From assembly GCF_024223415.1 (NCBI RefSeq), contig NZ_CP100500.1: a stretch of DNA of 64,000 nucleotides. One strand, given 5' to 3'. The notes below the pieces were generated by a model, which saw only the letters and a list, made by a program, of their open reading frames with translations, was not told the DNA's origin and did no database searches. This document shows, one piece after another, positions 1 through 64,000 of the stretch. Positions within the stretch are counted from its first letter, which is position 1; each line of letters starts with the position of its first letter. A program made the translations under genes and the position numbers. Origin of the DNA: Escherichia coli. GTDB lineage: Bacteria; Pseudomonadota; Gammaproteobacteria; Enterobacterales; Enterobacteriaceae.

Positions 1-12402: not shown

Positions 12403-13125
12403 GTGGCGACACTCTTTATTGCAGATCTTCATCTCTGCGTGGAAGAACCGGCGATCACCGCCGGTTTTCTGCGTTTTTTAGCGGGGGAAGCTCGCAAGGC
12501 CGACGCGCTGTATATTCTTGGCGATCTGTTTGAAGCGTGGATTGGCGACGACGATCCCAACCCACTCCATCGCCAGATGGCGGCGGCGATCAAAGCGGTG
12601 TCCGATTCCGGCGTTCCCTGTTATTTCATTCATGGCAACCGTGATTTTCTGCTCGGCAAACGCTTTGCCCGTGAAAGCGGCATGACGTTATTGCCGGAAG
12701 AAAAGGTGCTCGAACTTTATGGTCGCCGGGTGTTGATTATGCATGGCGACACGCTGTGCACCGATGACGCGGGTTATCAGGCTTTTCGCGCCAAGGTCCA
12801 CAAACCCTGGCTGCAGACGCTATTCCTCGCCCTGCCGTTGTTTGTGCGCAAACGCATTGCCGCGCGAATGCGCGCGAACAGTAAAGAAGCCAACAGCAGT
12901 AAATCGCTGGCGATCATGGACGTTAACCAAAACGCGGTGGTCAGTGCGATGGAAAAACATCAGGTGCAATGGCTGATTCACGGGCATACCCATCGCCCGG
13001 CGGTACATGAACTTATCGCCAACCAGCAACCTGCTTTTCGCGTGGTACTCGGTGCCTGGCATACAGAAGGTTCGATGGTGAAAGTCACGGCGGATGACGT
13101 TGAGCTGATTCATTTTCCGTTTTAA
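12403..13125 (+). CDS. lpxH: UDP-2,3-diacylglucosamine hydrolase
   Basis: 240-aa [14 protein letters not shown]... with calcineurin-like metallophosphatase motifs (GDLFEAW, GNRD). Confidence 0.95.
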
Positions 13126-13242
13126 AAAACCCGCAACTTTGCTGATTTCACAGCCACGCAACCGTTTTCCTTGCTCTCTTTCCGTGCTATTCTCTGTGCC
13201 CTCTAAAGCCGAGAGTTGTGCACCACAGGAGTTTTAAGACGC

Positions 13243-13752
13243 ATGTCTTCCCGCAATAATCCGGCGCGTGTCGCCATCGTGATGGGGTCCAAAAGCGACT
13301 GGGCTACCATGCAGTTCGCCGCCGAAATCTTCGAAATCCTGAATGTCCCGCACCACGTTGAAGTGGTTTCTGCTCACCGCACCCCCGATAAACTGTTCAG
13401 CTTCGCCGAAAGCGCCGAAGAGAACGGTTATCAGGTGATTATTGCGGGCGCAGGCGGCGCAGCGCACCTGCCAGGCATGATTGCTGCCAAAACGCTGGTG
13501 CCAGTGCTGGGCGTGCCAGTACAGAGCGCCGCACTGAGCGGTGTCGATAGCCTCTACTCCATCGTACAAATGCCGCGCGGCATTCCGGTGGGTACGCTGG
13601 CGATTGGTAAAGCTGGCGCGGCAAACGCGGCGTTACTGGCAGCACAAATTCTTGCGACTCATGATAAAGAACTGCACCAGCGTCTGAATGACTGGCGCAA
13701 AGCCCAGACCGACGAAGTGCTGGAAAACCCGGACCCGCGAGGTGCGGCATGA
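13243..13752 (+). CDS. purE: N5-carboxyaminoimidazole ribonucleotide mutase
   Basis: 169-aa product from [20 protein letters not shown]... Confidence 0.95.
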
Positions 13753-14816
13753 AACAGGTTTGCGTCCTCGGTAACGGGCAGTTAGGCCGTATGCTGCGTC
13801 AGGCAGGCGAACCGTTAGGCATTGCTGTCTGGCCAGTCGGGCTGGACGCTGAACCGGCGGCGGTGCCTTTTCAACAAAGCGTGATTACCGCTGAGATCGA
13901 ACGCTGGCCGGAAACCGCATTAACCCGCGAGCTGGCGCGCCATCCGGCCTTTGTGAACCGCGATGTGTTCCCGATTATTGCTGACCGTCTGACTCAGAAG
14001 CAGCTTTTCGATAAGCTCCACCTGCCGACCGCACCGTGGCAGTTACTTGCCGATCGCAGCGAGTGGCCTGCGGTGTTTGATCGTTTAGGTGAGCTGGCGA
14101 TTGTTAAGCGTCGCACTGGTGGCTATGACGGTCGCGGTCAATGGCGTTTACGTGCCGATGAAACCGAACAGTTACCGGCTGAATGCTACGGCGAATGTAT
14201 AGTCGAGCAGGGCATAAACTTCTCTGGTGAAGTGTCGCTGGTTGGCGCGCGCGGCTTTGATGGCAGCACCGTGTTTTATCCGCTGACGCATAACCTGCAT
14301 CAGGACGGTATTTTGCGCACCAGCGTCGCTTTCCCGCAGGCCAATGCACAGCAGCAAGCGCAAGCCGAAGAGATGCTGTCGGCGATTATGCAGGAGCTGG
14401 GCTATGTGGGCGTGATGGCGATGGAGTGTTTTGTCACCCCGCAAGGTCTGCTGATCAACGAACTGGCTCCGCGTGTGCATAACAGCGGTCACTGGACACA
14501 AAACGGTGCCAGCATCAGCCAGTTTGAGCTGCATCTGCGGGCGATTACCGATCTGCCGTTACCGCAACCAGTGGTGAATAATCCGTCGGTGATGATCAAT
14601 CTGATTGGTAGCGATGTGAATTATGACTGGCTGAAACTGCCGCTGGTGAATCTGCACTGGTACGACAAAGAAGTCCGTCCGGGCCGTAAAGTGGGGCATC
14701 TGAATTTGACCGACAGCGACACATCGCGTCTGTCCGCGACGCTGGAAGCCTTAATCCCGCTGCTGCCGCCGGAGTATGCCAGCGGCGTGATGTGGGCACA
14801 GAGTAAGTTCAGTTAA
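13749..14816 (+). CDS. purK: N5-carboxyaminoimidazole ribonucleotide synthase
   Basis: 355-aa ATP-grasp ORF overlapping the purE stop (operon). Confidence 0.95.
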
Positions 14817-14829
14817 CCTGGTGCTCATT

Positions 14830-14925
14830 TGATTGCCGGATGCGGCGTGAACGCCTTATCCGGCCTACACCGCTCCGGTACCCATTGTAGGCCTGATAAG
14901 ACGCGTCAAGCGTCGCATCAGGCAT
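14830..14925. repeat. REP/BIME palindromic units between purK and ybcF
   Basis: GCCGGATGCGGCGTGAACGCCTTATCCGGCCTAC and GTAGGCCTGATAAGACGCGTCAAGCGTCGCATCAGGC, typical REP sequences. Confidence 0.7.
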
Positions 14926-14954
14926 GGTGCACCGATTGCTGGATGCTCTCATCA

Positions 14955-15848
14955 CTACAGCGAAATACAGGTCCCCGCTTCGCCCGCCAGCGTCTCTTCA
15001 ATTCGCGATAACGCCCCAATCCACGCGGGTTTACCACGGCTTCTGACATAACCACTCACCGCCGTTACCTTCGGCCCCATCGAACCATCGGCTTTGGCAA
15101 ATGGCGCTAACTCATCCGGTGTGGCATGGCGAATGGCACGTTGCTGCGGCGTTCCCCAGTTTTCATATACCGCATCAGCATCGGTGAGGATCACCAGTCC
15201 ATCTGCATTAATCTGCTCGGCGAGCAACGCAGCGGCGAGATCTTTATCAATCACCGCTTCACTCCCTGCTCCGTCATCCGTCACAGGCACACCGCCGCCG
15301 CCGCTGCAAATCACCACATGCCCCTCTTTGAGCAACAACTCGATGGCTTCGCTGTCGAGAATTTTACGCGGTTGCGGAGACGCCACCACCCGGCGCAAAT
15401 ATTTACCATCACGTTTCATCTGCCAGCCGTAAGCCGCTTCCAGTGCCTCTTGTTCTTCTGGCTGATAAACCGGACCAATAAATTTCTCTGGCTGCAAAAA
15501 CGCCGGATCATCAGGCGAAACTTCAATGCGCGTCAGCACCGTCGTGACAGGCGGCATCTGCGGCTGTGCGCTCAAACTCTGCGCCAGCATATAGCCAATC
15601 ATCCCCTGACTTTCTGCCACCAGCACATCCAGCGGATACGGTTCTACCTCTTTCCACGCCAGATTCTGCAATGCCAGCAACCCCACCTGCGGCCCGTTGC
15701 CGTGAACAATCGCCAGCCGATAAGAACGGGCCAGGCGCGCCAGCGCGGGTACAGCACTGGCGATATTGCGATATTGATTTTCTGCCGTCAGCGCCTCACC
15801 GCGCTGGAGTAAGGCGTTGCCCCCAAGAGCTACAACCAGTGTTTTCAT
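14955..15848 (-). CDS. ybcF: Carbamate kinase-like protein
   Basis: 297-aa product from [18 protein letters not shown]...; amino-acid kinase family. Confidence 0.85.
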
Positions 15849-16660
15849 GGTTTTCCTTGTAATAATTGTTGGCCAAGCCAAAACCCCAGCAGCGTATCTG
15901 CCCCTGACGTATGCCCCAGCGCCAGCAGCGAATCAATCGCAACAGCGGTACGTTTCGGGCAACTCAGAGCATGAACAAAGTGCAGGAGTGGCGAGGCGAA
16001 ATATCCTTGCGCGGCATAACGTAAATAACTGACGCTCACCGCTGTGGTAACGAGTTGCAGATTGTCGGAACAGGCAAAAAACGGACGACCGGAGCGCGCA
16101 TCTAAAGCGCCATAATACCAGGCCGCCAGCAGCATTCCGCTCAGCGTGTCATCATGACTCGGCGTTAATCCGGGGCCTTTACCCAGCCAGTGCCGCCAGT
16201 CGGTCTTAACGCCATTGAGCGCGGCCTGAAAACAGTGACGAAACTGGCGTAACTCAGCAGGCAGCGGATCGCTTGCCGCCAACGCCAGTGGCCCGAAAAG
16301 CCCGTTTTCCTCCGCGCGTTGCATCCATGCAGCTGCAAGTGGTTGAGGATGCGCAGGCGGCGTAATACGCAGCAAACAATAACGCTGTGGCTGTTTAACC
16401 GTGAAACGCCCGAGGCGAATCCCTTGAGCCACAACCTGTGGTCGTTCATTGCCGCATAATCCACCGCATAACGCATCGAATTGCGCACGGCGAAGCACCC
16501 ATCCTCCGGGGCCGAAACCACTACCCTGACGATGCAGCGTTAACAGTTCGCCGCTTTCCGTCATCAGGTTAATCGCCCGCCGCCACACTCCCGCTAACCG
16601 CCAGGACTGGCGATAATTCGGTGCGCTACTACTGGCAAGCAGAGGATGGATGATCGTCAT
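15845..16660 (-). CDS. ylbF: DUF2877-family protein YlbF
   Basis: 271-aa product from [11 protein letters not shown]...; conserved fdrA-ylbE-ylbF-ybcF cluster. Confidence 0.8.
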
Positions 16661-16670
16661 TGCGCGTTCC

Positions 16671-17930
16671 TCAACCAATCCCCATGCTTTCAGCCAGTGC
16701 TTCCAGCGCCTGTTCAAAACACGCCAGCGGTGCCCGCACGGTGCCTGCGCCAATCTGCCCGATCCCCGCCTCTTTATGGGCGATACCGGTATTGATGAGT
16801 GGCGTAATGCCGGTTTCTACCACGCGACGAATGTCCAGTCCCAGGCACGCGCCCTGAAAATCCCAGCTTGGGATCTGCAACTGCATATTGCGTTCAAGGT
16901 AAATTTCCGCCATCTCTTCAGATACCGCCCTGGCCGCTTCCATGCCACCCGCACCGACAAAGCGCGTTACGCCAGGCGCTGCGATCATTGCCGCACCTCC
17001 GATACCAAAGGTTTCGGTAATCGCGCTATCGCCCATATCCGGGTTCGCCTGCTCCTGCGAGAAGCCGGTGAAAAACAGACCTTGCGGAGTGTTTACAGGC
17101 GCAGTAAACCAGCGTTCGCCCAGCCCGCTTACCCGAATCCCGAACATATTGCCGTTGCGGGTCATTGCCGTGACGATGCTGCCTGCGCGGATCATCGCGC
17201 CAGCATCCATCGCCGCCTTGCAGTAAGCCATCGCGAGGTTGAGGAAGAACTGATCGGTCACGCTGAGGAAATCCATCACTTCCGCGATGTGCTGTTTATC
17301 ATGATCGAGGCGAGCAATTTGTGGGGCCAGCGCACGCATTAACAGTGCTGAGGAAGCAATATTGCGTTGATGGAACTCATCGCCCATCGTAATGCCCTGC
17401 GCCATCATCGCAGTAAGATCGATACCGCGCTCCATGCGCCCCAGCGCCGCGCTTAATACTGGCATTAACACATCGCGCATCCAGCGATGGCGAGTCAGGA
17501 CATCTTCGCCGTAAGCGCCAAAACGCATCACTTTGCCGATACCTTCGTTGAGGTTGCAGTACGCCCGGTTGCCGTCGGTCACGTTCTCGACCACCAGCAT
17601 CGGCATACTGGCAGAAGTAATACCGCCCATTGGCCCGACGGCATTCACATGGTGACAAGGAATGAAGTTCACTTCCCCCAGATCCAGCATCGCCAGTGCC
17701 TGCGCTTCATCTTTCGCCCAGCCTTCAAACAGACATGCGCCCACGCACGCCCCTTTCATTGGCCCGGTCATCTCCTGCCAGCGCATTGGTGGCCCGGCGT
17801 GAAGCAGTGTTTTGCCCTGGTTTAACGCACTGATGAGTGAAGATGCTGGTTTAACATCCAGCCAGTGTGGACGAGCGCGACGAATTTGTTCGATAACCGC
17901 AGCATTGGCTTGCGCCACTGATGTAAACAT
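16671..17930 (-). CDS. ylbE: DUF1116-family protein YlbE (intact here)
   Basis: Single 419-aa ORF with no frameshift. Confidence 0.8.
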
Positions 17931-17939
17931 GGGAACCCC

Positions 17940-19607
17940 TTATTGCAAACGTTCTAATAAACGAGCCAGTTTTTTATTGCCGCCGGCGACTGGCGCCCAT
18001 TGGTAATGCACCACCGGTTTGCTGGCGCTTTGTAGTTCCAGCGCAAAACTGCGTAATCCGATGTTAATCACGGCGACGTTTTCCAGTAATGACGGTGTGT
18101 GTTGCTGTGCGGCAGGCGAGAGCGGATGAATTAACGCTGCCGCCAGCAAGGTGGCTTCCGGTAGCGAACTCACGACCGCAATCCCCGCATCTTCCAGCGT
18201 GGCGATTTGCTGCGAGCGGCATTGCGGGTCACGTTCAGTGCCTGTCACCGTGGCAATGGCATACAGTGGTTGATTGTCTGAACGCGCAGCACAGGCTTTT
18301 TGCCAGGCGCTTACCAGCGAGGCGGCAGGATCGGCGGTCGCACCGAAGCCAATCACGACATCAAGCAGCAGCACACGCACTTGCGGTTTAGCGCCGAGAT
18401 CGGCAATTAACTGGTTGCGTAAGGTTGGGTCGATCATCGGATGGGGACGCCCGACTGTGTAGAAATCATCGCCGAGGTCAATAATCTGGTGACCATCGGC
18501 GTCGAGCATCATGCCGTGATGATGGGCATCATCGGCTTCCACGCCAAGGTGTCCGGCAAGTAATCCCGCCGCTTCGGCAGCCAGCGTACCGCCGGTATAC
18601 AAACCGCAAATAAATCCGCTGCTGGCAGGCGTTATCGCGTTACGTCGCGCCGTAACGCGTGAAAGCAGGCAAGCCAGGCGTGCGGCCTCATCCAGCGAGG
18701 AGGCAAACCAGACATTCTCGTCGCGGGCCACCGCCGGGGTATAACCTAAAAACAGCGCCACCGTCGGTTTGCCGGTTGCTTTCATGGCATTAACAATTTT
18801 CAGACGCACCGCTTCGGCAGGTGGTTTTGAAACAAATGCCAGCACTTCGCTTTTCTCGTCTGCACTGAGCATCTCCAGCGCCGTCAGCGCACTGATGCCG
18901 CCCACTTCACGGCTGAGGTCGCGGCCGCCAAGGCCAATCGCGTGAGTAATTCCCTCCCCTGCCAGCGCAATCTGCGAACACAGCTCCTGAATCCCGGTAC
19001 CGGAAGCGCCAATGACGCCAATATTGCCTTCCGGCATCACGTTAGCAAAAGCCAGCGGCGTGGCGGCAATCATCGACGTACCGCAGTCCGGCCCCATCAC
19101 CAGCAAGCCTTTTTCCCGCGCGCGGGTTTTAAGTTGGATTTCATCTTCCAGCGTGACGTTATCGGAGAACATCATCACGTTGAGGTTGCGATCCAGCGCC
19201 TGATTCGCCAGCTCCGCCGCATACTCGCCAGCCACTGAAATCAGCGCCAGATTGGCATCGGGTAATTTCTGACAGGCACTGTCCCAGCGACGCACCTGCG
19301 TCAACGCCTGGCTGCTGCCTGACCCCTGCGCCAGTTGTTTTAGCGCCTCTTCAAGCTGCTGCATAATCGCCTGCGCGATCCCCGCATCCGCCGCTTCGCT
19401 ACGAATTGCCACGCAAATATCGTTCGGCGTGGCGTTATTAAAATCGTCATGCCAGAAACCTGTGGTATCTAATAACGCTTTATTGGCGGGCGTACCCATC
19501 ATTACGGAAACATCATCAACATTTTCTGATTCGCTGAGTTTTCGTGAAATAATCATTAAACTGACCGAATCCTGAAAACACCCTTTTTTAATAAAGGCGT
19601 GGATCAT
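17940..19607 (-). CDS. fdrA: Acyl-CoA synthetase-like protein FdrA
   Basis: 555-aa ORF; succinyl-CoA synthetase alpha-like CoA-binding fold. Confidence 0.85.
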   Translation of the reverse strand: MIHAFIKKGCFQDSVSLMIISRKLSESENVDDVSVMMGTPANKALLDTTGFWHDDFNNATPNDICVAIRSEAADAGIAQAIMQQLEEALKQLAQGSGSSQALTQVRRWDSACQKLPDANLALISVAGEYAAELANQALDRNLNVMMFSDNVTLEDEIQLKTRAREKGLLVMGPDCGTSMIAATPLAFANVMPEGNIGVIGASGTGIQELCSQIALAGEGITHAIGLGGRDLSREVGGISALTALEMLSADEKSEVLAFVSKPPAEAVRLKIVNAMKATGKPTVALFLGYTPAVARDENVWFASSLDEAARLACLLSRVTARRNAITPASSGFICGLYTGGTLAAEAAGLLAGHLGVEADDAHHHGMMLDADGHQIIDLGDDFYTVGRPHPMIDPTLRNQLIADLGAKPQVRVLLLDVVIGFGATADPAASLVSAWQKACAARSDNQPLYAIATVTGTERDPQCRSQQIATLEDAGIAVVSSLPEATLLAAALIHPLSPAAQQHTPSLLENVAVINIGLRSFALELQSASKPVVHYQWAPVAGGNKKLARLLERLQ

Positions 19608-19923
19608 AACAACTCCTTAAAAATTGCACCCATGGCAATTGCACGAGCAGTGTTAATGTGGCGATTACGGTATCGATGACAACGAGTAAATAAGGTGATG
19701 AATATCACACAGGGATTATTAACAAAAGAATTCAAATAACCGCCAGACTATTACGCGTTATTTTTTAATAAGCATGGTTGTTTTAAAAACCAGGTTAAAA
19801 GCGCGAAGATTATCAAATAAATTCTAACTATATTTTTTTGCCTGTCTGGATCACATAATCCAGATATTTTCCCTGTATGTTAATTGCAGTCATGCTTCAC
19901 ACCGTCGTTAAAAAGGAAGACAG

Positions 19924-20973
19924 ATGAAAATCAGTCGGGAAACACTCCACCAGCTAATTGAGAATAAACTCTGCCAGGCTGGGTTAAAACGTGAGCACGC
20001 TGCAACCGTGGCTGAAGTATTGGTTTACGCCGATGCCAGAGGGATCCACTCTCATGGCGCGGTGCGCGTGGAATACTACGCGGAACGCATTTCAAAAGGC
20101 GGCACCAACCGCGAACCGGAGTTTCGTCTTGAGGAAACCGGGCCGTGCTCGGCAATTTTACATGCCGACAATGCCGCCGGACAGGTCGCGGCGAAAATGG
20201 GTATGGAACATGCCATCAAAACCGCCCAGCAAAATGGCGTTGCGGTGGTCGGTATCAGCCGGATGGGTCACAGCGGCGCAATCTCTTATTTTGTGCAGCA
20301 GGCAGCCCGCGCCGGATTAATTGGCATTTCGATGTGCCAGTCCGATCCAATGGTGGTGCCGTTTGGCGGCGCGGAAATTTACTACGGTACTAACCCACTG
20401 GCCTTTGCCGCGCCGGGAGAAGGCGACGAGATCCTTACCTTTGATATGGCGACTACCGTACAGGCATGGGGAAAAGTGCTCGACGCCCGCTCGCGTAATA
20501 TGTCTATCCCGGATACCTGGGCGGTCGATAAAAACGGTGCACCAACAACCGATCCGTTCGCGGTACATGCTCTGCTCCCCGCAGCCGGGCCGAAAGGGTA
20601 TGGCCTGATGATGATGATTGACGTCCTCTCAGGCGTCTTACTCGGCTTACCGTTCGGGCGACAGGTTAGTTCGATGTATGACGATTTACACGCCGGGCGT
20701 AATTTGGGGCAATTACATGTAGTTATTAACCCGAACTTTTTCTCCTCCAGCGAATTATTCCGTCAACATCTTAGCCAGACCATGCGCGAATTAAATGCCA
20801 TTACCCCCGCGCCCGGTTTTAATCAGGTTTATTATCCCGGACAGGATCAGGATATTAAACAACGCAAAGCCGCCGTCGAAGGCATCGAAATTGTTGATGA
20901 TATTTACCAGTATTTAATTTCCGACGCGCTTTATAACACGTCATACGAAACGAAAAATCCCTTTGCGCAATAA
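19924..20973 (+). CDS. allD: Ureidoglycolate dehydrogenase
   Basis: 349-aa ORF MKISRETLHQLIENKLCQAGL...; first gene of the allDCE operon. Confidence 0.9.
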   Translation: MKISRETLHQLIENKLCQAGLKREHAATVAEVLVYADARGIHSHGAVRVEYYAERISKGGTNREPEFRLEETGPCSAILHADNAAGQVAAKMGMEHAIKTAQQNGVAVVGISRMGHSGAISYFVQQAARAGLIGISMCQSDPMVVPFGGAEIYYGTNPLAFAAPGEGDEILTFDMATTVQAWGKVLDARSRNMSIPDTWAVDKNGAPTTDPFAVHALLPAAGPKGYGLMMMIDVLSGVLLGLPFGRQVSSMYDDLHAGRNLGQLHVVINPNFFSSSELFRQHLSQTMRELNAITPAPGFNQVYYPGQDQDIKQRKAAVEGIEIVDDIYQYLISDALYNTSYETKNPFAQ

Positions 20974-20994
20974 TTATTGAGACAGGACTTTCTT

Positions 20995-22230
20995 ATGATT
21001 ACACATTTTCGTCAAGCCATAGAAGAAGCGCTGCCCTGGCTTTCCTCATTTGGCGCTGACCCAACGGGTGGGATGACCCGTTTACTTTATTCGCCGGAAT
21101 GGCTGGAAACCCAGCAGCAATTTAAAAAAAGAATGGCCGCAAGTGGGCTGGAAACACGTTTCGATGAAGTGGGGAATTTATACGGTCGCCTGAGTGGCAC
21201 CGAATATCCACAGGAAGTGGTTCTGAGCGGTTCGCATATCGATACCGTGGTTAACGGCGGTAACCTCGACGGGCAATTCGGCGCGCTGGCGGCGTGGCTG
21301 GCAATTGACTGGCTGAAAACTCAATACGGCGCACCGCTGCGTACGGTTGAAGTGGTGGCGATGGCGGAAGAAGAAGGCAGCCGCTTCCCGTATGTTTTCT
21401 GGGGCAGTAAAAATATCTTTGGGCTGGCGAATCCTGACGACGTGCGGAATATCTGTGATGCCAAAGGAAATAGTTTTGTCGATGCGATGAAGGCTTGCGG
21501 ATTTACTCTGCCGGACGCCCCGCTAACTCCGCGTCAGGATATTAAAGCCTTTGTCGAACTGCATATCGAACAGGGCTGTGTGCTGGAAAGTAATGGGCAA
21601 TCAATTGGCGTGGTGAATGCAATTGTCGGGCAACGTCGCTATACGGTGACGCTGAACGGCGAATCAAACCATGCAGGCACCACGCCGATGGATTATCGTC
21701 GTGATACGGTTTACGCTTTCAGTCGCATTTGCCATCAGTCGATCGAAAAAGCGAAAAAGATGGGCGACCCGCTGGTGCTGACCTTTGGTAAGGTGGAGCC
21801 GCGCCCGAATACGGTGAATGTGGTGCCGGGTAAAACCACGTTCACCATTGATTGTCGTCATACCGACGCCGCCGTGCTGCGTGATTTCACCCAACAGTTA
21901 GAAAACGACATGCGGGCGATTTGCGATGAAATGGACATTGGTATTGATATCGATTTATGGATGGACGAAGAACCCGTGCCGATGAATAAGGACCTGGTCG
22001 CCACCCTGACAGAATTGTGTGAAAGTGAAAAACTGAATTACCGGGTGATGCACAGTGGTGCCGGGCACGACGCGCAAATTTTCGCGCCTCGCGTGCCGAC
22101 CTGCATGATTTTCATTCCCAGCATCAATGGGATCAGCCATAACCCGGCGGAACGCACCAATATTACCGACCTTGCCGAAGGGGTCAAAACGTTGGCACTC
22201 ATGCTTTATCAACTTGCCTGGCAGAAATAA
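20995..22230 (+). CDS. allC: Allantoate amidohydrolase
   Basis: 411-aa product from MITHFRQAIEEALPW...; M20 peptidase family. Confidence 0.9.
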   Translation: MITHFRQAIEEALPWLSSFGADPTGGMTRLLYSPEWLETQQQFKKRMAASGLETRFDEVGNLYGRLSGTEYPQEVVLSGSHIDTVVNGGNLDGQFGALAAWLAIDWLKTQYGAPLRTVEVVAMAEEEGSRFPYVFWGSKNIFGLANPDDVRNICDAKGNSFVDAMKACGFTLPDAPLTPRQDIKAFVELHIEQGCVLESNGQSIGVVNAIVGQRRYTVTLNGESNHAGTTPMDYRRDTVYAFSRICHQSIEKAKKMGDPLVLTFGKVEPRPNTVNVVPGKTTFTIDCRHTDAAVLRDFTQQLENDMRAICDEMDIGIDIDLWMDEEPVPMNKDLVATLTELCESEKLNYRVMHSGAGHDAQIFAPRVPTCMIFIPSINGISHNPAERTNITDLAEGVKTLALMLYQLAWQK

Positions 22231-22236
22231 GGAGTC

Positions 22237-22249
22237 ATAAATGGGATAT
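22237..22249. repeat. attL core: left copy of the 13-bp direct repeat ATAAATGGGATAT (includes the native allE ATG)
   Basis: Matches ATAAAAGGGATAT at 33890-33902 in 12 of 13 positions; the allE start codon plus 2 codons are followed by foreign sequence. Confidence 0.6.
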
Positions 22250-22322
22250 ATCTATAACTTATTTTCAATAAGGTATTGATTTAATTAAACAACTTACACT
22301 ACAAAAAGTGCCAAAAATCGCA

Positions 22323-22347
22323 AATTAACTACACCATTAACTACACC
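22323..22347. repeat. Tandem AATTAACTACACC / ATTAACTACACC repeats, left arm (candidate integrase arm-type sites)
   Basis: The same 25-bp tandem is present at 33743-33767 next to int; flanking ~60 bp is also similar at both ends. Confidence 0.5.
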
Positions 22348-22639
22348 GTTCGGCGCACTGTATGAAACAACGTGGAACAAATAGGCACAAGAAATATAAA
22401 GGCGGGTAATTTTAAGGGGGCGTTGCTGTCGATACGGGGATCCACATATCGAGATTGATACCTGGCTTTTTTTCCGGTTAACCTTTAATCAGGCTGGTGG
22501 GCTTTACCTGTTCTGTAGGAGTGGTCATTATGACCATTCAGCCAATGACCTTAATCAGAATTTTTCGCTAAAAAATGACGTTGGCCACGTCATCCGGAAA
22601 GCACAAAATCACGTCGATTTTTAATGGATGGTTAAACCG

Positions 22640-23000
22640 TCTTTTTGTCACGGTGTGTCACTGGTTGTCACGCTCTGTCACGATGTCCGGCCTCCTCACA
22701 TTGAGGATTGTGGAAGAATCAATGGGTTAGTCTTACTACCCAAACTACGGGTAGTTTCCGTAGTTTCATGGTCGAGTTGCAGATCTGCAACTCCCCCATC
22801 AACCACAGGCGAATTTCCGCCTTCGGTCATTCCTTAATCATCTGCGTAATCATAATGATTATTCAGCCACCTCAATTTTGAGGTTTGCTTTAAGTTCAGC
22901 GAGTTACCGCGCCGACTTCCTCAAATTGAGGTTTCCGAAAATATCAGTGGGTTAGCGATTAAGCTGACCATTAATTAAACTGCGAAAATTTCGTAGTTTG
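22640..23000. promoter_or_regulatory. Repeat-dense non-coding region; candidate packaging (cos-like) or TerS-binding region
   Basis: Four TGTCAC copies at exact 10-bp spacing (22646-22681); 20-bp perfect palindrome GAGTTGCAGATCTGCAACTC (22774-22793); three CCTCA-N3/4-TGAGG inverted repeats; no convincing ORF. Confidence 0.35.
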
Positions 23001-23087
23001 TGACTGTCTTTCAGGCAGCTTGTTATCAGTCCTCAGATGTGAGGGATGTAGCCAGCGCAATTTTGCGTTATCGGGAATATCAGCAAG

Positions 23088-23369
23088 TTACCGCCGTAAC
23101 CGTTCCGGCTTCTTCCACTGATAAGTGTTTTTCGCGCTCTCCTGATACATCGCCACGCGTCGACGGTATGCCAGCAACTCTAGTACTCTGATTCGTATGT
23201 CGCGCATATCCACGCCGTTAAGCTCAATACCATCACGGCGCATTACATCAGCAACAACACGCACGTAATTTTCGGCGATCACGCTGTCCGGCTGCGTGGC
23301 CTGTTCGTCATGCTGCTGGCTGATTCCGGTAACGCGGCGGATTAATCCCAGTAGTTCGGCTTCTGTCAT
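23088..23369 (-). CDS. Hypothetical protein (island, distal to head module)
   Basis: 93-aa ORF; no recognisable domain; coding status uncertain. Confidence 0.3.
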   Translation of the reverse strand: MTEAELLGLIRRVTGISQQHDEQATQPDSVIAENYVRVVADVMRRDGIELNGVDMRDIRIRVLELLAYRRRVAMYQESAKNTYQWKKPERLRR

Positions 23370-23423
23370 TGTGCCCCCATCGCTCTGATAGTCTGGTGTC
23401 GTCGGGTCCTTCTGGAATTATGG

Positions 23424-23468
23424 CCCGTTACGGGGCGTCGACCTCGCGGTTTTTCGCTATTTATGAGC
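23424..23468. repeat. Inverted repeat, left copy (flanks the Nu1-like gene cassette)
   Basis: Its reverse complement matches 24169-24212 in about 42 of 44 positions, including a perfect 25-bp core CGCGAGGTCGACGCCCCGTAACGGG. Confidence 0.7.
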
Positions 23469-23661
23469 TTTTTTAGAGGGAGGTTGTTGTTTAATTGTTT
23501 GTCATATCCATTTGATAACTAAGTAAAAATAAAGAGCAATACAACAACCTGATAGTGTTTTTTTGATGCTAAAAATAAAAAAATACTAATTGAATCAAAT
23601 AGTTTTAAAAAAATACGTGGTTGTTGTATTGCGTATTTGATGGCGTAACAGAAAGTGATTT

Positions 23662-24102
23662 TTAACTTTGCTGTTCTGTAACGACTGATTGTTCCATGCT
23701 GGCACGGCGAACGCTTACGGCATGACGCCACCCAGCCAGAAAGCCAGCCATTTTATTTCGTGCCTTGCTCACATCTTCCGGTGAATAGCCGTAAATATGC
23801 AAACCTTCATCAAATCGCTGTTCTGTTTCTTCACTGAAATACTCGTCGCGCTCTGACGCAATCAACCTGGCAACCATAATCTTTTCCAGTGCGCTGGTTT
23901 CTCCGTGGTACTCAATAGCATCAAGATGGCTTTTACCCATGCACCAGAATAATGTGTGTCCGATGTGATAACCGCCGGACTTTCCGCGATCCGCATCAAG
24001 ATATGGCATGCCCTGTTTGGTCCATGCGCGAATAGTGGTTCTGTTGACCTTGAAATGTTCTGCTATTTCCTGCTGACTCACAAAACAAGCTTTATCAATC
24101 AT
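23662..24102 (-). CDS. Terminase small subunit, lambda Nu1-like (HTH DNA-packaging protein)
   Basis: 146-aa ORF; N-terminus VSQQEIAEHFKVNRTTIRAWTKQGMPYLDADRGKSGG parallels lambda Nu1 (..IRTIQNWQEQGMPVLRGGGKG..). Confidence 0.7.
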   Translation of the reverse strand: MIDKACFVSQQEIAEHFKVNRTTIRAWTKQGMPYLDADRGKSGGYHIGHTLFWCMGKSHLDAIEYHGETSALEKIMVARLIASERDEYFSEETEQRFDEGLHIYGYSPEDVSKARNKMAGFLAGWRHAVSVRRASMEQSVVTEQQS

Positions 24103-24168
24103 AATGTTACCTTAATCATGCGATTAAATGTTAATCAAGTGGTGGTGGTGTCACCTTCACGGAAAAAC

Positions 24169-24212
24169 GTCATAAATAGCGAAAACGCGCGAGGTCGACG
24201 CCCCGTAACGGG
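24169..24212. repeat. Inverted repeat, right copy (flanks the Nu1-like gene cassette)
   Basis: Partner of 23424-23468 in inverted orientation; the two enclose ~700 bp containing only the Nu1-like gene and an AT-rich tract. Confidence 0.7.
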
Positions 24213-24233
24213 TCCACATGCCGGAAAGGACCC

Positions 24234-24258
24234 GCAAAAAAAGCCGGATTTCTCCGGC
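24234..24258 (-). terminator. Rho-independent terminator after orf137
   Basis: Minus-strand hairpin GCCGGAGAAATCCGGC followed by a T-run; nearly the same terminator recurs at 26509-26532. Confidence 0.5.
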
Positions 24259-24264
24259 CTTGTC

Positions 24265-24678
24265 TCAGATGGTTTTCAGTATGCGATCGATGTCGCCGTC
24301 ATCGCCCTGGTTTGTGCCATCGTATGCCATGCCAGCTGATACGGCTTTCGGGCTGTGCATGTCCATAAAGTTTTCAAAGGCTGAAGTAAGCTCTGGTGCA
24401 ACCTTCGGGCGTTCCTGCTCTATGGTCATGCTAAGGATGCTTTTAGCCGTACCAACATCGATACAAGGCACGTTAGCCATTGCACGTAACAGCGGCTGGT
24501 AGTCGTCAGATTCATGAAGCGCCATAATCGCATCAGCGCGCGGCTTGTCCTGTTCTTCCAGTTTGTTGAGTCGGTGTATGGCCTCGTAGGTTGATAAACC
24601 TCTGTCAGCCATTGCCCGCGCTTCGGCTTTAAATTTACTCGCCAGCGGTAGCTTCATGATACTTTCATTCGTTGCCAT
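24265..24678 (-). CDS. Hypothetical head-module protein (137 aa)
   Basis: ORF directly downstream of the D-like gene in the same operon; acidic C-terminus; no recognisable domain. Confidence 0.5.
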   Translation of the reverse strand: MATNESIMKLPLASKFKAEARAMADRGLSTYEAIHRLNKLEEQDKPRADAIMALHESDDYQPLLRAMANVPCIDVGTAKSILSMTIEQERPKVAPELTSAFENFMDMHSPKAVSAGMAYDGTNQGDDGDIDRILKTI

Positions 24679-24690
24679 CGTTCCCCCTGC

Positions 24691-25026
24691 TTATCGTGCC
24701 AGCGGCTGAACGGATACGCCGGAACCCGCAAAGGCGGCGCATTTTTTCGCATCGGTGTCGACGCTATCAGGCCAGTTAACGGCGGCAATATTGAATATCC
24801 CCGTTTTGTAACACTGTGCTGATTTCTGCTTTGACGTGTCCACGGGGTGCGAAGTCAGATAAACAGCTTTGCCAGATTCCTGACCATCCCACGCCTTAAA
24901 CTCGCCATTGTCTGCCAGCATCAGCGGGGTAAATTCCTGAATAACGCCAGCATCAGCGGCAAAATGTACCAGCGTCGTGGATACCTGCTGGCTGCCTGAA
25001 AATAACTCAATGTATGGAGCGTCCAT
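24691..25026 (-). CDS. Head decoration protein, lambda gpD-like
   Basis: 111-aa ORF with gpD-like motifs (TPLMLAD..AWDG..KTGIF..WP..AAFAGSG) and lambda D size. Confidence 0.75.
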   Translation of the reverse strand: MDAPYIELFSGSQQVSTTLVHFAADAGVIQEFTPLMLADNGEFKAWDGQESGKAVYLTSHPVDTSKQKSAQCYKTGIFNIAAVNWPDSVDTDAKKCAAFAGSGVSVQPLAR

Positions 25027-25037
25027 AGAATCCCCCG

Positions 25038-26093
25038 TTAAGCAATTTTGACGGTAACAAATTTGCGAATATCTGCCGGTACCGGCTGCGGTGCGCTGTG
25101 CGTCTGCACGTACTCAATCGCCGGATCGCCGTCCTCAATCCAGTTTTTCGGGTAGTACATGTTTTGCGTTGCGCCCGTTCTTACCGCTTCCTGATCCATA
25201 ATCGCACCATATGCCACCAGCCCTTTATTGTTGGTGTTACCCAGGACCAGCAAATCAGGCTCAAGGAAATATTTTTCGGTGCCGTCGCTGTCAGTGTATT
25301 TGCCGGAATAGACGATAAGGGCCAGATCACCAAGATAGCCTTTAAAGCTCACCACTTCGCCCAGGTTTTTACAGGCCAGCTCGGCGGCGGATTCTGACCC
25401 ACGGGAAAGATCGTACAGTTCACGGAATTTTTTAAAGCTGCGTAATGTGCGCCATACCTCACCGCCCATAATCATGACGTTGGCGGGGCAACCTGCCTGA
25501 TCAGCATAAAGCTCGATGTCATAGATTGGGTCGTGCATGTCTTTATCCTGCTGGGACCATTTTTTACCACTGGCCTGCTGTATGATGCAGTTTTCCGGTA
25601 TTTTCCAGTCGATTTCATAGCGTTCTATGCCTTCGCCCTCAATGATGTTTTTTCCGGTCGTTACCGCATTCACCGCCAGCCATTCAACACGCGCTTTAAT
25701 GGCGTTTACCTGGCGGCGCATGTTGCCAGTAATCAGGCGCATACGGCGATAGGTTGGGTCGTTAAGCTGTGCCGGATCTTCTCCAGCCATGCGCATGATG
25801 GTCTTTGTTGGATCGATTTCGTGCTTTGGCTTCATGTAGCCTGGTTTAATCGTGCTGGTTTCGTACCCTTTATCGCGCTGGACCTGACTACCCACCATAG
25901 GAGAACAGAACGCAGACATCGTAACCTCTTCAATGTCCAGGGTGTCCAGCATGATGTTTTGGGTGTTGAAGGTCGCCACGTTCGGGAAAAACAGCGTGGT
26001 AAACAGCGGACTAAATTTAAATTCCGAAATATCCCCGCGATTCAGGTACGCGAAAAGCTGGTTAGTTGTAAGTGCCGTTGCTTTGCCTGTCAT
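25038..26093 (-). CDS. Major capsid protein, lambda gpE family
   Basis: 351-aa ORF with many lambda gpE identities (PGYMKPKHE, DPTYRRMRLI, VVSFKGYLGDLALIVYSGKY, VLGNT, YPKNW..GDPA, SAP). Confidence 0.85.
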   Translation of the reverse strand: MTGKATALTTNQLFAYLNRGDISEFKFSPLFTTLFFPNVATFNTQNIMLDTLDIEEVTMSAFCSPMVGSQVQRDKGYETSTIKPGYMKPKHEIDPTKTIMRMAGEDPAQLNDPTYRRMRLITGNMRRQVNAIKARVEWLAVNAVTTGKNIIEGEGIERYEIDWKIPENCIIQQASGKKWSQQDKDMHDPIYDIELYADQAGCPANVMIMGGEVWRTLRSFKKFRELYDLSRGSESAAELACKNLGEVVSFKGYLGDLALIVYSGKYTDSDGTEKYFLEPDLLVLGNTNNKGLVAYGAIMDQEAVRTGATQNMYYPKNWIEDGDPAIEYVQTHSAPQPVPADIRKFVTVKIA

Positions 26094-26299
26094 TATTCAC
26101 CTCCGTGAACCTGATTGATACCCAGCGCCGCACGTAAATAGGTGCGCACCTGCCAGCCTGTTGACGGCTCAACCATCGCCAGCGGATCAAGTCCTGCCGC
26201 AATGCCTGCTTTTACATTCTGCTGGTGGCGTTCCTTGAGCGCCTCCACGATGTCGGGGCTTATGTAGACCGTCACCCCGCCTTTTTTCTCTTCTGCCAT
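26093..26299 (-). CDS. Hypothetical protein translationally coupled to the capsid gene (68 aa)
   Basis: ORF whose stop overlaps the capsid gene start; no recognisable domain. Confidence 0.45.
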   Translation of the reverse strand: MAEEKKGGVTVYISPDIVEALKERHQQNVKAGIAAGLDPLAMVEPSTGWQVRTYLRAALGINQVHGGE

Positions 26300-26508
26300 A
26301 GTCAGAAATTCCTCTTTGACTTAAAAAATCATAACTGGATGTTCATCCAGTCCTGATTATAATCATGATTGCATTTTGTGCAATAATGTTGAGTTGTGTT
26401 GCAAATTATGAAATGATTATCCCGATCATGTGTGTCAGTGCACCATAAAAAACCTCGTATACAAAAGCCCGATAAGCCCCCTGTGACCTTATCGGGCTTT
26501 TTTTAGGC

Positions 26509-26532
26509 GTAAAAAAGCCGGATTGCTCCGGC
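26509..26532 (-). terminator. Rho-independent terminator after the PerC-like gene
   Basis: Minus-strand hairpin GCCGGAGCAATCCGGC followed by a T-run. Confidence 0.5.
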
Positions 26533-26539
26533 TGTGTGC

Positions 26540-26812
26540 TCACTTCTGCGGGTAGTTGCGCCATATTGCTTTGCCAATACCAGCTATCCCCATTTGTTTT
26601 TCAGTGCGATTAACTGACCTTTTCAGAGCGCCTAAATCATCCGGCGGCTCCGGTGGCCTCTGTGCCTTCCGTGAACATTCCAGCCGTCGCATTGCCACCT
26701 GTGCGCGTTCCTTGTCTGTCTCCACCAGCATCATCACTTCACCCCATCGCGCGGCCGCCCTCCGGTAAAATCCTTTCGCCTCCAGTTCCTCCGCTATCCG
26801 GTCATGTACCAT
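26540..26812 (-). CDS. PerC-family transcriptional regulator-like protein
   Basis: ORF 26540..26932; likely start MVHDRIAEELEAKGFYRRAAARWGEVMMLV, resembling PerC-family proteins; assignment from memory of the family. Confidence 0.5.
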   Translation of the reverse strand: MVHDRIAEELEAKGFYRRAAARWGEVMMLVETDKERAQVAMRRLECSRKAQRPPEPPDDLGALKRSVNRTEKQMGIAGIGKAIWRNYPQK

Positions 26813-26822
26813 CGTCACCCCC

Positions 26823-27233
26823 TCAGAACGGAATATCATCACCGTAAGGGTCATCGCCTCCCGCTGGTGGCTGATTACCCTGTGTGCCTGTGGTTTTGCG
26901 TCTGTTCCCGCCAGGACGTGCCGCACGGGCACTGATTACGCTGTCTGCGATGACCTGCCAGCCCTGCCGCGTTTCGCCGTTCTGGCCTGTCCACTGGCTT
27001 ACCTGCATGTTACCCGCCACGCTCACCAGTTCGCCTTTGTGGTGTCTGGCCAGTGCGTCGGCCTGTCTGCCAAACGCCAGGACGGATAACCACATCGTCG
27101 CCGTTCCGTCATCTGCCTGGCTGCATGGCAGGGGAACCGCCATACTCGCCATCGCCATTTGTGTCCCTTTGCTGGTCTGTTTTGTCTGCGGGTCGTCCAC
27201 CAGCCGCCCGTAAGCCGCTATCTGTGCTGTCAT
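26823..27233 (-). CDS. Single-stranded DNA-binding protein (SSB)
   Basis: 136-aa ORF with OB-fold-like N-terminus, Gly/Pro-rich linker and the canonical acidic SSB tail ...GDDIPF. Confidence 0.8.
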   Translation of the reverse strand: MTAQIAAYGRLVDDPQTKQTSKGTQMAMASMAVPLPCSQADDGTATMWLSVLAFGRQADALARHHKGELVSVAGNMQVSQWTGQNGETRQGWQVIADSVISARAARPGGNRRKTTGTQGNQPPAGGDDPYGDDIPF

Positions 27234-27487
27234 GCTGTCTGCTCTCCGGTTTTAACATTGATGGTTGTCACCTGTTCCGCTCCGGCAATCTCCCGCTCTG
27301 TCAGCGTGGCAAAGTTTGCCGCCGTCGTTGTCATGAATGCGCTTATCAGTTCGGGATGTGCTTTCGCGTATCCTTCCCCCGTGTTGCGGTCGATGATTTT
27401 TATCGCCACCCTCAGCCAGTGCTCTGTAAGGTCAATGGCGCGGTTATGTGATTTCTTCTGATTGTTAAATTTTTCTGATGTGTGCAT
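27230..27487 (-). CDS. Hypothetical protein (85 aa) upstream of ssb
   Basis: ORF overlapping the ssb start by 4 nt; no recognisable domain. Confidence 0.45.
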   Translation of the reverse strand: MHTSEKFNNQKKSHNRAIDLTEHWLRVAIKIIDRNTGEGYAKAHPELISAFMTTTAANFATLTEREIAGAEQVTTINVKTGEQTA

Positions 27488-27529
27488 TTTTATTTTTACC
27501 CCCTCGTTTAAAAAGTTTTGAGTTGTGGT

Positions 27530-27770
27530 GCACCTCCTCTACCTCTCTACACAATCATCTTTCAGGTCAGTAATGGCGCGGCTTTCAGCGGGGTAGAGGG
27601 CTTTTTTGGCCCTCTACCCGCCATCTACCACCCCCTCACAAATGCCCTGAATTATGGTAGAGGGTGTAGAGGGCTTTTAAGTACCTTCTACCTGCCATCC
27701 ACCCAATCTATCCACATGAAATATATGTAATTATTTTCTTAAGGTAGAAGGGGTAGAGGGCTTTTGTCTA
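27530..27770. repeat. Iteron array; candidate replication origin of the island
   Basis: At least six copies or variants of GGTAGAGGG(C)TTTT and its complement CCCTCTACC in about 240 bp of non-coding DNA directly 3' of the primase gene. Confidence 0.6.
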
Positions 27771-27773
27771 AAA

Positions 27774-29522
27774 CTATAAAAACGCGTCGCAGTCGTCTGT
27801 TGTTGTCACGTTGGTTTGCGTAAACCCTTTAATCCTGCGCGTTATATATTCATGACCGTAAACTTTCGCCGCTGGCTTCATGGCCTTGCTGAACTCAGCC
27901 ACGTTCAGCGGTTTGCTCCTGCCTGCATACGCCATAAACGCCAGATAGACGCGGTAAAGGCTGTTTCTGGTCGTGTACTTCACTGAATCGCCACCGCCGC
28001 CCATCATCAGGCCACGTGCTTCCTCCAGAAAATTCAGGAACTGGCAAAACTCAATAACCGGATCCGTCTGTTGCTTTATTGCCAGAGCTTCATCACCGTC
28101 TCGCTGTTCAATGAGTAAAGCCCGTGCCTTTTCAGGGTCGGCAAAGTTCGCCAGCAAGCGGCGGATAATGACAGGGATTTCAGCCGCGATCTTTTCCGGT
28201 AGCTCCCTGTCTTTTTCTGCCTCGCTTACGATGTTATCGAACCGGAATATCACCCGACGACGTGACACGCCTCCTGCCCGTTCGGTGAATATCATCGGGT
28301 TATTATTGGTTGCCAGCACAACCGCCCTGATTACCGCCGTGAATCGCTTTTCATATTTCGGGTTGATTTCCACGGGGTCGCCGCCCGTGATTTTCTTGAT
28401 GCCCGTTCCTTCGCCTGTATATTTCGGCTGGTCTGCCAGGACAATAAGCCTACTCCCGACAACCTGCGCACGCCCACCAGCATCATCAAGCGATGTCATC
28501 TCAGCGCTTACCGTGTTCTGTTTCCCTGCCAGAAGGCTGGCTATGTGTGTGAATGTACTTTTACCGCTCCCGCCGTCTCCGGTGGCCTCAATAAACATCT
28601 GCCAGTCGTACCGGTTCGCCATAATCATGTACAGCGCGGCACATATACGCATCATCTTGCGCGGGTCTTTTCCGGCAGCGTGATCAAGCCATTTATGAAA
28701 GTTTGGCGCGTTGTCGCGGATATTCTCACCTGGTACTGGCGGCGTGTACTCAATGCCGTTGTGTGTGGTGATCCAGTTCTCCGGCGTGTGCGGGGAAAAT
28801 TCCCCCGTTTTCAGGTCAAGCGCACCATTGGCGAACGGCAGCAAATCGCCGGACGGCTCGCCCATTGGTTCGGCAATAACTTTTAACGCTTCCACGGCGT
28901 TACTGATTACGCGCTTGCTGAAAGTGGCCCTGTGCTCTGAATAGATCGCCACCATTTCGCGGCTCAGTTCCATTGTGCTGACCGGACACCATACCCCGCC
29001 GCGCCATACGTGAACGATTTCACTTTCCAGATGCACACAAACGCCATCAAATCGACCAGCAAGCATCTGTGCGCGCTCACTGTCTGCCATTTGTGCCAGT
29101 TGCGTATTTTTCTGCTCCGGCATGGTAAGCCCTGCGGCAATATTTTCACGCTCAGCATTCAGATAGCGCCGCCAGTTTTCACACTTCTGACCGTGCATTC
29201 CTTCAGAGTAAAAATTCGCATCCTGAATATCTGCCGCCGCCAGCTTCTGACCAATCTTTTTGGTCTCCACTAAATCCAGTTCTCCGGCCTGGTACAGCCT
29301 TACGCGTTTTTTTCCATCCGGAACAATTTTCAGCGCATCAAGTTCAGCAAGCTGATTTGGCCCAAGCCACACAGGCGGCACATTATCGCCGGATGCGGGA
29401 CCGTCCTTCTCCTGCCACTGTTGTGCATGCGACCAGGCATCACTACCCGCAAAGATAATTACCTCTGTGTCTTTGTGTTTTATTCCGCGTGGCTGTTTTT
29501 TTACGTTCGGTGCCAGTTTCAT
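27774..29522 (-). CDS. Phage/plasmid primase-helicase (P4 alpha family; D5_N plus P-loop NTPase)
   Basis: 582-aa ORF; Walker A GDGGSGKST; architecture and size typical of satellite or PICI Pri-Rep proteins. Confidence 0.85.
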   Translation of the reverse strand: MKLAPNVKKQPRGIKHKDTEVIIFAGSDAWSHAQQWQEKDGPASGDNVPPVWLGPNQLAELDALKIVPDGKKRVRLYQAGELDLVETKKIGQKLAAADIQDANFYSEGMHGQKCENWRRYLNAERENIAAGLTMPEQKNTQLAQMADSERAQMLAGRFDGVCVHLESEIVHVWRGGVWCPVSTMELSREMVAIYSEHRATFSKRVISNAVEALKVIAEPMGEPSGDLLPFANGALDLKTGEFSPHTPENWITTHNGIEYTPPVPGENIRDNAPNFHKWLDHAAGKDPRKMMRICAALYMIMANRYDWQMFIEATGDGGSGKSTFTHIASLLAGKQNTVSAEMTSLDDAGGRAQVVGSRLIVLADQPKYTGEGTGIKKITGGDPVEINPKYEKRFTAVIRAVVLATNNNPMIFTERAGGVSRRRVIFRFDNIVSEAEKDRELPEKIAAEIPVIIRRLLANFADPEKARALLIEQRDGDEALAIKQQTDPVIEFCQFLNFLEEARGLMMGGGGDSVKYTTRNSLYRVYLAFMAYAGRSKPLNVAEFSKAMKPAAKVYGHEYITRRIKGFTQTNVTTTDDCDAFL

Positions 29523-29818
29523 TTTTTACCCCTGAATACGTTAAGCATCTTTTTTATTTCCTGAATATTGGCGCGTGCTTTCTCCCTGCTGGTTGGTTTA
29601 CTGCGGGGCGCTGCCTGTACCAGAGAAAAATCACGCCGGAACTGATAAACAGGCATCACGCAATCATATTCGTAGCCTTCACGGCGGTAAGTGATGCGCC
29701 GTTCCTCCACGCCTTTAATCGTTACCGTGCCGCCGTACTGGTCGCGGTAAATATCGCCGTTCATAAATTCAGGCCGAGCGGGGCCGCTGGCATTAACGCC
29801 AGTATTTTTCATTCCCAT
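29519..29818 (-). CDS. Hypothetical protein (99 aa), translationally coupled to primase
   Basis: Stop overlaps the primase start by 4 nt; basic protein of unknown function. Confidence 0.5.
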   Translation of the reverse strand: MGMKNTGVNASGPARPEFMNGDIYRDQYGGTVTIKGVEERRITYRREGYEYDCVMPVYQFRRDFSLVQAAPRSKPTSREKARANIQEIKKMLNVFRGKK

Positions 29819-29822
29819 ATAA

Positions 29823-30065
29823 TTAAATTCCGTTTGTGTGGTGTTTTAATTCGTCAATTTTTTCTAATGCTTTGTTTATCTTGCTGGTGGAAATATCCAG
29901 CAATTCAGAAATAGCAAATATAAGTCTTGCCGTTGATTCATCTCTTTCGTTGTTTGACAGCAATTGAAACCACACGTTTGTAATTTCAATTGCCGAATTA
30001 TTATAGGTTATTGCACTGTTCATGTATTCCGACACCTCTGCAAGCGAAAGTTTATTATTCTCCAT
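29823..30065 (-). CDS. Hypothetical protein (80 aa), AT-rich accessory gene
   Basis: Locally AT-rich ORF within the minus-strand operon. Confidence 0.4.
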   Translation of the reverse strand: MENNKLSLAEVSEYMNSAITYNNSAIEITNVWFQLLSNNERDESTARLIFAISELLDISTSKINKALEKIDELKHHTNGI

Positions 30066-30246
30066 AACGTTCTACCCTCTCATCAATTAACCACAGTGCA
30101 ACACTTCCTGACAGTCTTGCCAGAAGGCCAGCTAATGCGGATATATCATCATCATTTAATTTATTAGGGTACGCTTCAAGAAGTCTGCAAATAATTTCGG
30201 TTTGGTGGGCGCGTTCAGCGGCTTCGTGTAATGTAATTTCCTTCAT
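30055..30246 (-). CDS. Hypothetical protein (63 aa)
   Basis: ORF overlapping its neighbours by a few nt (operon). Confidence 0.4.
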   Translation of the reverse strand: MKEITLHEAAERAHQTEIICRLLEAYPNKLNDDDISALAGLLARLSGSVALWLIDERVERYGE

Positions 30247-30431
30247 TAATGCACCTCTTTTAATTCATACACTGCTGAAATAATGACTTGTGATAAGCCA
30301 TATTCTGATGATTCGCTTCTCACCGCAGCAATAGCCGTCTGAACATTAACAGCCTTCACATTCTGAGCGATACCAATTGTGTGGCCTAGTGGGTTAACAG
30401 CTCGGGCAAATACACGGAAGGTTTTAAGCAT
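30246..30431 (-). CDS. Hypothetical protein (61 aa)
   Basis: ORF overlapping its neighbours (operon). Confidence 0.4.
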   Translation of the reverse strand: MLKTFRVFARAVNPLGHTIGIAQNVKAVNVQTAIAAVRSESSEYGLSQVIISAVYELKEVH

Positions 30432-30789
30432 GGCGCACCCCCTGAATAACCTGATATCCGCAACTGGTCAGCAATTCGATAAATTCCGGCAGAGTGCCAA
30501 AACAGCAATCAGTGCGTAGCTGTTCGCAGGATACCTCAACGCCGTTTTCGTAATGGCTCACTATGCGCCCGGTAAAATGCGGATCATCATCGTGATGGCA
30601 CGTTGACGGTTTCATCAGCCGCGCGCGTTCCGCCAGTTCCAGCAATGCTTCAACGCTTCCGGCAATTGCACCATCCGGCAGGTGATAATTACTTACTACG
30701 CGTCCATTCTCTACATTGACCAGTAGCTGTCCGGTAAATTTCTCACGAAACTGAACGCGGTTAAGATCGGTAAGTGACAGGTTAATCAT
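30424..30789 (-). CDS. Hypothetical Cys/His-containing protein (about 122 aa)
   Basis: ORF track 30424..30831; ATG at 30789 overlaps the upstream gene stop (ATGATTAA); contains CHHDDDPH...C..CC, a possible metal site. Confidence 0.45.
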   Translation of the reverse strand: MINLSLTDLNRVQFREKFTGQLLVNVENGRVVSNYHLPDGAIAGSVEALLELAERARLMKPSTCHHDDDPHFTGRIVSHYENGVEVSCEQLRTDCCFGTLPEFIELLTSCGYQVIQGVRHA

Positions 30790-30979
30790 GGCACACCTCC
30801 TGACGAATACGGGCGGCGAATACAGCGACACAACCGGACGGGCAACGGTTACGCGCTTCGCGTTCTGTCCAGGCGGTCACGTGGATAATTTGAGATTCTC
30901 CGGCACTCAGTGCCAGAAAACGCCACACAAAGGCGGTTTGTGTGTGCGCAAGGCGTGGGGTATGCTGTGTTCCAGCCAT
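30782..30979 (-). CDS. Small protein resembling P4 Icd-like / Ash-family (host cell-division inhibitor-like)
   Basis: 65-aa ORF MAGTQHTPRLAHTQTAFVWRFLALSAGESQIIHVTAWTEREARNRC...; SD GAGGT 7 nt upstream; first gene of the leftward operon; family assignment tentative. Confidence 0.4.
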   Translation of the reverse strand: MAGTQHTPRLAHTQTAFVWRFLALSAGESQIIHVTAWTEREARNRCPSGCVAVFAARIRQEVCHD

Positions 30980-31069
30980 AATCGTTACCTCAATTAATGG
31001 TTTGGTTAGAAGCCCGTTGGTGTTCATAGCGCCAGCGGGCTTTGTCTTTTCATCGATTACCTCAATAAA

Positions 31070-31151
31070 GGTGTCAGCCACTATACTAGTAACAGGTGTC
31101 AGCCACGTCAATAGTGTTTTTCCATTTTCTTGTGTGTATACTGTCAGCCAC
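31070..31151. promoter_or_regulatory. Three direct repeats of (G)GTGTCAGCCAC in the divergent promoter region (candidate operators)
   Basis: Copies at about 31070-31081, 31095-31106 and 31141-31151, between the leftward icd-like operon and the rightward RHH gene; a TATACT -10-like hexamer abuts copy 3. Confidence 0.5.
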
Positions 31152-31172
31152 CTAATAACAAGGAAATCAGAT

Positions 31173-31352
31173 ATGGCAACGAAAGCAGTTAATGGAAAAT
31201 CCAAAAAACTTGAGGCACGAGTCCCCCATGCAATAGCTGACGCTTTAGAAAATTTAAAGGAAGAAGGCGAAAGCACTGGGCAATTTATCGTTTCGGCACT
31301 TGAAGGCGAGATCAAACGCCGCCAGCGCCGGAAGGCCAAAGAATCAGAATAA
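31173..31352 (+). CDS. Small RHH/Arc-like DNA-binding protein; candidate island repressor
   Basis: 59-aa ORF MATKAVNGKSKKLEARVPHAIADALENLKEEGESTGQFIVSALEGEIKRRQ...; SD AAGGA; transcribed divergently from the replication operon. Confidence 0.55.
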   Translation: MATKAVNGKSKKLEARVPHAIADALENLKEEGESTGQFIVSALEGEIKRRQRRKAKESE

Positions 31353-31400
31353 TCACTATCAGCGCCGTGGTGTGAGGTACTGCGGCGCATTGTTTTAAAG

Positions 31401-31601
31401 GTGATAATTATGAATAACCAAGAACTACAAAATAAAGCATTATCAATTATCATGCGCCAGCGTGAGAAAACCCGCAGGGAAATAAATAAGGCATTAACCC
31501 GCACTGAAAATCTTAAAGTTCCTGATAAGTTCGCCCTTGATCCTTTTGTCGAGAAATACCCTCGGCGCTTAAAAGCAAACAAAAACCGCCCACCTGGCTG
31601 A
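31401..31601 (+). CDS. Hypothetical protein (66 aa) downstream of the RHH gene
   Basis: Short ORF on the same strand as the RHH gene, before a plus-strand terminator. Confidence 0.3.
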   Translation: MIIMNNQELQNKALSIIMRQREKTRREINKALTRTENLKVPDKFALDPFVEKYPRRLKANKNRPPG

Positions 31602-31758
31602 CAATCCACCAGCAAGCCAGGACACTGATCACATTGGCCACCGTGACAGGTGGCCTTTTCTTTGCCCGTTATCCGGCAATTGTGGCGCTTCGCCACACGG
31701 TTGATATAATCCCACTGCTCATATTCATTTTTTGCGCAGTAGGTTAATTGTTCAGAAA

Positions 31759-31787
31759 GGCGGCTCCTTATCGGGGCCGCTTTTTTT
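31759..31787 (+). terminator. Rho-independent terminator ending the rightward RHH transcription unit
   Basis: Hairpin GGCGGCTCC-TTATC-GGGGCCGC followed by TTTTTTT. Confidence 0.45.
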
Positions 31788-31928
31788 ATGTCTGAAAAAC
31801 CGCGATTTTGTTGTTTTTCAGTTTCACAAGGCCGAACGAAGCCCCGCCCCTGTTCGGGCGTATATCCAGTCTTCATGGTTAAATCTCTGTATTAGTGGAT
31901 GGGTGGCGGCTGTGTGCCGCCAGTCTTT

Positions 31929-32117
31929 TTAGTGAACTGCCTCGCAGCTTTCCTTCCATGCCAGAACTTCGGATAAAGACCAGCCAACGGAACGACCGCC
32001 CAGCTTACGCCGTGATGGGAATTGTCCGGCCTTTTCCAGGCGGTAGCGGCATGAGCGGCTAAGCCCTGTTAGCTTTTCGCATTCTTTTTCACGTATAAAC
32101 CGATCAGTGCTTAACAC
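31929..32117 (-). CDS. alpA: AlpA-family phage regulatory protein (excisionase/activator-like)
   Basis: 62-aa ORF ...KLTGLSRSCRYRLEKAGQFPSRRKLGGRSVGWSLSEVLAWKES, the AlpA HTH signature; adjacent to int. Confidence 0.8.
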   Translation of the reverse strand: MLSTDRFIREKECEKLTGLSRSCRYRLEKAGQFPSRRKLGGRSVGWSLSEVLAWKESCEAVH

Positions 32118-32409
32118 TATTGCCCCCTTTCGTTTCTTAAAGAGTTATTTCGTGTTCTATTGCGTTGGTATGTGTCTGATTGTGTCAGGGTGATTCAGAG
32201 TTGGCAAATGTTGGTGGCGGGTATTTTACAGAAACGGGGTTATTTTAATAAAAAACATTTTAATTCAGTATTATGCAAAGGCATAAAATCTCGTTTTATG
32301 CCTTTTTTCTCACTATTTAAAGCGTTATTCGCTAATGTATAAAAAACCAGTTGAGCATTAAAAATCAGCAACTTATAAATCTGTATACTTTTTGGCCTCT
32401 TGTTCGTGG

Positions 32410-32443
32410 TTGTTTCACGTTGTTGCGTATTGTTTCACGTTGT
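32410..32443. repeat. Two direct repeats TTGTTTCACGTTGT between int and alpA
   Basis: Identical 14-mers at about 32410-32423 and 32430-32443 in the int-alpA intergenic region. Confidence 0.4.
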
Positions 32444-32491
32444 ATCTGTGCACTTATCCAGTATGCGCATACTGAAAAAACACGAAAAAAA

Positions 32492-33742
32492 TTATTTTCT
32501 TCTGGTTACTGGTAGCGTGGTTACGTTTTCATGTGCTCCCGCCAGTATCTCCAACCGCTCCACCCACATATCCAGCGCATTGCGTTTCGCATCCAGATAA
32601 CGGGAATGATTATAAACTCGCTGCATTCCTGGCATCTGGTGGCCTGTAAGCTGCTCCACGACGTGAGGATCCACGCCTAAATCGTTCAGCATCGTTGTAA
32701 AGGTGCGCCGGATGTCATGCAGTGACCAGTGAGGGTGTTTAAGCCTCCTGTGCGCTAATCTTCCATACTGCGATACGCTGGCCTCCTGTTTCACTTCCCC
32801 CAGCAATAAGCCCGTGTGCCTGTTCTGCTCCACCAGCTGCGTGACGAACGGCAGTATCGCTTCCGGTATGGGCCGGAATATGGCTACCTTCGTTTTGCTG
32901 TGCTCCTTCGGAACGGTCCATAGCATTTCGGTAAAATCCCACTCCCCGATCTCCGATAGCCTCAGTTCTACTGTCCTGGCTCCGAAGACAATCAGGAGGC
33001 GGATTAGTGCGACGTAGTAAGGGGAAAATATTTTTTTGTCCAGTGCCTGCAATAATTCGCCAAGTTCTTTGTTACTTAAGACACGCTGACTTATATCCGG
33101 TTTTTTCCCAACGTCAGCAACACTCATATCATCAAGAACGTTGCTGATTGCATAGCGCCGCTTCCGGCAGAACTTAAGCGCCTGTTTGCATGTCTGTAGC
33201 AGGAATCCGGCGGAAACAGGGGCTTGCTTTGCCACCCGATCAAAACAGGCCAGCCAGTGCCGTAGCTCGCATTTATCCAGCGGCATAGCACCAATCTGCT
33301 GTATTACGTGATTATTAAGTCGCCTTTTCAGGGCGATATAATCCACGCGGTTTTCCTTTACGTAATACTCAAGCCAGTAGGTAAGCGCATCGCCAACCGT
33401 TACAGGCTTTAACGCTTCCTGTACGGTGTAATTCATCTCATGACGTGGATTTTTCCCCTCAGCCAGCCATGCGCGGCACTGTGCGGCTTTTTCCCTGGCT
33501 GCTTTCAGGCTCAGATCAGGATAATTTCCCAGCTTAATCCGTTCCGGTCGTGCTCCCCTTCCCGTTCCGGCCCTGTAGGTGAAATACCAGGTTAAAAGGC
33601 CGCTGGTTGAATGCCTGACGGTCAGGTTTCCACCGTCATTAAGAAAGACTGTTTTTTGGGCGGGTGTGCCGTTGATTTTCCTTAGCTGTGTATCGCTCAG
33701 TTTGTTAAGTGCTCTGCGCATAATTTTGATTCCGGTCATCAC
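32492..33742 (-). CDS. int: Tyrosine recombinase/integrase (P4-like, DUF4102 N-terminus)
   Basis: 416-aa ORF; N-terminus ...LNDGGNLTVRHSTSG...WYFTYR; C-terminal catalytic region HDIRRTFTT...VYNHSRY; lies at the island edge next to attR. Confidence 0.9.
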   Translation of the reverse strand: MMTGIKIMRRALNKLSDTQLRKINGTPAQKTVFLNDGGNLTVRHSTSGLLTWYFTYRAGTGRGARPERIKLGNYPDLSLKAAREKAAQCRAWLAEGKNPRHEMNYTVQEALKPVTVGDALTYWLEYYVKENRVDYIALKRRLNNHVIQQIGAMPLDKCELRHWLACFDRVAKQAPVSAGFLLQTCKQALKFCRKRRYAISNVLDDMSVADVGKKPDISQRVLSNKELGELLQALDKKIFSPYYVALIRLLIVFGARTVELRLSEIGEWDFTEMLWTVPKEHSKTKVAIFRPIPEAILPFVTQLVEQNRHTGLLLGEVKQEASVSQYGRLAHRRLKHPHWSLHDIRRTFTTMLNDLGVDPHVVEQLTGHQMPGMQRVYNHSRYLDAKRNALDMWVERLEILAGAHENVTTLPVTRRK

Positions 33743-33767
33743 AATTAACTACACCATTAACTACACC
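33743..33767. repeat. Tandem AATTAACTACACC / ATTAACTACACC repeats, right arm (candidate arm-type sites)
   Basis: Identical to 22323-22347; located immediately upstream of the int start. Confidence 0.5.
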
Positions 33768-33889
33768 GATCGTTGCACAAAGGGCTACAACGTGAAACAA
33801 GCTGGAACAAGAAAAATCACAAATTTGTTTATAATCAAAAACATAATGCACAACCTGAAACATTATGAAACGGCAAAAAACACTAATTG

Positions 33890-33902
33890 ATAAAAGGGAT
33901 AT
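33890..33902. repeat. attR core: right copy of the 13-bp direct repeat (ATAAAAGGGATAT)
   Basis: 12 of 13 match to attL; a TAA stop and AAG replace the native ATG start of allE. Confidence 0.6.
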
Positions 33903-34679
33903 TTAAATAACGTCACCGGTTACCGCGATGATTTACTGGCTAACCGTGCGATTGTGAAACACGGTAATTTCGCACTGTTAACACCAGACGGTCTGGTAAA
34001 AAATATTATTCCGGGCTTTGAAAATTGTGACGCGACAATCCTCTCCACGCCAAAGCTGGGTGCCTCTTTTGTTGATTATCTGGTCACACTGCATCAAAAC
34101 GGTGGCAACCAACAGGGCTTCGGTGGCGAAGGCATTGAAACGTTCCTGTATGTGATCTCTGGAAATATCACTGCCAAAGCCGAAGGCAAAACATTTGCCT
34201 TAAGCGAAGGTGGCTATCTTTATTGCCCGCCAGGCTCCTTAATGACGTTTGTTAACGCCCAGGCCGAAGACAGCCAAATCTTTTTATATAAGCGCCGCTA
34301 TGTTCCGGTAGAAGGCCATGCACCGTGGCTGGTTTCTGGCAATGCCAGCGAACTGGAACGCATTCACTATGAAGGTATGGATGATGTGATCCTGCTGGAT
34401 TTTCTGCCCAAAGAGTTAGGTTTTGATATGAACATGCATATCCTCTCTTTTGCACCAGGTGCCAGCCATGGTTATATCGAAACACACGTTCAGGAACACG
34501 GTGCCTATATTCTTTCCGGTCAGGGGGTTTATAACCTCGACAATAACTGGATCCCGGTGAAAAAAGGCGATTACATCTTTATGGGCGCTTATTCTTTACA
34601 GGCTGGTTATGGCGTAGGGCGTGGTGAAGCGTTCAGCTATATTTACTCGAAAGATTGCAACCGCGACGTAGAGATTTAA
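33897..34679 (+). pseudogene. allE: Ureidoglycine aminohydrolase gene truncated at its start codon by island insertion
   Basis: Reading frame GYLNNVTGYRDDLLANRAIVKHGNFALL... resumes at 33897 with no ATG; an in-frame TAA lies 2 codons upstream; first in-frame start is GTG at 33954. Confidence 0.8.
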
Positions 34680-34721
34680 GTCATACCACTCGCCTGATTA
34701 TTTTTAGCTATGTTGGATTTT

Positions 34722-34748
34722 GCCACGGTTTATACCGTGGCTTTTTTT
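34722..34748 (+). terminator. Rho-independent terminator after allE
   Basis: Hairpin GCCACGG-TTTATA-CCGTGGC followed by TTTTTTT; a REP-like palindrome follows. Confidence 0.55.
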
Positions 34749-34906
34749 GTAACATTGCCTGATGCGCTTCGCTTATCAGGCCTACATGATCTCTGCAATA
34801 TATAGAATTTGCGCGATTTTCAGGAAGGATATAGTGCTCATGCAGCATCCGGCATGAGCACTGCGCTCTTATACGAAATAAATCGCATCCGCTTTAAAGG
34901 TAAGGG

Positions 34907-36052
34907 TCAGTTTTTAATTCCCTGACCTATTTTAATGGCGCAGGCAATATTTCGCGCGCTGTTGAAGAGATTGGTTTCACCGCTGGCGAGCACTTCGGCT
35001 AAAGGTGCCAGACGAGGCAAAATGCTGAATACCGCGTCAATGCCGTACTGGTGCACCACTTCCACGCCATCACCCAATACGCCAGCAATCCCAATCACCG
35101 GTACATTAAACTGCTTCGCCACCGACGCAACGCCCAGCGGCGCTTTACCGCCTGCCGTTTGCGAGTCAATGCGCCCTTCCCCGGTGATCACCAGTGCTGC
35201 CCCCTGCACCGCCTGCTCCAGGTTGACCGCACGCAGTACAATCTCAATACCCGGTTTAATATCCGCATTGAGAAATACCGCCGCCGCAATACCCATACCG
35301 CCCGCAGCGCCGCCGCCCGCCATCTGACAGACATTAATTTCAGTTTGCTGTTGTAAAACACGGGCGTAATTTTGCAGCCCCTGTTCCAGCTCTTCGACCA
35401 TCTCCGGCGTTGCCCCTTTTTGCGGGCCAAACACCGCCGCCGCGCCGCGTGCCCCTACCAGCGGGTTATCAACGTCACATGCTACTTCAATATGGCAGTT
35501 CGCCAGACGCGGATCGCATTCATCCATCTCAATGCTTGCCACGCGCGCTAAATTGCCGCCGTTAGCCACCAGCACCTGACCGTCGGCATCAAGGAAACGC
35601 ACACCGAGCGCCTGCGCCATGCCCATACCGCCGTCGACCGTCGCACTGCCGCCAATGCCGAGAATAATATGGCGAATGCCGTTATCCAGCGCATGACGAA
35701 TTAACTCCCCCGTACCAAAACTGGAGGCCAGCAACGGATTACGCTTTTCAGGCGCGACCAGCATCAGGCCACTTGCTGCCGCCATCTCAATCACCGCCGT
35801 TTTCCCGTCGCCGGTAAGGCCATAAAAAGCATTCACTTTTTCGCCCATCGGCCCGCAGACTTCAAGCGTCACGATGTTGCCGCCCGTCGCGGCGACCATC
35901 GCATCCACCGTCCCTTCGCCGCCATCCGCTATCGGCAAACAGATATAGTTCGCATCGGGAAAGAGGGTCGAAAACCCGGCTTTAATTGCCTGACAACATT
36001 TTTCTGCACTTAAGCTCTCTTTAAAAGAGTCTGGCGCAATGACAATCTTCAT
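34907..36052 (-). CDS. glxK: Glycerate 3-kinase
   Basis: 381-aa product from [20 protein letters not shown]... Confidence 0.9.
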
Positions 36053-36073
36053 TATCAATCCTTTTTCAACAAA

Positions 36074-37375
36074 TTATTCGATGCGTTCCCACGGAATAAG
36101 GTTATCCATAAGAACAGCCAGTAAAATCCCGACCAATAAGCCGTTACTGAGCAGAGGACGAAGCGTTAATGGAAGGTCTTGCAGATACACAGGCGGTAAT
36201 GCCATTAAAAATATGCCGACAAATAACGGCAATGCGAGTCGATAAATATTGCGAGCGGTAAACGTTATTTGCTGGCTAAACACCAGCGCGGAAAAGAGTA
36301 AAGGCAGATAAGAAACCAGCATGACCGCACTACTCACGGGTAAAGGGATACTGCAAAACAGTCGCGTGAGTGCAGGAACCAGCGCCACCAGCAGGCAAAT
36401 AACGCTGCCATAAATAAACGAACGCCGCGTGTAATCGCCAGTCTGGGTTAATAAACCAATGGATGAAACAAACGGTGAAAATGGAATTACCGCCAGCGGT
36501 ACGGTTATCAGCGTCATAAATCCGGTCGCCACAAAGCTGCGACGATAACGCGTATTCCCCGCGCCCTGCTGCGGATAAAAAACATCCGTGCCCCGAATCG
36601 CACCGTAGGTATTGCTGATATTCACCAGACCTGTAATCACCGCCGTCAGAATAATCCCCGGAGACAAAGCACCGCCACTGCCGAGCGGGAACCACTGCCA
36701 GTGCAACTCACCGGAGAGCGAATGCGAAGAAGGAAAGCAAAAGTACCACAACAACCAGCCGGTTATGGTGCCGACCAGCAGGCCATAACGGGCAAAACGT
36801 TGCGGCAGGAAAATAATCATCGCCAGTACCAGGCACATCACCGCCACCGAGAGCGCGAACGGCGGTAACTGAATTTTAAAATTCGGGTCGGCTATGCCAA
36901 ACGGCAGCCCGAGCATACCTTTGAAAAAGATAGTGGTCAGCTGCGCGCCCAGCATCAACATAAACAAGACCATCACCGACGGCGTAAATAACCGCGCCAG
37001 GCGATGACCTAATCCGCTAAAACCAATCAACATCGTCAGCACGCCGGAGAGCGCAATCCCCACTGCCAGGCTGGTGGCGATATCGTTGATCGGTGTCCCG
37101 CGCGATGCTTCGCCAAGGGTGATAGTTAGGATGGTTCCCCACCACAGGCCCCCCGGCCCTTCCATAATAGCGCGACGATGGCCACAGAACGCCTGAGCGA
37201 AGCAGGCCAGTGCGGTAGCAAGAAAAGCATATTGCGTGAGCGTAAGCAGGCTACTTTGCGGCAACTGAAAAGCAGAAAGTAGCGTAGGAGGAACCACAAC
37301 CGTGTTGCAAAAAATAAAGAAAAACCACTGAAATCCTGATAACAGGCTTTCGCGGCTGACTGCAAAATTGAACAT
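36074..37375 (-). CDS. ybbY: Nucleobase:cation symporter-like permease YbbY
   Basis: About 433-aa polytopic membrane ORF within the allantoin cluster. Confidence 0.8.
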   Translation of the reverse strand: MFNFAVSRESLLSGFQWFFFIFCNTVVVPPTLLSAFQLPQSSLLTLTQYAFLATALACFAQAFCGHRRAIMEGPGGLWWGTILTITLGEASRGTPINDIATSLAVGIALSGVLTMLIGFSGLGHRLARLFTPSVMVLFMLMLGAQLTTIFFKGMLGLPFGIADPNFKIQLPPFALSVAVMCLVLAMIIFLPQRFARYGLLVGTITGWLLWYFCFPSSHSLSGELHWQWFPLGSGGALSPGIILTAVITGLVNISNTYGAIRGTDVFYPQQGAGNTRYRRSFVATGFMTLITVPLAVIPFSPFVSSIGLLTQTGDYTRRSFIYGSVICLLVALVPALTRLFCSIPLPVSSAVMLVSYLPLLFSALVFSQQITFTARNIYRLALPLFVGIFLMALPPVYLQDLPLTLRPLLSNGLLVGILLAVLMDNLIPWERIE

Positions 37376-37431
37376 AAACACACCTTAACCGGAGAATGCC
37401 CGCCGCAAGGACGGGCATTGCAGGGGCCAGA

Positions 37432-38793
37432 TTACTGCTGATGTTTAAGGATAAATTGACCTTTCGGCGCAACAGGGAAGCCCAGTTCAATGTCGTAAAT
37501 CACATCACCACGTAAGATGGTTTTCGTGATACGCGCGCCAATGGTACGGCCAACATACGGGCTGACTTTGTGGCGATATTCCAGATCGTCATTGGTAAGA
37601 ACATAGCTGCTATTCGGCTGAATGAAGACGAAGTCGGCATCTTTTCCTGGGGCGATACGGCCTTTTTGCTGCAGACCGAAAATATCTGCTGCGTTAGTCG
37701 CCATTAATTTGCCGAACATTGGCAGAGACATTCCGCGTTTCTGTACCGCTTCATCGAACATCACGTCCATACAGTTTTGCAGACCGGCAATACCGCCCCA
37801 TGCTTCCATGATGTTGCCGGCTTTCATTTCCGGAGGGCATGGTGAGTGGTCGGAAACCAGGCAGTCGATTTCACCGTTAAACAGTTTTTCCCACATGCCT
37901 TTCTGGTTTTCCAGATCGCGGATCGGCGGTGAACACTTCGCCAGAGTGCCGATTTCTTCGAACTGATCGGTATCCAGTACAAAGTAATGCGGGCAGGATT
38001 CACAAGTAACATCCTGACCTTCCTGACGTGCACGAGTCACTTCTTCAACGCCTTCCGGGCTGCTGATATGGCAAACGTGCAGACGGCAACCGGCAACTTT
38101 CGCCAGATACAGCACGCGGCGAATCGCTTCCACTTCGGTAAATACCGGACGCGAAGCCACATAGTCATGGGCAGTTACGCGACCTTCACGTTTCGCTTCT
38201 TCGCCCAGTGCGTCACAGATCAGCGCGTTTTCGCAGTGCACCAGCACCGGCTGCCCCAGTTCGCCCAGCTTCTGCGCACCTTTGAAGAACTGCCAGTCGT
38301 TTACATCACGGAAGTCGTTGTCGATACCGCGATCGCCACAGGTCGCAACGAAGCATTTGAAGCCGACAACGCCCACTTCATCCAGCTCATGCAGACGGTC
38401 GATGTTGTAAGACACCAGGCCACCGAGTTGTGCCGCATCGATAGTCAGCTTGCCTTTAGCGGCATCGAACTTCAGTTCAATTGAAGCGCGGTCAACCGTT
38501 GCAGGCAGCTGGTTGAGCGGCATTTCGATCATGGTGGTGATACCACCTTTTGCCGCTGCGCGAGTACCGGTTTCATAACCTTCCCAGTGGCTACGACCCG
38601 GTTCAGAAATATGGGTGTGCGCATCAACCATGCCCGGCGAAACCACCAGACCAGACGCATCCATAACTTCTTTTGCATCGCCCAGATCCTGACCGATAGC
38701 AGCAATTTTGCCGCCTTTAACGGCGATATCTACAACGCGAGCTTCGTTTTCTAAAATAACGGTGCCGTTTTTAATGATTAAATCAAAAGACAT
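37432..38793 (-). CDS. allB: Allantoinase
   Basis: 453-aa [37 protein letters not shown]...; cyclic amidohydrolase with metal-binding HxH. Confidence 0.95.
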
Positions 38794-38852
38794 AACAAAC
38801 TCCTTGTAAAATACAGATTGGTTTTTAACTCAATGTTCAATATCGGGATTAA

Positions 38853-40307
38853 TTAACCTATGGTTTTTTGCTCTCCTGTTTTTTCTGCTGTTGTACGTTT
38901 CTTTAATAAGGCGTAGGCCGCAAAGGCGACGATGACGCCGACAAACCATGAAACACGCGATAACGGTTCCATAAAGGGAATAAACTTACCGCCAAGAGAT
39001 AAAATAACGGCCACCAGAGTTACTGAAAACGCGGTGAGGTTAAAACCGTTATCGTAATATTTATAATCGCCAGGTGCGGTGTACAGTTCATCAAGATTAA
39101 TTTGCCCACGCATCACCACAAAATAATGCGCCATCATGACACCAATTACCGGACCCAGCATTCCGCCGATGATATCGAGGAACAGATAAATACTGTCCTG
39201 ATTTTCCATTAATTTCCACGGGCAGATCAGCAGGCTGATAATACTGGCAATCAGTACGCCGTTTTTATAGGTCAGTTTTGTCGGTGCAATGGCAGCAATC
39301 TAATAACCGGCCGGAATAATATTACCGGTGGCGTTAGTGGAAATGGTCGTCATCAGAATAACCAGTACCGCAAAGAACGAGGCAAACAGGCTGTCCCAAC
39401 GCTGAACAATATCCAGCACGTTCCAGGTGTCAGCGCCGTAGTGAATACTGGCTCCGGCAATAATACATACCCCAGCGACCGCAAACAGAATATAGGCCAC
39501 AACTAAACCCAGCGTTTGCCCCAGCGCTTGCTCACGAAACGAGTGGGCGTTTTGCGTAAAGTCGGATGCGCTCACCGCCGGTGCCGCCCAGACCGCAACT
39601 ACCGCATTAATCACTACCAGGAACAAGAATCCACTGTTTTCTGCTTTCTGAATACCGCTCGGAATGTAGTCAAAGATTGGACCGAGCCCGACCAGCGAAA
39701 TCGCCCAAATCGCCATACCGCCGAAAACGATATAGATGCACGGGTTAAGAATAGCAGTGAATTTATTTAAAACTTTGCCACCGCCAAAACCTATACCAAC
39801 GTTGACCAGCCAGAAGAGTAAGAAAGTAATTAAGCCCGGTAGAGAAAGGCCTAACAGAGTGAAATCACCACCGAGAGTCAAAAATCCCGGCCAGATTTTG
39901 CCAATCAGAATCAAGCAGGCCAGTGACCCCGCGTAACATTGCAGGCCAAACCACATAATGGCAGCAATACCGCCTCTTAATAATCCGGGAAACAGTGCGC
40001 CACGTACGCCGTAAGAAGCACGCAGGATCATGGCAAACGGTACGCCGTATTTACTGCCCGCAGCGCCGTTTAATACCATTACCGCGGCAATGAAAAAGGC
40101 GCTGAGGATAATTGCCAGCATAATACTAAAGGTAGACAAGCCGAGAATAAAAAAGCCGCCGACCATCACATAATTGGGAACGTTATGAACCGAACCCATC
40201 CATAAGGTAAAATAGTTAAATGTTTTCCAGGTCCGCTGGCTTTGCGTTTTCGGCAATAGATCTTCGCTATAGCCGCGTTGCTGGAATAGTTTTCTCTGAT
40301 GTTCCAT
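38853..40307 (-). pseudogene. ybbW: Allantoin permease gene with an in-frame TAG stop (39300-39302)
   Basis: ORFs 39300..40307 (335 aa) and 38853..39209 share one frame; the only interruption is one TAG; 335 + 1 + 30 + 118 codons equals the 484 expected for YbbW/AllW. Confidence 0.75.
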
Positions 40308-40475
40308 AAATCCCTCTTAATTTCACGTATCGAATAACGTTGTTTTAATCTAGCTATGAGGAACAAATAAAATAAAAATATTATTTTTAATACTGAAGCA
40401 ACATCTTTGGCTGCTTTCTTTTTTAATATTGCTGGCCGATTCATTTTCTGATATCGGCCATTTTTATTGCGGGTA

Positions 40476-41354
40476 TCAGGCCAGTTTATGGTTAGCCATT
40501 AATTCCAGCGCCTGCACTAACGCAGAGTGATCCAACTGGCTGCCACCGTTTGCCGCACAGGTATTAAATAGCTCCTGGCAGGTCGCAGTGTTTGGCAGGT
40601 TCAGCGCCAGTGCTTTCGCACTTTGCAGTGCCTGGTTGAGATCTTTCTGGTGCAGCGCAATTTTGAAACCTGGATTAAAGGTGCGTTTAATCATGCGCTC
40701 ACCGTGAACTTCCAGAATACGTGAGGAAGCAAAGCCGCCCATCAGCGCCTGGCGCACGCGTACCGGGTCTGCACCGGCTTTTGAAGCAAACAGCAGAGCT
40801 TCAGAGACCGCTTCAATATTGAGCGCCACAATAATCTGATTTGCCACTTTGCAGGTTTGTCCGTCGCCGTTACCGCCCACAAGGGTGATATTTTTACCGA
40901 GCAGTTCAAATAGCGGTTTAACACGTTCAAATACCGCTTCGTCACCGCCAACCATAATTGACAACGTACCTTCACGCGCGCCGATTTCGCCGCCGGAGAC
41001 TGGCGCATCGAGATAATCACCGCCCAGTTCATTCACCTGACGAGCGAAACGTTTAGTTTCAATCGGGGAAATGGAGCTCATATCAACAATGGTTTTGCCC
41101 TTCAGCGAGGCTTTGGTACAACCATTTTCACCGAACAGAACTTCTTCAACCTGTGGTGTATCCGGCACCATAATAAAAATGATGTCCGATGCTTCCGTTA
41201 CCTGGTGCGCAGTTTCAACACTGACGGCACCCAGTGACAGTAATTCATCAGCAACCGGACCAATGGTTGTGACATGCAGTTGATGACCGGCACGCGCCAG
41301 ATTAATGGCCATCGGTGTACCCATAATGCCTAAGCCAATAAATCCCAGTTTCAT
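40476..41354 (-). CDS. glxR: Tartronate semialdehyde reductase
   Basis: 292-aa ORF MKLGFIGLGIMGTPMAINL...; NAD-binding Rossmann N-terminus. Confidence 0.9.
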   Translation of the reverse strand: MKLGFIGLGIMGTPMAINLARAGHQLHVTTIGPVADELLSLGAVSVETAHQVTEASDIIFIMVPDTPQVEEVLFGENGCTKASLKGKTIVDMSSISPIETKRFARQVNELGGDYLDAPVSGGEIGAREGTLSIMVGGDEAVFERVKPLFELLGKNITLVGGNGDGQTCKVANQIIVALNIEAVSEALLFASKAGADPVRVRQALMGGFASSRILEVHGERMIKRTFNPGFKIALHQKDLNQALQSAKALALNLPNTATCQELFNTCAANGGSQLDHSALVQALELMANHKLA

Positions 41355-41453
41355 AATTAACCTCTTTTAAATTTTGCTTTTCCTGGATTCAGACAACACG
41401 ATCCCCTGCCAACTTAGCGGCCTAAAAAAGCATTGCCTGAATAGCGTTACGTT

Positions 41454-42230
41454 TTAACGGTACGGATCCATCCAGCGTAAACCGGCTTCCGTGGTGGTTT
41501 GGGGTTTATATTCACAACCAACCCAACCGTTGTAGTCAGAATTTTCGATTACCTTAAAGAGATAATCATAATTAATTTCTCCGGTCCCCGGTTCGCCGCG
41601 ATGCGGATTATCGGCAATTTGCAGGTGACCAATTTTATCGGCCCACTGAGTCATGGTGTTGGTTAATTCACCTTCCATCCGCTGCATGTGATAAATGTCA
41701 TACTGAATTTTCAAATTGCAGCAACCAACATCATCAATCAATTTCAGCGCCTGCCGAGTTCCGGTGAGATGGAAACCAGGAATATCAAAATGGTTAATAG
41801 GTTCAATCAGTAATAAAATATCTTCTTTCATCAGCATATTCGCGGCATAACGCAGGTTTTCTACAAGCGTTGCGTGAATCTGTTCACTGCTGAAACCAGC
41901 CGGCGTTTTACCGACCAGACAGTTAATTTTTTTATTACCCAGCGCACGGGCATAACGAATCGCTGCTGCTACGCCATCCCGAAACTCTTCTTCACGACCA
42001 GGAATACAGGCAATACCGCGCTCCCCCGCCGCCCAGTCACCCGCCGGTAAATTGTGCAGCGTATGTTCGAGTTTATTACTCGCCAGCACCTGTTTTAATT
42101 CTTCAATGTCGTAGTCATAAGGAAACATAAATTCAACGCCGCGAAAACCACACTGCGCAGCTTTCTCAAAACGGGCGAGAAAATCATATTCACCAAATAA
42201 CATCGATAAATTAGCAGAGAAACGTAACAT
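41454..42230 (-). CDS. hyi: Hydroxypyruvate isomerase
   Basis: 258-aa TIM-barrel ORF between gcl and glxR. Confidence 0.9.
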   Translation of the reverse strand: MLRFSANLSMLFGEYDFLARFEKAAQCGFRGVEFMFPYDYDIEELKQVLASNKLEHTLHNLPAGDWAAGERGIACIPGREEEFRDGVAAAIRYARALGNKKINCLVGKTPAGFSSEQIHATLVENLRYAANMLMKEDILLLIEPINHFDIPGFHLTGTRQALKLIDDVGCCNLKIQYDIYHMQRMEGELTNTMTQWADKIGHLQIADNPHRGEPGTGEINYDYLFKVIENSDYNGWVGCEYKPQTTTEAGLRWMDPYR

Positions 42231-42242
42231 TATTTATCTCCC

Positions 42243-44024
42243 TTATTCATAGTGCATGAAGCAGGTTTCAGTCGGTGCATCCGCTGCGTTATCGGCGATA
42301 TCTTCAAATTCCATGACGTTATCCAGTTCGCTGCCCATCGAAATATTGGTCACACGCTCGAGAATAACTTCCACGACTACCGGTACCCGATATTGCGCCA
42401 TTAAGGCTTTCGCCTGTTCAAAGGCCGGTGCAATATCTTCCGGTTTGAAGACGCGAATCGCTTTACAACCTAAACCTTCCGCTACTTTTACGTGGTCGAC
42501 GCCGTAACCGTTCACTTCGCTGGAGTTGATATTCTCGAAAGCGAGTTGCACGCAGTAGTCCATGTCAAAGGCGCGTTGTGACTGACGAATCAGGCCGAGA
42601 TAGGCGTTATTCACCAGCACATGGATGTACGGAATGTTGAACTGCGCGCCAACGGCTAACTCTTCAATCAGGAACTGGAAGTCGAAGTCACCGGAAATCG
42701 CCACCACATTGCGTTTCGGATCAGCGGCACAAACCCCTAGCGCCGCCGGAATCGTCCAGCCTAACGGACCAGCCTGACCACAGTTGATCCAGTGGCGGTC
42801 TTTAAAGACATGCAGCATTTGTGCCGCAGCGATTTGTGACAGACCGATGGTGGTAACATAACAAACATCGCGACCAAAGGCTTTGTTCATCTCTTCATAC
42901 ACGCGCTGCGGTTTCACCGGCACGTTGTCGAAGTGGGTTTTGCGCAGCAAAGTGCGTTTGCGCTGCTGGCAGTCGGCGACCCATTCTTTACGACACGGCA
43001 GACGACCCGCTTTTTGCATCTCCTGCGCCACTTCAACCAGCAGTGTCAGCGCCGCTTTAGCATCAGAGACAATGCCGAGATCCGGACACAGCACGCGGCC
43101 AATTTGCGTCGGCTCAATATCGATATGAACGATTTTGCGCCCTTCGGTGTATTTCTCTACCGAACCGGTATGACGGTTAGCAAAACGGTTACCGATACCA
43201 AACACCATGTCGGACGCCAGCAGCGTTGCGTTACCGTAACGATGCGCGGTTTGCAGACCGACCATCCCGGCCATCAGTTCATGATCGTCCGGGATACAGC
43301 CCCAGCCCATCAGTGTTGGGATCACCGGAACGCTGGTCAGTTCAGCAAACTGTTGTAACAGTGCAGCTGCGTCAGCATTGATTACCCCACCCCCGGCAAC
43401 AATCACCGGACGTTCGGCCTGGATTAACATTTCTACAGCTTTTTCGATCTGCATACGGCTGGCAGCAGGTTTGTAGACCGGCAGCGGTTCGTACATGTCA
43501 GGATCAAACTCGATTTCCGCAACCTGAACGTCGAACGGTAAATCCACCAGTACCGGACCCGGACGACCAGAACGCATCAGGTGAAATGCCTGTTGCAGCA
43601 CGCGAGGCACCAGCGCCGCTTCACGAACTGTAACCGCCATTTTGCTGACCGGTTTAGCGATTGCTTCAATATCTACGGCCTGAAAATCTTCTTTATGCAG
43701 ACGGGCGCGCGGTGCCTGGCCGGTAATGCACAGAATAGGAATGGAATCAGCAGAAGCGGAATAGAGCGCGGTGATCATGTCCGTGCCCGCAGGACCGGAA
43801 GTCCCCAGACATACGCCGATATTCCCTGCCGTTGCGCGGGTATAACCTTCCGCCATGTGCGAAGCACCTTCCACATGACGCGCCAGAATGTGACGAATAC
43901 CGCCGTGCTTACGCATCGCTGAGTAGAACGGATTGATTGCAGCTCCCGGAACGCCGAAGGCGGTGGTGATACCTTCTTTCTCCAGCACATACATTGCCGC
44001 GTCAACGGCTCTCATTTTTGCCAT
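42243..44024 (-). CDS. gcl: Glyoxylate carboligase
   Basis: 593-aa product from [34 protein letters not shown]...; ThDP enzyme. Confidence 0.95.
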
Positions 44025-44044
44025 TTTATTCCTACCTCTATTAA

Positions 44045-44061
44045 TTGGAAAAATTTTCCAA
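44045..44061. promoter_or_regulatory. AllR operator-like palindrome in the gcl promoter
   Basis: TTGGAAAAATTTTCCAA perfect inverted repeat just upstream of the gcl start. Confidence 0.6.
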
Positions 44062-44113
44062 CCTTCAAATTTTGTCAAAAAAACCCGCTCCGCAGAGCGG
44101 GATGCGACAGACA

Positions 44114-44929
44114 CTATGGATGTGCTTTCAGTCCCAACGCCGTGCTGATATCGCGGGCGGTGTCTCTGACCAGCTCACCCTGACTGACAAAACGATCTTC
44201 TGTCAGTCTTGATGAAGGCCCGGAGATGGAGATAGCGGCAACAACACTACCGACATCATCGTAAATTGCTGAAGCTATGCAATTCAGACCTACAACATGC
44301 TCTTCTTTATCTACGGTATAGCCCAGTTCACGCGCTTGTTCCAGGTCCTTCAGCAAGGTGAGCATATCCACAAGCGTAGTTGGCGTAAACTGCTGCAAAC
44401 CGGTTTGCAGAATGATGCTCATCAACTCCTCTTCCGCCAGCGGATAAAGCAGCGCTTTGCCCGCACCGGAAGCATGCAGTGGCAGACGACTGCCCAGTGG
44501 CGCACACATCCTGACCATCGATTTACACTCTAACTGACCAATTAATACCGCTTCATTGCCGTTACGGATCGCGACATTGACCGTTTCGCCGGAAAGTAAC
44601 ATCAGGCGGCGCATAAACGGCCCGGCGACGGAGAGGACATCGCGGTTATGGATGTACGCTGCACCGACGTTAAAGACACCTAATCCTATATGCCACCAGC
44701 CTAACTGACTGTCCTGATAGACAAAATCCGCTGCCTGTAAAACCTTCAGCAAGCGAAAGGTCGTGGAGAGCGGCAAATCCAGATTGAGAGAAATATCGCT
44801 AACCGACGAACTTCCCCCACTTTTTTCCAAATATTGCAGAATCGCAATTCCCCGCTCTAACGCCTGTGCGCCCTTCTGTGCCACAGGCTCCGCCTGTCCT
44901 GGCCTGCCGCGCCGTCTAACTTCCGTCAT
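44114..44929 (-). CDS. allR: IclR-family repressor of the allantoin regulon
   Basis: 271-aa ORF with IclR-type HTH and effector domain. Confidence 0.9.
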
Positions 44930-45006
44930 ACCTACGTTAACTCCGACCTACAAGTGAGCATAAACAATGAACAATTAGTTTATCTTATGCAAGTCGGTTG
45001 CAGGCG

Positions 45007-45489
45007 TCACGCAAAACAGAGTTCCTGTTCAGGAATACTTTCAACATCACAGTTGTCACTGCCGCCGCGATCGATGGTCAGAAAATCGGTGACGCGCTGC
45101 CAGGCGAAAAGTGGGTGATGCCAGACGTTACGATGGTAATTCACTCCCTGTTCGCCGTTGGTGATAAACGCCCGCAGCGTTGACAGGTCTGGTTTGTCGT
45201 CGCCTAACGCCACGACCACCACAAACACCTCACCTTTCATCGGGATAAAGGCCTGAGTACCCAGCGGATGACGTTCGAGTTCGTGAATGGTCAGCGGCAG
45301 ATTCGCCGGTTGCGCGCGGTTAATGCTGATAAGCGTACGGTCTTGCTCAAGAATCTCAACCAGCGCCAAATCGTGGTAACGCTCCACCAGGCCATTGTTA
45401 ATATGGAAAAAATCCCGTTGCTGCGTTTCGATTACGTCGCCATAAGCACTAAAGGCTTTCTGACTTAACGGTAATACCTGAAGTTTCAT
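45007..45489 (-). CDS. allA: Ureidoglycolate lyase
   Basis: 160-aa [24 protein letters not shown]... Confidence 0.9.
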
Positions 45490-45594
45490 CTTTTTGTCCT
45501 TGTAACATAATTCCGTTCAACCACCGCCGACCGGTCAGCTTGGTTTCAATAACAGGCAATCTAAAACCTTAAGAGAACAACATCAACACAAAAG

Positions 45595-45611
45595 TTGGAA
45601 TATTTTTCCAA
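45595..45611. promoter_or_regulatory. AllR operator-like palindrome in the allA-allS intergenic region
   Basis: TTGGAATATTTTTCCAA inverted repeat between the divergent allA and allS genes. Confidence 0.6.
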
Positions 45612-45718
45612 AACTAGATTTAGTCCACAAATTGAACAGGGTTATCATGTAAAAATACTGATAAATCAGAGGATAAGAAAATCACGCAACTTGCGGATTT
45701 AAAAGGGGATACCTGAAG

Positions 45719-46645
45719 ATGTTCGATCCAGAAACCTTGCGGACTTTCATTGCGGTTGCTGAAACAGGAAGTTTTTCAAAAGCGGCAGAACGATTATGTA
45801 AAACCACGGCGACGATCAGTTATCGCATTAAACTTCTGGAAGAGAATACCGGAGTAGCGCTGTTTTTCCGCACGACTCGCAGCGTGACGTTGACAGCGGC
45901 TGGCGAGCATCTACTTTCCCAGGCCAGAGACTGGCTGAGCTGGCTGGAAAGTATGCCAAGCGAGCTGCAACAGGTGAATGATGGCGTGGAACGCCAGGTG
46001 AATATTGTCATCAACAACCTGCTCTATAACCCCCAGGCCGTCGCCCAGTTGCTGGCGTGGCTGAATGAGCGTTACCCCTTTACCCAGTTTCACATCTCCC
46101 GACAAATCTATATGGGCGTCTGGGACTCGCTATTGTACGAAGGTTTTTCGCTGGCTATCGGCGTCACGGGAACTGAGGCGCTGGCAAATACCTTTAGTCT
46201 TGATCCCTTAGGATCGGTGCAATGGCGATTTGTCATGGCGGCGGATCATCCGCTGGCGAACGTTGAAGAGCCGCTAACAGAAGCGCAGTTGCGGCGCTTT
46301 CCGGCGGTCAATATTGAAGACAGCGCCCGCACCTTAACCAAACGCGTCGCCTGGCGATTGCCAGGGCAAAAAGAGATTATTGTTCCTGATATGGAAACGA
46401 AAATCGCCGCCCATCTGGCGGGCGTTGGCATTGGTTTTTTGCCAAAATCGCTTTGCCAGTCAATGATCGATAATCAACAACTGGTCAGCCGGGTAATCCC
46501 AACGATGCGCCCTCCTTCGCCATTGAGTCTGGCATGGCGCAAATTTGGCAGCGGCAAAGCGGTAGAAGATATTGTGACCTTGTTTACCCAGCGCAGGCCG
46601 GAAATCAGCGGATTTTTAGAAATTTTCGGCAACCCACGCAGTTAA
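45719..46645 (+). CDS. allS: LysR-family activator of the allDCE operon
   Basis: 308-aa [29 protein letters not shown]... with LysR HTH. Confidence 0.9.
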
Positions 46646-46698
46646 AAATCAAGTTTCCTTGCGCGTTGGCGCGTAAAATAACGCGCAAGCTGATTTGA

Positions 46699-47808
<1,110 letters not shown>

Positions 47809-47887
47809 TGAGGGACGTATTTGTATTAGTCGCGACTTGATCTGACACATGGCCTTGAAAGGTTGAGAGTTACCGGTTTTGATATGA

Positions 47888-48295
47888 GTGTCGAATCCTT
47901 ATCCAAAACAAGAGGTAACTCTCATGCTTCATACTGCCAATCCCGTCATCAAACACAAAGCCGGTTTGCTCAATCTGGCTGAAGAACTCAGCAACGTATC
48001 AAAAGCCTGTAAAATCATGGGCGTTTCGCGTGATACGTTTTATCGTTACCGCGAACTGGTCGCTGAAGGCGGTGTGGATGCGCAGATTAATCGTAGTCGC
48101 CGCGCTCCTAACCTTAAGAACCGTACCGATGAGGCAACTGAACAGGCTGTTGTTGATTACGCCGTCGCTTTCCCGACACATGGTCAGCACCGGGCCAGCA
48201 ACGAGCTGCGTAAACAGGGGGTTTTTATCTCCGACAGTGGTGTCCGTTCTGTCTGGTTACTCCATAACCTTGAGAATCTCAAAAGACGATACTGA
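47888..48295 (+). pseudogene. IS481-family-like transposase N-terminal fragment (HTH only)
   Basis: 135-aa ORF with transposase-type HTH (GVSRDTFYRYRELVAEGGVDAQINRSRRAP...) but no DDE catalytic domain. Confidence 0.5.
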
Positions 48296-48305
48296 ACAAA
48301 TTTTA

Positions 48306-48443
48306 TCAGGTGACGTTCCGTAAAAAGTTGTATGGAGTTCTCGATGCAGTCGGCGCGACTATCAGTACCCCCGCTGAACCCTGGACTATCGGGCCGCCGT
48401 ACTGGGGCATGTCACCCTGGCGTGCCGCTGGTTTTCCGCTAAT
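48306..48443 (-). pseudogene. Orphan Rhs N-terminal (PAAR-region) fragment
   Basis: Minus-strand reading ISGKPAARQGDMPQYGGPIVQGSAG... parallels the rhs start MSGKPAARQGDMTQYGGPIVQGSAG at 53521; ATG replaced by ATT, followed by unrelated sequence. Confidence 0.6.
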
Positions 48444-49039
48444 GGTTTATTTCCTCTTTCTTTCCCGGCAAGAATTTATTTTAATCCGGAAGGATTATTT
48501 ATTTTCAGATAGGGACTCACATTAAACACGTAACATTTTAATTAATGCATGGCTGAATATGTATTACACAATGTCAGATATCGTAAAAGACCAGTGCAAT
48601 TCTATGTAAACTCTCTGACTGTTTATTTTATTTGTTGTTTCAGGGTCGGAACTCACCCTCAATAAACAACTGAATACGAGTAGATATTCATCGTCTGAGC
48701 TATATGGCTTTACACAATAGCCGACATGTCTTTTCTCAGTCAGAAATTTTACTTTTCCTCACTACGAAGTTGACGACTTCGATATGGGATAGACTCTTAA
48801 TTCAAGCAATTACTCTGCACAAGCATCAGGCAATCCAGCTCCAATATTTGTTATAAAATAATGCGTAACATTAATTTCACCAACAAAAAAAAGGTTTACG
48901 CTATCCCCTTGCCCTGGTATTTTACCATATTTACACCACACTTTTTTTGTATCTGGATCATTCTCTGATACGATTTTCGCCACTTGTTCCCTGGCCCTCA
49001 CTGTCAATGTTTTCTTAAACCTACCCCCATCATCATTTG

Positions 49040-49300
49040 TTAGGGAAAAATAAGAAAAAAATAATCATCTTCTACATTTGTGTATATTGATATATCCACC
49101 GCTACGTGCGGAAAAAAATCTGGGAGCCATGTAAAAACTCCATCATTTTCTGGTATTGCCATATAGTTTATGTAATGTTTACTTACAAGAGATTCATCTT
49201 TGTATAAATAAAGATAAGTAATTACGCATAAAACAACAATGATTATAATAGCAAAAATAAATATTATCATCTTTGATAGATTACTTGAGATAGCCAGCAT
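49040..49300 (-). CDS. Small membrane protein; candidate Rhs immunity protein
   Basis: 86-aa ORF with one strong TM helix, AT-rich, directly downstream of and overlapping the rhs 3' end. Confidence 0.4.
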
Positions 49301-52300
49301 CTTGTAAAGCCTTTATCGTTTTTTTATGCTCTGGATTAATATAATCACTACATCTATCTGAGCAATCTGTTGTTGATGGACATGTCAACCCATGGTCATT
49401 TACAGCCAAGTCTTTTTTATTATCTTCAATCATTTCAGAATGGGATAGCTTTACTTTTCTGCCGTACATACCGAACAGATTTAACCCGTAATCTCTAATC
49501 TCTTTTTCATAACCCAGCCCTTTCGCCGATCGGCTAACACCAGCGTCATTTAATTTAGACACTCGACAAAATGCCATACAATGGAAAAATTGATCAGTCC
49601 CACCTAAATTTAATCTCTTCATATCTTCATAAGTATCAGATAATATATCCCATGCTCTTTGATGGTTTAGTTGATCTTTTCTTCTTATTAGCGCTACATC
49701 TGCGGGACTTAACCCTAATGGATCAATACCATTCACCGGATTCAGCGGATACGCATACAGACTCCATCCCCCCTCCAGCCCTATCGGGTCCTGAGTGATA
49801 TACCGCCCCTGCAACGGATCGTAGTACCGGTTCCGGTTGTAGTACAGCCCCGACTCCTTATCATACTGCTGCCCCGGCAGCCGGTACGGCTGGTGCAGGT
49901 GATGCGGGTTCTCCTCATTAAGCTGGTTGCCCCATTCATCATATTCCGCGCTCCACGCCGTATTGCCGTCTTCACTGATAAGCGCCAGCGGCAGGCCCCG
50001 GTAGTCACAGTGATAAAGATGTATTTTTCGCTCAGGCAAATAAACCGGCTCTATCTGTGCCGCCAGCCGCTCCACCGTCAGCCCGCACTGCGCAAGCCAC
50101 TGGCGGCTTTCACTGCTCACGCAGTTTGCCCGGATTTCCCCCTCCAGCCTGTCCAGCAGCCCCACCAGTTCAGCCGGGAACACCACACCGTGGCCGTCTT
50201 CGCTCCCTTCCTGCTGCAGCTTCTCCGCCAGGCTGCGGCACTGCGCTTTCTCCCGTTCACCGTTGTCTGTTTCGATGCGGATGAGCGGCGCGAAGCTCCC
50301 CGGCTGGTATACCGTCTGGATACGCGTGGTGTCGGTCTGTACCGTCGTCAGCCGGTCGCCGTCCCATCCGTACCACGTCACCTCCGGTTTACGCGACAGC
50401 GACATCCATCCCGTCAGGTCACGCTCCCGCCGCCATACCCGTTTCGCCATTCGCCGTCCCAGCGGGTCACAGAGGTAGCGGCTCTCGACCAGTGGCTCGC
50501 CATGCTGTATCCGCGTGTGGAACACCAGGCGGTGCTGGCTGTCGTAGTGATAGTGGTGGGTCCGCTCGTCGTCCGTCCGTATCACACCCGCCGGGATGCG
50601 GTCCGTCTTCTCCGTCAGCCTGCCGTATTCATCGTGGCGGTAGACATAGTGCGCATCCTCCGCGATGCGGTTATCCGGCCACACTGTGAGTGTACTGTCC
50701 GGGTGCAGCTCCGGGTCCGGCAGCCGGTTTCCCGCCGGGTCGGTCGCATACGGGATGCGGATGTCCAGGTCCGGTGCGAGGGTGCGCACGCTCTCCAGCC
50801 TGCCCGTGGCGCTGTAGCCGTATTCCCGCGTCTGCCGGGGGGCGCTGATGCGCACCAGGTCGCCGTTGTCACTCCACCCGTAGTCACGGTCATATACCAG
50901 GCTGTTCAGGTGCTGGCTCTGTAACCGGCCTGCGGGGGTGTATGTGTTGGTCAGTTCATATGCGGCATTACTGCCTGCCATGCTGCCGAAGCTGCGCACC
51001 GTCTCCCGGTGCAGGCGGTCGCGCGTGAACTCCAGCAGCGGCGTCCCGCCCAGCTTCATTCCCGCCAGGTAACCGCTGCCATACGTCAGCCACTCCACCG
51101 GCGGCAGGCTGTCCGGCGTGACGCGGTTTGCCAGCCCCTGTTCGTTGTATGCGTGTTTCGTCTCATGCTGCCACAGCAGTTCCCCCGTCTCCGGGTTCTC
51201 CACCGTCTGGCGTTCGCCGGTCAGGCGGCCCTTATCGTCGTAGCCGTAGTGGGCAGCGACACGGTGGCCTTCACTGAGATGGCTGATGTCTGTCAGCCAG
51301 CCGTGGCCGTCATACTGCCACTGCTCTGCCGGTTCACCGTTTACCGTGCGGTGAGTGATACAGTCCGATTCATCGTAGTACCAGAGGGTGACAAGCCCCT
51401 CATCTTCACTCTGCGTGAGTTTTCCTGTCAGGTCATAATGATAACGCAGCGTCCGCCCGTCAAAGCCGCCCTGCTGTACCAGGCGGTCCAGCGCATCGTA
51501 ACTGAAATCACTGTGGCTGCCGTTCTCGTTAGTCAGACTGATGACACGTCCGGCAACATCGTACTCCATACTGCGCGTCAGCCCGCCCTGCGTGGTGCTG
51601 ACCGCCTTTCCCCACGCATCGTACTGTGTCTCGCTCCGGTTGCCGTCCGGGGTGATAACGGCAGTCAGGTCGCCTGCGGCGTTGTACTCATACCGCGTTT
51701 CATGGCCCTGTGCGTCTTTCACCGAGATTAACCGGCCACGGTTGTCATAGCGGCGGTAAAGGCTGATGCCTTCCTCGCGGTGGACCGCCGTCATCTGGCC
51801 GAAGCGGTCGTATTCATAGCGGGTCTGGTAGCCCGAGCAGTCGGTGAACGCCAGCAACTGACCGTAGCGGCTCCAGGTCATCTGCCGGGTGCTGCCCGTC
51901 GCATCTGTTGTCGTGGCCGGTAATTCACTGTGCGGATTATCATAAGCATGCCGGATGACGTCCCCGCTGCGCGATGTCTCCGATACCAGCCTGCCCGGTT
52001 CATCATATGCCCGGCGGCTCTCCAGCCCGTCCGGGGACACCACCGCCGTCAGCTGGTTCCCGTCGTTATAGTAAAATTTCGTCTCCCGCCCGTCCGGTGT
52101 GGTGATGTCCGTGATATCGCCGGACACCACATTCAGACCGTACTCTGTCCGCCGTCCCGCCGCGTCCGTCTGCGCCGTGAGCCTTCCTGCCGCGTCATAC
52201 CCGCTGTGCGTGACGCTGCCGTCCGCCAGTTCTTTTTTCACCACCCGCTTCAGCCCGGCCCCGCCTTCTGTATGCAGCACCTCACGCCGGTTCAGGCTAT

Positions 52301-53521
52301 CCGTGACGGTGATGCGGTCCTGCTCATACTGGTAGCGGTAACTCAGGCCTGCCGGGTTCAGCTGCTCCACCACCCGCCCGGTATCGTCGTAGCGGTAGCG
52401 CATCTCCGGCCTTCCCGCATAACGGTGCCCCACCATCCGGCCCGGGTGCTGCGCGTCATACGTGAAAGCGCGCACCTGCGTATTGCTGCGGTCATATACC
52501 GCCAGCAGTTCACCGGCTTCCGTATACGTGTACCGCACCAGTGGCGCACCGGGCAGGCTCTCCGGGTATGCCGGATCGTGCATCAGCCACACCGCCGAAA
52601 GGCGGATGCCCCTGTCGGGGCCGTATTCGGTACCGGGCAGTGTGTCGGGGAACGCTGAGGCTGAGAGAGGGCGGGAACGGTCAGAAGAAGATAGCGAAGA
52701 GGTGCGGGCCTCTTCCGCACGCTGCGCCTGCGTGGTCAGCACCAGACGGAACTCCCGCCCGGCACCGTCCGTCACGCCGGTGATTCCCCCGGCCAGGTCA
52801 CCGGCGGCCTCACGCCGGTGATTCCCCCGGCCAGGTCACCGGCGGCCTCACGCCGGTACGTCAGCGTCCGCCCGAAGCGGTCCGCCATCCCGGTAAGCAC
52901 CCGGTACGGCGGCAGCGGCGCTGGCAGTACGTCCTCAGCACCCGGCACCCGCTCAGACCACCCCAGTATCCACCACGGCCCCTGTGCGCTGTTGGTCGCC
53001 AGGTAAAGATGCGGGCTTAACCGGATATCCGGCGGCAGCGACGCCCACAGCCGTGCCAGCGTATGGCCGTCCGGCTGTGCTGCCTTACCACCGCGCACCA
53101 GCCACAGGGACTCGCTGCGGCTGTACACCGCCTCACCCGGCAGCAGCGGCTCAAAGTGAATGCTCCGTCCGCCGTTGTCGTTGAGTACCAGTGCATCATC
53201 GCGTAGCTGTAAGCGGATATCAGAAGGCGCTTTCCAGCCGGGGCCAAAAATCCCCACCGGTGCAGGCGTCTTCGTCCGGTAGCTGCTGTAGGTGCGGGAG
53301 AGAATGAACGGCAGCGGGCCGGGCAGCGCAAGGTCCGTCTCGCCGGGCAGCACCTTCGCCCCCAGCAGCGGATTTACCGGGTTGCCCGAAGTCATCCCGC
53401 CCGGACACACCGAGCACGCCACGCCAGTTGGCGCGCCAATTCTTACACCTGCCGAACCCTGGACAATGGGACCGCCATACTGAGTCATATCTCCCTGACG
53501 CGCCGCTGGTTTTCCGCTCAT
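49281..53521 (-). pseudogene. Rhs family polymorphic toxin gene frameshifted by a 38-bp tandem duplication
   Basis: ORFs 52772..53521 (PAAR-like N-terminus) and 49281..52775 (YD-repeat core, DPIGL, AT-rich C-terminal tip) are split by a perfect tandem duplication at 52772-52847. Confidence 0.85.
52772..52847. repeat. Perfect 38-bp tandem duplication inside rhs
   Basis: TCACGCCGGTGATTCCCCCGGCCAGGTCACCGGCGGCC occurs twice in tandem (52772-52809, 52810-52847), bounded by the 10-bp microhomology TCACGCCGGT. Confidence 0.85.
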
Positions 53522-53949
53522 ATAAAGTGCCCTTTTAGTTATTGTTCATATCCCTGTGTTAGTAACAAAAAAATAAAATGACACACAAGACCAGCTAATG
53601 TATTTATATATTTTTCACATAAACTTATTTGTTCTCAATCAACAACAACTGTTATTACAGGTCACTTTCAATATTTTATTAAACTAAAATTTTTAGCACA
53701 GATGAATTCATCATCAACAAATTCACTATATGGATAATATCCATTCAACGCATATGATTTATGATTTTATTAGTCTGAGTTATTTTTGTAGGGCTATATT
53801 TAAAATTATTAAACTCCACCGATTCAGATTAATATCAGCAATAGAAAGATAGGAAATCACCAATTCAATAACATCATCAATGAAACATATTGTAGAATTA
53901 ATTTAAACAAGGCGTTCCATTCAACCAGAACGCCCCTTATTTACTCTCA

Positions 53950-56364
53950 TCACCCCGCAAACTGCCTGAACAGCGCCTTACCCTTAACCAGTCGCGCACC
54001 CAGCCAGCCGCCGAAAAGCGACAGCAGCAGCGCACCGCTGCACGGCAGAACAATCCACAATCGCCAGTCTGGCTCCCACGGAAAATCAAACACTTTCGCC
54101 TGCAACACTGCCAGCGCCGTTTCCGCACCAATTGCGGCCACCAGGCCGGAAACAAACCCAAGCATGGCGAACTCACACCACAACGTGGTACGCAGCAGTT
54201 TTTTCCCCGCACCGAGTGTGCGCCACACCACCAGCTCCTGATGACGCTGACGCATTCCCACCTGCACCTGTGCCAGCAACAGCAACATACCGCAGGCGGT
54301 GACCAGCACTACCATCACTTCCAGCGCCCGACTTACCTGCTCCAGCACCTGGCCGACCTGTTTTAAAATCGCGCCAATGTCTAACAGGCTAATGGTCGGG
54401 AACTGGCGGTTGAGTTGCGTCAACATGCCGTTGCCATTCTCCCAGCGGAAACTGGTAAGCCAGCTCTGCGGTTGCCCGTCTAATGCCCCTTCAGGGAAAA
54501 TAAAATAGAAATTAGGCCGCAGACTTTCCCAGTCCACTTTGCGCAGGCTGGTCACTTTAGCACGGAACTCCTGGGTATCGCCCATAAAAGTCACGGTATC
54601 ACCGAGGGCAACGTTTAAGCGTTTCGCCAGCCCCTCTTCCATCGACACTTCATCGGCTTTTGGCGGCCAGTTACCGGCGACAATCGGATTATGATCGGGC
54701 CGCGTATTTTGCCAGGTAAGATTGAGTTCGCGATTGAGCGCCTCATCTTCATTGCCTTCTGTCGGCTTGCCGTTAATCGCCGTCAGTCTCGCCCGCACCA
54801 CCGGATAAAACGATTCCGGGACTATCTGATGTTCCGCGAGGAACGCTTTTAGCGGTGCTACCTGTTCTGTGGCGATGTTGATTAAAAAGTAGTTCGGGCT
54901 TTCTGGAGGTAGCTGCTGCTGCCAGCGGTCGAGCAGATCGCCACGCAACACCAGCAGCAGTGCCAGCAGCATAAAGGAGAGCGAAAATGCCGAAAGCTGG
55001 CTTAACGTTGACCACGGCTGACGTAACAGGCGGCTAACCGCCAGGCGCAGAGGCAGCGATTTCAGCGTCATGCGGCGAAGTACATTCAGCAGCATCCAGC
55101 CCAGCACACCGCACAGCAAAGCCAGTACTACCGCGCCCGCCAGCACCGCCCAAAGCAGCATGCTGCCACCCATTAATCCGACGAGCAGCAGCACAACCAC
55201 CACACTGACAATCGGCAGATAAAACTTCAGCGGCCAGACGTTCGCAACCACATCATTACGTAATACGCGTAAAGGCTGCGTTGCCAGCAACAAGCGGTAT
55301 GGTCGTAGCCCCACCAGCAGCGAGATGACTGTCATGGTGCCAAGCGCCCACAGCCACGGCCAGAGGCTGGCAGGCGGTAGTGCAGCAGGCAGAACGGGCT
55401 TGAGCAGCACCATCAACACGTTTTCGAACAACAGGCCTATCGCCCCACCGGTAACGGCTGAAAGCGCCAGCACCATCAACCACTGACCGACGATTAGCTT
55501 ACGCAGTTGCGCACGCCCTGCCCCCAGCGTTTTGAGGATCGCCACCAGATCGTAGCGACTGCGACAGTAATGATTCATCGCTACCGCCACTGCTGCCACT
55601 GCCAGCAGCAAGGTCAGAAGCGCCGAAAGCAGCAGGAACTGTTGCGAGCGTTCCATCGATCGCCCCAGCGCGCCTTCGTCCTGTTCCAGACCGTACCAGC
55701 GTTGTTCGGGTTTAAGCTGAGGTAACAACCATTTCTCATAGCCGTCGAGTTGGTTCTCGTTGCCGCCGAATTTATAGCGCCAGTTGACCCGACTCCCCGG
55801 CTGCACGGCTCCGGTTTTATCGACATCCGCCAGATTCATCATCAGACGCGGAGCCATCTGGAAGGGGTTAAAACCGGAATCCGGTTCCTGAATCACTTCT
55901 CCGGCAATCCGCAAAGTGGCATCGCCCACGTCAATGGTGTCGCCCGTTTTCAGGTTAAGCAGTGCCATCAGGCGTGGGGCCAGCAATACGCTGCCCGCCT
56001 GCGGTTTCAGGCCAGGGGGATTGGTTTGCAGATCGCCATACATCGGGTAGATATCATCCACCGCTTTGACGTTCGCCAGCTGCGGTGTGTCGCCTGCAAA
56101 TGTCATGGTGGCGAAAGTCAGCTGCTTGCCGACTTTCAGGCCGCGCTTTTGCGCTTCCTCCAGCCATGCTTGCGGCACTTCGCGCGAACTGCGCAACGCC
56201 CGATCGCCCGCCATAAACTCCCGGCTTTGTTGGCTTAAGCCCTTCTCCATGCGATCGCTGATATTGCCCAGCGCCAGCACGCAGGCCACCGCCAGGCTTA
56301 GCGCCAGCCAGACAATTAATAGCGACGGCGAACGCCATTCGCGCCAGAACCAACGTGCAATCAT
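53950..56364 (-). CDS. ybbP: ABC transporter permease YbbP (FtsX-like)
   Basis: 804-aa polytopic membrane ORF overlapping the ybbA stop. Confidence 0.9.
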   Translation of the reverse strand: MIARWFWREWRSPSLLIVWLALSLAVACVLALGNISDRMEKGLSQQSREFMAGDRALRSSREVPQAWLEEAQKRGLKVGKQLTFATMTFAGDTPQLANVKAVDDIYPMYGDLQTNPPGLKPQAGSVLLAPRLMALLNLKTGDTIDVGDATLRIAGEVIQEPDSGFNPFQMAPRLMMNLADVDKTGAVQPGSRVNWRYKFGGNENQLDGYEKWLLPQLKPEQRWYGLEQDEGALGRSMERSQQFLLLSALLTLLLAVAAVAVAMNHYCRSRYDLVAILKTLGAGRAQLRKLIVGQWLMVLALSAVTGGAIGLLFENVLMVLLKPVLPAALPPASLWPWLWALGTMTVISLLVGLRPYRLLLATQPLRVLRNDVVANVWPLKFYLPIVSVVVVLLLVGLMGGSMLLWAVLAGAVVLALLCGVLGWMLLNVLRRMTLKSLPLRLAVSRLLRQPWSTLSQLSAFSLSFMLLALLLVLRGDLLDRWQQQLPPESPNYFLINIATEQVAPLKAFLAEHQIVPESFYPVVRARLTAINGKPTEGNEDEALNRELNLTWQNTRPDHNPIVAGNWPPKADEVSMEEGLAKRLNVALGDTVTFMGDTQEFRAKVTSLRKVDWESLRPNFYFIFPEGALDGQPQSWLTSFRWENGNGMLTQLNRQFPTISLLDIGAILKQVGQVLEQVSRALEVMVVLVTACGMLLLLAQVQVGMRQRHQELVVWRTLGAGKKLLRTTLWCEFAMLGFVSGLVAAIGAETALAVLQAKVFDFPWEPDWRLWIVLPCSGALLLSLFGGWLGARLVKGKALFRQFAG

Positions 56365-57047
56365 GCTTCCTCCTGCAACTGCCCGTTCACCAGCCGTAAG
56401 CAGCGGTCGCAGCGTGCCGCCAGTTGCAGGTCGTGGGTCACCATAATCAACGTGGTGCCATGTTCACGGTTGAGGGAAAACAGCAGGTCGGCAATTTTAT
56501 CGCCGGTCTGGCGGTCAAGGTTGCCGGTGGGTTCGTCGGCAAACAGCACATCAGGTCGACCGTTAAAGGCTCGTGCCAGCGCCACTCGTTGCTGTTCACC
56601 GCCGGAAAGCTGTGCCGGAAGATGATCCAGACGTTTACCCAGCCCTAACTGTTCGAGCAACGCTTTCGCTCCGTTACGACTTTCCGCGCTACTCTCACCG
56701 CGCAGCAGCGCCGGAAGCTCGACGTTTTCCAGCGCGTTAAGGGTAGGAATTAACATAAATGACTGAAAAACAAAGCCGACGTGCTTCGCGCGCAACTTTG
56801 CCCGCGCTTCTTCGTCCATATTATGTAGCGGTTGTCCCACCAAACTCACTTCGCCACTGCTGCCGTCATCCAGCCCGGCGAGGATCGCCAGCAAGGTTGA
56901 CTTACCCGATCCCGACTCGCCCACCAGCGCGATGGTCTCGCCGCGTTTGACAACCAACTCAACTCCGGTGAGGATGGAGAGTTCATGCTCCCCCTGACCG
57001 ACGGACTTCTTAAGATGATGAACTTCAACAATGTTTTCCGCTGGCAT
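56361..57047 (-). CDS. ybbA: ABC transporter ATP-binding protein YbbA
   Basis: 228-aa ORF with Walker A GESGSGKST, ABC signature LSGGEQQR and Walker B. Confidence 0.9.
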   Translation of the reverse strand: MPAENIVEVHHLKKSVGQGEHELSILTGVELVVKRGETIALVGESGSGKSTLLAILAGLDDGSSGEVSLVGQPLHNMDEEARAKLRAKHVGFVFQSFMLIPTLNALENVELPALLRGESSAESRNGAKALLEQLGLGKRLDHLPAQLSGGEQQRVALARAFNGRPDVLFADEPTGNLDRQTGDKIADLLFSLNREHGTTLIMVTHDLQLAARCDRCLRLVNGQLQEEA

Positions 57048-57641
57048 TTGCCCTTCCTGTTCCTGGTCCTGTTAACCTTCCGTGCCGCCGCAGCGGACAC
57101 GTTATTGATTCTGGGTGATAGCCTGAGCGCCGGGTATCGAATGTCTGCCAGCGCGGCCTGGCCTGCCTTGTTGAATGATAAGTGGCAGAGTAAAACGTCG
57201 GTAGTTAATGCCAGCATCAGCGGCGACACCTCGCAACAAGGGCTGGCGCGCCTTCCGGCTCTGCTGAAACAGCATCAGCCGCGCTGGGTGCTGGTTGAAC
57301 TGGGCGGCAATGACGGTTTGCGTGGTTTTCAGCCACAGCAAACCGAGCAAACGCTGCGCCAGATTTTGCAGGATGTCAAAGCCGCCAACGCTGAACCATT
57401 GTTAATGCAAATACGTCTGCCTGCAAACTATGGCCGCCGTTATAATGAAGCCTTTAGCGCCATTTACCCCAAACTCGCCAAAGAGTTTGATGTTCCGCTG
57501 CTGCCCTTTTTTATGGAAGAGGTCTACCTCAAGCCACAATGGATGCAGGATGACGGTATTCATCCCAACCGCGACGCCCAGCCGTTTATTGCCGACTGGA
57601 TGGCGAAGCAGTTGCAGCCTTTAGTAAATCATGACTCATAA
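57015..57641 (+). CDS. tesA: Acyl-CoA thioesterase I / lysophospholipase L1 (SGNH hydrolase)
   Basis: 208-aa product from MMNFNNVFRWHLPFLFLVLL... with GDSLSAG motif. Confidence 0.9.
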   Translation: MMNFNNVFRWHLPFLFLVLLTFRAAAADTLLILGDSLSAGYRMSASAAWPALLNDKWQSKTSVVNASISGDTSQQGLARLPALLKQHQPRWVLVELGGNDGLRGFQPQQTEQTLRQILQDVKAANAEPLLMQIRLPANYGRRYNEAFSAIYPKLAKEFDVPLLPFFMEEVYLKPQWMQDDGIHPNRDAQPFIADWMAKQLQPLVNHDS

Positions 57642-58440
57642 AGCAACGGAGATCCTGACAGGTAAAGTTATGCAAAAATCGGTCTTAATTACCGGATGTT
57701 CCAGTGGAATTGGCCTGGAAAGCGCGCTCGAATTAAAACGCCAGGGTTTTCATGTGCTGGCAGGTTGCCGGAAACCGGATGATGTTGAGCGCATGAACAG
57801 CATGGGATTTACCGGCGTGTTGATCGATCTGGATTCACCAGAAAGTGTTGATCGCGCAGCCGACGAGGTGATCGCCCTGACCGATAATTGTCTGTATGGG
57901 ATCTTTAACAATGCCGGATTCGGCATGTATGGCCCCCTTTCCACCATCAGCCGTGCGCAGATGGAACAGCAGTTTTCCGCCAACTTTTTCGGCGCACACC
58001 AGCTCACCATGCGCCTGTTACCCGCGATGTTACCGCACGGTGAAGGGCGTATTGTGATGACATCATCGGTGATGGGATTAATCTCCACGCCGGGTCGTGG
58101 CGCTTACGCGGCCAGTAAATATGCGCTGGAGGCGTGGTCAGACGCGCTGCGCATGGAGCTACGCCACAGCGGAATTAAAGTCAGCCTGATCGAACCCGGT
58201 CCCATTCGTACTCGCTTCACCGACAACGTCAACCAGACGCAAAGTGATAAACCAGTCGAAAATCCCGGCATCGCCGCCCGCTTTACGTTGGGACCGGAAG
58301 CGGTGGTGGACAAAGTACGCCATGCTTTTATTAGCGAGAAGCCGAAGATGCGCTATCCGGTAACGCTGGTGACCTGGGCAGTAATGGTGCTTAAGCGCCT
58401 GCTGCCGGGGCGCGTGATGGACAAAATATTGCAGGGGTGA
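57631..58440 (+). CDS. ybbO: Short-chain dehydrogenase/reductase YbbO
   Basis: 269-aa ORF with TGCSSGIG Rossmann motif and YAASK catalytic motif. Confidence 0.85.
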   Translation: MTHKATEILTGKVMQKSVLITGCSSGIGLESALELKRQGFHVLAGCRKPDDVERMNSMGFTGVLIDLDSPESVDRAADEVIALTDNCLYGIFNNAGFGMYGPLSTISRAQMEQQFSANFFGAHQLTMRLLPAMLPHGEGRIVMTSSVMGLISTPGRGAYAASKYALEAWSDALRMELRHSGIKVSLIEPGPIRTRFTDNVNQTQSDKPVENPGIAARFTLGPEAVVDKVRHAFISEKPKMRYPVTLVTWAVMVLKRLLPGRVMDKILQG

Positions 58441-58458
58441 GTTGAAGCGCGCGCTTAA

Positions 58459-59355
<897 letters not shown>

Positions 59356-59417
59356 TATTCCGTTGATCGGCACATGAACCACAACGCCGGATGCGATGCT
59401 GCGCATCCGGCATCGCA

Positions 59418-60197
59418 TCATTTCTTCTTCAATTGCGTCACCACCAACTGGTGGCGCGAATTATAAAACTTACGATAGGTTAAATAGCAGGCAATAATGG
59501 TCGACAAGCTGGCGGTTGAGAGCAGCATAAAAGTCACCATAATCTGATATTTAATCGCCTTCACCGGATCAATCCCGGCAAATATCAGCCCGGACATCAT
59601 TCCTGGTAAACTCACTAAGCCAACCGTTTTTGCTGAATCGACCGTCGGAATTAAAGCCGCGCGAATACTGTCGCGAATCAATATCGCTGAAGCCTGCTTC
59701 GGCGTCGCGCCAAGACTCAGTTTCTCCTGAATCTGTTGCTGTTCGCTAATGACCCGTTGCCCTAAATTGTTGTAACACAACCCCACCGCTACCATGGCGT
59801 TACCGGCAATCATCCCGGCGATAGGGATCACCTGCATCGGGATAAATTCAATCGACCCTGAGAGAATCAGCACCGCCAGGGTAATTCCCGCCCCGACCGT
59901 AATGGCAATAAACGATGAGATAAAAGCTTTAGCAATATATTTACTGCGTTTTTGCGCGTTCCACGCCGCATTAAAGCAGATAAATAACACCATCAATAAT
60001 GTCAGGCTGGCATCATCCACGCTGAAAATATACTTCAGCACATAGCCGACAATAATCAGCTGAATTATCGCTCGCCCGACGCTCCAGAGAATATCTTTCT
60101 CCAGCGCCAGTTTTTCTTTATGGCTAATTAAGATTGCCACCACCACCAGCATTAATGCCAGTGCTAATGATTCGTTAGTAATATTATGCGAGTTCAT
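59418..60197 (-). CDS. fetB: Iron export ABC transporter permease FetB
   Basis: About 259-aa polytopic membrane ORF downstream of fetA. Confidence 0.85.
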   Translation of the reverse strand: MNSHNITNESLALALMLVVVAILISHKEKLALEKDILWSVGRAIIQLIIVGYVLKYIFSVDDASLTLLMVLFICFNAAWNAQKRSKYIAKAFISSFIAITVGAGITLAVLILSGSIEFIPMQVIPIAGMIAGNAMVAVGLCYNNLGQRVISEQQQIQEKLSLGATPKQASAILIRDSIRAALIPTVDSAKTVGLVSLPGMMSGLIFAGIDPVKAIKYQIMVTFMLLSTASLSTIIACYLTYRKFYNSRHQLVVTQLKKK

Positions 60198-60861
60198 AGC
60201 GTGCTTCCTGCATTTCTCCGGCATGCGGTTGCAGTGTAATCACTTTATCCGCATGATTAATTTCGTCTTTATCGTGTGTCACCCACAGCACGGCAATATT
60301 TTGCTCGCGCACATAACGATGGATCATCTCATTAACGTTATGTTTATTACTTTCATCCAGCGCACTGGTGATTTCATCCAGCAATAAAACCTTCGGCATA
60401 AATTGCAGGTTACGAATCAGTGAGATGCGTTGTTTTTCACCACCAGATAGCTCGGCGATATTTTTCGTCAAAATGCTGTCCGGCAAGGCGAAGCGTTCGA
60501 GAAAATCGAGAAAAATGGCTGGGTCAGGCTGCCGGTTACGGATCTGCCAGGGAAAGATCAGATTATCGTATACCGTATCGCCAAACAGCGTCGGTGTCTG
60601 GGCGCAGTAAGAGACTTGTTGGCGGTAGATTTCTGGCTTTAGTGTGCTGACATCCTCACCTTCAAACAGTAACGTTCCGCTGGTTGGGCTGATCAATGAA
60701 GCAACTATTTTTAGCAACGTACTTTTGCCACAACCAGAAGGACCGGTAATTAACTTAAATTCGCCAGCACGCAGCGAAAAATTGATGTTATTAAGAATCT
60801 TCGCATCACCCGCCAGATATCCTACGTTTTGTAGCTGAAGCAAAGGACTATTTTCCTGCAT
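60184..60861 (-). CDS. fetA: Iron export ABC transporter ATP-binding protein FetA
   Basis: 225-aa ORF with Walker A GPSGCGKST and ABC signature LSGGEKQR. Confidence 0.9.
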   Translation of the reverse strand: MQENSPLLQLQNVGYLAGDAKILNNINFSLRAGEFKLITGPSGCGKSTLLKIVASLISPTSGTLLFEGEDVSTLKPEIYRQQVSYCAQTPTLFGDTVYDNLIFPWQIRNRQPDPAIFLDFLERFALPDSILTKNIAELSGGEKQRISLIRNLQFMPKVLLLDEITSALDESNKHNVNEMIHRYVREQNIAVLWVTHDKDEINHADKVITLQPHAGEMQEARYELA

Positions 60862-61006
60862 CGCTGTTCCCTTTTTCTGATTTTTACTAAAAACAGTTTA
60901 TCCTTCGCAGGAATAAGGGGGAACTCTCTTTCAGTAATCAGGTATAATTTGTTTAATCAAGCAGCAATTTTGCTGATTATGGACGGTACAACAGGAGGTT
61001 TTTCCG

Positions 61007-61924
61007 ATGCTTATCTTTATCCCGATTCTCATTTTTGTCGCGCTGGTCATTGTCGGCGCGGGCGTCAAAATCGTGCCGCAGGGCTATCAATGGACGGTAG
61101 AACGTTTTGGTCGCTATACCAAAACGTTACAGCCGGGGCTCAGTCTGGTGGTGCCGTTTATGGATCGCATTGGTCGCAAGATCAATATGATGGAGCAAGT
61201 GCTCGATATCCCTTCCCAGGAAGTTATCTCGAAAGATAACGCCAACGTTACCATCGACGCCGTGTGCTTTATTCAGGTGATTGATGCGCCGCGCGCGGCT
61301 TATGAAGTCAGCAATCTGGAGCTGGCGATCATCAACCTGACCATGACTAACATCCGTACCGTGCTGGGTTCAATGGAACTTGACGAAATGCTCTCTCAGC
61401 GCGACAGCATCAACTCACGCCTGCTGCGTATTGTCGATGAAGCCACTAACCCGTGGGGGATTAAAGTCACCCGTATTGAAATTCGCGACGTGCGCCCACC
61501 GGCAGAGCTTATCTCTTCAATGAACGCGCAGATGAAAGCGGAACGTACCAAACGTGCTTACATTCTTGAAGCGGAAGGGATCCGTCAGGCGGAAATCCTC
61601 AAAGCCGAAGGTGAAAAACAGTCGCAAATCCTGAAAGCGGAAGGCGAACGTCAGTCGGCGTTTTTACAGGCTGAAGCGCGTGAACGTTCCGCTGAAGCAG
61701 AAGCCCGCGCCACCAAAATGGTGTCTGAAGCCATCGCCTCCGGTGATATTCAGGCGGTGAACTACTTCGTAGCGCAGAAATACACCGAAGCGTTACAGCA
61801 GATCGGTTCGTCCAGTAACAGCAAAGTGGTGATGATGCCATTAGAGGCCAGCAGCCTGATGGGGTCGATTGCCGGGATTGCCGAGCTGGTGAAAGACAGC
61901 GCCAACAAGCGGACTCAGCCATGA
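61007..61924 (+). CDS. qmcA: Stomatin/prohibitin-family membrane protease modulator QmcA
   Basis: 305-aa ORF with N-terminal TM helix and SPFH domain. Confidence 0.9.
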
Positions 61925-62379
61925 TGGAGTTAATGGTCGTTCATCCACATATTTTCTGGCTCAGTCTCGGCGGTTTGCTGCTGGCAGCCGAGATGCTGGG
62001 CGGAAATGGTTATTTGTTGTGGAGCGGCGTGGCAGCGGTGATTACCGGCCTGGTGGTCTGGCTGGTGCCGCTGGGTTGGGAGTGGCAAGGGGTGATGTTT
62101 GCCATCCTGACGCTGCTCGCCGCCTGGCTGTGGTGGAAATGGTTGTCGCGGCGGGTGCGCGAACAAAAGCACAGCGACAGTCATTTAAACCAGCGCGGGC
62201 AGCAGCTGATTGGCCGACGTTTTGTGCTGGAATCTCCGCTGGTCAACGGGCGCGGTCATATGCGCGTCGGTGACAGTTCATGGCCTGTCAGCGCCAGCGA
62301 GGATCTCGGCGCAGGTACGCATGTTGAAGTCATTGCGATAGAAGGGATAACGCTGATCATCCGTGCGGTCATCGCCTGA
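61921..62379 (+). CDS. ybbJ: NfeD-like membrane protein YbbJ
   Basis: 152-aa ORF overlapping the qmcA stop; N-terminal TM helices plus C-terminal OB-like domain. Confidence 0.85.
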
Positions 62380-62462
62380 TGCGACGCTGACGCGTCTTAT
62401 CATGCCTACAAAATATGCCCGAATCGTAGGCCAGATAAGGCGCTTGCGCCGCATCCGGCATA
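62380..62462. repeat. REP palindromic units downstream of ybbJ
   Basis: ...GCGACGCTGACGCGTCTTATCATGCCTAC... and GTAGGCCAGATAAGGCGCTTGCGCCGCATCCGGCA. Confidence 0.6.
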
Positions 62463-62481
62463 TAGCCGAGTAGAGGCAAAA

Positions 62482-62844
62482 TTACTCTTCCCTGCCTTTA
62501 CCCATACTTTTTTGGTCTTCATCCGGATAGTGTTTTTTTAGATATTCCAGGACGTTTTTATTGACCTTGTGTTGGGTATACACCCACCCTTTCCAGTAAT
62601 CAGGCTGGTCCAGGTAAACTTCTGGCGGAATGGTGAAATCAGAAAGCGTTAACCATTCGGCTAACAGATCGGGGTTTCGTTTCTGTATCAACTGCAACAG
62701 CATAATCAGCGACATGGCAGAGGCAGGAGCCGTACTATCGCCGCTTAAATACTTCCACACTGTCGACCGGTTCGAACGAAAAAGGATCGGTAGCAATGCC
62801 CGGTCCAGATTCATTTCATTAAAAATCTTCTCAAATTCATTCAT
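62482..62844 (-). CDS. Hypothetical protein (120 aa), not recognised
   Basis: ORF MNEFEKIFNEMNLDRALLPILFRSN... occupying the position where cueR would be in K-12, but not CueR-like. Confidence 0.45.
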   Translation of the reverse strand: MNEFEKIFNEMNLDRALLPILFRSNRSTVWKYLSGDSTAPASAMSLIMLLQLIQKRNPDLLAEWLTLSDFTIPPEVYLDQPDYWKGWVYTQHKVNKNVLEYLKKHYPDEDQKSMGKGREE

Positions 62845-63210
62845 TTAAATTTTCCTGCCTGGCGTAAACCTCTTAAAAATTGAGATTTATCAAAGAAACG
62901 CATTTTAGCACACATCAGGAACCGCTTCACGTTTAGTCCAGAAACAGAATTTATTTCGCTTATCAAAACAAGTCTTTACTCTTTTTTACATTGAAAGAGC
63001 ACGAAATGTTTTCCTTTTTTATTTATAAAAGAAACAATTTTTGTTTCTTATTGGTGGTGTTTACGCTTACACCAAACAAAAATGCGCTTTACATCACATA
63101 AATGGCGGCGTAGATTTCGATCAAATTGCAACGCAGTTTATTTCTTAAAACAATATTATTTGTTTCTTATAGAAACATTAATACGACTTATTTTGAACAA
63201 GAGAAAATGA

Positions 63211-64000
63211 ATGAAAACTGTAAACGTAGCTTTACTGGCACTCATAATTTCAGCAACATCCAGCCCTGTTGTTTTAGCTGGTGATACCATTGAAGCAGCG
63301 GCAACAGAGCTTTCAGCCATTAACTCTGGCATGTCGCAATCGGAGATTGAGCAGAAGATTACCCGCTTTTTAGAACGCACAGACAACAGCCCCGCTGCGT
63401 ATACCTATTTGACTGAACATCACTACATCCCTTCTGAAACACCTGATACCACTCAGACTCCCACTGTCCAGACAGATCCTGACGCAGGACAAAAAACCGT
63501 TGCCGCTACAGGTGATGTACAGACAACTGCCCGTTATCAGAGCATGATCAACGCCCGACAGTCTGCGGTAACTGACGCCCAGCAAACGCAAATTACAGAG
63601 CAACAGGCGCAGATCGTAGCCACACAAAAAACGCTCGCCGCGACTGGAGATACGCAAAATACCGCGCATTATCAGGAGATGATTAATGCCAGACTGGCGG
63701 CTCAAAATGAGGCTAATCAGCGCACCGCCACTGAACAAGGGCAGAAAATGAATGCGCTGACAACCGATGTGGCAGCACAACAGCAAAATGAAAGGACTCA
63801 ATACGATAAACAAATGCAAAGTCTGGCGCAGGAGTCTGCCCAGGCACATGAACAAATTGACAGCCTGTCACAAGACGTAACCCAAACGCACCAACAGTTA
63901 ACCAACACCCAAAAACGGGTTGCAGATAACAGCCAGCAAATTAACACGCTCAATAACCATTTCAGTTCGCTAAAAAACGAAGTTGATGACAATCGTAAAG
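63211..64000 (+). CDS. Secreted Gln/Thr-rich repeat (coiled-coil-like) protein, 5' partial (runs off window end)
   Basis: Open frame from ATG 63211 to the window end, absent from the ORF track because it has no stop; signal peptide MKTVNVALLALIISATSSPVVLAGD; internal repeats ATGD(V/T)Q(T/N)TA(R/H)YQ(S/E)MINAR. Confidence 0.5.
   Translation, partial: MKTVNVALLALIISATSSPVVLAGDTIEAAATELSAINSGMSQSEIEQKITRFLERTDNSPAAYTYLTEHHYIPSETPDTTQTPTVQTDPDAGQKTVAATGDVQTTARYQSMINARQSAVTDAQQTQITEQQAQIVATQKTLAATGDTQNTAHYQEMINARLAAQNEANQRTATEQGQKMNALTTDVAAQQQNERTQYDKQMQSLAQESAQAHEQIDSLSQDVTQTHQQLTNTQKRVADNSQQINTLNNHFSSLKNEVDDNRK

Follow-up and report, generated by a model that had tools for sequence, protein, structure and literature searches.

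A 64-kb stretch of Escherichia coli DNA, referred to here as the window, carries a gene annotated as a primase and, directly behind it, a short segment in which one motif recurs in both orientations. The question raised by this locus is whether these repeats constitute the replication origin of a satellite or PICI, as a sequence-only reading had proposed, or whether they serve as operator, hairpin, packaging or partition sites. Judging from the repeats and their clustering, their in-register conservation, the domains of the encoded Rep protein and the orthology to EcCICFT073, we consider it very probable that a phage-inducible chromosomal island (PICI) with a Pri-Rep/ori module of the EcCICFT073 type has its vegetative origin of replication in this spacer.

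Eleven iterons between pri-rep and the next gene

The putative ori spacer (27488-27773, minus strand) comprises 286 bp with 44% GC. It is flanked by two minus-strand genes, namely pri-rep (27774-29522), which encodes a replication initiator/helicase of 582 aa and ends with the stop codon TAG at 27774-27776, and an 85-aa ORF (phrog_1231, 27230-27487), the first gene downstream of the spacer. The first iteron lies 13 nt past the TAG, and the placement of the array immediately 3′ of the “primase” gene was thereby confirmed. The segment had also been taken for non-coding DNA, which agrees with a spacer length of 283-289 nt in 84 related loci and with internal 1-nt indels among them. A 70-aa plus-strand ORF (27518-27730) was rejected as a coding sequence because the relatives have 1-nt indels within it and the spacer length varies.

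The hexamer GGTAGA or its complement TCTACC occurs as an exact match 25 times in the 64-kb window, and eight of these copies fall inside the 286-bp spacer where 0.076 would be expected (Poisson P = 2.7e-14). Allowing at most one mismatch, the 9-mer GGTAGAGGG gave 16 matches in the 64-kb window, nine of them within 27535-27760; the shuffle control yielded 6.3 ± 2.1 matches and none of 100 shuffles reached 16. Mapping against relatives resolved the array into eleven R-GGTAGA-NGG sites, distributed six to five over the two strands. Most of them form tandem pairs with a distance of 8-11 bp. The occurrence of the repeats in both orientations in non-coding DNA had thus been recognised correctly, while the earlier count of at least six was an undercount. 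The repeat unit consists here of R-GGTAGA followed by a flank of 3-4 nt, NGG[C/G]. A tail (C)TTTT, formerly regarded as part of the repeat, is attached to only three copies (family D1) and lies outside this unit.

The sites are given in the following as 10-mers at family-conserved positions. Nearest to rep, iterons 1 and 2 (GGGTAGAGGG at 27751-27760 and AGGTAGAAGG at 27742-27751, both plus strand) form a pair spanning 27742-27760 in which the two copies have one G in common. Pair 3-4 (27684-27704, minus strand) contains AGGTAGAAGG at 27684-27693 and a degenerate copy, GGGTGGATGG at 27695-27704, which reads GGTAGA in relatives. It is followed by pair 5-6 (27655-27673, plus strand) with GTGTAGAGGG at 27664-27673 and TGGTAGAGGG at 27655-27664, and by pair 7-8 (27610-27630, minus strand) with TGGTAGATGG at 27621-27630 and, as iteron 8, GGGTAGAGGG at 27610-27619. 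Iteron 9, again GGGTAGAGGG, is located on the plus strand at 27591-27600. The rep-distal pair 10-11 (27535-27552, minus strand), composed of GTGTAGAGAG at 27543-27552 and AGGTAGAGGA at 27535-27544, lies about 50 nt upstream of the next ORF.

An AT-rich stretch of 37 bp (27705-27741, 19% GC) is a candidate DNA-unwinding element. It is flanked by opposed iteron pairs, with pair 1-2 (27742-27760, plus strand) pointing away from it on one side and pair 3-4 (27684-27704, minus strand) in the opposite orientation on the far side. The stretch is off-centre, with two iterons on the rep side and nine on the other, and its AT-rich character is kept in all relatives aligned. A 9-mer resembling a DnaA box, CTATCCACA at 27708-27716 within this stretch (8/9 to TTATCCACA), is not conserved in relatives and was dismissed as a probable chance match.

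Iterons 8 and 9 together form a perfect 11-bp palindrome whose arms are separated by 7 nt, and such a stem and loop could suggest that the inverted repeats act as an RNA or DNA hairpin, a terminator or an attenuator between rep and the downstream genes. We regard this explanation as highly improbable, as no T/U run follows the stem on either strand and no intrinsic terminator, i.e. a GC-rich hairpin with a T-run, was found within 27100-28000. Furthermore, in the EcCICFT073 clade the complementarity, as read from the alignment, stops at the iteron core, and part of the repeats are direct tandem pairs, for which a hairpin model has no use. A comparison with Rfam gave no match to the repeats, and neither Rfam families nor conserved ORFs nor terminators were found to compete for the spacer.

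Apart from the iterons, the spacer holds a block of 21 nt, CTGAAAGCCGCGCCATTACTG (27568-27588, minus strand), which we call invariant. It is exact in 60 of the 77 distinct haplotypes, with 1-nt variants in four more, and it is kept across both classes of iteron flank described below while the adjoining sequence drifts. Comparison of this block with the testable consensus sequences revealed no match. Its conservation shows that at least one further conserved element shares the ori spacer. The 40 nt preceding the ATG of the 85-aa ORF, which include the ribosome-binding site, are likewise highly conserved.

The initiator protein

Pfam searches with the 582-aa Pri-Rep protein identified D5_N (residues 152-281), DUF5906 (314-415) and Pox_D5 (485-573), and recognised no primase catalytic domain. 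The protein can be divided into a TOPRIM-like N-domain (1-135), D5_N (152-281), an SF3 P-loop helicase corresponding to DUF5906 (314-415) and a winged helix (485-577). Residues 194-430 match the helicase core of PriRep5 from SaPI5 (PDB code 7OLA, E 1e-14), and residues 486-577 match the origin-binding winged helix of the P4 alpha protein (PDB code 1KA8, E 7e-8). These domain assignments classify Pri-Rep as a predicted SF3 helicase-initiator with a P4-alpha-like winged-helix C-terminus.

The alignment with the P4-alpha-like profile phrog_2249 begins at profile position 350, which indicates that the alpha primase region is absent from Pri-Rep. The N-terminal 135 aa constitute a separate small TOPRIM-like domain. 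In this domain, assignment by sequence register, and not by structural superposition, puts Ala25 and Tyr77/Gln78 at the positions of the TOPRIM Glu and DxD residues, and throughout the family these positions lack acidic residues. The TOPRIM-like N-domain therefore probably lacks the canonical active site and is non-catalytic. The upstream gene was thus rightly seen as a replication initiator, whereas “primase” holds only as an annotation label for a protein with no recognisable catalytic primase domain.

Conservation of the array among relatives

Of the 5426 complete E. coli genomes searched, 462 matched at least part of the spacer, 84 of them over its full length, and some 20 genomes contain two or more copies. 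A scan of viral contigs contributed 80 more loci and was the main source of breadth, and a scan of genome contigs with the Rep protein added one locus, from Morganella, which was used as a distant comparison. The sample for phylogenetic footprinting consisted of 84 usable related loci representing 77 haplotypes and 59 distinct spacers.

The 84 loci have 10-12 exact GTAGA cores per spacer at conserved positions. Across the 59 distinct spacers the GGTAGA/TCTACC hexamers are invariant at these positions, and the DNA between the iterons as well as their 3′ flanks vary. An alignment of five spacers showed the same picture, with a mean column identity of 84% and invariant TCTACC/GGTAGA cores. Invariant cores separated by drifting intervals are the classical footprint of protein-binding sites, and the iterons are accordingly described here as putative binding sites.

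The window spacer is by alignment orthologous to the ori of EcCICFT073 (L003:6997-7284), with every iteron core in register. The Rep proteins of both elements are 89% identical and diverge chiefly in the N-domain. Together with the common gene order, this supports the earlier proposal of a satellite or PICI origin directly downstream of the initiator gene.

Two flank classes linked to the end of rep

The iterons fall into two classes according to their 3′ flank, which is NGG(C/G) in the window versus YAG in EcCICFT073. In 76 of the 77 haplotypes the flank class can be told from the Rep residues at positions 542 (A/N) and 545 (S/G), and sites in residues 1-540 score 0.46 at most. An equally good prediction (0.89-0.97) was obtained from synonymous sites in codons 541, 544, 547, 551 and 570, with values of 0.54 or less for sites upstream of codon 540. 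These values mark a sharp recombination boundary near rep codon 540; the linked part comprises codons ~541-582 together with ori (27488-27900 of the window), and the alleles of the Rep N-domain assort independently of the ori class.

As synonymous and non-synonymous sites are both in near-complete linkage with the flank class, the end of rep (its last ~40 codons) is joined with the ori in one block of linkage. The covariation of residues 542 and 545 with the flank was for this reason rejected as proof that the winged helix reads the flank: it is inseparable from linkage, or physical adjacency, and one haplotype (L053) combines an AEFS Rep with a YAG-class ori. Co-adaptation of the rep end and the ori is possible. 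One may further speculate that a single Pri-Rep family contains two origin-specificity groups, RGGTAGA-NGG with A542/S545 and RGGTAGA-YAG with N542/G545, that rep end and ori are exchanged as a co-adapted cassette, and that the 21-nt block CTGAAAGCCGCGCCATTACTG is a separate cis element, although we consider this extended proposal rather doubtful. If it held, such specificity cassettes would let co-resident PICIs replicate without cross-talk, and CTGAAAGCCGCGCCATTACTG would be, e.g., a host priming or loading signal, possibly needed given the loss of the acidic TOPRIM residues.

The surrounding island

The whole island of ~11.4 kb (22323-33768, minus strand) is delimited at both ends by 26-bp att direct repeats, AATTAACTACACCATTAACTACACCG, at 22323-22348 and 33743-33768, and is inserted between allC (20977-22230) and allE/ylbA (33954-34679). 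Read along the minus strand, it begins with a tyrosine integrase, an AlpA-like HTH protein, Icd-like and small ORFs and DUF4222, followed by Pri-Rep and the spacer. Beyond the spacer follow the 85-aa ORF, SSB, a PerC-family protein, a lambda-E-like major capsid protein, a head decoration protein and two small ORFs. This gene order is identical to that of EcCICFT073, the prototype of the Gram-negative PICIs, from int to the cos region. The island thus combines the features that characterise Gram-negative PICIs: a size of 11.4 kb, within the usual ~8-15 kb, att repeats, int, an AlpA-type regulator and pri-rep with ori, and it carries no lysis or tail genes. Outside the island, Rfam matches above the gathering threshold comprised the sRNAs STnc480 (34686-34752, minus strand) and ES036 (CssrF; 34778-34820, minus strand) and a tRNA (1540-1613, minus strand).

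The att repeat is the reverse complement of the att core of EcCIDI14 (Table S1, PMC6092414), and the integrase of the island is 86% identical to the EcCIDI14 integrase. The att core of EcCIDI14 adjoins IS110 remnants in strain clone D i14, versus allC and allE here, which means that one integrase type is found in two chromosomal contexts. By sequence similarity the island is a mosaic that joins an int/att part of the EcCIDI14 type to a replicon of the EcCICFT073 type.

The sequence GGGCGTCGACCT differs from the 12-mer of lambda cosN by a single G-to-T change and is present at 23433-23444 (plus strand) and 24192-24203 (minus strand), with 0.02 occurrences expected by chance. The two copies are convergent and flank a 146-aa TerS-like ORF. 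EcCICFT073 has two exact copies of lambda cosN at equivalent places (L003 10559, plus strand, and 11298, minus strand), and both of its cos sites are functional (PMC6092414). The variant found in the island suggests that its helper phage has a somewhat different cohesive end. A lambda cosN-like 11-mer within rep (28376) was rejected as a cos site, as it encodes the TGGDP motif and is present in the rep gene of EcCICFT073, too.

Short motifs in both orientations broadly resemble cosB/pac or parS-like arrays, and the repeats behind pri-rep might accordingly be packaging (cos/pac) or partition sites bound by the terminase small subunit or by a centromere-binding protein. We attach hardly any credence to this possibility, as the cosN-like sequences of the island are located elsewhere (23433 and 24192), at positions matching the pair of functional cos sites in EcCICFT073, and Par proteins are not among the products of the island. 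Moreover, the iterons track the Rep type and not the TerS or capsid modules.

Natural exchanges of the replication module

Two relatives in which the initiator has been exchanged bear on the assignment of the array. EcCIDI14 (L092) has in common with the island the att core, the integrase (86% identity), the Rep N-domain (58% over residues 1-141), ORF85 (73%) and the SSB gene, and the body of its initiator is a RepA-family helicase. Its 3′ spacer of 201 nt (L092:6207-6407) contains at least nine AAAGTGGGGA repeats in both orientations and no GGTAGA array. The AAAGTGGGGA repeats of E. coli clone D i14 represent a second, unrelated set of iterons at the equal island position.

The second relative, Morganella morganii H1r (L005), encodes a P4-alpha-like Rep of 795 aa with 52% identity in the part comprising helicase and winged helix. 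The 287-nt spacer 3′ of this gene (L005:3854-4140) contains ten TGTTCA repeats, which resemble the type I iteron of P4, TGTTCACC, and enclose a stretch of 7-13% GC. GGTAGA is absent from the Morganella spacer, and TGTTCA/TGAACA does not occur in the window spacer. Both exchanges indicate that the iterons travel with the helicase and C-terminal body of the initiator rather than with the downstream genes or the N-domain. This is the behaviour predicted for a cognate pair of initiator and origin, and it argues against an operator, packaging or partition function of the array.

The operator explanation deserves closer consideration. It holds that the iterons are bound by Pri-Rep or another island or phage protein to control the downstream operon (ORF85, SSB, PerC, capsid), instead of or besides serving as an origin. 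The array is positioned directly upstream of the 85-aa ORF with iterons 10-11 ~50 nt from its ATG, a promoter-like sequence, TTAAAA-18-CATAAT (27680 to 27651, minus strand), overlaps iterons 5-6, and arrays of plasmid iterons often double as autoregulatory operators. However, the EcCICFT073 clade has not kept the promoter-like hexamers, which reach a marginal score of 9/12, with 0.5 expected per shuffle. In addition, the initiator swap of EcCIDI14 changes the iterons though ORF85 and SSB stay homologous, and deletion of the orthologous region of EcCICFT073 impairs Rep-dependent plasmid maintenance (PMC6092414). An operator role in this sense appears improbable to us, if less so than a hairpin or a packaging site, although a dual role as origin and operator is conceivable.

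Probable origin function and a proposed mechanism

The assignment of the spacer as an origin can be related to published work on the orthologous module. Fillol-Salom et al. (2018, ISME J; PMC6092414) described the organisation of the ori in Gram-negative PICIs, distinguished four allelic Pri-Rep variants among E. coli PICIs and reported that EcCICFT073's pri-rep-ori segment keeps a temperature-sensitive plasmid at 44 °C. According to the legend of their Fig. 2b, maintenance was significantly poorer with the constructs pri-delta-ori and delta-pri-ori (adjusted p < 0.0001). The text states that the delta-rep plasmid gave no colonies, and that colonies of the delta-ori plasmid were fewer but not abolished. 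As deletion of the ori lowers the number of colonies but leaves some, the genetic definition of the EcCICFT073 ori is coarse.

The SaPI system offers a mechanistic template (PMC9371898). There, Rep uses its C-terminal winged helix to recognise 6-12 iterons directly behind rep, among which opposed iterons enclose an AT-rich region. ATP is required for neither binding nor melting, and the SF3 helicase loads itself. The window locus has the corresponding elements, i.e. a position 3′ of the initiator gene, eleven iterons where about 6-12 are usual, opposed pairs around an AT-rich region, and an initiator consisting of SF3 helicase and winged helix. By analogy to EcCICFT073 and the SaPIs, the allele described here is expected to work in the same manner, and the base contacts, the melting site and the priming enzyme named in the following are predicted on this basis.

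After induction and excision of the island, Pri-Rep would recognise the eleven R-GGTAGA-NGG iterons by means of its C-terminal winged helix and would assemble, or oligomerise, on both sides of 27705-27741. It would then melt this stretch and load itself as a hexameric SF3 helicase independently of a separate loader, as in the model proposed for SaPI Rep, and the island would subsequently be copied by host replication proteins. Primers may come from the DnaG of the host, a possibility suggested by the TOPRIM-like N-domain without canonical acidic residues.

Type, position and Rep dependence of this origin are already known, having been published in 2018 for the orthologous EcCICFT073 module. 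The value of the present analysis is mainly one of annotation, as it locates the ori and the initiator of the PICI in the window and delimits the island. The increments on the known system are the two flank classes linked to the end of rep, a “primase” that probably lacks a canonical TOPRIM site, and the 21-nt block.

Comparison with known replicons

The locus resembles the origins of iteron plasmids of the pPS10, F, R6K and RK2 class in that initiator sites lie beside an AT-rich unwinding element and the initiator is a winged-helix protein. In contrast, plasmid iterons are direct repeats of 17-22 bp in one orientation, whereas those of the window measure ~10 bp and occur in both orientations. 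The plasmid Rep proteins are not helicases and their loading step needs DnaA, DnaB and DnaC, while the window initiator is itself a predicted helicase. The spacer also departs from a classical iteron-plasmid origin in its DnaA boxes, of which there is a single, non-conserved 8/9 match.

With the alpha protein of P4, Pri-Rep has a homologous C-terminal winged helix (1KA8) and SF3 helicase (phrog_2249, TIGR01613) in common, and in both systems the helicase itself recognises an iteron-based origin, which is a prediction in the case of the window. However, Pri-Rep is devoid of the alpha primase region of roughly 350 residues, and the alpha-bound type I iterons TGTTCACC of P4 ori/crr are not found in the window spacer, which contains no TGTTCA(CC). 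Whereas P4 relies on ori and crr as two separate cis regions, the window island has a single array, and its gene content is PICI-like and not P4-like.

Further parallels exist to the SaPIs (PMC9371898), in which the ori is likewise found immediately downstream of rep and consists of 6-12 short opposed iterons round an AT-rich region, and in which an SF3 helicase that carries a winged helix at its C-terminus and has a homologous core (7OLA, E 1e-14) acts as initiator. The differences concern the details of the layout. SaPI iterons are penta- or hexanucleotides, whereas the window has a 6-nt core with flank and another sequence, and the roughly symmetric arrangement of the SaPIs contrasts with the off-centre AT-rich region (2 versus 9 iterons) described here. 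The window island furthermore belongs to a Gram-negative host, is transcribed unidirectionally and has a short TOPRIM-like N-module instead of the SaPI primase.

EcCICFT073 differs from the window island in several respects. The window Rep has seven substitutions in its last 45 residues and a mosaic N-domain of 68% identity, the int/att part of the island is of the EcCIDI14 type, the insertion site is allC/allE, and cosN carries the G-to-T change. In contrast, the two origin regions agree closely: the array immediately follows pri-rep in spacers of 286 bp (window) and 288 bp (EcCICFT073), the eleven GGTAGA cores have equal order and orientation, with the AT-rich stretch between the first two pairs, and the 21-nt block and the leader of ORF85 are common to both.

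Follow-up and report, generated by a model that had tools for sequence, protein, structure and literature searches.

What is the function of six small genes that are packed against the replication gene of a satellite in Escherichia coli, and do they together make up a locus for defence or for interference with a helper phage, as the original prediction proposed? They lie in a window of 64,000 nucleotides (the whole stretch of DNA that was analysed, from contig NZ_CP100500.1), in the following order, the replication gene coming last.

30782 to 30979, minus strand: ORF1, Icd-like (65 aa), first gene of the operon
30424 to 30789, minus strand: ORF2, or p121 (121 aa), an exchangeable cassette gene
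30246 to 30431, minus strand: ORF3, or p61 (61 aa), a cassette gene mostly paired with p63
30055 to 30246, minus strand: ORF4, or p63 (63 aa), an AT-rich cassette gene
29823 to 30065, minus strand: ORF5, or p80 (80 aa), member of a strongly diverged family with a fixed place just upstream of RgdR
29519 to 29818, minus strand: ORF6 (99 aa), DUF4222/RgdR family, with NGD at residues 20–22
27774 to 29522, minus strand: replication gene ("primase", 582 aa)

The six small minus-strand ORFs ahead of the primase are present as predicted and have the predicted sizes (65, 61, 63, 80 and 99 aa), except that the second codes for 121 rather than 122 amino acids. The announced overlaps of 1–11 nt are found at most junctions, which in order measure −8, −8, −1, −11, +4 and −4 nt, the last being with the replication gene. 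Five of the six junctions thus overlap, the exception being the 80-aa and 99-aa ORFs, separated by a 4-nt gap; the start codon of the replication gene overlaps the stop codon of the RgdR gene by 4 nt, as ATGA. All six ORFs start with ATG, and a GGAGG/GAGG-like motif is located 5–10 nt upstream of five of them and of the replication gene, the 99-aa ORF having only a weak motif. The 80-aa and 63-aa ORFs are the expected AT-rich pair, with a GC content of 0.34 and 0.42, respectively, compared to 0.50–0.57 in the flanks.

It could be argued that some of these ORFs are not genes but are open by chance within a long leader in front of the replication gene, since they are short and four of them have no annotated function. 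We regard this as extremely improbable: the pN/pS ratio, determined by comparison with homologous alleles, is 0.25–0.44 in all six ORFs (0.10 in the replication gene), each ORF has a full-length match in a PHROG family (E 1e-26 to 1e-46), each is preceded by a Shine–Dalgarno-like motif (weak for the 99-aa ORF), and homologues are annotated by RefSeq across many genomes. The six ORFs are genuine genes under selection, preceded by Shine–Dalgarno motifs and packed up to the replication gene.

The predicted translational coupling with the primase also agrees with the sequence: the overlaps, the Shine–Dalgarno motifs and the absence of terminators are consistent with one coupled unit that includes the replication gene. 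The only terminator-like site of the region on the minus strand falls inside the icd-like ORF; none was found on this strand from the end of that ORF through to the end of the replication gene (27774). A translation-sensitive attenuator inside icd (a hairpin at 30924–30944 followed by a T-run) was considered and rejected; the hairpin is probably a by-product of the codons, since only alleles of the HTQTAFVW group have it. A weak promoter-like site inside the cluster (30054–30083) could allow p80, RgdR and the replication gene to be expressed independently of the genes ahead of them.

The cluster is part of an island whose ends were set by the longest exact word common to both edges.

22323 to 33768, no strand assigned: whole satellite island (11,446 bp), bounded by a 26-bp direct repeat, AATTAACTACACCATTAACTACACCG, at 22323–22348 and 33743–33768
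32492 to 33742, minus strand: tyrosine integrase gene, whose homologues are annotated as site-specific integrase
31929 to 32117, minus strand: alpA-type regulator/excisionase gene (PHROG 2790, excisionase and transcriptional regulator, E 1.3e-17)

The insertion site of the island lies between allC and ylbA/allE. The int gene, at one end, reads inward and adjoins the repeat copy at 33743–33768. The alpA gene, whose homologue in the related locus L001 carries the annotation "AlpA family regulator", is separated from the operon by two plus-strand genes. The head decoration, scaffold-like and TerS-like proteins were recognised by PHROG matches, and the major capsid protein and SSB were named from RefSeq-labelled homologues in related islands; no tail or lysis families were found among the island ORFs scanned (PHROGs, NCBIfam). 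By sequence, the 26-bp repeats at its ends and its gene content (int and alpA, a replication gene of the D5 type, SSB, PerC and lambda-like capsid genes) identify the island as an EcCICFT073/OI-51-type Gram-negative PICI; its dependence on a helper is predicted. It has the other attributes of these elements: integrase and att repeats, an AlpA regulator, a replication module of its own with downstream iterons, and a size within about 10–15 kb with capsid and packaging genes and neither tail nor lysis genes. The att repeats, int, alpA, the replication module and the capsid and packaging genes thus support the original view that the element is a satellite. Parts of the island are matched by about 2,000 of 5,426 complete E. 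coli genomes, and the best matches share its gene order; none of these genomes matches at least 80% of the length of the 1.7-kb cluster at more than 86% identity.

The probable origin and the control region of the operon are located on either side of the coding unit.

27488 to 27773, no strand assigned: iteron field GGTAGAGGG(C), at least nine copies in both orientations, downstream of the replication gene
31083 to 31111, minus strand: sigma-70-like promoter of the operon (TTGACG, 17 nt, TAGTAT), from a consensus scan
31070 to 31152, no strand assigned: three operator-like repeats GTGGCTGACA(CC), at 31070–31081, 31095–31106 and 31142–31151
31173 to 31352, plus strand: divergent gene of the YlcI/YnfO family (59 aa; NCBIfam NF041551, 62.1 bits, cut-off 30)
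31009 to 31043, minus strand: conserved 5′-leader hairpin, then an invariant CTAACCA

According to Pfam, the replication protein consists of an N-terminal domain of about 135 aa without assignment, followed by D5_N, DUF5906 and Pox_D5; it also matches TIGR01613 and PHROG 864. The iteron field is the probable origin; in Gram-negative PICIs, the ori is located downstream of pri (PMC10111431). Regarding the promoter, a TTGAC(A/G) hexamer is found at the same position in related loci. The core of the operator-like repeats varies from island to island in step with the allele of the divergent gene of the YlcI/YnfO family, about ten operator types matching about ten regulator alleles. The repeat GTGGCTGACACC is a candidate target of the YlcI/YnfO protein, which, since the repeats co-vary with its allele, is in turn a candidate repressor of the operon; this protein has no match in Pfam or in the PDB. 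The master repressor of Gram-negative PICIs had not been identified as of 2018 (PMC6092414), and the allele-matched operator/regulator pairs offer a testable candidate for it. The leader hairpin shows compensatory changes in seven of its ten pairs (13 alleles). Upstream of the icd-like gene, no C4, CI or isrK RNA was found (Rfam release 15, E ≤ 1, positions 22000–34500); the same scan returned one weak, sub-threshold manA match elsewhere.

Comparison with 84 related loci, the architecture of which was classified in 80, shows that the block is modular. The Icd-like gene comes first, and a p80-like helical-hairpin gene followed by RgdR comes last; these three are present in about 77–84 of the 80–84 related islands (the Icd-like gene in 80 of 84). 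In 80 of the 84 loci, the RgdR stop codon overlaps the start of the replication gene by 4 nt, and this holds regardless of whether the replication protein has a C-terminal part of the P4/D5, DUF927 or RepA type. Between this fixed head and this fixed tail is a slot of exchangeable genes, AT-rich, which accommodates zero to four small genes per island, drawn from at least seven unrelated families of small proteins. The slot contains p121, p61 and p63 here and is empty in seven loci, where the order is Icd-like, p80, RgdR, primase. The four-gene stretch from the Icd-like gene to RgdR with the rare p121 is seen once among the 80 classified loci.

The claim that no ORF has a recognisable domain does not hold. 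ORF1 scores 64.9 bits over residues 17–60 with the NCBIfam model NF033153, well above the curated cut-off of 25, which bears out its description as Icd-like; it also matches PHROG 29966 and 1743, and its pN/pS is 0.44. A tblastn search with this protein in 50,697 phage records returned one satellite-like record and no P1-type phage. The 99-aa ORF is Pfam DUF4222 (PF13973, E 3.8e-24); Pfam gives nothing for the remaining cassette families. The p121 family (5 of 84 loci; PHROG 340 and 2512) has no Pfam, NCBIfam or PADLOC match; its homologues, many of which are internal-deletion variants, occur in E. coli, Shigella and Salmonella only, and it was not found in the 50,697 phage records. The Cys/His cluster mentioned in the original prediction does exist in this copy of p121, but homologues do not keep the residues (C64 is replaced by S, N or V, H65 by P and C89 by R), and we rejected it as a zinc-binding motif. 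Matches of p121 to designed armadillo repeats in the PDB were also discarded: no stretch passes alone, and we regard them as repeat-summed noise. The p61 family (45 of 84 loci; PHROG 3672 over the full length, E 6.5e-46; pN/pS 0.33) is narrow, almost restricted to E. coli. The p63 family (53 of 84 loci; PHROG 1478; pN/pS 0.29) is found together with p61 in about 45 loci and also without it, and relatives with 54% identity are present among the small early genes of Klebsiella temperate phages. Hidden paralogy of the small helical families (p63, p80, G3, G5, G9 and p61) was rejected, the hhalign probabilities being at most 4.4%.

RgdR is the 99-aa DUF4222 protein of O-island 51, ECs1581 (PMC3378721; PMC10877973), and according to Fillol-Salom et al. 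all the E. coli PICIs that they analysed encode it (PMC6092414). The family was characterised in 2012, and the experimental data on RgdR concern host virulence and motility only. ORF6, also 99 aa long with a basic C-terminus, is 83% identical to the RGD-bearing homologue in L001, and has N20-G21-D22 in place of the RGD tripeptide; by its sequence it is a member of the RgdR family but not an RGD-type allele. The engineered R20N substitution in ECs1581 lowered the activation of type III secretion (PMC3378721). Non-specific DNA binding has been reported for ECs1581. The protein is predicted to have a Tudor/KOW-like barrel and a basic C-terminal helix. The likeness to the RNA-polymerase-binding Tudor-like modules CarD RID and the C-terminal domain of UvrD/PcrA, and to the KOW of Spt5/NusG, is at the level of the fold only (9–18% identity), and we make no claim of membership; small barrels are ubiquitous folds. 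A search of AFDB50 with RgdR returned only DUF4222 proteins of Enterobacterales, and a sequence search of the PDB gave no match. Regarding p80, the PDB gave one insignificant match (E 0.67) and fold searches returned only generic helical hairpins. When p80 subtypes were compared with alleles of RgdR and of the N-domain of the replication protein, p80 cluster 1 always occurred with RgdR cluster 2; we rejected this co-variation as a functional signal, since the linkage is indistinguishable from physical proximity.

Another view is that the RgdR homologue, perhaps along with its neighbours, is cargo that mainly benefits the host, as a regulator of virulence or motility, and that its place before the replication gene is incidental. 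Both ECs1581 and its CFT073 homologue C1493 activate LEE1 and type III secretion and repress motility, and deletion of OI-51 lowers the colonisation of sheep (PMC3378721). However, the RgdR family is also found in strains without LEE (PMC3378721), its overlap with the replication gene is kept whatever the replication type, a 59-aa DUF4222 ORF of phage vB_EcoS-733R5 similarly overlaps the start of a lambda-O-like replication gene, and the allele of this island lacks the RGD arginine, so that we find this proposal decidedly unlikely. In another proposal, the cluster, or at least p121, p61 and p63, is a cassette for helper interference, helper derepression or anti-phage defence, comparable to P4 epsilon or to the P1 antirepressor after icd. 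For the cluster as a whole, this is not supported by the data: none of the six proteins matches a PADLOC-DB 2.0 family at E ≤ 0.1, the Icd-like, p80-like and RgdR genes are near-universal parts of these islands, and defence genes of PICIs have been published from other sites, namely the att–int interval and the position after terS (PMC10085698). Such a role is possible for p121, p61 and p63 only. The diversity, variable number and AT-richness of the slot genes are typical of exchanged accessory genes, the slot matches the position of epsilon and orf151 in P4, accessory genes are reported to lie between the regulation and primase modules of PICIs (PMC10085698), and p63 has a relative among small early genes of temperate phages. 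Even so limited, we judge the proposal somewhat unlikely, considering that these three proteins have no match in PADLOC, Pfam or NCBIfam and no similarity to P4 epsilon or orf151, that the cassette is dispensable, since islands with an empty slot exist, and that the many internally deleted variants of p121 suggest decay.

A toxin–antitoxin or abortive infection module, in which the Icd-like or another small protein would be the toxin and a neighbour the antidote, is very unlikely. The proteins are indeed small, with overlapping genes, two of which are paired (p61 and p63), and Icd-family proteins are described as division inhibitors by their NCBIfam name; but Pfam, NCBIfam and PADLOC detect no toxin or antitoxin family, p63 does without p61 in some islands, and the Icd-like gene accompanies any cassette or none.

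We consider it likely that the early/replication operon of the integrated PICI begins with the six ORFs as its promoter-proximal genes. The promoter at 31083–31111 would drive the whole unit, gated by the allele-specific repeats, which the YlcI/YnfO protein probably recognises, and the operon would be turned on in helper-driven, AlpA-dependent induction; AlpA control has been demonstrated for EcCICFT073, a different island from the present one. With ribosomes re-initiating at each overlap, the small proteins and the replication protein would be produced jointly. Host division may be arrested by the Icd-like protein, while RgdR and p80 may act as a cofactor of satellite replication or transcription, the barrel of RgdR contacting a protein or RNA polymerase and its basic helix binding DNA non-specifically. 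The p121, p61 and p63 proteins would be exchangeable accessory binders of host or helper proteins. The fixed core (Icd-like, p80-like, RgdR and replication genes) is likely to be needed for the satellite cycle, and the slot genes are candidates for manipulation of the helper or host. If RgdR is indeed such a cofactor, its effects on type III secretion and motility would be side effects of its role in the satellite, which would explain why a satellite gene affects these functions in pathogenic E. coli. A bolder version, in our opinion rather unlikely, takes jointly that the slot is a PICI exchange hotspot of tiny proteins that manipulate helper or host (as P4 epsilon and antirepressors do), that p80 and RgdR form an essential satellite-specific cofactor which holds the replication initiator or RNA polymerase on the DNA of the satellite, and that YlcI/YnfO is the master repressor; in that case, RgdR would influence virulence in EHEC as a by-product of being a satellite replication/transcription factor.

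Operons of comparable design have already been described. The P1 immI operon consists of the c4 RNA, icd and ant. Like the present one, it is a translationally coupled operon opened by an Icd-family ORF with a structured leader ahead; here, however, the leader has a different conserved hairpin, without match to the Rfam C4 and isrK models at E ≤ 1, and the Icd-like gene is not followed by an Ant or Bro-N protein.

The left operon of P4 (vis, kil/eta with the CI RNA, epsilon, orf151, cnr, alpha) also has a chain of small genes between an AlpA/Vis-type regulator and a D5-type primase-helicase, and P4 alpha is 40% identical to the present replication protein across the helicase part (residues 141–577). 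In both, the gene next to the replication gene on its upstream side codes for a small protein, cnr in P4 and RgdR here. Comparison of the six ORFs with P4 (BLASTP, tblastn) gave nothing below E 0.03; the Pfam families of cnr (DUF5375) and epsilon (Derepression) match the P4 proteins only. A similarity between RgdR and P4 orf151 (31% over 48 aa, E 0.034 in a six-protein database) was rejected, since Pfam does not put orf151 in DUF4222. The CI-type/C4 RNA of P4 has no counterpart here, and no homologues of sid, delta or psu were found among the ORFs scanned (PHROGs, NCBIfam), the late region consisting of lambda-type capsid genes; none of the epsilon, cnr and sid/delta/psu homologues of P4-like satellites was thus recognised.

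Last, the PICIs EcCICFT073 and O-island 51 (CP-933C) and related cf-PICIs have the same order as here: int, alpA, a divergent small regulator, the Icd-like gene, small ORFs, DUF4222/RgdR, the replication gene, SSB, PerC, and capsid and packaging genes. They differ from the present island by their integration site (tqsA there, allC-ylbA here), by the rare p121 which is added here, and by the RGD of their RgdR, which is NGD here. The cluster is the ordinary early region of a type of satellite that is common in E. coli, and its RgdR gene belongs to a family that has already been studied.

The six small genes upstream of the replication gene form a compact chain of overlapping ORFs under selection, which ends in the replication gene; its head and tail are fixed, and its middle is exchangeable. 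All six lie head to tail on the minus strand and start with ATG:

30782-30979, minus strand, Icd-like ORF, 65 aa
30424-30789, minus strand, p121, 121 aa
30246-30431, minus strand, p61, 61 aa
30055-30246, minus strand, p63, 63 aa
29823-30065, minus strand, p80, 80 aa
29519-29818, minus strand, RgdR homologue, 99 aa
27774-29522, minus strand, replication gene, 582 aa, next after the six ORFs

From the Icd-like ORF to p80, successive ORFs overlap by 8, 8, 1 and 11 nt; p80 and the RgdR homologue are separated by 4 nt, and the latter shares 4 nt (ATGA) with the replication gene, so that five of the six junctions overlap. A GAGG/GGAGG-like motif is found 5' of five ORFs and of the replication gene, and is weak only at the 99-aa ORF. 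Compared with homologous alleles that are not identical, all six ORFs have a pN/pS of 0.25-0.44, versus 0.10 in the replication gene, and all six have PHROG matches, full-length for the most part (E 1e-26 to 1e-46). On both counts, they are not chance frames. The original prediction of six small overlapping ORFs upstream of a primase is thus borne out, as is that of an AT-rich gene pair: GC dips to 0.33-0.40 (200-nt windows) across the 63-aa and 80-aa genes. In p63, the AT-rich end contains a weak promoter-like match (ATGAGA-18-AATAAT, 30054-30083, minus strand), which could be an internal start for p80, RgdR and the replication gene.

The statement that none of these proteins has a recognisable domain does not hold: the 65-aa ORF scores above the cut-off of the curated NCBIfam model for Icd-like proteins, and the 99-aa ORF belongs to Pfam DUF4222 (E 3.8e-24). 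The Cys/His cluster that had been noticed is present in the 121-aa ORF of the window, but its homologues do not conserve it. RgdR (ECs1581), a basic protein of 99 aa from O-island 51 of E. coli O157:H7, belongs to DUF4222 as well; it is reported to activate LEE1 and type III secretion, repress motility, raise Congo-red binding and bind DNA non-specifically (PMC3378721; PMC10877973). Fillol-Salom et al. recognised OI-51 as a phage-inducible chromosomal island (PICI), and reported RgdR in every E. coli PICI that they analysed (PMC6092414). The RgdR protein of the window is 83% identical to the RGD-bearing homologue of locus L001; its residue 20 is N, not R, and the engineered R20N variant of ECs1581 activates type III secretion more weakly (PMC3378721). 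Its AlphaFold2 model, based on a 39-sequence alignment (mean pLDDT 76.9, about 90 at residues 21-70), predicts a disordered N-terminus, a five-stranded small barrel and, at residues 77-96, a long C-terminal helix. For p80 (pLDDT 85.7), the model is an antiparallel hairpin of two helices, for which all matches are generic. In the representative library, five DUF4222-like stretches were seen in each of two long proteins, P0127 (797 aa) and P0133 (1352 aa); the small barrel is therefore found in tandem in large proteins too.

The cluster is part of an island of 11,446 bp inserted between allC and ylbA/allE and flanked by a perfect 26-bp direct repeat, AATTAACTACACCATTAACTACACCG, at 22323-22348 and 33743-33768; among complete E. 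coli genomes, the nearest relatives occupy the tqsA site instead. Along the minus strand, the island begins with an integrase, an AlpA-type regulator, two small plus-strand genes (one of the YlcI/YnfO family) and the six ORFs. The replication protein has D5_N, DUF5906 and Pox_D5 domains, and no primase catalytic domain recognisable in Pfam. Its gene is followed by an iteron field, an 85-aa ORF, SSB, a PerC-type activator, and then the late genes. The iteron GGTAGAGGG(C) is present in at least nine copies, in both orientations, in the 286-bp gap at 27488-27773, which is probably the replication origin of the satellite. The late region (23088-26299) encodes lambda-E-like major capsid, D-like head-decoration, scaffold-like and TerS-like proteins, and contains neither a portal nor a large terminase. 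The satellite has a partial capsid toolkit on board. The scaffold-like protein is similar to a protease C-terminus. Neither tail nor lysis genes were seen in the island. Just inside its left end, a weak match to the Rfam manA motif (22714-22884, minus strand; 19.7 bits, gathering score 55.2, E 0.16) is probably due to chance.

Parts of the island are matched in about 2,000 of the 5,426 complete E. coli genomes; the gene order is the same in the best-matching ones, and the RefSeq labels for the cluster in the matches read "Icd-like, hypothetical x3, DUF4222, primase". What had been described is, correctly, an ordinary and widely distributed satellite operon.

The fixed and exchangeable parts emerge from the comparison of 84 loci: the window, three annotated E. 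coli islands and 80 loci taken from IMG/VR for their RgdR relatives. The upstream Icd-like gene is detectable in 80 of the 84 loci, and in 77 of the 80 classified loci RgdR is directly preceded by a gene of a single family, to which p80 belongs and whose members diverge strongly and are 73-87 aa long. The RgdR stop and the start of the replication gene overlap by exactly 4 nt in 80/84 loci. Just downstream of this junction, the replication protein undergoes a domain swap: in the related islands compared (L001, L002, L013, L045, L067, L073 and L077, with 27774-29522 of the window), an N-terminal domain of about 130 aa, which has no Pfam assignment, is homologous throughout (43-100% identity), and the C-terminal part varies between P4/D5 (582-584 aa), DUF927 (710 aa) and RepA helicase (466-468 aa).

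The slot between the Icd-like and p80-like genes houses zero to four genes; at least seven families contribute to it, and no homology was detectable between them. The pair p61 and p63 fills it most often (about 40 loci); it is empty in seven loci, p121 is found in five, and the arrangement of the window (p121, p61, p63, p80) occurs once. In the cassette family G4 (L004, L007, L011, L015, L068, L069, L072, L073, L077, L081, L082), the Icd-like gene is directly followed by an ORF of 153-228 aa with a further Icd-like domain at its C-terminus (YFVWRF...TAATEREA...ARIRQG), so the Icd module is duplicated in tandem. The lambdoid phage vB_EcoS-733R5 (ON470608.1; L085 3480-3659) contains an unannotated 59-aa DUF4222 ORF that overlaps the start of an O-like replication gene by 11 nt, where the record has instead, on the other strand, a hypothetical protein of 95 aa. 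Otherwise, hardly any RgdR-like, Icd-like or p121-like proteins occur among 50,697 phage records. A p63 relative is found among the small early genes of Klebsiella temperate phages.

The operon needs its own promoter, because plus-strand genes separate it from alpA. Two features precede the Icd-like ORF:

31111-31083, minus strand, putative promoter (sequence match), TTGACG-17-TAGTAT
31009-31043, minus strand, conserved leader hairpin, 7 of 10 pairs with compensatory changes across alleles

Each hexamer of the promoter is directly followed by the 12-mer GTGGCTGACACC, at 31095-31106 for the -35 and at 31070-31081 for the -10. A third copy of the repeat (31142-31151) adjoins a TATACT oriented towards the divergent YlcI/YnfO gene (31173-31352); the divergent promoters are thus surrounded by three copies of GTGGCTGACA(CC), at 31070-31152. 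The form of the repeat, GTG-N5-6-CACC, is kept across islands and its core differs, the counterpart in another island being GTGGGCCACACC. This core varies together with N-terminal residues of the YlcI/YnfO protein: some ten types of operator are matched by some ten alleles, with no exception seen among the islands compared. This covariation suggests that the YlcI/YnfO protein and the repeats are a repressor-operator pair, a candidate immunity-like module for Gram-negative PICIs. The leader hairpin is directly followed by an invariant CTAACCA, and reads as a terminator-like site on the opposite strand; neither C4 nor isrK RNA is present in the island region.

We propose that helper-triggered, AlpA-dependent induction of the operator-gated promoter would yield a single transcript, on which ribosomes would re-initiate at the overlaps, so that the small proteins would be co-synthesised with the replication protein. 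The Icd-like protein would stall host division, p80 and RgdR may be cofactors of satellite replication or transcription, and the middle genes may be dispensable accessory modulators. Taken together with the architecture, we consider this mechanism likely; some nine tenths of our confidence come from identity and architecture, and much less from the individual functions.

The suggestion that genes in this position serve helper interference or defence survives for the middle slot only, and even there it is doubtful. That RgdR is pure cargo for the benefit of the host is less probable still, since its overlap with the replication gene is invariant. A toxin-antitoxin module finds little support and is very improbable, and the same applies, even more strongly, to the idea that the ORFs are non-coding.

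The division of the operon into core and cassette genes, the small barrel modelled for RgdR and the allele-matched operator/regulator pairs are results that can be reused. The same plan as in the window's block is seen in the Klebsiella element vB_KppS-Ant, which was recovered from induced particles, and the layout of the island is that of a Gram-negative PICI, whose published zones are Integration, Bro (dynamic), Replication and Late (PMC10111431).

Follow-up and report, generated by a model that had tools for sequence, protein, structure and literature searches.

The locus lies in a satellite island that is integrated at positions 22323-33817 (11.4 kb) of the window, by which is meant the whole 64,000-nucleotide stretch of Escherichia coli DNA under analysis, and that adjoins allantoin-utilisation genes. 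The island contains the following features:

22323-22397 and 33743-33817: direct repeats (att) that bound the island, with the first 26 nt identical
32492-33742, minus strand: tyrosine integrase of the island (int)
31929-32117, minus strand: alpA, of the excisionase/activator family (phrog_2790, E=1.3e-17), convergent with the rightward unit
31410-31601, plus strand: 63-aa ORF with no family assignment, second gene of the rightward unit, with a terminator after it at 31636-31655
31173-31352, plus strand: gene for a 59-aa protein (YlcI/YnfO) of predicted ribbon-helix-helix (RHH) fold, the candidate repressor, with its ATG at 31173
27774-30979, minus strand: leftward operon from the Icd-like gene to the primase gene, presumed to be regulated; its synteny recurs in related loci
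30782-30979, minus strand: Icd-like gene, first of the leftward operon
30424-30789, 30246-30431, 30055-30246, 29823-30065 and 29519-29818, minus strand: five small ORFs, one of which encodes a DUF4222 protein
27774-29522, minus strand: primase, P4-alpha-type
27590-27765: three GGGGTAGAGGGCTTTT iterons immediately 3' of the primase gene, a likely replication origin and distinct from the candidate operators

Beyond the iterons follow, from right to left, genes for SSB, a PerC-like regulator, and major capsid, decoration, scaffold-like and small-terminase-like proteins. With int, alpA and a primase gene, an apparent origin downstream of the latter, flanking att repeats and a length within the ~10-15 kb size range, the island has the make-up of a Gram-negative PICI, and its gene order is that of the AlpA-type members of this group (PMC6092414; PMC10111431). 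By gene order, the element is an AlpA-type Gram-negative phage satellite. Its alpA and int share 92-100% identity with their counterparts in a typical E. coli island, and the same content and order (int, alpA, Icd-like/DUF4222/primase or RepA, iterons, PerC-like, capsid gene) is found in EcCICFT073, EcCIEDL933 and EcCIMP1, the only satellites for which helper induction and transfer through AlpA are known. The published model of such AlpA-controlled PICIs is activator-only, with genes running in one direction, whereas here a rightward cassette lies between alpA and the replication operon.

The start codons of the 59-aa gene and the Icd-like gene are separated by a divergent gap of 193 bp, and an AAGGAA Shine-Dalgarno sequence stands 8-9 nt upstream of the former. 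The sequence-only reading had described this arrangement as a rightward gene with a good ribosome-binding site, an Icd-like gene, five small ORFs and a primase gene running leftward, and three direct repeats in the ~190-bp region between, all of which are present. The 64-kb window contains exactly three copies of the 10-nt sequence TGTCAGCCAC (plus strand: 31072-31081, 31097-31106 and 31142-31151), all of them inside 80 bp of the divergent region. When one mismatch is allowed, the window contains 12 matches against 3.1 +/- 1.6 expected, a number reached in none of 100 shuffles; copies 1 and 2 additionally share the longer match AGGTGTCAGCCAC. The feature is real and non-random. A TATACT hexamer, which had been noted as abutting one of the repeats, does immediately precede copy 3 (31137-31142), but it is not confined to this copy, as a second one directly follows copy 1 (31082-31087) and is, on the minus strand, part of the −10 region of a leftward promoter. 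The elements assigned to the divergent region and the operon leader are the following:

31083-31111, minus strand: leftward promoter P_L, sigma-70-like, with a −35 TTGACG at 31111-31106, a 17-bp spacer and a −10 TAGTAT at 31088-31083
31070-31082: candidate operator O1, GGTGTCAGCCACT (core 31072-31081), one base past the leftward −10 and covering the predicted start near 31076
31095-31106: candidate operator O2, GGTGTCAGCCAC, filling the 17-bp spacer of the leftward promoter
31137-31142, plus strand: −10 TATACT of the rightward promoter P_R, its last base common to O3 (31142-31151)
31140-31152: candidate operator O3, ACTGTCAGCCACC, starting at the last base of the rightward −10 and covering the predicted rightward start
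31009-31053, plus strand: conserved, terminator-like hairpin (31009-31043) and T-run within the leftward operon's 5' leader, in the stretch that separates O1 from the start codon of the Icd-like gene
30974-31007: small hairpin enclosing the Icd-like ribosome-binding site, with compensatory changes between loci

P_L reaches a score of 9/12 in a consensus scan; no recognisable −35 was found for P_R, which counts against a reading in terms of repression. The most telling point, overlooked by the sequence-only reading, is that O1 and O2 coincide with core elements of a leftward sigma-70 promoter that is itself conserved. Sites in a promoter spacer and over the +1 represent the classic geometry of repression, and a site over a gene's own −10/+1 that of negative autoregulation. 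From these established promoter mechanics, we infer that occupancy of the sites would repress the leftward operon and autoregulate the 59-aa gene.

The 59-aa protein matches the NCBIfam profile NF041551 (YlcI/YnfO family) with 62.1 bits (cut-off 30), in agreement with the RefSeq annotation of its homologues, and also matches PHROG 949 (function unassigned) and phrog_6522. Pfam returned no match for it even at E<=10, and a profile search of PDB chains found no solved structure that matches it by sequence. An AlphaFold model built with 26 homologues (pLDDT 86.8) displays an extended N-terminus followed by two helices, the beta-alpha-alpha arrangement with an N-terminal strand that is expected of RHH proteins, and its best structural matches include many RHH antitoxins, among them CopA(SO), MazE6, ParD and TacA. 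The alignment of homologues carries a corresponding signature, with an inward/outward alternation from K11 to V17, P18 before helix A and a G-E-S-T turn before helix B; G32-E33-S34-T35 are nearly invariant and R16 is invariant, while positions 12 and 14 are hypervariable. By predicted fold and motifs, the protein is thus placed in the RHH (MetJ/Arc) superfamily, and positions 12, 14 and 16 would be the alternate, outward-facing residues that are expected to contact bases in an RHH sheet. The YlcI/YnfO family is small: a search of 1.84 billion representative proteins with its profile yielded only 89 clusters at 50% identity, and a tblastn search of 50,697 phage records gave no homologue of the 59-aa protein. 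Among 5426 complete E. coli genomes, 484 contain a match to the cassette DNA itself (31040-31352). No functional study of the family was found in the literature searched.

To place the locus in a wider context, 68 loci from Enterobacterales were compared, 64 of them taken from one genome per species and four from E. coli; the genera include Xenorhabdus, Pectobacterium, Yersinia, Serratia, Enterobacter, Kosakonia, Proteus, Morganella, Edwardsiella, Dickeya, Raoultella and others. The gene order that recurs is primase, leftward, up to the first gene of its operon, then the RHH gene, rightward, then alpA and int, both leftward. An AlpA homologue was detected to the right of the RHH gene in 44 of the 68 loci and a primase homologue to its left in 28; both counts are limited by the 3-kb flanks and by divergence. 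Throughout the 68 loci, the three sites lie some 101, 76 and 31 bp upstream of the RHH start codon, fixed within a few bases. In the related loci O2 is followed by (G/T/C)TCAA, the leftward −35, and (T/C)ATA(C/A)T stands just before O3; the best minus-strand promoter match starts at −62 +/- 1 in 53 of 64 loci, with a −35 of TTGA[CAG]G, and the −10 of P_R, which reads TATACT, TATAAT or CATACT, keeps a constant distance to the start codon. The distance between O1 and O2 varies from 22 to 35 bp between classes of loci (see below), so that cooperative binding is not obviously constrained, a point against repression. Each site is a pseudo-palindrome (GTG-N5-CAC). In six classes O1 is inverted, reading as the reverse complement of the other two sites, an orientation that fits recognition by a symmetric dimer and speaks against a directional element. 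Several classes have a weaker version of the core at O3.

Although the frame of the sites, (G)GTG-N5-CAC(C), is constant, their core varies between loci in step with the β-strand of the RHH protein, and about 18 specificity classes can be distinguished. Setting residues 11-17 of the strand plus the following PH/PL against the operator gives pairs such as these:

KKLEARVPH: operator TGTCAGCCAC (E. coli, Xenorhabdus, Pectobacterium)
QALKARVPH: operator TGTGGCCCAC
KRFDVRVPH: operator TGTCGGACAC
QKMSARVPH: operator CTGGCACCCA
QQLNARFPH: operator TGAATCGCAC
LQVSVRLPL: operator TGAACACCAC
QMTTVRIPH: operator TGAAATACAC

With one representative per class, the identity between sites of the same locus is 0.77, compared with 0.58 +/- 0.015 after shuffling of sites between the representatives, and none of 10000 shuffles reaches 0.77. 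Between the window and the Xenorhabdus and Pectobacterium loci of the same class, the sites are 97-100% identical, whereas the remaining intergenic bases are 55-59% identical. Among the 59 columns of the protein alignment, the best predictors of the O3 core are positions 14 (r=0.54) and 12 (r=0.51), values that carry no correction for phylogeny; the equally variable columns 27, 30 and 54-59 serve as an internal control and have r near 0 against the operator core. One further idea, that islands of the same class exclude each other within one genome, was rejected: of 20 pairs of co-resident islands, 19 combine different classes, which is not significantly better than the random expectation of 17.9.

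Two E. coli loci provide natural exchanges. On both sides of the locus, the island of E. coli Ch1 (L001) has about 100% identity with that of the window, but the identity is only 53-72% across ~31000-31315, a stretch that holds the hairpin, the promoters, the operators and codons 1-48 of the RHH gene. L001 carries two copies of TGTGGCCCAC and one of TGTTCCCCAC, which argues that repressor and operators were exchanged as one cassette, much as the immunity regions of lambdoid phages are exchanged as a unit. The protein of a second locus, L003, is a chimera with a window-type N-terminal half and an L001-type C-terminal half; its operators remain TGTCAGCCAC, indicating that specificity travels with the N-terminal half. 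The same operators are, moreover, associated with three unrelated replication proteins in the window, L002 and L003 (a D5-type primase, a DUF927 protein and a primase-family protein), and the sites change with the RHH protein and not with the type of replication protein. An inverted sequence at 31594-31603 (TGTCAGCCAG) was considered as a fourth operator and discarded, as L001 keeps the same sequence despite its different operator class.

In our view, the 59-aa protein is probably an RHH repressor that binds as one dimer per site, controls both the leftward operon and its own gene, and forms a class-specific cassette with its sites. The proposal of the sequence-only reading that a small RHH protein divergent from the replication operon uses the repeats as operators has accordingly gained strong comparative backing, from the RHH-fold model, the layout fixed in 68 loci, the co-variation with positions 12 and 14 and the cassette swap; from this material we infer binding, repression and exit from repression. 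One RHH dimer would occupy each of the three GTG-N5-CAC sites, with residues 12 and 14 of the paired β-strands reading the variable five-base core and the invariant R16 probably reading the constant GTG/CAC frame. Protein bound to O2, in the P_L spacer, and to O1, over the start, would keep RNA polymerase off the Icd-like/primase operon, and the integrated satellite would be quiescent as a result of this repression of P_L. Occupancy of O3, over the −10/+1, would lead to negative autoregulation of the RHH gene. Repressor and operators would constitute an exchangeable specificity cassette of about 18 classes, such that each island answers only to its own repressor.

This arrangement resembles that of Stl and Rpr in SaPIs and Gram-positive PICIs in having a repressor divergent from an excision/replication operon, operators in the divergent region and a presumed role in quiescence, and the island shares with theirs the PICI hallmarks of int and a primase operon, along with an origin that follows the primase gene. 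Stl is, however, a much larger helix-turn-helix protein. It is inactivated by binding specific helper-phage proteins, whereas the protein considered here is a 59-aa RHH protein without a sensor domain, encoded beside the activator AlpA. Family profile searches match it only to YlcI/YnfO and phrog_949/6522, and not to Stl or Rpr. The suggestion that the island is kept silent, as SaPIs are, until a helper protein removes the repressor finds no support: the family profiles reveal no Stl homology, the protein has no obvious sensor domain, and in the Gram-negative PICIs that have been studied it is AlpA that responds to the helper (PMC6092414). By contrast, published work is in line with the idea that AlpA is an activator or excision factor in its own right. 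Our best guess for induction, which is speculation, is that helper-induced AlpA may bring about leftward transcription that starts at the alpA promoter, crosses the repressor gene in antisense and continues into the operon; Pseudomonas AlpA is reported to be a processive antiterminator (PMC7969949, PMC9371919). A comparison of the alpA promoter region with the operator region for a possible AlpA site revealed no shared motif longer than 8 nt. An anti-repressor from the helper phage may also take part.

The small size of the protein and its lack of an evident sensor domain count against its being a repressor that holds the island silent, as do published data on AlpA. In the Gram-negative PICIs studied, overproduction of AlpA alone induces the island and deletion of alpA blocks induction, observations for which no repressor is needed: induction of EcCICFT073 requires AlpA and is achieved by its overproduction alone, and that of EcCIEDL933 requires it too (PMC6092414). 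The same points could be accommodated if the RHH protein bound its sites as a feedback damper, in the manner of plasmid CopG or phage Cro, and limited operon expression or copy number after induction, with silence being due simply to the absence of AlpA; the weaker core copy at O3 in several classes would suit such homeostatic autoregulation. We regard this alternative as unlikely, though more serious than those involving a toxin-antitoxin pair or an origin or centromere. P_L has a near-consensus −35 and a 17-bp spacing that are conserved across genera, and for this reason looks constitutive unless repressed. The first gene of the operon, moreover, encodes an Icd-like division inhibitor, and replication at the wrong time is harmful (PMC6092414). 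Finally, the RHH gene is divergent from the replication operon and not inside it, as that of CopG is.

The leader of the leftward operon raises the question of control by RNA. Across 62 loci, the 31009-31053 hairpin retains 98% standard pairs when read on the plus strand, compared with 89% on the minus strand, and a U-run follows it on the plus strand only. The plus-strand RNA of 30972-31056 is predicted to fold into two stem-loops (−35.2 kcal/mol, z=−6.2, compared with z=−2.8 for the minus strand), one loop of which exposes an anti-Shine-Dalgarno sequence. The hairpins resemble the 3' portion of an antisense RNA transcribed rightward across the translation start of the first gene, and there is a precedent in the control of P1 icd by the c4 antisense RNA. 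If such an RNA, ending at this terminator, were the main control of the operon and blocked translation of the first gene, the RHH protein would tune only itself. We consider this very improbable, given that it leaves the placement of O1 and O2 on P_L unaccounted for. In addition, no convincing plus-strand promoter with a good −35 was found for the putative RNA; a conserved TATGCT/TAGACT, considered as a plus-strand −10, is accounted for by the codons of the conserved QHTQT N-terminus of the Icd-like protein. Rfam gave no match for the leader, with C4/CI and isrK absent at E<=1 in 22000-35000 and at E<=10 in 30750-31200. An antisense RNA could coexist with repression by the RHH protein rather than replace it.

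Short direct repeats near a primase operon might also be replication-origin iterons or a partition (centromere) site instead of transcriptional operators, the more so as the RHH proteins ParG and omega bind centromere repeats. We attach scarcely any probability to this possibility and have rejected it on two grounds: a separate set of iterons is found downstream of the primase gene, where PICI origins sit (PMC6092414), and the sites follow the RHH protein, remaining constant with three unrelated replication proteins. The exact coincidence of the sites with promoter elements and the lack of a ParA-type partner point in the same direction. Least credible of all is a type II toxin-antitoxin pair, in which the RHH protein would be the antitoxin, the downstream 63-aa ORF the toxin and the repeats their autoregulatory operator; many of the best structural matches are indeed RHH antitoxins and a small ORF does come next in the rightward unit, but the pair was rejected because this ORF is unconserved (it was detected in 3 of 68 loci, namely the window, L001 and, weakly, L005, and lies outside the conserved module), it has no toxin family match, in Xenorhabdus islands alpA comes within about 220 bp after the RHH gene, and two of the three sites are on the opposite promoter.

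Repression by the RHH protein would operate by a kind of mechanism that is well known from P22 Mnt/Arc, omega and CopG. The immI region of phage P22 encodes the RHH repressors Mnt and Arc and the sar antisense RNA, and that of P1 comprises c4 RNA-icd-ant. The present locus resembles these regions in its small RHH gene divergent from the operon that would be repressed, its operators over promoters, its presumed autoregulation, a controlled operon with an Icd-like gene at its head, as in P1 immI, and a possible antisense RNA across a ribosome-binding site. However, the protein is unrelated to Mnt or Arc at the sequence level (no Pfam match), three separated dimer-sized sites are found here in place of one 21-bp operator, and the operon under control is a primase operon rather than an antirepressor operon, with no c4-type RNA. 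The sites are 25 and 45 bp apart, whereas the heptads bound by omega of pSM19035 are contiguous, and the RHH gene is divergent, whereas copG of pMV158 shares an operon with rep. In satellite P4, the immunity determinant occupies the same position, between an alpA/vis homologue and the primase operon, and has the same presumed role; there, however, the CI RNA and seqA force premature termination, whereas here a protein has candidate operators on the promoter and no C4/isrK RNA is detectable.

The 2018 paper on Gram-negative PICIs by Fillol-Salom et al. calls the global repressor "unclear" (PMC6092414), and in a 2023 survey the zone between alpA and the replication genes is reported to hold Bro-N proteins and P4-like CI/seqA RNAs (PMC10111431). 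The cf-PICI paper makes no mention of repression, and a literature search for satellites or PICIs together with ribbon-helix-helix or master repressor returned nothing relevant. The locus is very probably a class-specific RHH repressor/operator cassette that controls the replication operon of the satellite. As far as the searched literature shows, what would be new is an RHH switch in the satellites of E. coli and its relatives, the modular nature of the specificity classes, and the assignment of a function, as yet a proposed one and the first, to the uncharacterised YlcI/YnfO family. With a candidate repressor, defined sites, a predicted promoter and predicted specificity residues, the question of the repressor becomes directly testable. 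The about 18 protein/operator pairs on one scaffold could serve as orthogonal repressor parts and, if the cassette sets immunity specificity, it would bear on the coexistence of satellites and on the engineering of PICI-based "antibacterial drones".

A broader generalization can be put forward as a tentative possibility, namely that AlpA-type satellites have a master repressor in the form of an exchangeable RHH immunity cassette. Such a cassette would combine a small RHH protein with three operators of its own class, placed on back-to-back promoters, and perhaps with an antisense RNA across the ribosome-binding site of the first gene; it would exist in at least about 18 YlcI/YnfO specificities plus an Arc-like form and be overcome by AlpA or a helper-phage protein. 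A small RHH protein with its own repeats seems to be a general and overlooked occupant of this position. The Arc-like form would have been overlooked because it is unannotated in an O157:H7 island of the EcCIEDL933 type (L004): RefSeq has an "Icd-like pseudogene" here, and the opposite strand contains an unannotated 57-aa ORF. This ORF matches PHROG 228 "Arc-like repressor" (E=1.5e-6) and reaches 18.7 bits with NF041551, below the cut-off. Upstream of it lie two exact copies of GGTAATTACCATGT (expected 0.05), the second followed by GTCAA, and the same hairpin is present.

Between the window and the matching island locus in E. coli Ch1 (L001), identity over window 31000-31315 (L001 9300-9620) is only 53–72%, with both flanks at ~100%. 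The divergent stretch covers only the hairpin, the operators and codons 1–48 of the gene for the candidate ribbon-helix-helix (RHH) repressor, and the operator class of L001 differs from that of the window. The difference at 31000-31315 is a clean cassette swap. The RHH-bearing loci L006 and L053, L033 and L034, and L065 and L066 overlap in pairs, each pair on a single contig, so the islands of a pair lie a few kb apart and are probably arranged in tandem. Operator classes differ within every overlapping pair; among co-resident islands overall, 19 of 20 pairs differ, no more than expected by chance.

The following conserved feature spans the start of the leftward operon:

Window 30972-31056, + strand: terminator-like hairpin with a U-run, and a small hairpin at the Icd-like ribosome-binding site

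Across 62 loci, standard pairs make up 98% of the pairs in these hairpins when read on the + strand, versus 89% on the − strand, and the folding z-score of the RNA is −6.2 on the + strand versus −2.8 on the − strand. This + strand preference suggests a candidate antisense RNA of ~80 nt directed against the Icd-like gene, the first of the leftward operon. A search for a promoter of this putative RNA found none, and no Rfam family matched it.

The same hairpin is present in the O157:H7 island locus L004, of EcCIEDL933 type, within 5367-5584, where the RefSeq annotation has an Icd-like pseudogene. The strand opposite to that pseudogene carries, beside two exact GGTAATTACCATGT repeats:

L004 5411-5584, + strand: unannotated ORF for a 57-aa Arc-like RHH protein

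Some members of the RHH protein's family are longer, at ~100 aa (L005 4726-5031; also at L063); in these an inserted segment of ~40 residues, probably helical, separates helix B from the basic C-terminal tail.

Downstream of the RHH gene, the stretch up to alpA contains:

Window 31362-31388: terminator-like hairpin separating the RHH gene from the next ORF
Window 31410-31601: 63-aa ORF of no known family
Window ~31759-31787: hairpin between an A-run and a T-run, possibly a bidirectional terminator, between the rightward unit and alpA
Window 31904-31922, + strand: terminator adjoining the alpA stop codon

The first two recur in both L001 and L004. Within the L001 stretch matching window 31660-31929, from the rightward unit to alpA, a frameshifted small gene is annotated. 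A sequence at 31594-31603 that nearly matches the operator was rejected as a further site; it shows no co-variation in L001, and the resemblance probably arose by chance.

Just downstream of primase, the following repeats probably serve the island as its origin of replication:

Window 27590-27765: three GGGGTAGAGGGCTTTT repeats, with spacings of 73 and 87 bp

The island (22323-33817, 11.4 kb) has genes of its own for a major capsid protein, a decoration protein, a scaffold-like protein and a small-terminase-like protein, but none for a portal, a protease or a large terminase. It therefore belongs neither to the classical, capsid-less type of PICI nor to the full capsid-forming type. Capsid genes are common among Gram-negative PICIs, according to a 2023 survey (PMC10111431).

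Beyond the island, in the interval from allE/ylbA to glxK, the enterobacterial sRNAs STnc480 and ES036 (CssrF) are matched above the Rfam gathering score at window 34686-34752 and 34778-34820 (− strand).

Follow-up and report, generated by a model that had tools for sequence, protein, structure and literature searches.

Two identical 14-bp direct repeats lie between the int and alpA genes of an Escherichia coli island, and their position raises two questions: which protein reads them, and which gene do they control? AlpA is the master switch of Gram-negative PICIs, and hundreds of E. coli genomes carry such islands. Its self-activation and its role as the trigger of excision are already published, and the searchable literature gives no DNA target. 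We analyzed a 64,000-nucleotide stretch of E. coli DNA (hereafter the window), for which a preliminary description had proposed that the repeats are AlpA or Int binding sites controlling int expression.

Within the window, the repeats belong to an 11.6-kb island that lies between two GGGATAT copies, is encoded on the minus strand and corresponds to an EcCICFT073-like PICI inserted in allE. As in other Gram-negative PICIs, the int, alpA and pri genes are co-oriented, the length falls within the ~10–15 kb range, att is a direct repeat and packaging-interference genes are present. The genes run in the order int, alpA, D5-type primase, SSB, capsid protein, decoration protein and HTH protein; the major capsid protein is of the lambda E type, the decoration protein of the D type and the HTH protein of the small-terminase type. 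The island runs colinear with the prototype of the Gram-negative PICIs, EcCICFT073. The start of int was set as in annotated relatives (409 aa); the open reading frame itself reaches a GTG at 33742. A predicted model of AlpA (pLDDT 89.7) finds its top fold match in the GIsul2 excisionase 8C3T (TM 0.80/0.86) and also matches RdfS.

Insertion after codon 3 of allE, the gene for ureidoglycine aminohydrolase, removes the allE ATG. The allE junction was present in only 12 of 5426 complete E. coli genomes, and allE is thus a rare integration site for this PICI family. Near the terminase-side end of the island, the + strand has four TGTCAC units with an exact 10-bp period (22646–22681). Units like these are found in the relative L008 (4146–4185), and in EcCICFT073 their place is taken by three CTAACCCGTTGAT(A/T)T repeats (L017 12215–12330). 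Both kinds of repeat are possibly packaging (cos/terS) recognition sites.

The two copies of TTGTTTCACGTTGT are exact, and they lie between int and alpA, as described previously; the reported 20-bp spacing also holds, when measured from start to start (Table 1). The pair corresponds to units 2 and 4 of a longer five-unit array, so the earlier description was incomplete. On the alpA strand this array follows the pattern nnnGrAACAA five times over, and with a sixth, degenerate unit, GAGGCCAAAA, it reaches 32390. It is located ~45 bp beyond the int stop codon and ~280 bp ahead of alpA, outside attP and at 1.45 kb from the att core. A third exact copy of the 14-mer is found in reverse orientation just upstream of int (33787–33800), and a copy with one mismatch occurs at the opposite end of the island (22367–22380). 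By arithmetic estimate, ~0.02 matches with at most one mismatch are expected in 64 kb. The phased pattern ACAA-N6-ACAA-N6-ACAA occurs six times in the window against 0.01 expected from shuffles, and all six matches fall in three places only (22367–22390, 32400–32443 and 33777–33810). A weight matrix built solely from the arrays of other islands recovered the same three places, and in the rest of the window no score exceeded the best of 50 shuffles. The gap from the int stop codon to the array also contains a perfect 16-bp palindrome, CAGTATGCGCATACTG (32457–32472), which is present in window-type spacers and absent from EcCICFT073-type spacers.

Table 1. Coordinates of the features discussed, numbered in the window except for the capsid-operon arrays, which are numbered in the relatives named.
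Feature	Position	Strand	Remarks
int	32492..33721	-	P4-family tyrosine integrase; N-terminal Arm-DNA-bind_3, plus Phage_integrase domain
alpA	31929..32117	-	62 aa, PF05930 (E = 5e-18)
att core GGGATAT, left junction	22243..22249		allE codons 1-3, then island DNA
att core GGGATAT, right junction	33896..33902		Island DNA, then remainder of allE
TTGTTTCACGTTGT, copy 1	32410..32423	+	Array unit 4 (alpA strand) plus 4 nt from the adjoining unit
TTGTTTCACGTTGT, copy 2	32430..32443	+	Same 14 bp as copy 1
Five-unit box array	32400..32449	-	Exact 10-bp period; alpA strand: ACAGATACAA CGTGAAACAA TACGCAACAA CGTGAAACAA CCACGAACAA
Best sigma-70-like alpA promoter	32179..32207	-	TTGCCA, 17 bp, CACAAT
P'-arm doubled 12-mer, ATTAACTACACC x2	22324..22347	+	Same 12-mer as in the P arm
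P'-arm box array	22361..22390	+	TATGAAACAA CGTGGAACAA ATAGGCACAA
P-arm doubled 12-mer, ATTAACTACACC x2	33744..33767	+	Directly upstream of int; candidate Int arm-type sites
P-arm proximal box array	33771..33810	+	CGTTGCACAA AGGGCTACAA CGTGAAACAA GCTGGAACAA; includes the third exact TTGTTTCACGTTGT
P-arm distal box cluster, weaker	33844..33873	+	..GCACAA CCTGAAACAT TATGAAACGG
Capsid-operon arrays	L004 5416-5445, L006 6384-6413, L007 6220-6249		Opposite orientation to the alpA array

Repeats of this kind could be without function, arising by slipped-strand duplication or by chance in an AT-rich spacer. The exact identity of the two 14-mers is indeed limited to the window and its closest relative, L003, and other relatives differ at one to three positions. 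The phasing itself, with six matches against 0.01 expected, speaks against a chance origin, as does the occurrence of the same boxes at two other functional places in the island. The int–alpA spacer was detected in 882 of 5426 complete E. coli genomes, at 60–99% identity, and was not found in the phage collection. In an alignment of nine spacers (76–99% identical), 19 of the 20 columns of the ACAA cores were invariant, compared with six of the 30 other unit positions. Among 66 IMG/VR relatives there were 22 distinct arrays of five to seven units each, all in phase and with an invariant core; one of them shows an exact 10-bp duplication, corresponding to one unit. The box consensus from these arrays is CG(A/T)G(G/A)AACAA, and the distance from array end to alpA start ranges from 262 to 295 bp. 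This pattern of conservation effectively refutes an origin without function, which we regard as extremely improbable.

Boxes were found in the P' arm, the P arm and the int–alpA spacer of every PICI-type relative examined, and the three arrays are kept in islands at five sites (allE, phoQ/roxA, tqsA, ilvL/yifB and abgR/smrA). The integrases of the window and L001–L008, which are 89–97% identical in the catalytic region, use at least five chromosomal sites, and ~160 bp of the P arm are conserved. Capsid-forming PICIs (cf-PICIs) have one more array, made up of three such boxes; it precedes the HK97-type capsid operon and has a terminator on its other side. This array lies away from att, and therefore a transcription factor fits the boxes better than an integrase does.

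The att arms combine the boxes with a second kind of repeat, a doubled 12-mer. There are exactly four ATTAACTACACC half-sites in the island, all in the arms, and the arm arrays of three to four units stand in fixed register ~4–14 bp from them. Read in the direction of int, the P arm consists of the core, the distal boxes, an AT-rich stretch, the proximal boxes, the doubled 12-mer and the int ATG, an order common to P4, CP4-57, the L009/L019/L023 lineages and KplE1. The distal cluster has a stronger counterpart, as judged by score, in L007. L001 and L005 encode identical AlpA proteins and differ in the flanks of the 12-mer (TTAAC versus GTGAC) in both arms. The N-terminal type of Int changes together with the flank, a joint change that physical linkage could also explain. 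Across relatives, which form a small sample of linked loci, the boxes are constant and the Int N-termini vary by 78–97%. A search of contigs with an Int alignment returned five Aeromonas loci at 40% identity that have a doubled 12-mer before int; they lack a box array, their alpA is 2 kb distant, and they do not discriminate between AlpA and Int. Binding of the doubled 12-mer by Int would fit the joint change of 12-mer flank and Int N-terminus, an assignment that draws on analogy of layout together with the linkage-prone covariation.

An alternative is that the boxes are themselves arm-type sites for the Arm-DNA-bind_3 domain, and that the copy between int and alpA allows Int to repress or modulate alpA. 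Like arm-type sites, the boxes occur on both att arms, and Int does have an arm-binding domain. Consecutive arm sites in lambda-type P' arms lie about one turn apart, and P4 Int, like IntS, uses its arm sites to repress transcription. We nevertheless consider it unlikely that Int reads the boxes, because it is the doubled 12-mer that occupies the position of the annotated arm repeat of P4 and of the mapped IntS arm site of KplE1. Four 12-mer half-sites, confined to the arms, would supply one half-site per Int protomer, while the boxes number at least 14, more than an Int tetramer needs. There are also box arrays at a distance of 1.45 kb from the core and, among cf-PICIs, ahead of the capsid operon; the AlpA-responsive DNA described below has boxes and no 12-mer. 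The int–alpA array does not qualify as a set of integrase arm-type sites, since it lies outside attP and the positions known from P4 and KplE1 are taken by the 12-mer.

The proposal that the repeats control int expression does not agree with the gene arrangement. Because int and alpA are both on the minus strand, the repeats lie 3' of int and 5' of alpA. The array is downstream of the int stop codon (32492) and hence does not belong to the int promoter; the only place for that promoter is the P arm (33722–33895), where there are separate copies of the box. In EcCICFT073, AlpA activates an alpA-promoter reporter and has no effect on an int-promoter reporter, and overexpression of AlpA leads to Int-dependent excision (PMC6092414). 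Mapping of the published primers showed that the AlpA-responsive EcCICFT073 fragment corresponds to L017 2628–3083. This fragment comprises the whole int–alpA spacer and has a six-unit array and no doubled 12-mer. The unresponsive Pint fragment, mapped in the same way, covers the P arm with its boxes. As for a dual-function RDF, a box array is thus found upstream of alpA within AlpA-responsive DNA, the response being mapped to the fragment rather than to the boxes.

The best candidate for an alpA promoter is located ~190 bp downstream of the array (Table 1), and its hexamers and 17-bp spacing are retained in relatives whose spacers have diverged. At this distance, simple class I or class II activation is unlikely. 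The spacer has a GC content of 35%. Its part between the array and the promoter includes a conserved hairpin, followed on the + strand by a run of T, and two blocks, also conserved, that resemble + strand promoters. One of these (32225–32311) consists of a conserved TTTACA, 16–17 bp and (A/G)ATAAA, followed by the hairpin (32277–32305) and T6. This region is a candidate for a small RNA of ~50 nt, antisense to the alpA leader, a reading that we did not adopt: the hairpin is conserved, with only one compensatory pair in nine sequences. An Rfam scan of 22000–34200 at a permissive E-value gave nothing relevant, the lone match being manA (E = 0.16), which we attribute to chance. Apart from the array, no part of the spacer is better conserved than the other block (32316–32344). 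Its + strand sequence, TTTAAA, 17 bp and TATAAA, would direct transcription through the array into int antisense.

The boxes are probably an AlpA operator array for positive autoregulation of alpA, shared with the sites of excision, as judged from sequence and layout. The same boxes are present in both att arms, which makes AlpA the most likely binder and alpA itself the likely target. Of the two proteins named in the preliminary description, AlpA is therefore the best candidate; the repeats do have the look of protein-binding sites, and Int is less likely because the 12-mer takes its arm-type position. RDFs bind tandem repeats one turn apart, head to tail, and the dual-function RDFs Apl, Cox and Vis have similar boxes in two places, att and a promoter (PMC7498355). 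RdfS likewise binds attP plus its own promoter. The arrays described here have the features of RDF sites such as those of lambda Xis, with an exact 10-bp period, a conserved core and variable flanks, and their sister arrays in the att arms adjoin putative integrase arm-type sites. The element also encodes a small winged-helix RDF candidate, AlpA.

We infer AlpA as the binder, a filament as its mode of binding and activation from ~190 bp upstream. AlpA, a 62-aa winged-helix protein, would serve as both excisionase and activator. Its monomers would occupy boxes one helical turn apart, head to tail, and build a short nucleoprotein filament. At the att arms, beside the integrase arm sites, such a filament would direct excision; on the int–alpA array it would produce positive feedback on alpA transcription, as measured in EcCICFT073. 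Activation could take any of three routes. A weak promoter that depends on an activator may lie immediately beyond the array (TATAAG, 32377–32372), the filament may loop to phased ACA(A/C) units, themselves weak, that cover the promoter (32145–32190), or AlpA may relieve the silencing of the 35%-GC spacer (counter-silencing).

Several observations count against AlpA as the binder. The array is far upstream of the alpA start and promoter for a simple activator, and an RDF would not usually have boxes on both att arms. The Pint reporter was unchanged by AlpA despite the P-arm boxes in the fragment, and TorI, the closest mapped parallel discussed below, is only weakly similar to AlpA in sequence. 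We found no mapped PICI AlpA site and no EMSA, footprint or ChIP on AlpA boxes in the searchable literature. The L009/L019/L023 lineage has boxes in the arms and none upstream of alpA, where there are palindromes instead. A search for AlpA homologues returned 19 proteins, and the relatives at 57–68% identity (L019–L024 and L214–L225) all belong to the L009 lineage, which has an extra gene after int that abuts or overlaps the int 3' end. Within this group, L225 has two CGAAC units upstream of alpA. Directly before alpA, GTGATATCAC-type palindromes with a terminator-like hairpin were seen in L009 (12184–12273), L023 (2380–2480) and L224 (1980–2085). Scanning viral contigs for four phased ACAA cores yielded 120 stretches, nine of them from this PICI family; the remaining stretches have neither AlpA nor Int, and thus no independent lineage was found.

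Some other protein might read the boxes, whether a host factor, another island protein or a helper-phage protein that induces alpA. Candidates include an OmpR/PhoB-type response regulator, a nucleoid protein, and PerC-like or YlcI-like proteins. Half-sites of the TGAAAC type, phased by 10 bp, resemble response-regulator boxes, and H-NS binds and represses the alpA promoter of CP4So. Helper induction of alpA is independent of AlpA in EcCIMP1, and helper phages induce alpA independently of SOS (PMC6092414). We still find a reader other than AlpA or Int rather unlikely. Their presence in both att arms, at a constant register relative to the putative Int sites, points to a recombination partner encoded by the element, and the layout equals that of the mapped RDF sites of KplE1. 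The helper phages of this family are diverse and the boxes constant, and no specific host consensus was matched in any test.

A more specific proposal is that the phased boxes are a cis element that senses the helper phage through a helper-encoded protein, for example one of the excisionase-type winged-helix class. That protein would nucleate on the int–alpA array as well as on the att arms, switching alpA on and licensing excision, and would identify the induction signal of Gram-negative PICIs; we hold this to be very unlikely.

Two further models were rejected. Lambda CII boxes, TTGC-N6-TTGC, and OmpR/PhoP-type boxes do not match, as the core TTGT differs, the orientation does not fit and neither kind found support in any test. 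The AlpA of Pseudomonas aeruginosa, a Q-like antiterminator, is a different and larger protein, and a model based on it was therefore discarded: it exceeds 140 aa, has an N-terminal RNA-exit-channel ring and contacts DNA through residues 128–142, whereas AlpA of the window consists of 62 aa and a winged helix only. Its target is a single 6-bp ABE, GGGACG, between -35 and -10.

The boxes could also be replication iterons (ori/crr-like) for the island primase/helicase, comparable to those of the P4 alpha protein. The TGTTCACC iterons of P4 adjoin the vis promoter and attP, and the box sequence TGTT(T/C)CAC is superficially similar to them. Iterons should covary with their initiator and lie at ori. 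The same boxes are associated instead with a D5-type primase in the window, a RepA-family helicase in L001, L002, L005, L006 and L008, and DUF927 in L009, and this constancy across three unrelated initiators excludes iterons. The literature, moreover, places the PICI ori downstream of pri. A role in replication is thus scarcely conceivable.

If AlpA binds the boxes, a 62-aa protein would couple transcriptional feedback to excision. The defined box at attL, attR and upstream of alpA, and additionally at the capsid operon of cf-PICIs, offers a concrete and testable candidate for the AlpA target.

EcCICFT073 offers the most direct comparison, as it shares gene order and island type with the window. 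Its Int and AlpA do not differ from the L006 proteins, this AlpA is 95% identical to the AlpA of the window, and the int–alpA spacers are homologous, with 78.6% identity. EcCICFT073 differs in its location at phoQ/roxA rather than allE and in having a six-unit array as opposed to five strong units; its description reports no AlpA binding site (Fillol-Salom et al. 2018, PMC6092414).

KplE1 (CPS-53) provides the mapped counterpart. Its attL carries three TorI boxes (..GTTCG..) with an exact 10-bp period, ACAGTTCGTC ATGGTTCGCT TCAGATCGTT (Panis et al. 2010, PMC2951348). Mutagenesis mapped these boxes to a position directly adjoining the PintS -35; next in line come the IntS arm sites and then the ATG (PMC2951348). 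The P arm of the window has the same order of array, doubled 12-mer and int, with two blocks per arm in both systems. IntS has an Arm-DNA-bind_3 domain like Int of the window, and the RDF TorI is a small winged-helix protein. In contrast, TorI boxes are described in attL only and without an autoregulatory array (PMC2951348). Repression of int by TorI has no parallel in EcCICFT073, where Pint did not respond to AlpA. TorI and AlpA share 26% identity over 42 residues, and TorI falls below the PF05930 threshold.

In helper-embedded PICIs, a tandem-doubled motif occurs once per attP arm, co-oriented and at fixed distances from the core, with the Int arm domain or AlpA as candidate binders (Mageeney et al. 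2023, PMC10111431). This motif corresponds to ATTAACTACACC x2 and not to the TTGTTTCACGTTGT repeat, and phased AACAA boxes are not described in that work. The separation of boxes from 12-mers bears on how the repeats are divided between Int and AlpA.

The boxes also resemble the sites of 186 Apl, P2 Cox, P4 Vis and ICEMlSym RdfS, which form arrays of direct repeats spaced by one turn at att and at the promoter of the protein's own operon. Apl and Cox differ in being repressors of another fold family, and RdfS in having no consensus motif; in the PICI the effect on its own promoter is activation. Vis belongs, like AlpA, to PF05930. The P arm of P4 has doublets annotated as 'attP arm sequence repeat' (doubled 12-mers) beside a four-unit phased array. 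This unique TCC-N7 array (L015 3974–4006; 0.00 expected from shuffles) is a candidate for Vis sites in the int promoter. The arrangement in the window involves no new principle: it is the logic of Apl, Cox, Vis, TorI and RdfS applied to a satellite.

Follow-up and report, generated by a model that had tools for sequence, protein, structure and literature searches.

In the E. coli window analysed here (the whole stretch of 64,000 nucleotides), a phage-inducible chromosomal island (PICI) has integrated at the ATG of allE, the third gene of the allDCE allantoin operon, so that this start codon now reads AAG and the native Shine-Dalgarno (SD) sequence of the gene lies at the other end of the island. 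We consider it probable, at roughly 70%, that this integration silences allE and that little or no AllE would be made. The lost ATG and SD, the identical junction in many other strains, and the identity of the island are read directly from the sequences, while missing mRNA and missing AllE are expected consequences, and a growth phenotype is a less certain prediction. Knock-outs of host genes by mobile elements, by way of the attachment site, are a known kind of event, and what is new here is the site, the satellite family itself being known.

The crossover at the allE start codon

The empty allC/allE site was taken from the island-free E. coli L004 (...TAAGGAGTTATAAATGGGATATTTAAAT), where the allC stop is followed by AAGGAG and then by ATG GGA TAT TTA AAT AAC..., and where RefSeq starts a 261-aa allE at this ATG, 10 nt past the allC stop and behind AAGGAG. 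When the window was aligned with L004, the only sequence common to both junctions and the empty site was GGGATAT, present once in the empty site of L004 and twice in the window (22243-22249 and 33896-33902), with 11,653 bp of island from one core to the other. On the allC side, positions 22229-22249 read AAGGAGTCATAAATGGGATAT and pass into the foreign DNA ATCTATAACTT..., and on the allE side, positions 33885-33902 pass from the foreign ...AATTGATAAAA into GGGATAT TTA AAT AAC.... The mismatches flanking the core segregate by parent, with a chromosomal T to the left and an island A to the right of the allC-side copy, and an island A to the left and a chromosomal T to the right of the allE-side copy, which places the strand exchange inside the 7-bp GGGATAT. 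The first base of this overlap is the G of the allE ATG, and the overlap spans that base together with codons 2 and 3; therefore, the allE copy now reads TAA AAG GGA. An earlier note on this DNA had described an AAG in the place of the native ATG at attR, preceded by an in-frame TAA, and both are confirmed by the comparison with L004, which has ATG at that position (TAA at 33891-33893, AAG at 33894-33896).

The TAA stop of allC (22228-22230) is unaltered by the insertion. As a side observation, RefSeq places the start of allC homologues 18 nt further in than the ORF listed in Table 1. The SD and ATG of allE, left beside allC, now open a 12-codon ORF, MGYIYNLFSIRY and a stop, whose first three codons come from allE and whose remainder is read into island DNA. 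A 26-nt direct repeat, AATTAACTACACCATTAACTACACCG, found at 22323 and 33743, was considered as the att site and rejected, given that the empty-site comparison puts the junctions about 80 and about 130 bp outside its copies, which makes these repeats arm sequences.

We propose that the tyrosine integrase of the island placed it in the 10 nt that part allC from allE, by exchange within GGGATAT, in which case all that precedes the overlap at the allE junction would now come from the island, ending in the arm ...TTGATAAAA. It is this arm that would turn the T of the ATG into A and set the in-frame TAA before it. By the same event, AAGGAG and the AllS-activated allD promoter would have been moved 11.65 kb off, beyond an oppositely transcribed island, and with SD, ATG, and promoter link all displaced, allE would be cut off from the initiation of both transcription and translation.

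Table 1. Features of the allantoin cluster and of the inserted island, in window coordinates.
Feature	Coordinates	Strand	Basis or remark
allD	19924..20973	+	Allantoin cluster of the window
allC (allantoate deiminase), second gene of allDCE	20977..22230	+	ORF coordinates from the mechanical list
Native allE signals at the allC-side junction	22229..22243	+	SD AAGGAG 22229-22234, ATG 22241-22243; empty-site alignment
New 12-codon ORF	22241..22279	+	Uses the SD and ATG of allE
Crossover sequence GGGATAT, allC-side copy	22243..22249	.	Empty-site comparison
EcCICFT073-type phage-inducible chromosomal island	22250..33895	-	PHROGs matches, EcCICFT073 alignment
Putative arm-type integrase repeats TTAACTACACC (two copies), int-distal arm	22323..22348	+	Repeat family D1
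GGGGTAGAGGGCTTTT (16 nt, three copies, spaced 73-87 bp), just downstream of the primase gene	27590..27765	.	Repeats D7, D11
DNA primase / replication protein, 582 aa	27774..29522	-	phrog_864, E = 1.3e-165
AlpA-like excisionase / transcriptional regulator, 62 aa	31929..32117	-	phrog_2790
Tyrosine integrase, 409 aa, transcribed away from allE	32492..33721	-	phrog_1
Putative arm-type integrase repeats TTAACTACACC (two copies), int-proximal arm	33743..33768	+	Repeat family D1
Island-derived in-frame TAA, then AAG at the allE ATG position	33891..33896	+	L004 comparison
Crossover sequence GGGATAT, allE-side copy	33896..33902	.	Empty-site comparison
Remaining allE reading frame	33897..34679	+	TAA stop 34677-34679
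In-frame CTG, codon 15	33936..33938	+	RefSeq/PGAP start, 247-aa product; no SD
GTG, codon 21, first canonical in-frame start	33954..33956	+	241-aa product; no SD
Terminator-like hairpin and T-run after allE	34722..34741	+	Motif scan

The island and its integrase family

The ten largest ORFs of the island, as matched to PHROGs, include an integrase, an AlpA-like protein, a primase, an SSB, a major capsid protein, a head decoration protein, and a protein with a weak TerS-like N-terminus, with no tail or lysis functions among these ten. All large ORFs of the island lie on the minus strand and converge on allC, and its length falls within the range of about 8-15 kb of Gram-negative PICIs. Judged by sequence identity and one-directional module order, the island is a PICI of the EcCICFT073 type. 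The TTAACTACACC repeats in its two arms are probably arm-type integrase binding sites, and the GGGGTAGAGGGCTTTT repeats, from their position, are probably the iterons of the island replication origin. The Pfam domains PF13356 (Arm-DNA-bind_3) and PF00589 are on record for the integrases at the allE-adjacent position.

The int-proximal 334 bp of the island are present in 874 complete genomes, and the relatives at other sites were followed in three identity groups, with one example read per group. Together with the window, these give four sites, namely, allC/allE in the window (TGATAAAA-GGGATAT), phoQ/roxA in O157:H7 (TGATAAAA-TATGTCC), a site inside tqsA in FORC_043 (TGATAAAA-TGCTGTT), and a site next to abgR in STEC719 (TATAAAA-TCACGAT). 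All four have the same arm sequence, followed by 7 bp that are particular to each site, and the chromosomal side loosely fits ATTnnTAAC. The window integrase is 93% identical to that of the O157 phoQ/roxA island, and, in general, integrases from the allE site and from the phoQ site share 90-93% identity, with no grouping according to site. The phoQ, tqsA, and abgR cores agree with the att cores GGACATATTT, ATAACAGCA, and ACATTATTAATATCGTGA of the published survey of E. coli PICIs (PMC6092414, Table S1). Eight E. coli PICI sites are listed there, allC/allE being absent from them, and our literature search found no mention of allE or ylbA as an integration site; the allC/allE site thus adds one to the eight listed.

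Recurrence of the junction and the alleles of allE

The GATAAAAGGGATAT junction is identical in 18 of the 18 independent records read, which are the window, eight complete genomes, one metagenome contig, and eight other assemblies located via the exact 241-aa GTG-start product, indexed in 61 collection blocks. These records carry several allE alleles, integrase genes with as much as about 9% nucleotide difference from that of the window, and at least two types of cargo, 2012C-4502 having a terminase/portal/capsid set; in all occupied allC/allE sites read, the integrase belongs to one family. The same junction across different strains, alleles, and island variants tells us that the loss of the start codon is built into integration at this site. 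In principle, the AAG might instead be a secondary point mutation of this particular strain, or a sequencing error, but nothing was found to speak for that explanation, which has next to no probability left, and we take it as refuted by the identical A in all 18 junctions, over differing strains, alleles, and island variants, and by the presence of this A within the arm sequence TGATAAAA, which comes before the overlap at each of the four sites.

Further support for the island origin of this A was sought in the unintegrated form. The attP sequence ...ATAAAAGGGATAT joined to ATCTATAAC... had no matches in viral contigs, a 404-nt synthetic attP had none in the phage collection, and a scan of metagenomes gave a single contig, which turned out to be the integrated junction; with no attP form found, the case for an island origin of the A is made by the 18 identical junctions and the arm shared at four sites.

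Regarding the gene itself, the allE frame of the window is otherwise intact, differing from the reference at just one further position, Y142H, a change also present in all other island-bearing sequences read. In AST85, an island-bearing genome, allE has an additional frameshift (a 1-nt deletion near codon 95), which is possibly a decay that followed the insertion, or else an assembly error; in the other 17 of the 18 junction-bearing records, the ORF is intact. Several apparently private AllE changes in island-bearing genomes (Q123H, V139I, G98E, and T118M) were considered as a sign of relaxed selection and discarded, since alleles 100% identical to these occur in island-free genomes. For the same reason, a selection test is powerless here and an intact ORF is uninformative, and the sharing of alleles indicates that the insertions are recent on the scale of point mutation. 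Thus, no evolutionary signature of lost constraint was found in allE, as is equally expected if the insertions are recent.

Transcription and translation of the displaced allE

The allDCE genes form one AllS-dependent operon that is activated at the allD promoter (PMC12535856). This promoter is now 11.65 kb from allE, across island genes that are transcribed towards it, and the view of the earlier note that an 11.6-kb island with convergent transcription parts allE from the allD promoter holds, with 11,653 bp and the large ORFs on the minus strand. Inside the island, strong terminator-like hairpins are found on the plus strand at 31009 (16 pairs), 31362, 31636, and 31904. A consensus scan of the plus strand from 33133 to 33977 gave no promoter-like site, a result that, for a scan of this kind, does not amount to evidence of absence. 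There is a perfect TATAAT on the plus strand at 33830-33835, about 60 nt upstream of allE, with a best -35 match of 2/6, and it is not conserved in the island relatives at the tqsA and abgR sites; some weak outward transcription is conceivable. Downstream of allE, the hairpin listed in Table 1 is probably the native end of the operon.

As for translation, the in-frame TAA before the AAG means that no upstream extension of allE is possible, and two in-frame codons are left as candidate starts. The earlier note had named as the first of them a GTG 19 codons in, and here it needs correction: the GTG is codon 21, 20 codons past the lost ATG, and a CTG at 33936 (codon 15), upstream of the GTG, had been overlooked. 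Its remark that there is no obvious SD does agree with our data, for the anti-SD duplex energies are -2.4 kcal/mol at CTG15 and -1.5 kcal/mol at GTG21, as compared with -8.8 kcal/mol at the native site and with a background of -2.35 kcal/mol, taken as the mean over all gene-body positions; with both energies at the background level, neither candidate has a ribosome-binding site. Non-canonical CUG starts work at about 0.02-3% of AUG even behind a good ribosome-binding site (bioRxiv 10.1101/063800), and codon 21 is GTT and not GTG in two island-bearing genomes, so GTG21 cannot be a conserved rescue start. With the gene in this state, AllE is expected to be missing altogether, or to be made only in traces, in a form that starts at CTG15 or GTG21 and is shorter at its N-terminus.

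The opposite reading, namely, that allE stays functional by means of a shortened AllE from CTG15 or GTG21, made from an mRNA begun in the int-proximal arm or arriving by read-through from elsewhere, seems unlikely to us. It is the reading implied by genome annotation, given that RefSeq/PGAP starts allE at CTG15, with a 247-aa product, in 8 of the 8 island-bearing complete genomes read, and calls the gene intact in 7 of these 8, only the AST85 copy being marked as frameshifted. The TIGR03214 profile begins at residue 13-14 of AllE, which explains the RefSeq calls, and the shortened products score 333-339 bits against it with a cut-off of 200. It follows that the CTG15 product, if it were made, would keep nearly the whole domain, and the GTG21 product loses profile positions 1-9. 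The homologue of D. radiodurans (1SFN), having only 9 residues before the position aligned with V21, would also be compatible with a shorter protein, whereas conservation between E. coli and E. faecalis extends over the N-terminal 13 residues (MGY.NN..GY..LL), which hints that this stretch of AllE matters. A structure prediction from a shallow alignment of four sequences gave a pLDDT below 50 for residues 1-23. On the side of expression, the TATAAT hexamer at 33830 speaks for a functional allE, but no promoter-like site meets the scan criteria, neither CTG15 nor GTG21 has an SD, a CUG start would give at best a few percent of AUG, and the GTG is replaced by GTT in two of the genomes that bear the island. 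Finally, the intact ORF in 17 of the 18 junction records would fit a working gene, but carries no information, because these alleles equal the island-free ones. Most likely, then, allE is silenced, and of the readings weighed here this is the best supported by the sequences. The view of the earlier note that ureidoglycine aminohydrolase activity is likely lost or greatly reduced is thus partly supported, its sequence-level grounds being right and the drop in activity being a prediction.

Possible consequences of a probable AllE loss

If allE is silenced, it may still be asked whether the loss of AllE weighs on the cell. The early enzymes that anaerobic allantoin use requires are taken to include AllC and AllE (PMC12535856), and, once starved of nitrogen for 24 h, a delta-allE mutant of E. 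coli has a longer lag, like the delta-allB and delta-allC mutants (PMC7417836). From these data, AllE loss should matter under some conditions. It is also possible, although we hold it only tentatively, that allE is silenced and yet the loss is near-neutral, with ureidoglycine breaking down chemically or via another enzyme. Ureidoglycine is chemically labile and reportedly decays without an enzyme, which could soften the phenotype of AllE loss. The genomes offer something in the same direction: allE is lost naturally in other ways, as in strain X14-3, where an IS1 insertion destroys it, and about 80 of 5,426 complete genomes are without any match; likewise, the truncation of tqsA by relatives of the island is apparently carried by a large group, 256 genomes matching the int end at 80-90% identity, of which one was read. 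Against near-neutrality stands the longer lag of the delta-allE mutant after nitrogen starvation (PMC7417836), and also the scarcity of the insertion, as an integrase adjoins allE in only 12 of 5,426 complete E. coli genomes (about 0.2%), always on alleles shared with island-free strains. This rarity of the occupied allC/allE site fits insertions that are short-lived, and it could equally be due to a rare variant of attP.

If allE is silenced, the practical meaning lies in annotation. Since the gene appears in RefSeq as allE, with a CTG start, genome-scale metabolic models and pathway calls for these strains would wrongly score allantoin catabolism as complete, and the lesion would be a hidden natural knock-out that annotation pipelines miss and that escapes pseudogene detection. 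The same allE allele with and without the island provides an isogenic contrast for the role of AllE in anaerobic allantoin use and in nitrogen starvation. Our understanding of the satellites and of the allantoin pathway is left unchanged by the allE insertion.

Predicted excision and reversibility

The two junctions hold between them everything needed for the empty site, attL keeping the SD and ATGGGATAT, and attR keeping GGGATATTTAAAT..., so that the empty-site sequence would be regained by recombination in GGGATAT. A precise excision by Int and AlpA would, as predicted from these junctions, restore a wild-type allE, and the lesion would be reversible. One may go further and picture the island as a reversible switch, in which AlpA/Int excision in a subpopulation restores allE, or as a rewiring device that puts an arm-driven, shortened AllE under the control of the island and not of AllS, within a family that may change its target by exchanging no more than the 7-bp overlap; we regard this as a very improbable speculation. 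If retargeting through the overlap only were true, it would be a natural example of programmable site choice.

Comparison with known systems

The closest relative is EcCICFT073, the prototype Gram-negative phage-inducible chromosomal island (Fillol-Salom et al. 2018, PMC6092414). Both islands share the order int, alpA-like, icd-like, DUF4222, primase, SSB, perC, major capsid, decoration, and three small ORFs, with about 89% nucleotide identity over 9.3 of 11.66 kb; EcCICFT073 itself has the capsid and decoration genes found in the window island, and its arm repeats and overlap-adjacent TGATAAAA are also present there. In contrast, EcCICFT073 sits between phoQ and roxA (ycfD), with the core AAATATGTCC, and interrupts no reading frame, and the two islands differ in the overlap GGGATAT and about 25 bp on its far side, as well as in the module at about 29.8-31.8 kb.

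The mobile element that interrupts a host gene, and whose precise excision would restore it, is also reminiscent of the Listeria phage phi10403S in comK, which is a case of active lysogeny, or phage regulatory switch. The excision of PICIs normally accompanies the lytic growth of a helper phage, whereas active lysogeny would call for an excision of the window island without helper-phage induction, or upon a need for allantoin catabolism.

With respect to damage to the target gene, the nearest case is that of the EcCI042-type PICIs in tqsA (PMC6092414, Table S1), which have the integrase family and the arm sequence in common with the window island and also harm the gene that they enter, RefSeq marking tqsA as "missing N-terminus" in FORC_043. 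This truncation is a precedent for gene damage by the same integrase family. The difference is that, in tqsA, the crossover lies within the coding region and the pseudogene is flagged by annotation, whereas, at the allE site, only the start codon, the SD, and the promoter link are lost and annotation still calls the gene intact.

The range of sites used by this one family has its parallel in phage lambda. In the secondary-site integration of lambda and in its "saf" site-affinity variants, attP/attB identity is limited to the overlap. In the same way, one integrase family is found here with varied 7-bp overlaps, and the four sites differ in precisely that 7-mer; unlike the "saf" variants of lambda, however, the variants here are lineages found in nature, and each of them has a chromosomal target of its own.

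Integration Sites of a Single Integrase Family

The integrase of the allE island, the phage-inducible chromosomal island inserted at codon 1 of allE, belongs to one family that occupies at least four chromosomal sites, with 90–93% identity among the allE-site and phoQ-site integrases compared. Across the four sites the arm sequence TGATAAAA is invariant, and the only change is the 7-bp overlap that follows it, with the allE-type and phoQ-type islands also differing in about 25 bp beyond the overlap on its far side. In FORC_043, a related island lies inside tqsA, the gene of the AI-2 transporter, which RefSeq annotates as a pseudogene devoid of its N-terminus. The int end was matched at 80–90% identity in 256 complete genomes, and these may belong to the same tqsA-insertion group, of which one example, FORC_043, was examined.

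Coordinates of the junctions, reading frames and repeats
Feature	Location	Detail
allE-site junction	window 33885-33902	overlap GGGATAT
phoQ/roxA junction (O157:H7)	L003 16320-16345	overlap TATGTCC
tqsA junction (FORC_043)	L012 1828-1850	overlap TGCTGTT
abgR junction (STEC719)	L013 1828-1850	overlap TCACGAT
tqsA with island (FORC_043)	L012 1839-2744	
Annotated CTG start of allE	window 33936-33938; L001 14287; L002 14287; L005-L010 587	RefSeq/PGAP
ORF MIYWLTVRL*	window 33928-33957	9 codons, from ATG out of allE frame
allE split by IS1 (X14-3)	NZ_CP084055.1 4121133-4122692	
Integrase gene called as 357 aa	L015 about 2.6-2.9 kb	
364-aa ORF	window 30782-31876	- strand
75-nt direct repeat	window 22323-22397 and 33743-33817	79% identical; near both island ends
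GGGGTAGAGGGCTTTT, three copies	window 27590-27765	73-87 bp spacing; directly downstream of primase gene
TTGAGGTTT...GTTACCG, three 32-nt repeats	window 22878-23093	near int-distal island end
Similar repeats, O157 island	L003 1320-1740	

Annotation and Further Lesions of allE

In the island-bearing genomes, RefSeq/PGAP gives allE as an intact protein of 247 aa with a CTG start, a call that masks the loss of the true start codon, and other gene callers give instead a 241-aa form from a GTG. The small MIYWLTVRL* frame, whose TGA stop shares bases with the in-frame GTG of codon 21 (GTGA), is probably without meaning, because the wild-type allE has the same arrangement and no SD precedes this ORF.

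In the island-bearing AST85, a 1-nt deletion near codon 95 frameshifts an allE allele otherwise identical to that of E200086; this could be decay after silencing, or else an assembly error. In X14-3, allE is interrupted by IS1, with both halves annotated as "cupin domain-containing proteins", and this is a natural and independent loss of allE. In four further assemblies (L015, L016, L019, and L020), the integrase adjoining allE is called as 357 aa and not 409 aa, from genes about 91% identical to that of the window, with indels; the integrases may be degraded, and if so, the allE lesion would be permanent there.

Island Repeats and Comparison with Known Islands

The GGGGTAGAGGGCTTTT copies are probably the replication-origin iterons of the island. 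The three 32-nt repeats, which resemble repeats in the O157 island, could serve in packaging (cos/pac) or as a binding region. Compared with EcCICFT073, the segment at about 29.8–31.8 kb of the window differs, and it contains the 364-aa ORF. The match of this ORF to a phage transcriptional repressor is confined to its C-terminal ~65 residues, with no match for the first ~275, and the gene may have an accessory or regulatory role. Finally, the 75-nt repeat opens with the 26-mer AATTAACTACACCATTAACTACACCG. For EcCIDI14, the PICI table of 2018 gives the reverse complement of this 26-mer as the "att site core"; in the window the 26-mer lies inside the island arms, away from the junctions.

Follow-up and report, generated by a model that had tools for sequence, protein, structure and literature searches.

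The allantoin (ALL) cluster seems, on balance, to be undergoing stepwise loss as an unused pathway in the Escherichia coli lineage analysed here. Within the 64,000 nucleotides examined (contig NZ_CP100500.1, hereafter the window), the permease gene allW carries a nonsense codon and a phage satellite occupies the start of allE. This kind of decay is already known in Salmonella and Shigella, and the locus is an ordinary case of stepwise pathway loss; what it offers is a dated dismantling of a nutrient pathway in commensal or pathogenic E. coli, transporter first and others after, in which a site-specific mobile element can act as one of the dismantling agents.

The permease lesion concerns the following features:

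38853-40307, minus strand: allW (ybbW), whole gene, 484 codons in the intact allele
39300-40307, minus strand: 5' fragment of allW, 335 codons, then a premature TAG at 39300-39302 (Gln336, CAG>TAG)
38853-39299, minus strand: 3' part of allW, untranslated, codons 337-484, with about four predicted transmembrane segments (hydropathy scan, ORF list)

The gene is in its syntenic place between glxR and allB and is orthologous to functional allW. Compared with the intact 484-aa allele (WP_000401139.1) of NCTC10444—the nearest complete genome—its sole difference is G>A at 39302, i.e. on the coding strand a C>T transition changing codon 336 of 484 from CAG to TAG, and about four hydrophobic segments of AllW fall 3' of this stop. 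The truncation of the permease read in the initial annotation is therefore right. The same TAG, with the sequence running on past it, is shared by at least six further members of the lineage, assemblies or read sets that come from different projects (GCA_900482235.1, L019; ERR3437659, L020; SRR7874689, L021, four samples; SRR19977217, L024; GCA_044079975.1, L036; GCA_018050105.1, L038), and the 335-aa product, ending at a genuine stop, has exact matches in other assemblies. These assemblies may include re-sequencings or laboratory derivatives of one culture-collection strain, yet three genotypes among them differ from each other. Among 5,426 complete E. coli genomes, not one has Q336*. Judged from its sequence, this NCS1-family allantoin permease gene is a pseudogene by nonsense codon and a true inherited allele. 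Uptake of external allantoin is presumably abolished in Q336* strains, because a K-12 strain deleted for allW takes up none (PMC10163214).

The second lesion is due to a mobile element:

22237-22249: attL core, ATAAATGGGATAT
22250-33889: PICI-type phage satellite, 11.6 kb (11.64 kb), between allC and allE
24691-25026, minus strand: satellite head decoration protein
25038-26093, minus strand: satellite major head protein
27774-29522, minus strand: satellite D5-type primase
31929-32117, minus strand: satellite AlpA-type excisionase/regulator (Pfam PF05930 on the same gene in L019)
32492-33721, minus strand: satellite tyrosine integrase, 409 aa, Arm-DNA-bind_3 plus Phage_integrase, exact match to WP_112038187.1 / SRA14796.1
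33890-33902: attR core, ATAAAAGGGATAT
33894-34679, plus strand: allE (ylbA) without start codon, AAG at 33894-33896

Homology to the uninterrupted allC-allE junction, the empty site found in NCTC10444 and many other genomes, ends at 22249 and restarts at 33890. The att direct repeat is 13 bp long with one mismatch, and its core overlaps the allE start. As a result allE differs from the intact 261-aa allele by T>A at 33895 only, which turns ATG into AAG; past this codon its reading frame is undamaged. Directly upstream of the AAG the frame is closed by TGA and TAA. The AGGAG ribosome-binding site no longer precedes the gene, which is severed from this site and from the allD promoter; no promoter-like site was found upstream of it on the plus strand. 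The lost ribosome-binding site and ATG are retained in the attL core, where they now open a 12-codon stub ORF (22241-22279). The removal of the allE start by the island, already claimed in the initial annotation, is confirmed, and AllE (ureidoglycine aminohydrolase) is, as far as these signals tell, no longer made.

All ten satellite-at-allE junctions read display AAG as the window does: seven of the 12 complete-genome carriers (AR_0085, TUM1886, E300010, 2012C-4502, AST19, AST85 and one more) and three draft contigs (L054, L055, L057). Since no junction departs from this, AAG is a by-product of integration and not a separate mutation; the integrases of five such satellites are 89-98% identical. 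The two lesions, first presented as independent, are thus both real and differ in mechanism and in time, but the AAG taken by itself does not count as an independent mutation. The interval initially assigned to them, 33897-40307, is right except that it leaves out the att site as well as the initial base of the lost start codon.

The satellite has the module order int, alpA, primase, capsid module, and has an SSB in addition to the primase. Besides the head genes, the capsid module holds a scaffold/protease-like fragment and a weak TerS-like ORF. No tail or lysis gene was matched among the satellite ORFs scanned, nor any large terminase (TerL) or portal, and no ORF of the capsid module exceeds 351 aa. 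An integrase at the end followed by AlpA, an own primase, att repeats and a size within about 10-15 kb would make it a Gram-negative PICI of classical type. It resembles both Gram-negative PICIs (EcCICFT073 type) and capsid-forming PICIs (cf-PICIs, EcCIEDL933 type) by its module order, its ~11.6 kb, its att repeats and its site-specific integration into a chromosomal gene; unlike the latter it lacks large terminase and portal genes, so that, the full capsid and packaging set being absent, we did not retain the cf-PICI class. Such cf-PICIs were reported at six E. coli attB sites (bioRxiv 10.1101/2022.09.08.507074), and a literature search that left aside the listing of these six sites returned no mention of the allE start codon as attB.

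Insertion at allE is integrase-directed and potentially reversible. Prophages and islands lodged in genes that are restored on excision are known as "active lysogeny", for example the Listeria comK prophage. The window is similar in that attL keeps ATAAATGGGATAT, so that allE would regain its ATG, its ribosome-binding site and the operon link if the satellite excised precisely; it is dissimilar in that, in an allW-null host, a restored allE would not restore the use of external allantoin.

The remainder of the cluster is best described from these features:

15845-16660, minus strand: ylbF (allH) with T119N (16305) relative to the nearest relative
19924-22230, plus strand: allD and allC, intact, first two genes of the allDCE operon (operon structure from PMC10163214), allE being now cut off
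34907-44024, minus strand: gcl-hyi-glxR-allW-allB-ybbY-glxK operon, in which allW is the sole gene not full length
40633, minus strand: GlxR L241Q relative to the nearest relative
44114-44929, minus strand: allR with P190L (44361)

Full-length ORFs are present for allB, allC, allD, allA, gcl, hyi, glxR, glxK, allR, allS, ybbY, fdrA, ylbE and ylbF. The first ten had been called intact, which holds for their length but passes over AllR P190L and GlxR L241Q, both changed from the nearest relative. None of 5,318 complete genomes has AllR P190L; in the larger collection it occurs on at least 22 contigs. These two substitutions and YlbF N119 may be neutral, as all three are also found in backgrounds with intact clusters. 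The window shows no lesion in gcl, glxR and glxK—the glyoxylate branch, which serves glyoxylate use too—or in allB, allC, allD and allA.

The comparison of related genomes gives an order to these events. A sister clone (L036 and L021) shares Q336*, AllR P190L and GlxR L241Q with the window and has three further mutations in 18 kb, every one in a cluster gene: a 1-bp deletion shifting the frame of hyi, allS A14T and allS W212*. The two amber sub-branches are at most four changes apart in these 18 kb. Outgroups with GlxR L241Q (L029-L032) have neither the amber, P190L nor the island. As the sister clone shares the amber yet has a full-length annotated allE (261 aa in L036 versus 247 aa in the window-type L038), the amber probably preceded the island, uptake being lost first and other cluster genes decaying later in two branches; the island-free state of L036 is read from this annotated length, and an excision after the split would look identical. 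A single shallow lineage has in this way accumulated, over two sub-branches, allW Q336*, the allE satellite, the hyi frameshift and allS W212*. Population genomics of the locus, the check proposed initially, thus brought the amber back in independent assemblies and disclosed more cluster hits in the sister clone; both results, and with borderline strength the substitution pattern of the window branch given below, support the relaxed selection on allantoin use that had been suggested. The two lesions alone are weak evidence, because one is a recurring, reversible, integrase-directed insertion (12 of 5,426 complete genomes) and the other a single SNP, and relaxed selection is not distinguishable from selection for loss.

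The following sequence of events probably accounts for these data. The amber at Gln336 removes roughly the last four transmembrane segments of AllW and presumably ends uptake; once uptake is gone, selection would no longer protect the rest of the cluster, an order deduced from the branches above. On the window branch, the satellite tyrosine integrase recombined attP (...TTGATAAAA-GGGATAT-ATCTATAAC...) with attB (...GTCATAAAT-GGGATAT-TTAAATAAC...), crossing over within the GGGATAT of 7 bp. This left the "AT" of the allE ATG, the Shine-Dalgarno and the allD promoter at attL, and allE at attR starts with AAG behind TGA and TAA. On the sister branch, the hyi frameshift and the allS nonsense codon take the place of the satellite. 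The net prediction is an absence of anaerobic growth on allantoin as sole nitrogen source.

A comparable situation was described in Salmonella ST313 lineage II, with allantoin-pathway pseudogenes in allB, gcl, ybbW and others, and also in Typhi, Paratyphi A and Gallinarum, where it was read as the loss of an unneeded gut nutrient pathway (PMC4372345). As in these invasive or host-restricted Salmonella, several independent inactivations, including that of the ybbW permease, fall in one cluster of shallow lineages; here, by contrast, the host is E. coli and one hit is the integration of a phage satellite, not a point mutation. In Shigella, allD loss belongs to the convergently lost E. coli functions (PMC2617782): allantoin degradation disappears likewise from an E. 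coli-derived lineage, but through another gene and as part of a genome-wide reduction.

Parallel cases exist in other E. coli. A further nonsense allele of allW, W139*, is carried by 16 of 5,275 complete genomes, on at least four backbones 0.5-2.7% apart, and the UPEC132/N50 lineage combines an allB frameshift with allS W212* (TGG>TAG). These lineages resemble ours in that their allantoin cluster, too, has several hits or a fixed nonsense codon, and differ by the genes or codons hit and by unrelated genomic backgrounds. The satellite sits at allE in 4 of the 24 W139* contigs read, against a background of about 0.2%; for complete genomes the figures are 1/16 with W139* versus 11/5,410 others (p = 0.035). 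An island-free W139* relative (L052) is 2-3 SNPs from two of the satellite carriers. For Q336* as for W139* the nonsense codon came first, since island-free relatives carry it too, and there are at least three independent satellite insertions on allW-null backgrounds. In AST85 and L055 the satellite-cut allE has decayed further; in 10 of the 12 complete genomes with the satellite, the allantoin cluster is otherwise annotated as free of lesions. One might tentatively propose that selection normally acts against a satellite at the allE start, which would last mainly in hosts that have already lost allantoin uptake, an idea we regard as possible rather than probable. If true, the state of a host pathway would gate which attachment sites a phage satellite occupies long term; and, should the association of allW-null alleles with the allE satellite hold, it would offer a simple case in nature in which to study the influence of host selection on which integration sites are used.

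The same recurrences could be taken as a sign of adaptive loss, the inactivation of allantoin uptake or catabolism being favoured in some niches (wasteful induction, reactive intermediate). The W139* allele on its several backbones, allS W212* in both our sister clone and UPEC132/N50, unrelated backgrounds, the homoplasy of GlxR L241Q with no recombination tract around it, and the share of nonsense changes (2 of the 5 point substitutions in the cluster of the amber lineage) all go in this direction. On the other hand, all the changes are G:C>A:T transitions, a common class, and recurrent transitions at Trp or Gln codons are expected in a collection of E. coli assemblies as huge as the present one. 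Moreover the cluster is intact in most E. coli, AllR being an identical protein in most unrelated genomes inspected, and recovery from nitrogen starvation takes longer in a K-12 allB mutant (PMC7417836), an argument for the pathway being of use. We consider adaptive loss unlikely, if the least so of the alternatives to loss of an unused pathway.

Somewhat less credible still is a mere coincidence of two unrelated events under unchanged selection, the amber being a recent mutation not yet purged. The satellite does insert recurrently on intact-cluster backgrounds, the cluster is no denser or sparser in SNPs (4 in about 20 kb) than the flanks, and the strain has another private nonsense codon within 52 kb, intD W86*. 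What counts against coincidence is the sister clone, with two more disruptive hits in the same cluster, the independent pairing of allW nonsense and allE satellite in W139* lineages, and the substitution pattern: on the window branch the cluster genes underwent four changes, 3 of them missense, 1 nonsense and none synonymous, versus 2 amino-acid-changing or nonsense and 5 synonymous changes in the flanks. This last difference (4:0 vs 2:5) is borderline and involves 4 to 11 events only (Fisher p = 0.045; 0.07 without the clustered intD changes).

That the lesions are silent is very improbable. It would demand that allE be translated from a downstream start (CTG 33936 or GTG 33954) through read-through from the island, and that the amber be suppressed or read through. 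PGAP (NCBI) indeed calls the satellite-cut allE a 247-aa protein from CTG, a product found on 419 contigs, and the amber stands at a Gln codon, the residue that a glnV-type suppressor tRNA inserts. But no Shine-Dalgarno or sigma-70-like promoter precedes any candidate start, the adjoining integrase gene is transcribed away from allE, the decay seen in AST85 and L055 is at odds with a working gene, and natural suppressor tRNAs are rare. With the cut gene named an intact enzyme on hundreds of contigs, metabolic reconstructions that rely on these annotations will wrongly credit such strains with allantoin use.

A sequencing or assembly error at the allW stop, the concern raised by the initial annotation, is practically out of the question: it is a single base and the window has a probable assembly error in the A7 tract at 49055, where all other assemblies of the lineage read A8, but the change is a substitution, not a homopolymer indel, and the base is the same in the six further assemblies or read sets, which come from different projects.

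From two lesions in one pathway, the initial annotation had proposed that selection on the use of allantoin is relaxed in this lineage. At the sequence level, the population genomics of the locus that it called for supports this: further hits in a sister branch, a borderline substitution pattern and parallel cases in other E. coli point the same way. The window is a segment of the E. coli chromosome whose nearest complete genomes are NCTC10444, KV7 and NCTC9112 (backbone identity >99.9%), and its allantoin (ALL) cluster is split between allC and allE by an insertion of 11.6 kb. The features needed here are:

about 14955 to 46645, allantoin (ALL) cluster, 17 genes, from ybcF/allK to allS
22237-22249, attL, ATAAATGGGATAT
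33890-33902, attR, ATAAAAGGGATAT

In relatives, the uninterrupted allC-allE junction reads ...CAGAAATAAGGAGTCATAAATGGGATATTTAAAT..., a stretch that takes in the stop codon of allC and, for allE, the ribosome-binding site and ATG; the intact, empty-site sequence is ATAAATGGGATATTTAAAT. Homology of the window to this empty junction stops at 22249 and picks up again at 33890, and a 13-bp repeat is common to both ends of the insertion; its single mismatch falls to the left of an unbroken GGGATAT (7 bp). Most simply, strand exchange would take place inside this heptamer, in which case the attR sequence left of it would derive from the element. As the initial annotation stated, the island takes away the start of allE: the ribosome-binding site and the ATG stay at attL, where they open a stub ORF of 12 codons, and the attR copy begins with AAG, preceded by in-frame TGA and TAA stops. 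Neither a Shine-Dalgarno sequence nor a promoter-like site was found upstream of this copy, which beyond its start codon matches the intact allele base for base. The AAG is an automatic consequence of integration and not a separate mutation, because all ten satellite-at-allE junctions that we read (the window, seven complete genomes and the contigs L054, L055 and L057) show the same ...GATAAAAGGGATATTTAAAT junction; the allE lesion is integrase-directed. Judging from these ends, precise excision of the satellite would restore allE, a lesion thus reversible in principle. NCBI's PGAP labels the satellite-cut allE (protein P0061; L002 9514-10257 and the other carriers) as an intact “(S)-ureidoglycine aminohydrolase” of 247 aa; its start is a CTG, and this product, present on 419 contigs, masks the loss of the true start.

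The satellite has genes for a tyrosine integrase, an AlpA excisionase/regulator, a D5-type primase, an SSB and a PerC-like activator. It also specifies a major head protein of lambda E type and a decoration protein of D type, and one ORF is weakly TerS-like; a large terminase, a portal and genes for tail or lysis were not found among its ORFs. Its layout, known here from the genes, is that of a classical Gram-negative PICI, unlike that of a capsid-forming PICI, a label that we rejected because the large terminase and the portal are missing. It occupies allE in 12 of 5,426 complete genomes, on about eight backgrounds, and the integrases of five such satellites are 89-98% identical. Just inside the ends lies a direct repeat of 75 nt, 79% identical (22323-22397 and 33743-33817), both copies of which open with a tandem ATTAACTACACC ATTAACTACACC; from their sequence, a role as arm-type sites bound by the integrase is plausible. 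The integrase-side arm as far as ...TTGATAAAA (33850-33895; L003 3001-3046 and L004 3001-3046) recurs at 100% identity in about 96 other complete genomes, with the element at another location, e.g. upstream of roxA in RM10466; in strain 94-3024 it lies inside caiT, which it truncates. As the integrases of these elements are 89-97% identical to that of the window, one clade of integrases acts at several attB sites. A literature search, whose coverage stopped short of the supplementary listing of attB sites for PICIs, returned nothing specific on ylbA/allE as attB.

The second lesion, the nonsense codon said to truncate the permease, is a one-base difference from the intact allW allele (ybbW), G>A at 39302, turning codon 336 from CAG to TAG and leaving about four hydrophobic segments of AllW beyond the premature stop. 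In K-12, deletion of allW abolished measurable allantoin uptake (PMC10163214). A suppressor tRNA encoded beyond the 64-kb window and acting on this amber is possible. Frequencies in complete genomes were obtained from megablast counts of 61-mers centred on the variants, which undercount alleles on divergent backgrounds (YlbF N119 and AllR L190 count zero there and are present in the larger collection); the Q336 amber was in none of 5,426. In this larger collection, an exact-protein look-up of the 335-aa AllW product gave ten places. Six of these (L022, L023, L025-L028) were discarded as an ascertainment artefact, being contigs from 97-99% backgrounds that stop at codon 335; such a look-up catches unrelated contigs ending there by chance, a trap when counting nonsense carriers. 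A true TAG with sequence continuing beyond it was read in six places: GCA_900482235.1, ERR3437659, SRR7874689 (four samples), SRR19977217, GCA_044079975.1 and GCA_018050105.1. Some of these read sets may represent a single culture-collection strain sequenced repeatedly; the amber copies differ mutually at a few other sites, therefore the amber occurs in more than one genotype. A sequencing error is dismissed by the presence of the same TAG in these six other assemblies or read sets.

Apart from allE and allW, the genes of the cluster are all full length, in agreement with the initial annotation for those it named, and compared to NCTC10444 they carry three amino-acid changes: AllR P190L, GlxR L241Q and YlbF T119N. 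No clear loss of function is apparent for any of them: GarR-type homologues have Asn at position 241 of GlxR, and among IclR homologues the conservation of P190 of AllR is not strict. We rejected these changes as private signs of decay because each is found elsewhere in genomes with intact clusters. For AllR (window 44361), most unrelated complete genomes that we inspected share the identical protein, WP_000141275.1; L190 was counted in 0 of 5,318 complete genomes, and in the larger collection it occurs on several divergent backgrounds, all with intact clusters.

The genomes sharing the amber split into two branches. Those of the window type (L019, L024, L038 and L047) have the satellite at allE. 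In those of the sister type (L021 and L036) allE is annotated at its full length of 261 aa, versus 247 aa for the window-type L038 in the same table, and from this annotated length we infer that the sister branch is free of the island. The sister type has three additional changes in 18 kb, all within genes of the cluster: a 1-bp deletion at hyi codon 83, AllS A14T and AllS W212*. The amber, AllR P190L and the island are all absent from the relatives L029-L032, which carry GlxR L241Q. The most economical history would place the amber first; one branch would then have received the satellite and the other the lesions in hyi and allS, so that the transporter lesion probably came first.

When SNPs are polarised with outgroups, the window branch shows in the cluster one nonsense, three missense and no synonymous changes, against one nonsense (in a prophage-remnant integrase), one missense and five synonymous in the flanks; numbers are small, and the one-sided Fisher p is 0.045, or 0.07 without the clustered intD changes. 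As SNP density is similar within and outside the cluster, the latter is not a mutational hot spot. The nonsense codon of the flanks, the second derived in the lineage, is W86* (TGG>TAG, window 614) in intD (358-1521), a DLP12-type integrase adjoining tRNA-Arg; it belongs to five nearby changes (136, 137, 614, 1332 and 1440) that look like a small recombination patch.

Comparable histories appear elsewhere. The satellite-carrying AST19 shows a nonsense codon of independent origin in allW, W139* (TGG>TGA; L014 6851-6853, L052-L059). The allele is widespread, being present in 16 of 5,275 complete genomes, the O25 strains ATCC 43886 and F5505-C1 among them, in 512 index blocks and on at least four backbones. 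These backbones differ by up to 2.7%, which points to recurrent mutation or to spread by recombination. The satellite is at allE in 4 of the 24 W139* contigs read, through at least two separate insertions, an association which in complete genomes (p = 0.035, phylogeny left uncorrected) is suggestive only. Contig L055 is an older insertion on this background, decayed (15532-17719, an allE ORF of 145 aa and an integrase truncated to 357 aa) and probably immobilised. An island-free W139* relative, L052, lies 2-3 SNPs from two satellite carriers, and in this case as well the nonsense codon seems to be older than the insertion. In AST85, a frameshift comes on top of an already cut allE. UPEC132 and N50, of an extraintestinal lineage unrelated to that of the window and devoid of satellite, combine an allB frameshift (4-bp insertion), allS W212* (TGG>TAG) and GlxR L241Q, the last two through the same nucleotide changes as in the window's lineage. 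Such identical nonsense changes recurring in unrelated backgrounds hint at selection for loss rather than mere relaxation; on the other hand, a very large sample would also yield this recurrence for common transitions, and the data fit both. Recombination with UPEC132 was rejected as the origin of the shared GlxR L241Q and allS W212*, since neither site has a surrounding identity tract.

That the allantoin pathway decays through multiple hits is well known from host-adapted Salmonella and from Shigella (PMC4372345, PMC2617782), so that the E. coli case is a fresh instance of an already known decay; our literature search found nothing specific on ALL-cluster pseudogenes of E. coli. Outside the cluster, window 49055 has an A7 tract where NCTC10444 and all further assemblies of this lineage have A8. 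The A7 throws out of frame a YbbD_head-family ORF that lies downstream of the Rhs core, and it probably stems from an error in assembling the genome of the window.

Follow-up and report, generated by a model that had tools for sequence, protein, structure and literature searches.

The gene for the allantoin permease AllW is interrupted by a single in-frame amber codon in the Escherichia coli DNA analyzed here, a stretch of 64,000 nucleotides hereafter called the window. We assign a probability of about 90% to the reading that the interruption is real and heritable and makes allW a loss-of-function allele, that it is recent, that it belongs to one narrow E. coli clone, and that its product stops at the end of transmembrane helix 8 (TMH8) of the transporter.

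The minus-strand translation of window positions 38853-40307 comprises 485 codons, with an internal stop at codon 336 in addition to the terminal stop. The premature TAG stands in the context GGT TAT TAG ATT, and the N-terminal 335-aa ORF spans 39300-40307 when its stop is included. The initial annotation had added two same-frame ORFs, the stop and 30 intervening codons up to 484 codons, and the recount (335 + 1 + 30 + 118 = 484) gave the same sum. The comparison with the intact allW of strain SCU-316 (WP_000401139.1, 484 aa) showed 1454/1455 identical nucleotides, the sole difference being a C-to-T change at gene nucleotide 1006, which corresponds to window 39302 (G to A on the plus strand). 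The amber is thus the only lesion, as had been claimed, and the gene is the ybbW allantoin permease (now allW) that the initial annotation had named. This degree of homology to an intact allW also indicates that the split ORFs are not a chance arrangement. The intact alleles nearest to the window allW (those of SCU-316, KV7 and NCTC10444) each differ from it at one base only, and the allele of O157:H7 TR01 shows four differences besides the amber, all four of them synonymous. A match to the 1,455-nt allW stretch was detected in 5,336 of the 5,426 complete E. coli genomes, with 99.9% identity for the best whole-gene matches. The position of allW between glxR and allB is syntenic with the annotated SCU-316 and KV7 genomes and agrees with the known operon gcl-hyi-glxR-allW-allB-ybbY-glxK (PMC10163214). 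The features of the locus and its surroundings are listed in the table, together with the differences that are private to the window.

Features of the allW locus, the neighboring island and the differences private to the window (window coordinates)
Feature	Position	Strand	Basis
allW (ybbW) gene, 484 codons plus stop, one internal amber	38853..40307	-	Translation, identity to SCU-316, NF047713
Premature TAG, codon 336, ancestral CAG (Gln)	39300..39302	-	Comparison with SCU-316, five nearest genomes
N-terminal ORF, 335 codons, residues 1-335, approximately TMH1 to TMH8	39303..40307	-	ORF list, alignment to Mhp1
30 in-frame codons (residues 337-366) from the stop to the next ATG, most of predicted TMH9	39210..39299	-	Translation, hydropathy
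C-terminal ORF, Met367-Gly484, 118 codons plus stop, predicted TMH10-12	38853..39209	-	ORF list, hydropathy
allB (allantoinase), next operon gene, intact, 453 aa	37432..38793	-	ORF list, syntenic annotation
glxR, upstream operon gene, intact, clone-private L241Q at 40633	40476..41354	-	ORF list, relatives
Phage-satellite-like island, 11.6 kb, between allC and allE	22250..33889	.	Absent from KV7, PHROGs
allE start ATG to AAG at the right-hand island repeat	33894..33896	+	Relatives
ylbF T119N	16305		Private versus all five relatives
allE start ATG to AAG	33895		Private versus all five relatives
allW Q336*	39302		Private versus all five relatives
glxR L241Q	40633		Private versus all five relatives
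allR P190L	44361		Private versus all five relatives
A8 run 1 nt shorter	49055-49062		Private versus all five relatives
Synonymous change in Rhs core gene	52575		Private versus all five relatives
ybbP A395V	55181		Private versus all five relatives
Synonymous change in tesA	57434		Private versus all five relatives

The 484-aa protein, conceptually repaired with Gln at position 336, scored 899.7 bits against the NCBIfam model NF047713 ("allantoin transporter"), for which the equivalog cut-off is 800 bits, again in agreement with the name given to the gene. The 335-aa ORF (642.8 bits) and the 118-aa ORF (177.8 bits) both scored below this cut-off. The uninterrupted 12-helix ORF required of an NCS1/LeuT-fold transporter is absent because of the stop at codon 336. 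Intact orthologues have a sense codon at this position, and no second lesion is needed to account for the split, as expected of a nonsense pseudogene. The locus descends from allW, yet it encodes no protein qualifying for the NF047713 family (NCS1, TIGR00800). In GenBank, both fragments, the adjacent SRA14802.1 and SRA14801.1, carry the name "putative allantoin permease".

The window is near-identical over about 45 kb to the genomes of KV7, NCTC10444, SCU-316, O78 strain 3 and NCTC9112, and all five carry G at window 39302, that is, a sense codon. The alignment to intact orthologues, a check that had been suggested together with the initial annotation, identified the ancestral codon as CAG (Gln336). 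An 81-nt query centered on the TAG was found in 5,270 complete E. coli genomes and was never 100% identical in any of them. The private substitutions that set the window apart from the five near-identical genomes number about 8 over 45 kb, and so few changes on a short terminal branch indicate that the amber is recent relative to E. coli diversity as a whole. The CAG ancestor, the single lesion and the short branch together support the recent nonsense mutation that the initial annotation had put forward. We propose that a C-to-T transition converted CAG (Gln336) into the amber TAG on the branch to one narrow E. coli clone, and that the amber allele would then have been passed on as this clone diversified. 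For another of the private changes, P190L in AllR, the effect is not predictable from conservation, since position 190 is non-conserved and occupied by Val and Arg in IclR paralogues. Part of the Rhs core gene (window about 51640-53270) shows dozens of differences in NCTC9112, whereas the other four relatives are near-identical to the window there; the divergence in NCTC9112 is consistent with recombination or with variability of this part of the Rhs element.

The initial annotation had left a sequencing error as its alternative, in which case the true codon would be CAG and allW intact. Further carriers of the TAG were sought by exact-sequence look-up of the 335-aa product, the evidence being assemblies and contigs. 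The same TAG was found in the NCBI draft GCA_900482235.1, on contig UDHK01000042.1, which is 21 kb long, is identical to the window across the genes of the all (allantoin) cluster and differs from it only in a patch of the island primase gene and in the A-run at 49055-49062. It was also found in Logan contigs of ERR3437659 (and three similar places), of SRR19977205 (and five similar places; 7,008 nt, 100% identical to the window) and of SRR7874689, the last contig being common to four samples. The TAG carriers represent at least three haplotypes: one that is window-like, an ERR3437659 type with W354R in mnmH, and an SRR7874689 type with A14T and W212* (TGG to TAG) in allS and a 1-nt deletion at codon 83 of hyi. 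Outside the cluster, the clone-private A395V form of YbbP was present in GCA_900482235.1, in GCA_018050105.1 (and four similar places) and on a contig common to eight samples, and two flanks from the clone, one of 11,191 nt and the other of 8,912 nt, were 100% identical to the window. Some of the TAG-carrying runs could be repeat sequencing of related isolates. The window assembly itself may not be error-free, as it has a private homopolymer difference: the run at 49055-49062 is A7 in the window and A8 in the five relatives and in all other TAG carriers. The shortening to A7 frameshifts a 163-aa ORF (PF26610, YbbD_head) that closely follows the Rhs core gene, and because it is private to this one assembly, a homopolymer sequencing error is plausible at that site. 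The TAG, however, is a substitution and not a homopolymer indel, and its recurrence in an independent NCBI draft and in contigs of several unrelated runs, including the identical 7,008-nt contig, refutes the alternative of a sequencing or assembly error, to which we give next to no weight. The amber reflects a true mutation that has been passed on within a single narrow E. coli clone and is not unique to this genome.

Two groups of look-up results were rejected. Eight contigs retrieved with the 335-aa product belonged to other lineages (96.8-98.9% identical) and ended at codon 335, and the next base, where visible, was C; they were not counted as TAG carriers. Seven metagenome or MAG scaffolds retrieved with the 118-aa product had no N-terminal gene called, and showed a 100-nt break (locus 9817-9916) with 55-nt overlapping ends that correspond to allW nt 1015-1069. 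They were read as probably carrying a scaffolding gap rather than a lesion, and strain variation flanking the 55-mer probably split the assembly graph. In gene-call tables, this artefact mimics a disrupted gene.

The position of the amber in the transporter fold was deduced from Mhp1, the hydantoin permease, to which AllW is homologous over residues 19-438 (PDB 2jln, E = 2.5e-24). The TMH8 motif S323-T324-N325...N329 of AllW aligns opposite S312-T313-N314...N318 of Mhp1, and Gln336 of AllW lies opposite Thr325, so that residue 335 is opposite Tyr324, six residues past the Asn318 equivalent. Past residue 336, the hydropathy analysis showed four hydrophobic segments, at about 345-369, 372-399, 420-447 and 449-470. 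The 12 helices of Mhp1 form a bundle (TMH1, 2, 6 and 7), a hash motif (TMH3, 4, 8 and 9), the gates TMH5 and TMH10, and the C-terminal pair TMH11-12; TMH10 folds over the substrate, whose hydantoin ring forms a hydrogen bond with Asn318 (PMC4195764). Mapped onto this architecture, translation of the amber allele would end at the C-terminal end of TMH8 of the 12-helix NCS1 (LeuT-fold) transporter. The 335-residue product would retain the ligand and ion-site residues of TMH1-8, with TMH9, which belongs to the hash, the extracellular gate TMH10 and the pair TMH11-12 predicted to be absent, so that the transport cycle could not be completed. The 118-codon ORF, whose ATG is preceded by a weak GGA motif only, starts at the end of TMH9, and both pieces together would therefore still be without residues 337-366 and would not rebuild the fold. 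K-12 no longer takes up allantoin once allW is deleted, and AllW depends for its stability on AllB, its reported binding partner (PMC10163214). Given the K-12 deletion phenotype, we infer that the clone is expected to have lost AllW-dependent allantoin uptake and, with it, the ability to draw nitrogen from external allantoin under anaerobic conditions.

Functional full-length AllW would still be made if the amber were decoded, either by a supE-like tRNA-Gln(CUA) suppressor or by efficient read-through. Gln, the ancestral residue, is also what supE-type suppressors insert at UAG, and background read-through of UAG is largely due to near-cognate tRNA-Gln; in addition, the stop is followed by A, and TAG-A is not known as one of the strongest termination contexts. 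Read-through by tRNA-Gln would accordingly regenerate a little wild-type AllW, and the amber allele may be leaky rather than null. Amber suppressors are, however, rare in natural isolates, and without a suppressor read-through usually stays far under 1%. The 64-kb window contains no suppressor tRNA; its only tRNA is a tRNA-Arg with anticodon TCT at 1537-1613 (minus strand), which we take to be argU. A suppressor may lie elsewhere in the genome. A conserved recoding site is not indicated, since the relatives carry CAG and the TAG is confined to one clone, being absent at this site from all complete genomes that contain this stretch. Moreover, in a sub-clade of the TAG carriers other genes of this regulon have been inactivated as well, as would be expected of a pathway on which selection has ceased to act. 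Taken together, we consider it very unlikely that functional AllW is still produced by decoding of the amber, and truncation at codon 336 remains the preferred reading. Downstream of the stop, scans for promoter-like and terminator-like sequences gave counts near background (5 versus 3.6 and 5 versus 2.5, respectively, in the shuffle expectation), and a C/G-composition scan of the same region detected no C-rich, G-poor rut-like stretch past the amber. The stop may exert polarity on allB-ybbY-glxK.

A second amber in allW, W364* (TGG to TAG), was identified in three contigs, L019 (9992-9994), L027 and L028, which are 99.0%, 97.3% and 97.3% identical, respectively, to the SCU-316 allW. This allele yields a 363-aa ORF and the same 118-aa ORF. 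Like Q336*, it is a TAG in the same gene and cuts before TMH10; unlike Q336*, it affects codon 364 and lies on allW backgrounds that are 1-2.7% divergent from the window allele, indicating that W364* is a separate event. Among the matches listed for the W364* context in complete genomes, full-length matches reached at most 98.8% identity, and one further record fell in the band of at least 99%. Ninety of the 5,426 complete genomes gave no match to allW, up to 32 more had less than 80% of the gene covered, and allW was of intact length (at least 80% covered) in at least 5,304. These results show that allW and its pathway have repeatedly been lost in E. coli, though most strains keep them.

The same cluster is also altered by an insertion at allE. 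Direct repeats of 13 bp border the island between allC and allE: ATAAATGGGATAT occupies 22237-22249 and ATAAAAGGGATAT occupies 33890-33902. The island is absent from the five nearest genomes, and its site is occupied in 12 of the 5,426 complete E. coli genomes. In the comparison with PHROGs, its ORFs matched an integrase, a repressor-like protein, a primase, a major head protein, a head decoration protein, a protease-related protein and a small-terminase-like protein. PICI and capsid-forming PICI (cfPICI) phage satellites are defined by an integrase, a regulator and a primase together with a capsid/packaging module, without tail or lysis genes, and cfPICI additionally require terL, portal and a head-tail adaptor/connector (PMC10085698). 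The matches come from the part of the ORFs that was searched, and no ORF of terL or portal size was seen in the 11.6-kb island. On the basis of these matches, the island is phage-satellite-like, putatively of PICI or cfPICI type.

The island separates allE from the allD-allC promoter. A stop codon lies directly upstream of the AAG that replaces the allE start, and the first canonical in-frame start is the GTG at 33954 (241 aa). In AR_0085 and in L029, allE of the same configuration is annotated with 247 aa (start corresponding to window 33936), compared with 261 aa normally. In AR_0085, the island site is occupied and allE is annotated 14 codons shorter, whereas allW is intact, indicating that the island and the amber are independent events.

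Further decay of the regulon was observed in the SRR7874689-type sub-clade (four samples), in which the three additional changes, two of them inactivating, fall in the same 15 kb, at window-equivalent positions 41984, 45758 and 46353. A stepwise dismantling of the allantoin/glyoxylate regulon within one clone can be envisaged, with the island at allE and Q336* followed by allS W212* and the hyi frameshift, which would parallel host-restricted Salmonella and mark a niche shift. We put this forward tentatively and think it rather less probable than not; the stepwise decay is a hint from small numbers and is not established.

The loss could instead be adaptive, the inactivation of allW and later of allS and hyi having been selected in the niche of the clone, for example because the cost of the regulon is saved or a toxic substrate of AllW is excluded. 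The lesions do recur, as the independent W364* in three contigs indicates. In the sub-clade, a span of 15 kb contains both allS W212* and the hyi frameshift, compared with an invariant flank of 9-11 kb, although the samples sharing that flank may exclude the sub-clade. Inside the all cluster, each of the four coding changes private to the clone is protein-altering. In Salmonella, pseudogenes of the allantoin pathway, ybbW among them, likewise occur in invasive Typhimurium ST313 lineage II and in Typhi, Paratyphi A and Gallinarum (PMC4372345). The numbers, however, are tiny: four of four fits unselected mutation, since random mutation by itself yields about three non-synonymous changes in every four. 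The gene is, moreover, usually retained among complete genomes, and relaxed selection alone predicts the same pattern. Selection for the loss is therefore considered unlikely. The clustering of protein-altering changes (4/4 inside the all cluster, 1/3 outside) was likewise discarded as evidence for relaxed selection, the counts being too small. Overall, the pattern resembles the ordinary decay of a dispensable pathway, which may have been stepwise.

The mechanism is an ordinary one: a nonsense mutation has turned the gene of a dispensable nutrient transporter into a pseudogene. Annotation of the locus should read allW pseudogene rather than two "putative allantoin permease" genes, and metabolic models of the clone should drop the use of external allantoin. 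The T at gene position 1006 provides a clean single-nucleotide marker of the clone. Loss of this transporter recurs in host-adapted Salmonella, and the allele adds one well-documented case from E. coli.

Compared with known systems, the window locus occupies the same operon position as the intact E. coli AllW/YbbW (NF047713; TC 2.A.39.3.8), and differs from it in its premature stop at codon 336 and in the loss of the last four helices. The archetype of the NCS1 family, Mhp1 of Microbacterium liquefaciens (2jln, 4d1a), shares the S-T-N...N motif of TMH8 with AllW; substrate and organism differ, and Mhp1 was used here to place the truncation before TMH9. In Salmonella Typhimurium ST313 lineage II, an invasive lineage, ybbW, allB and gcl are pseudogenes, and Typhi, Paratyphi A and Gallinarum likewise carry inactivated allantoin genes (PMC4372345). 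The decay in the E. coli clone is much less extensive, and the likeness is one of resemblance only, with no link to host restriction or invasiveness seen here; as in the Salmonella decay of ybbW/allP, allB and gcl, point lesions within a clone have struck the orthologous transporter and its neighbors.
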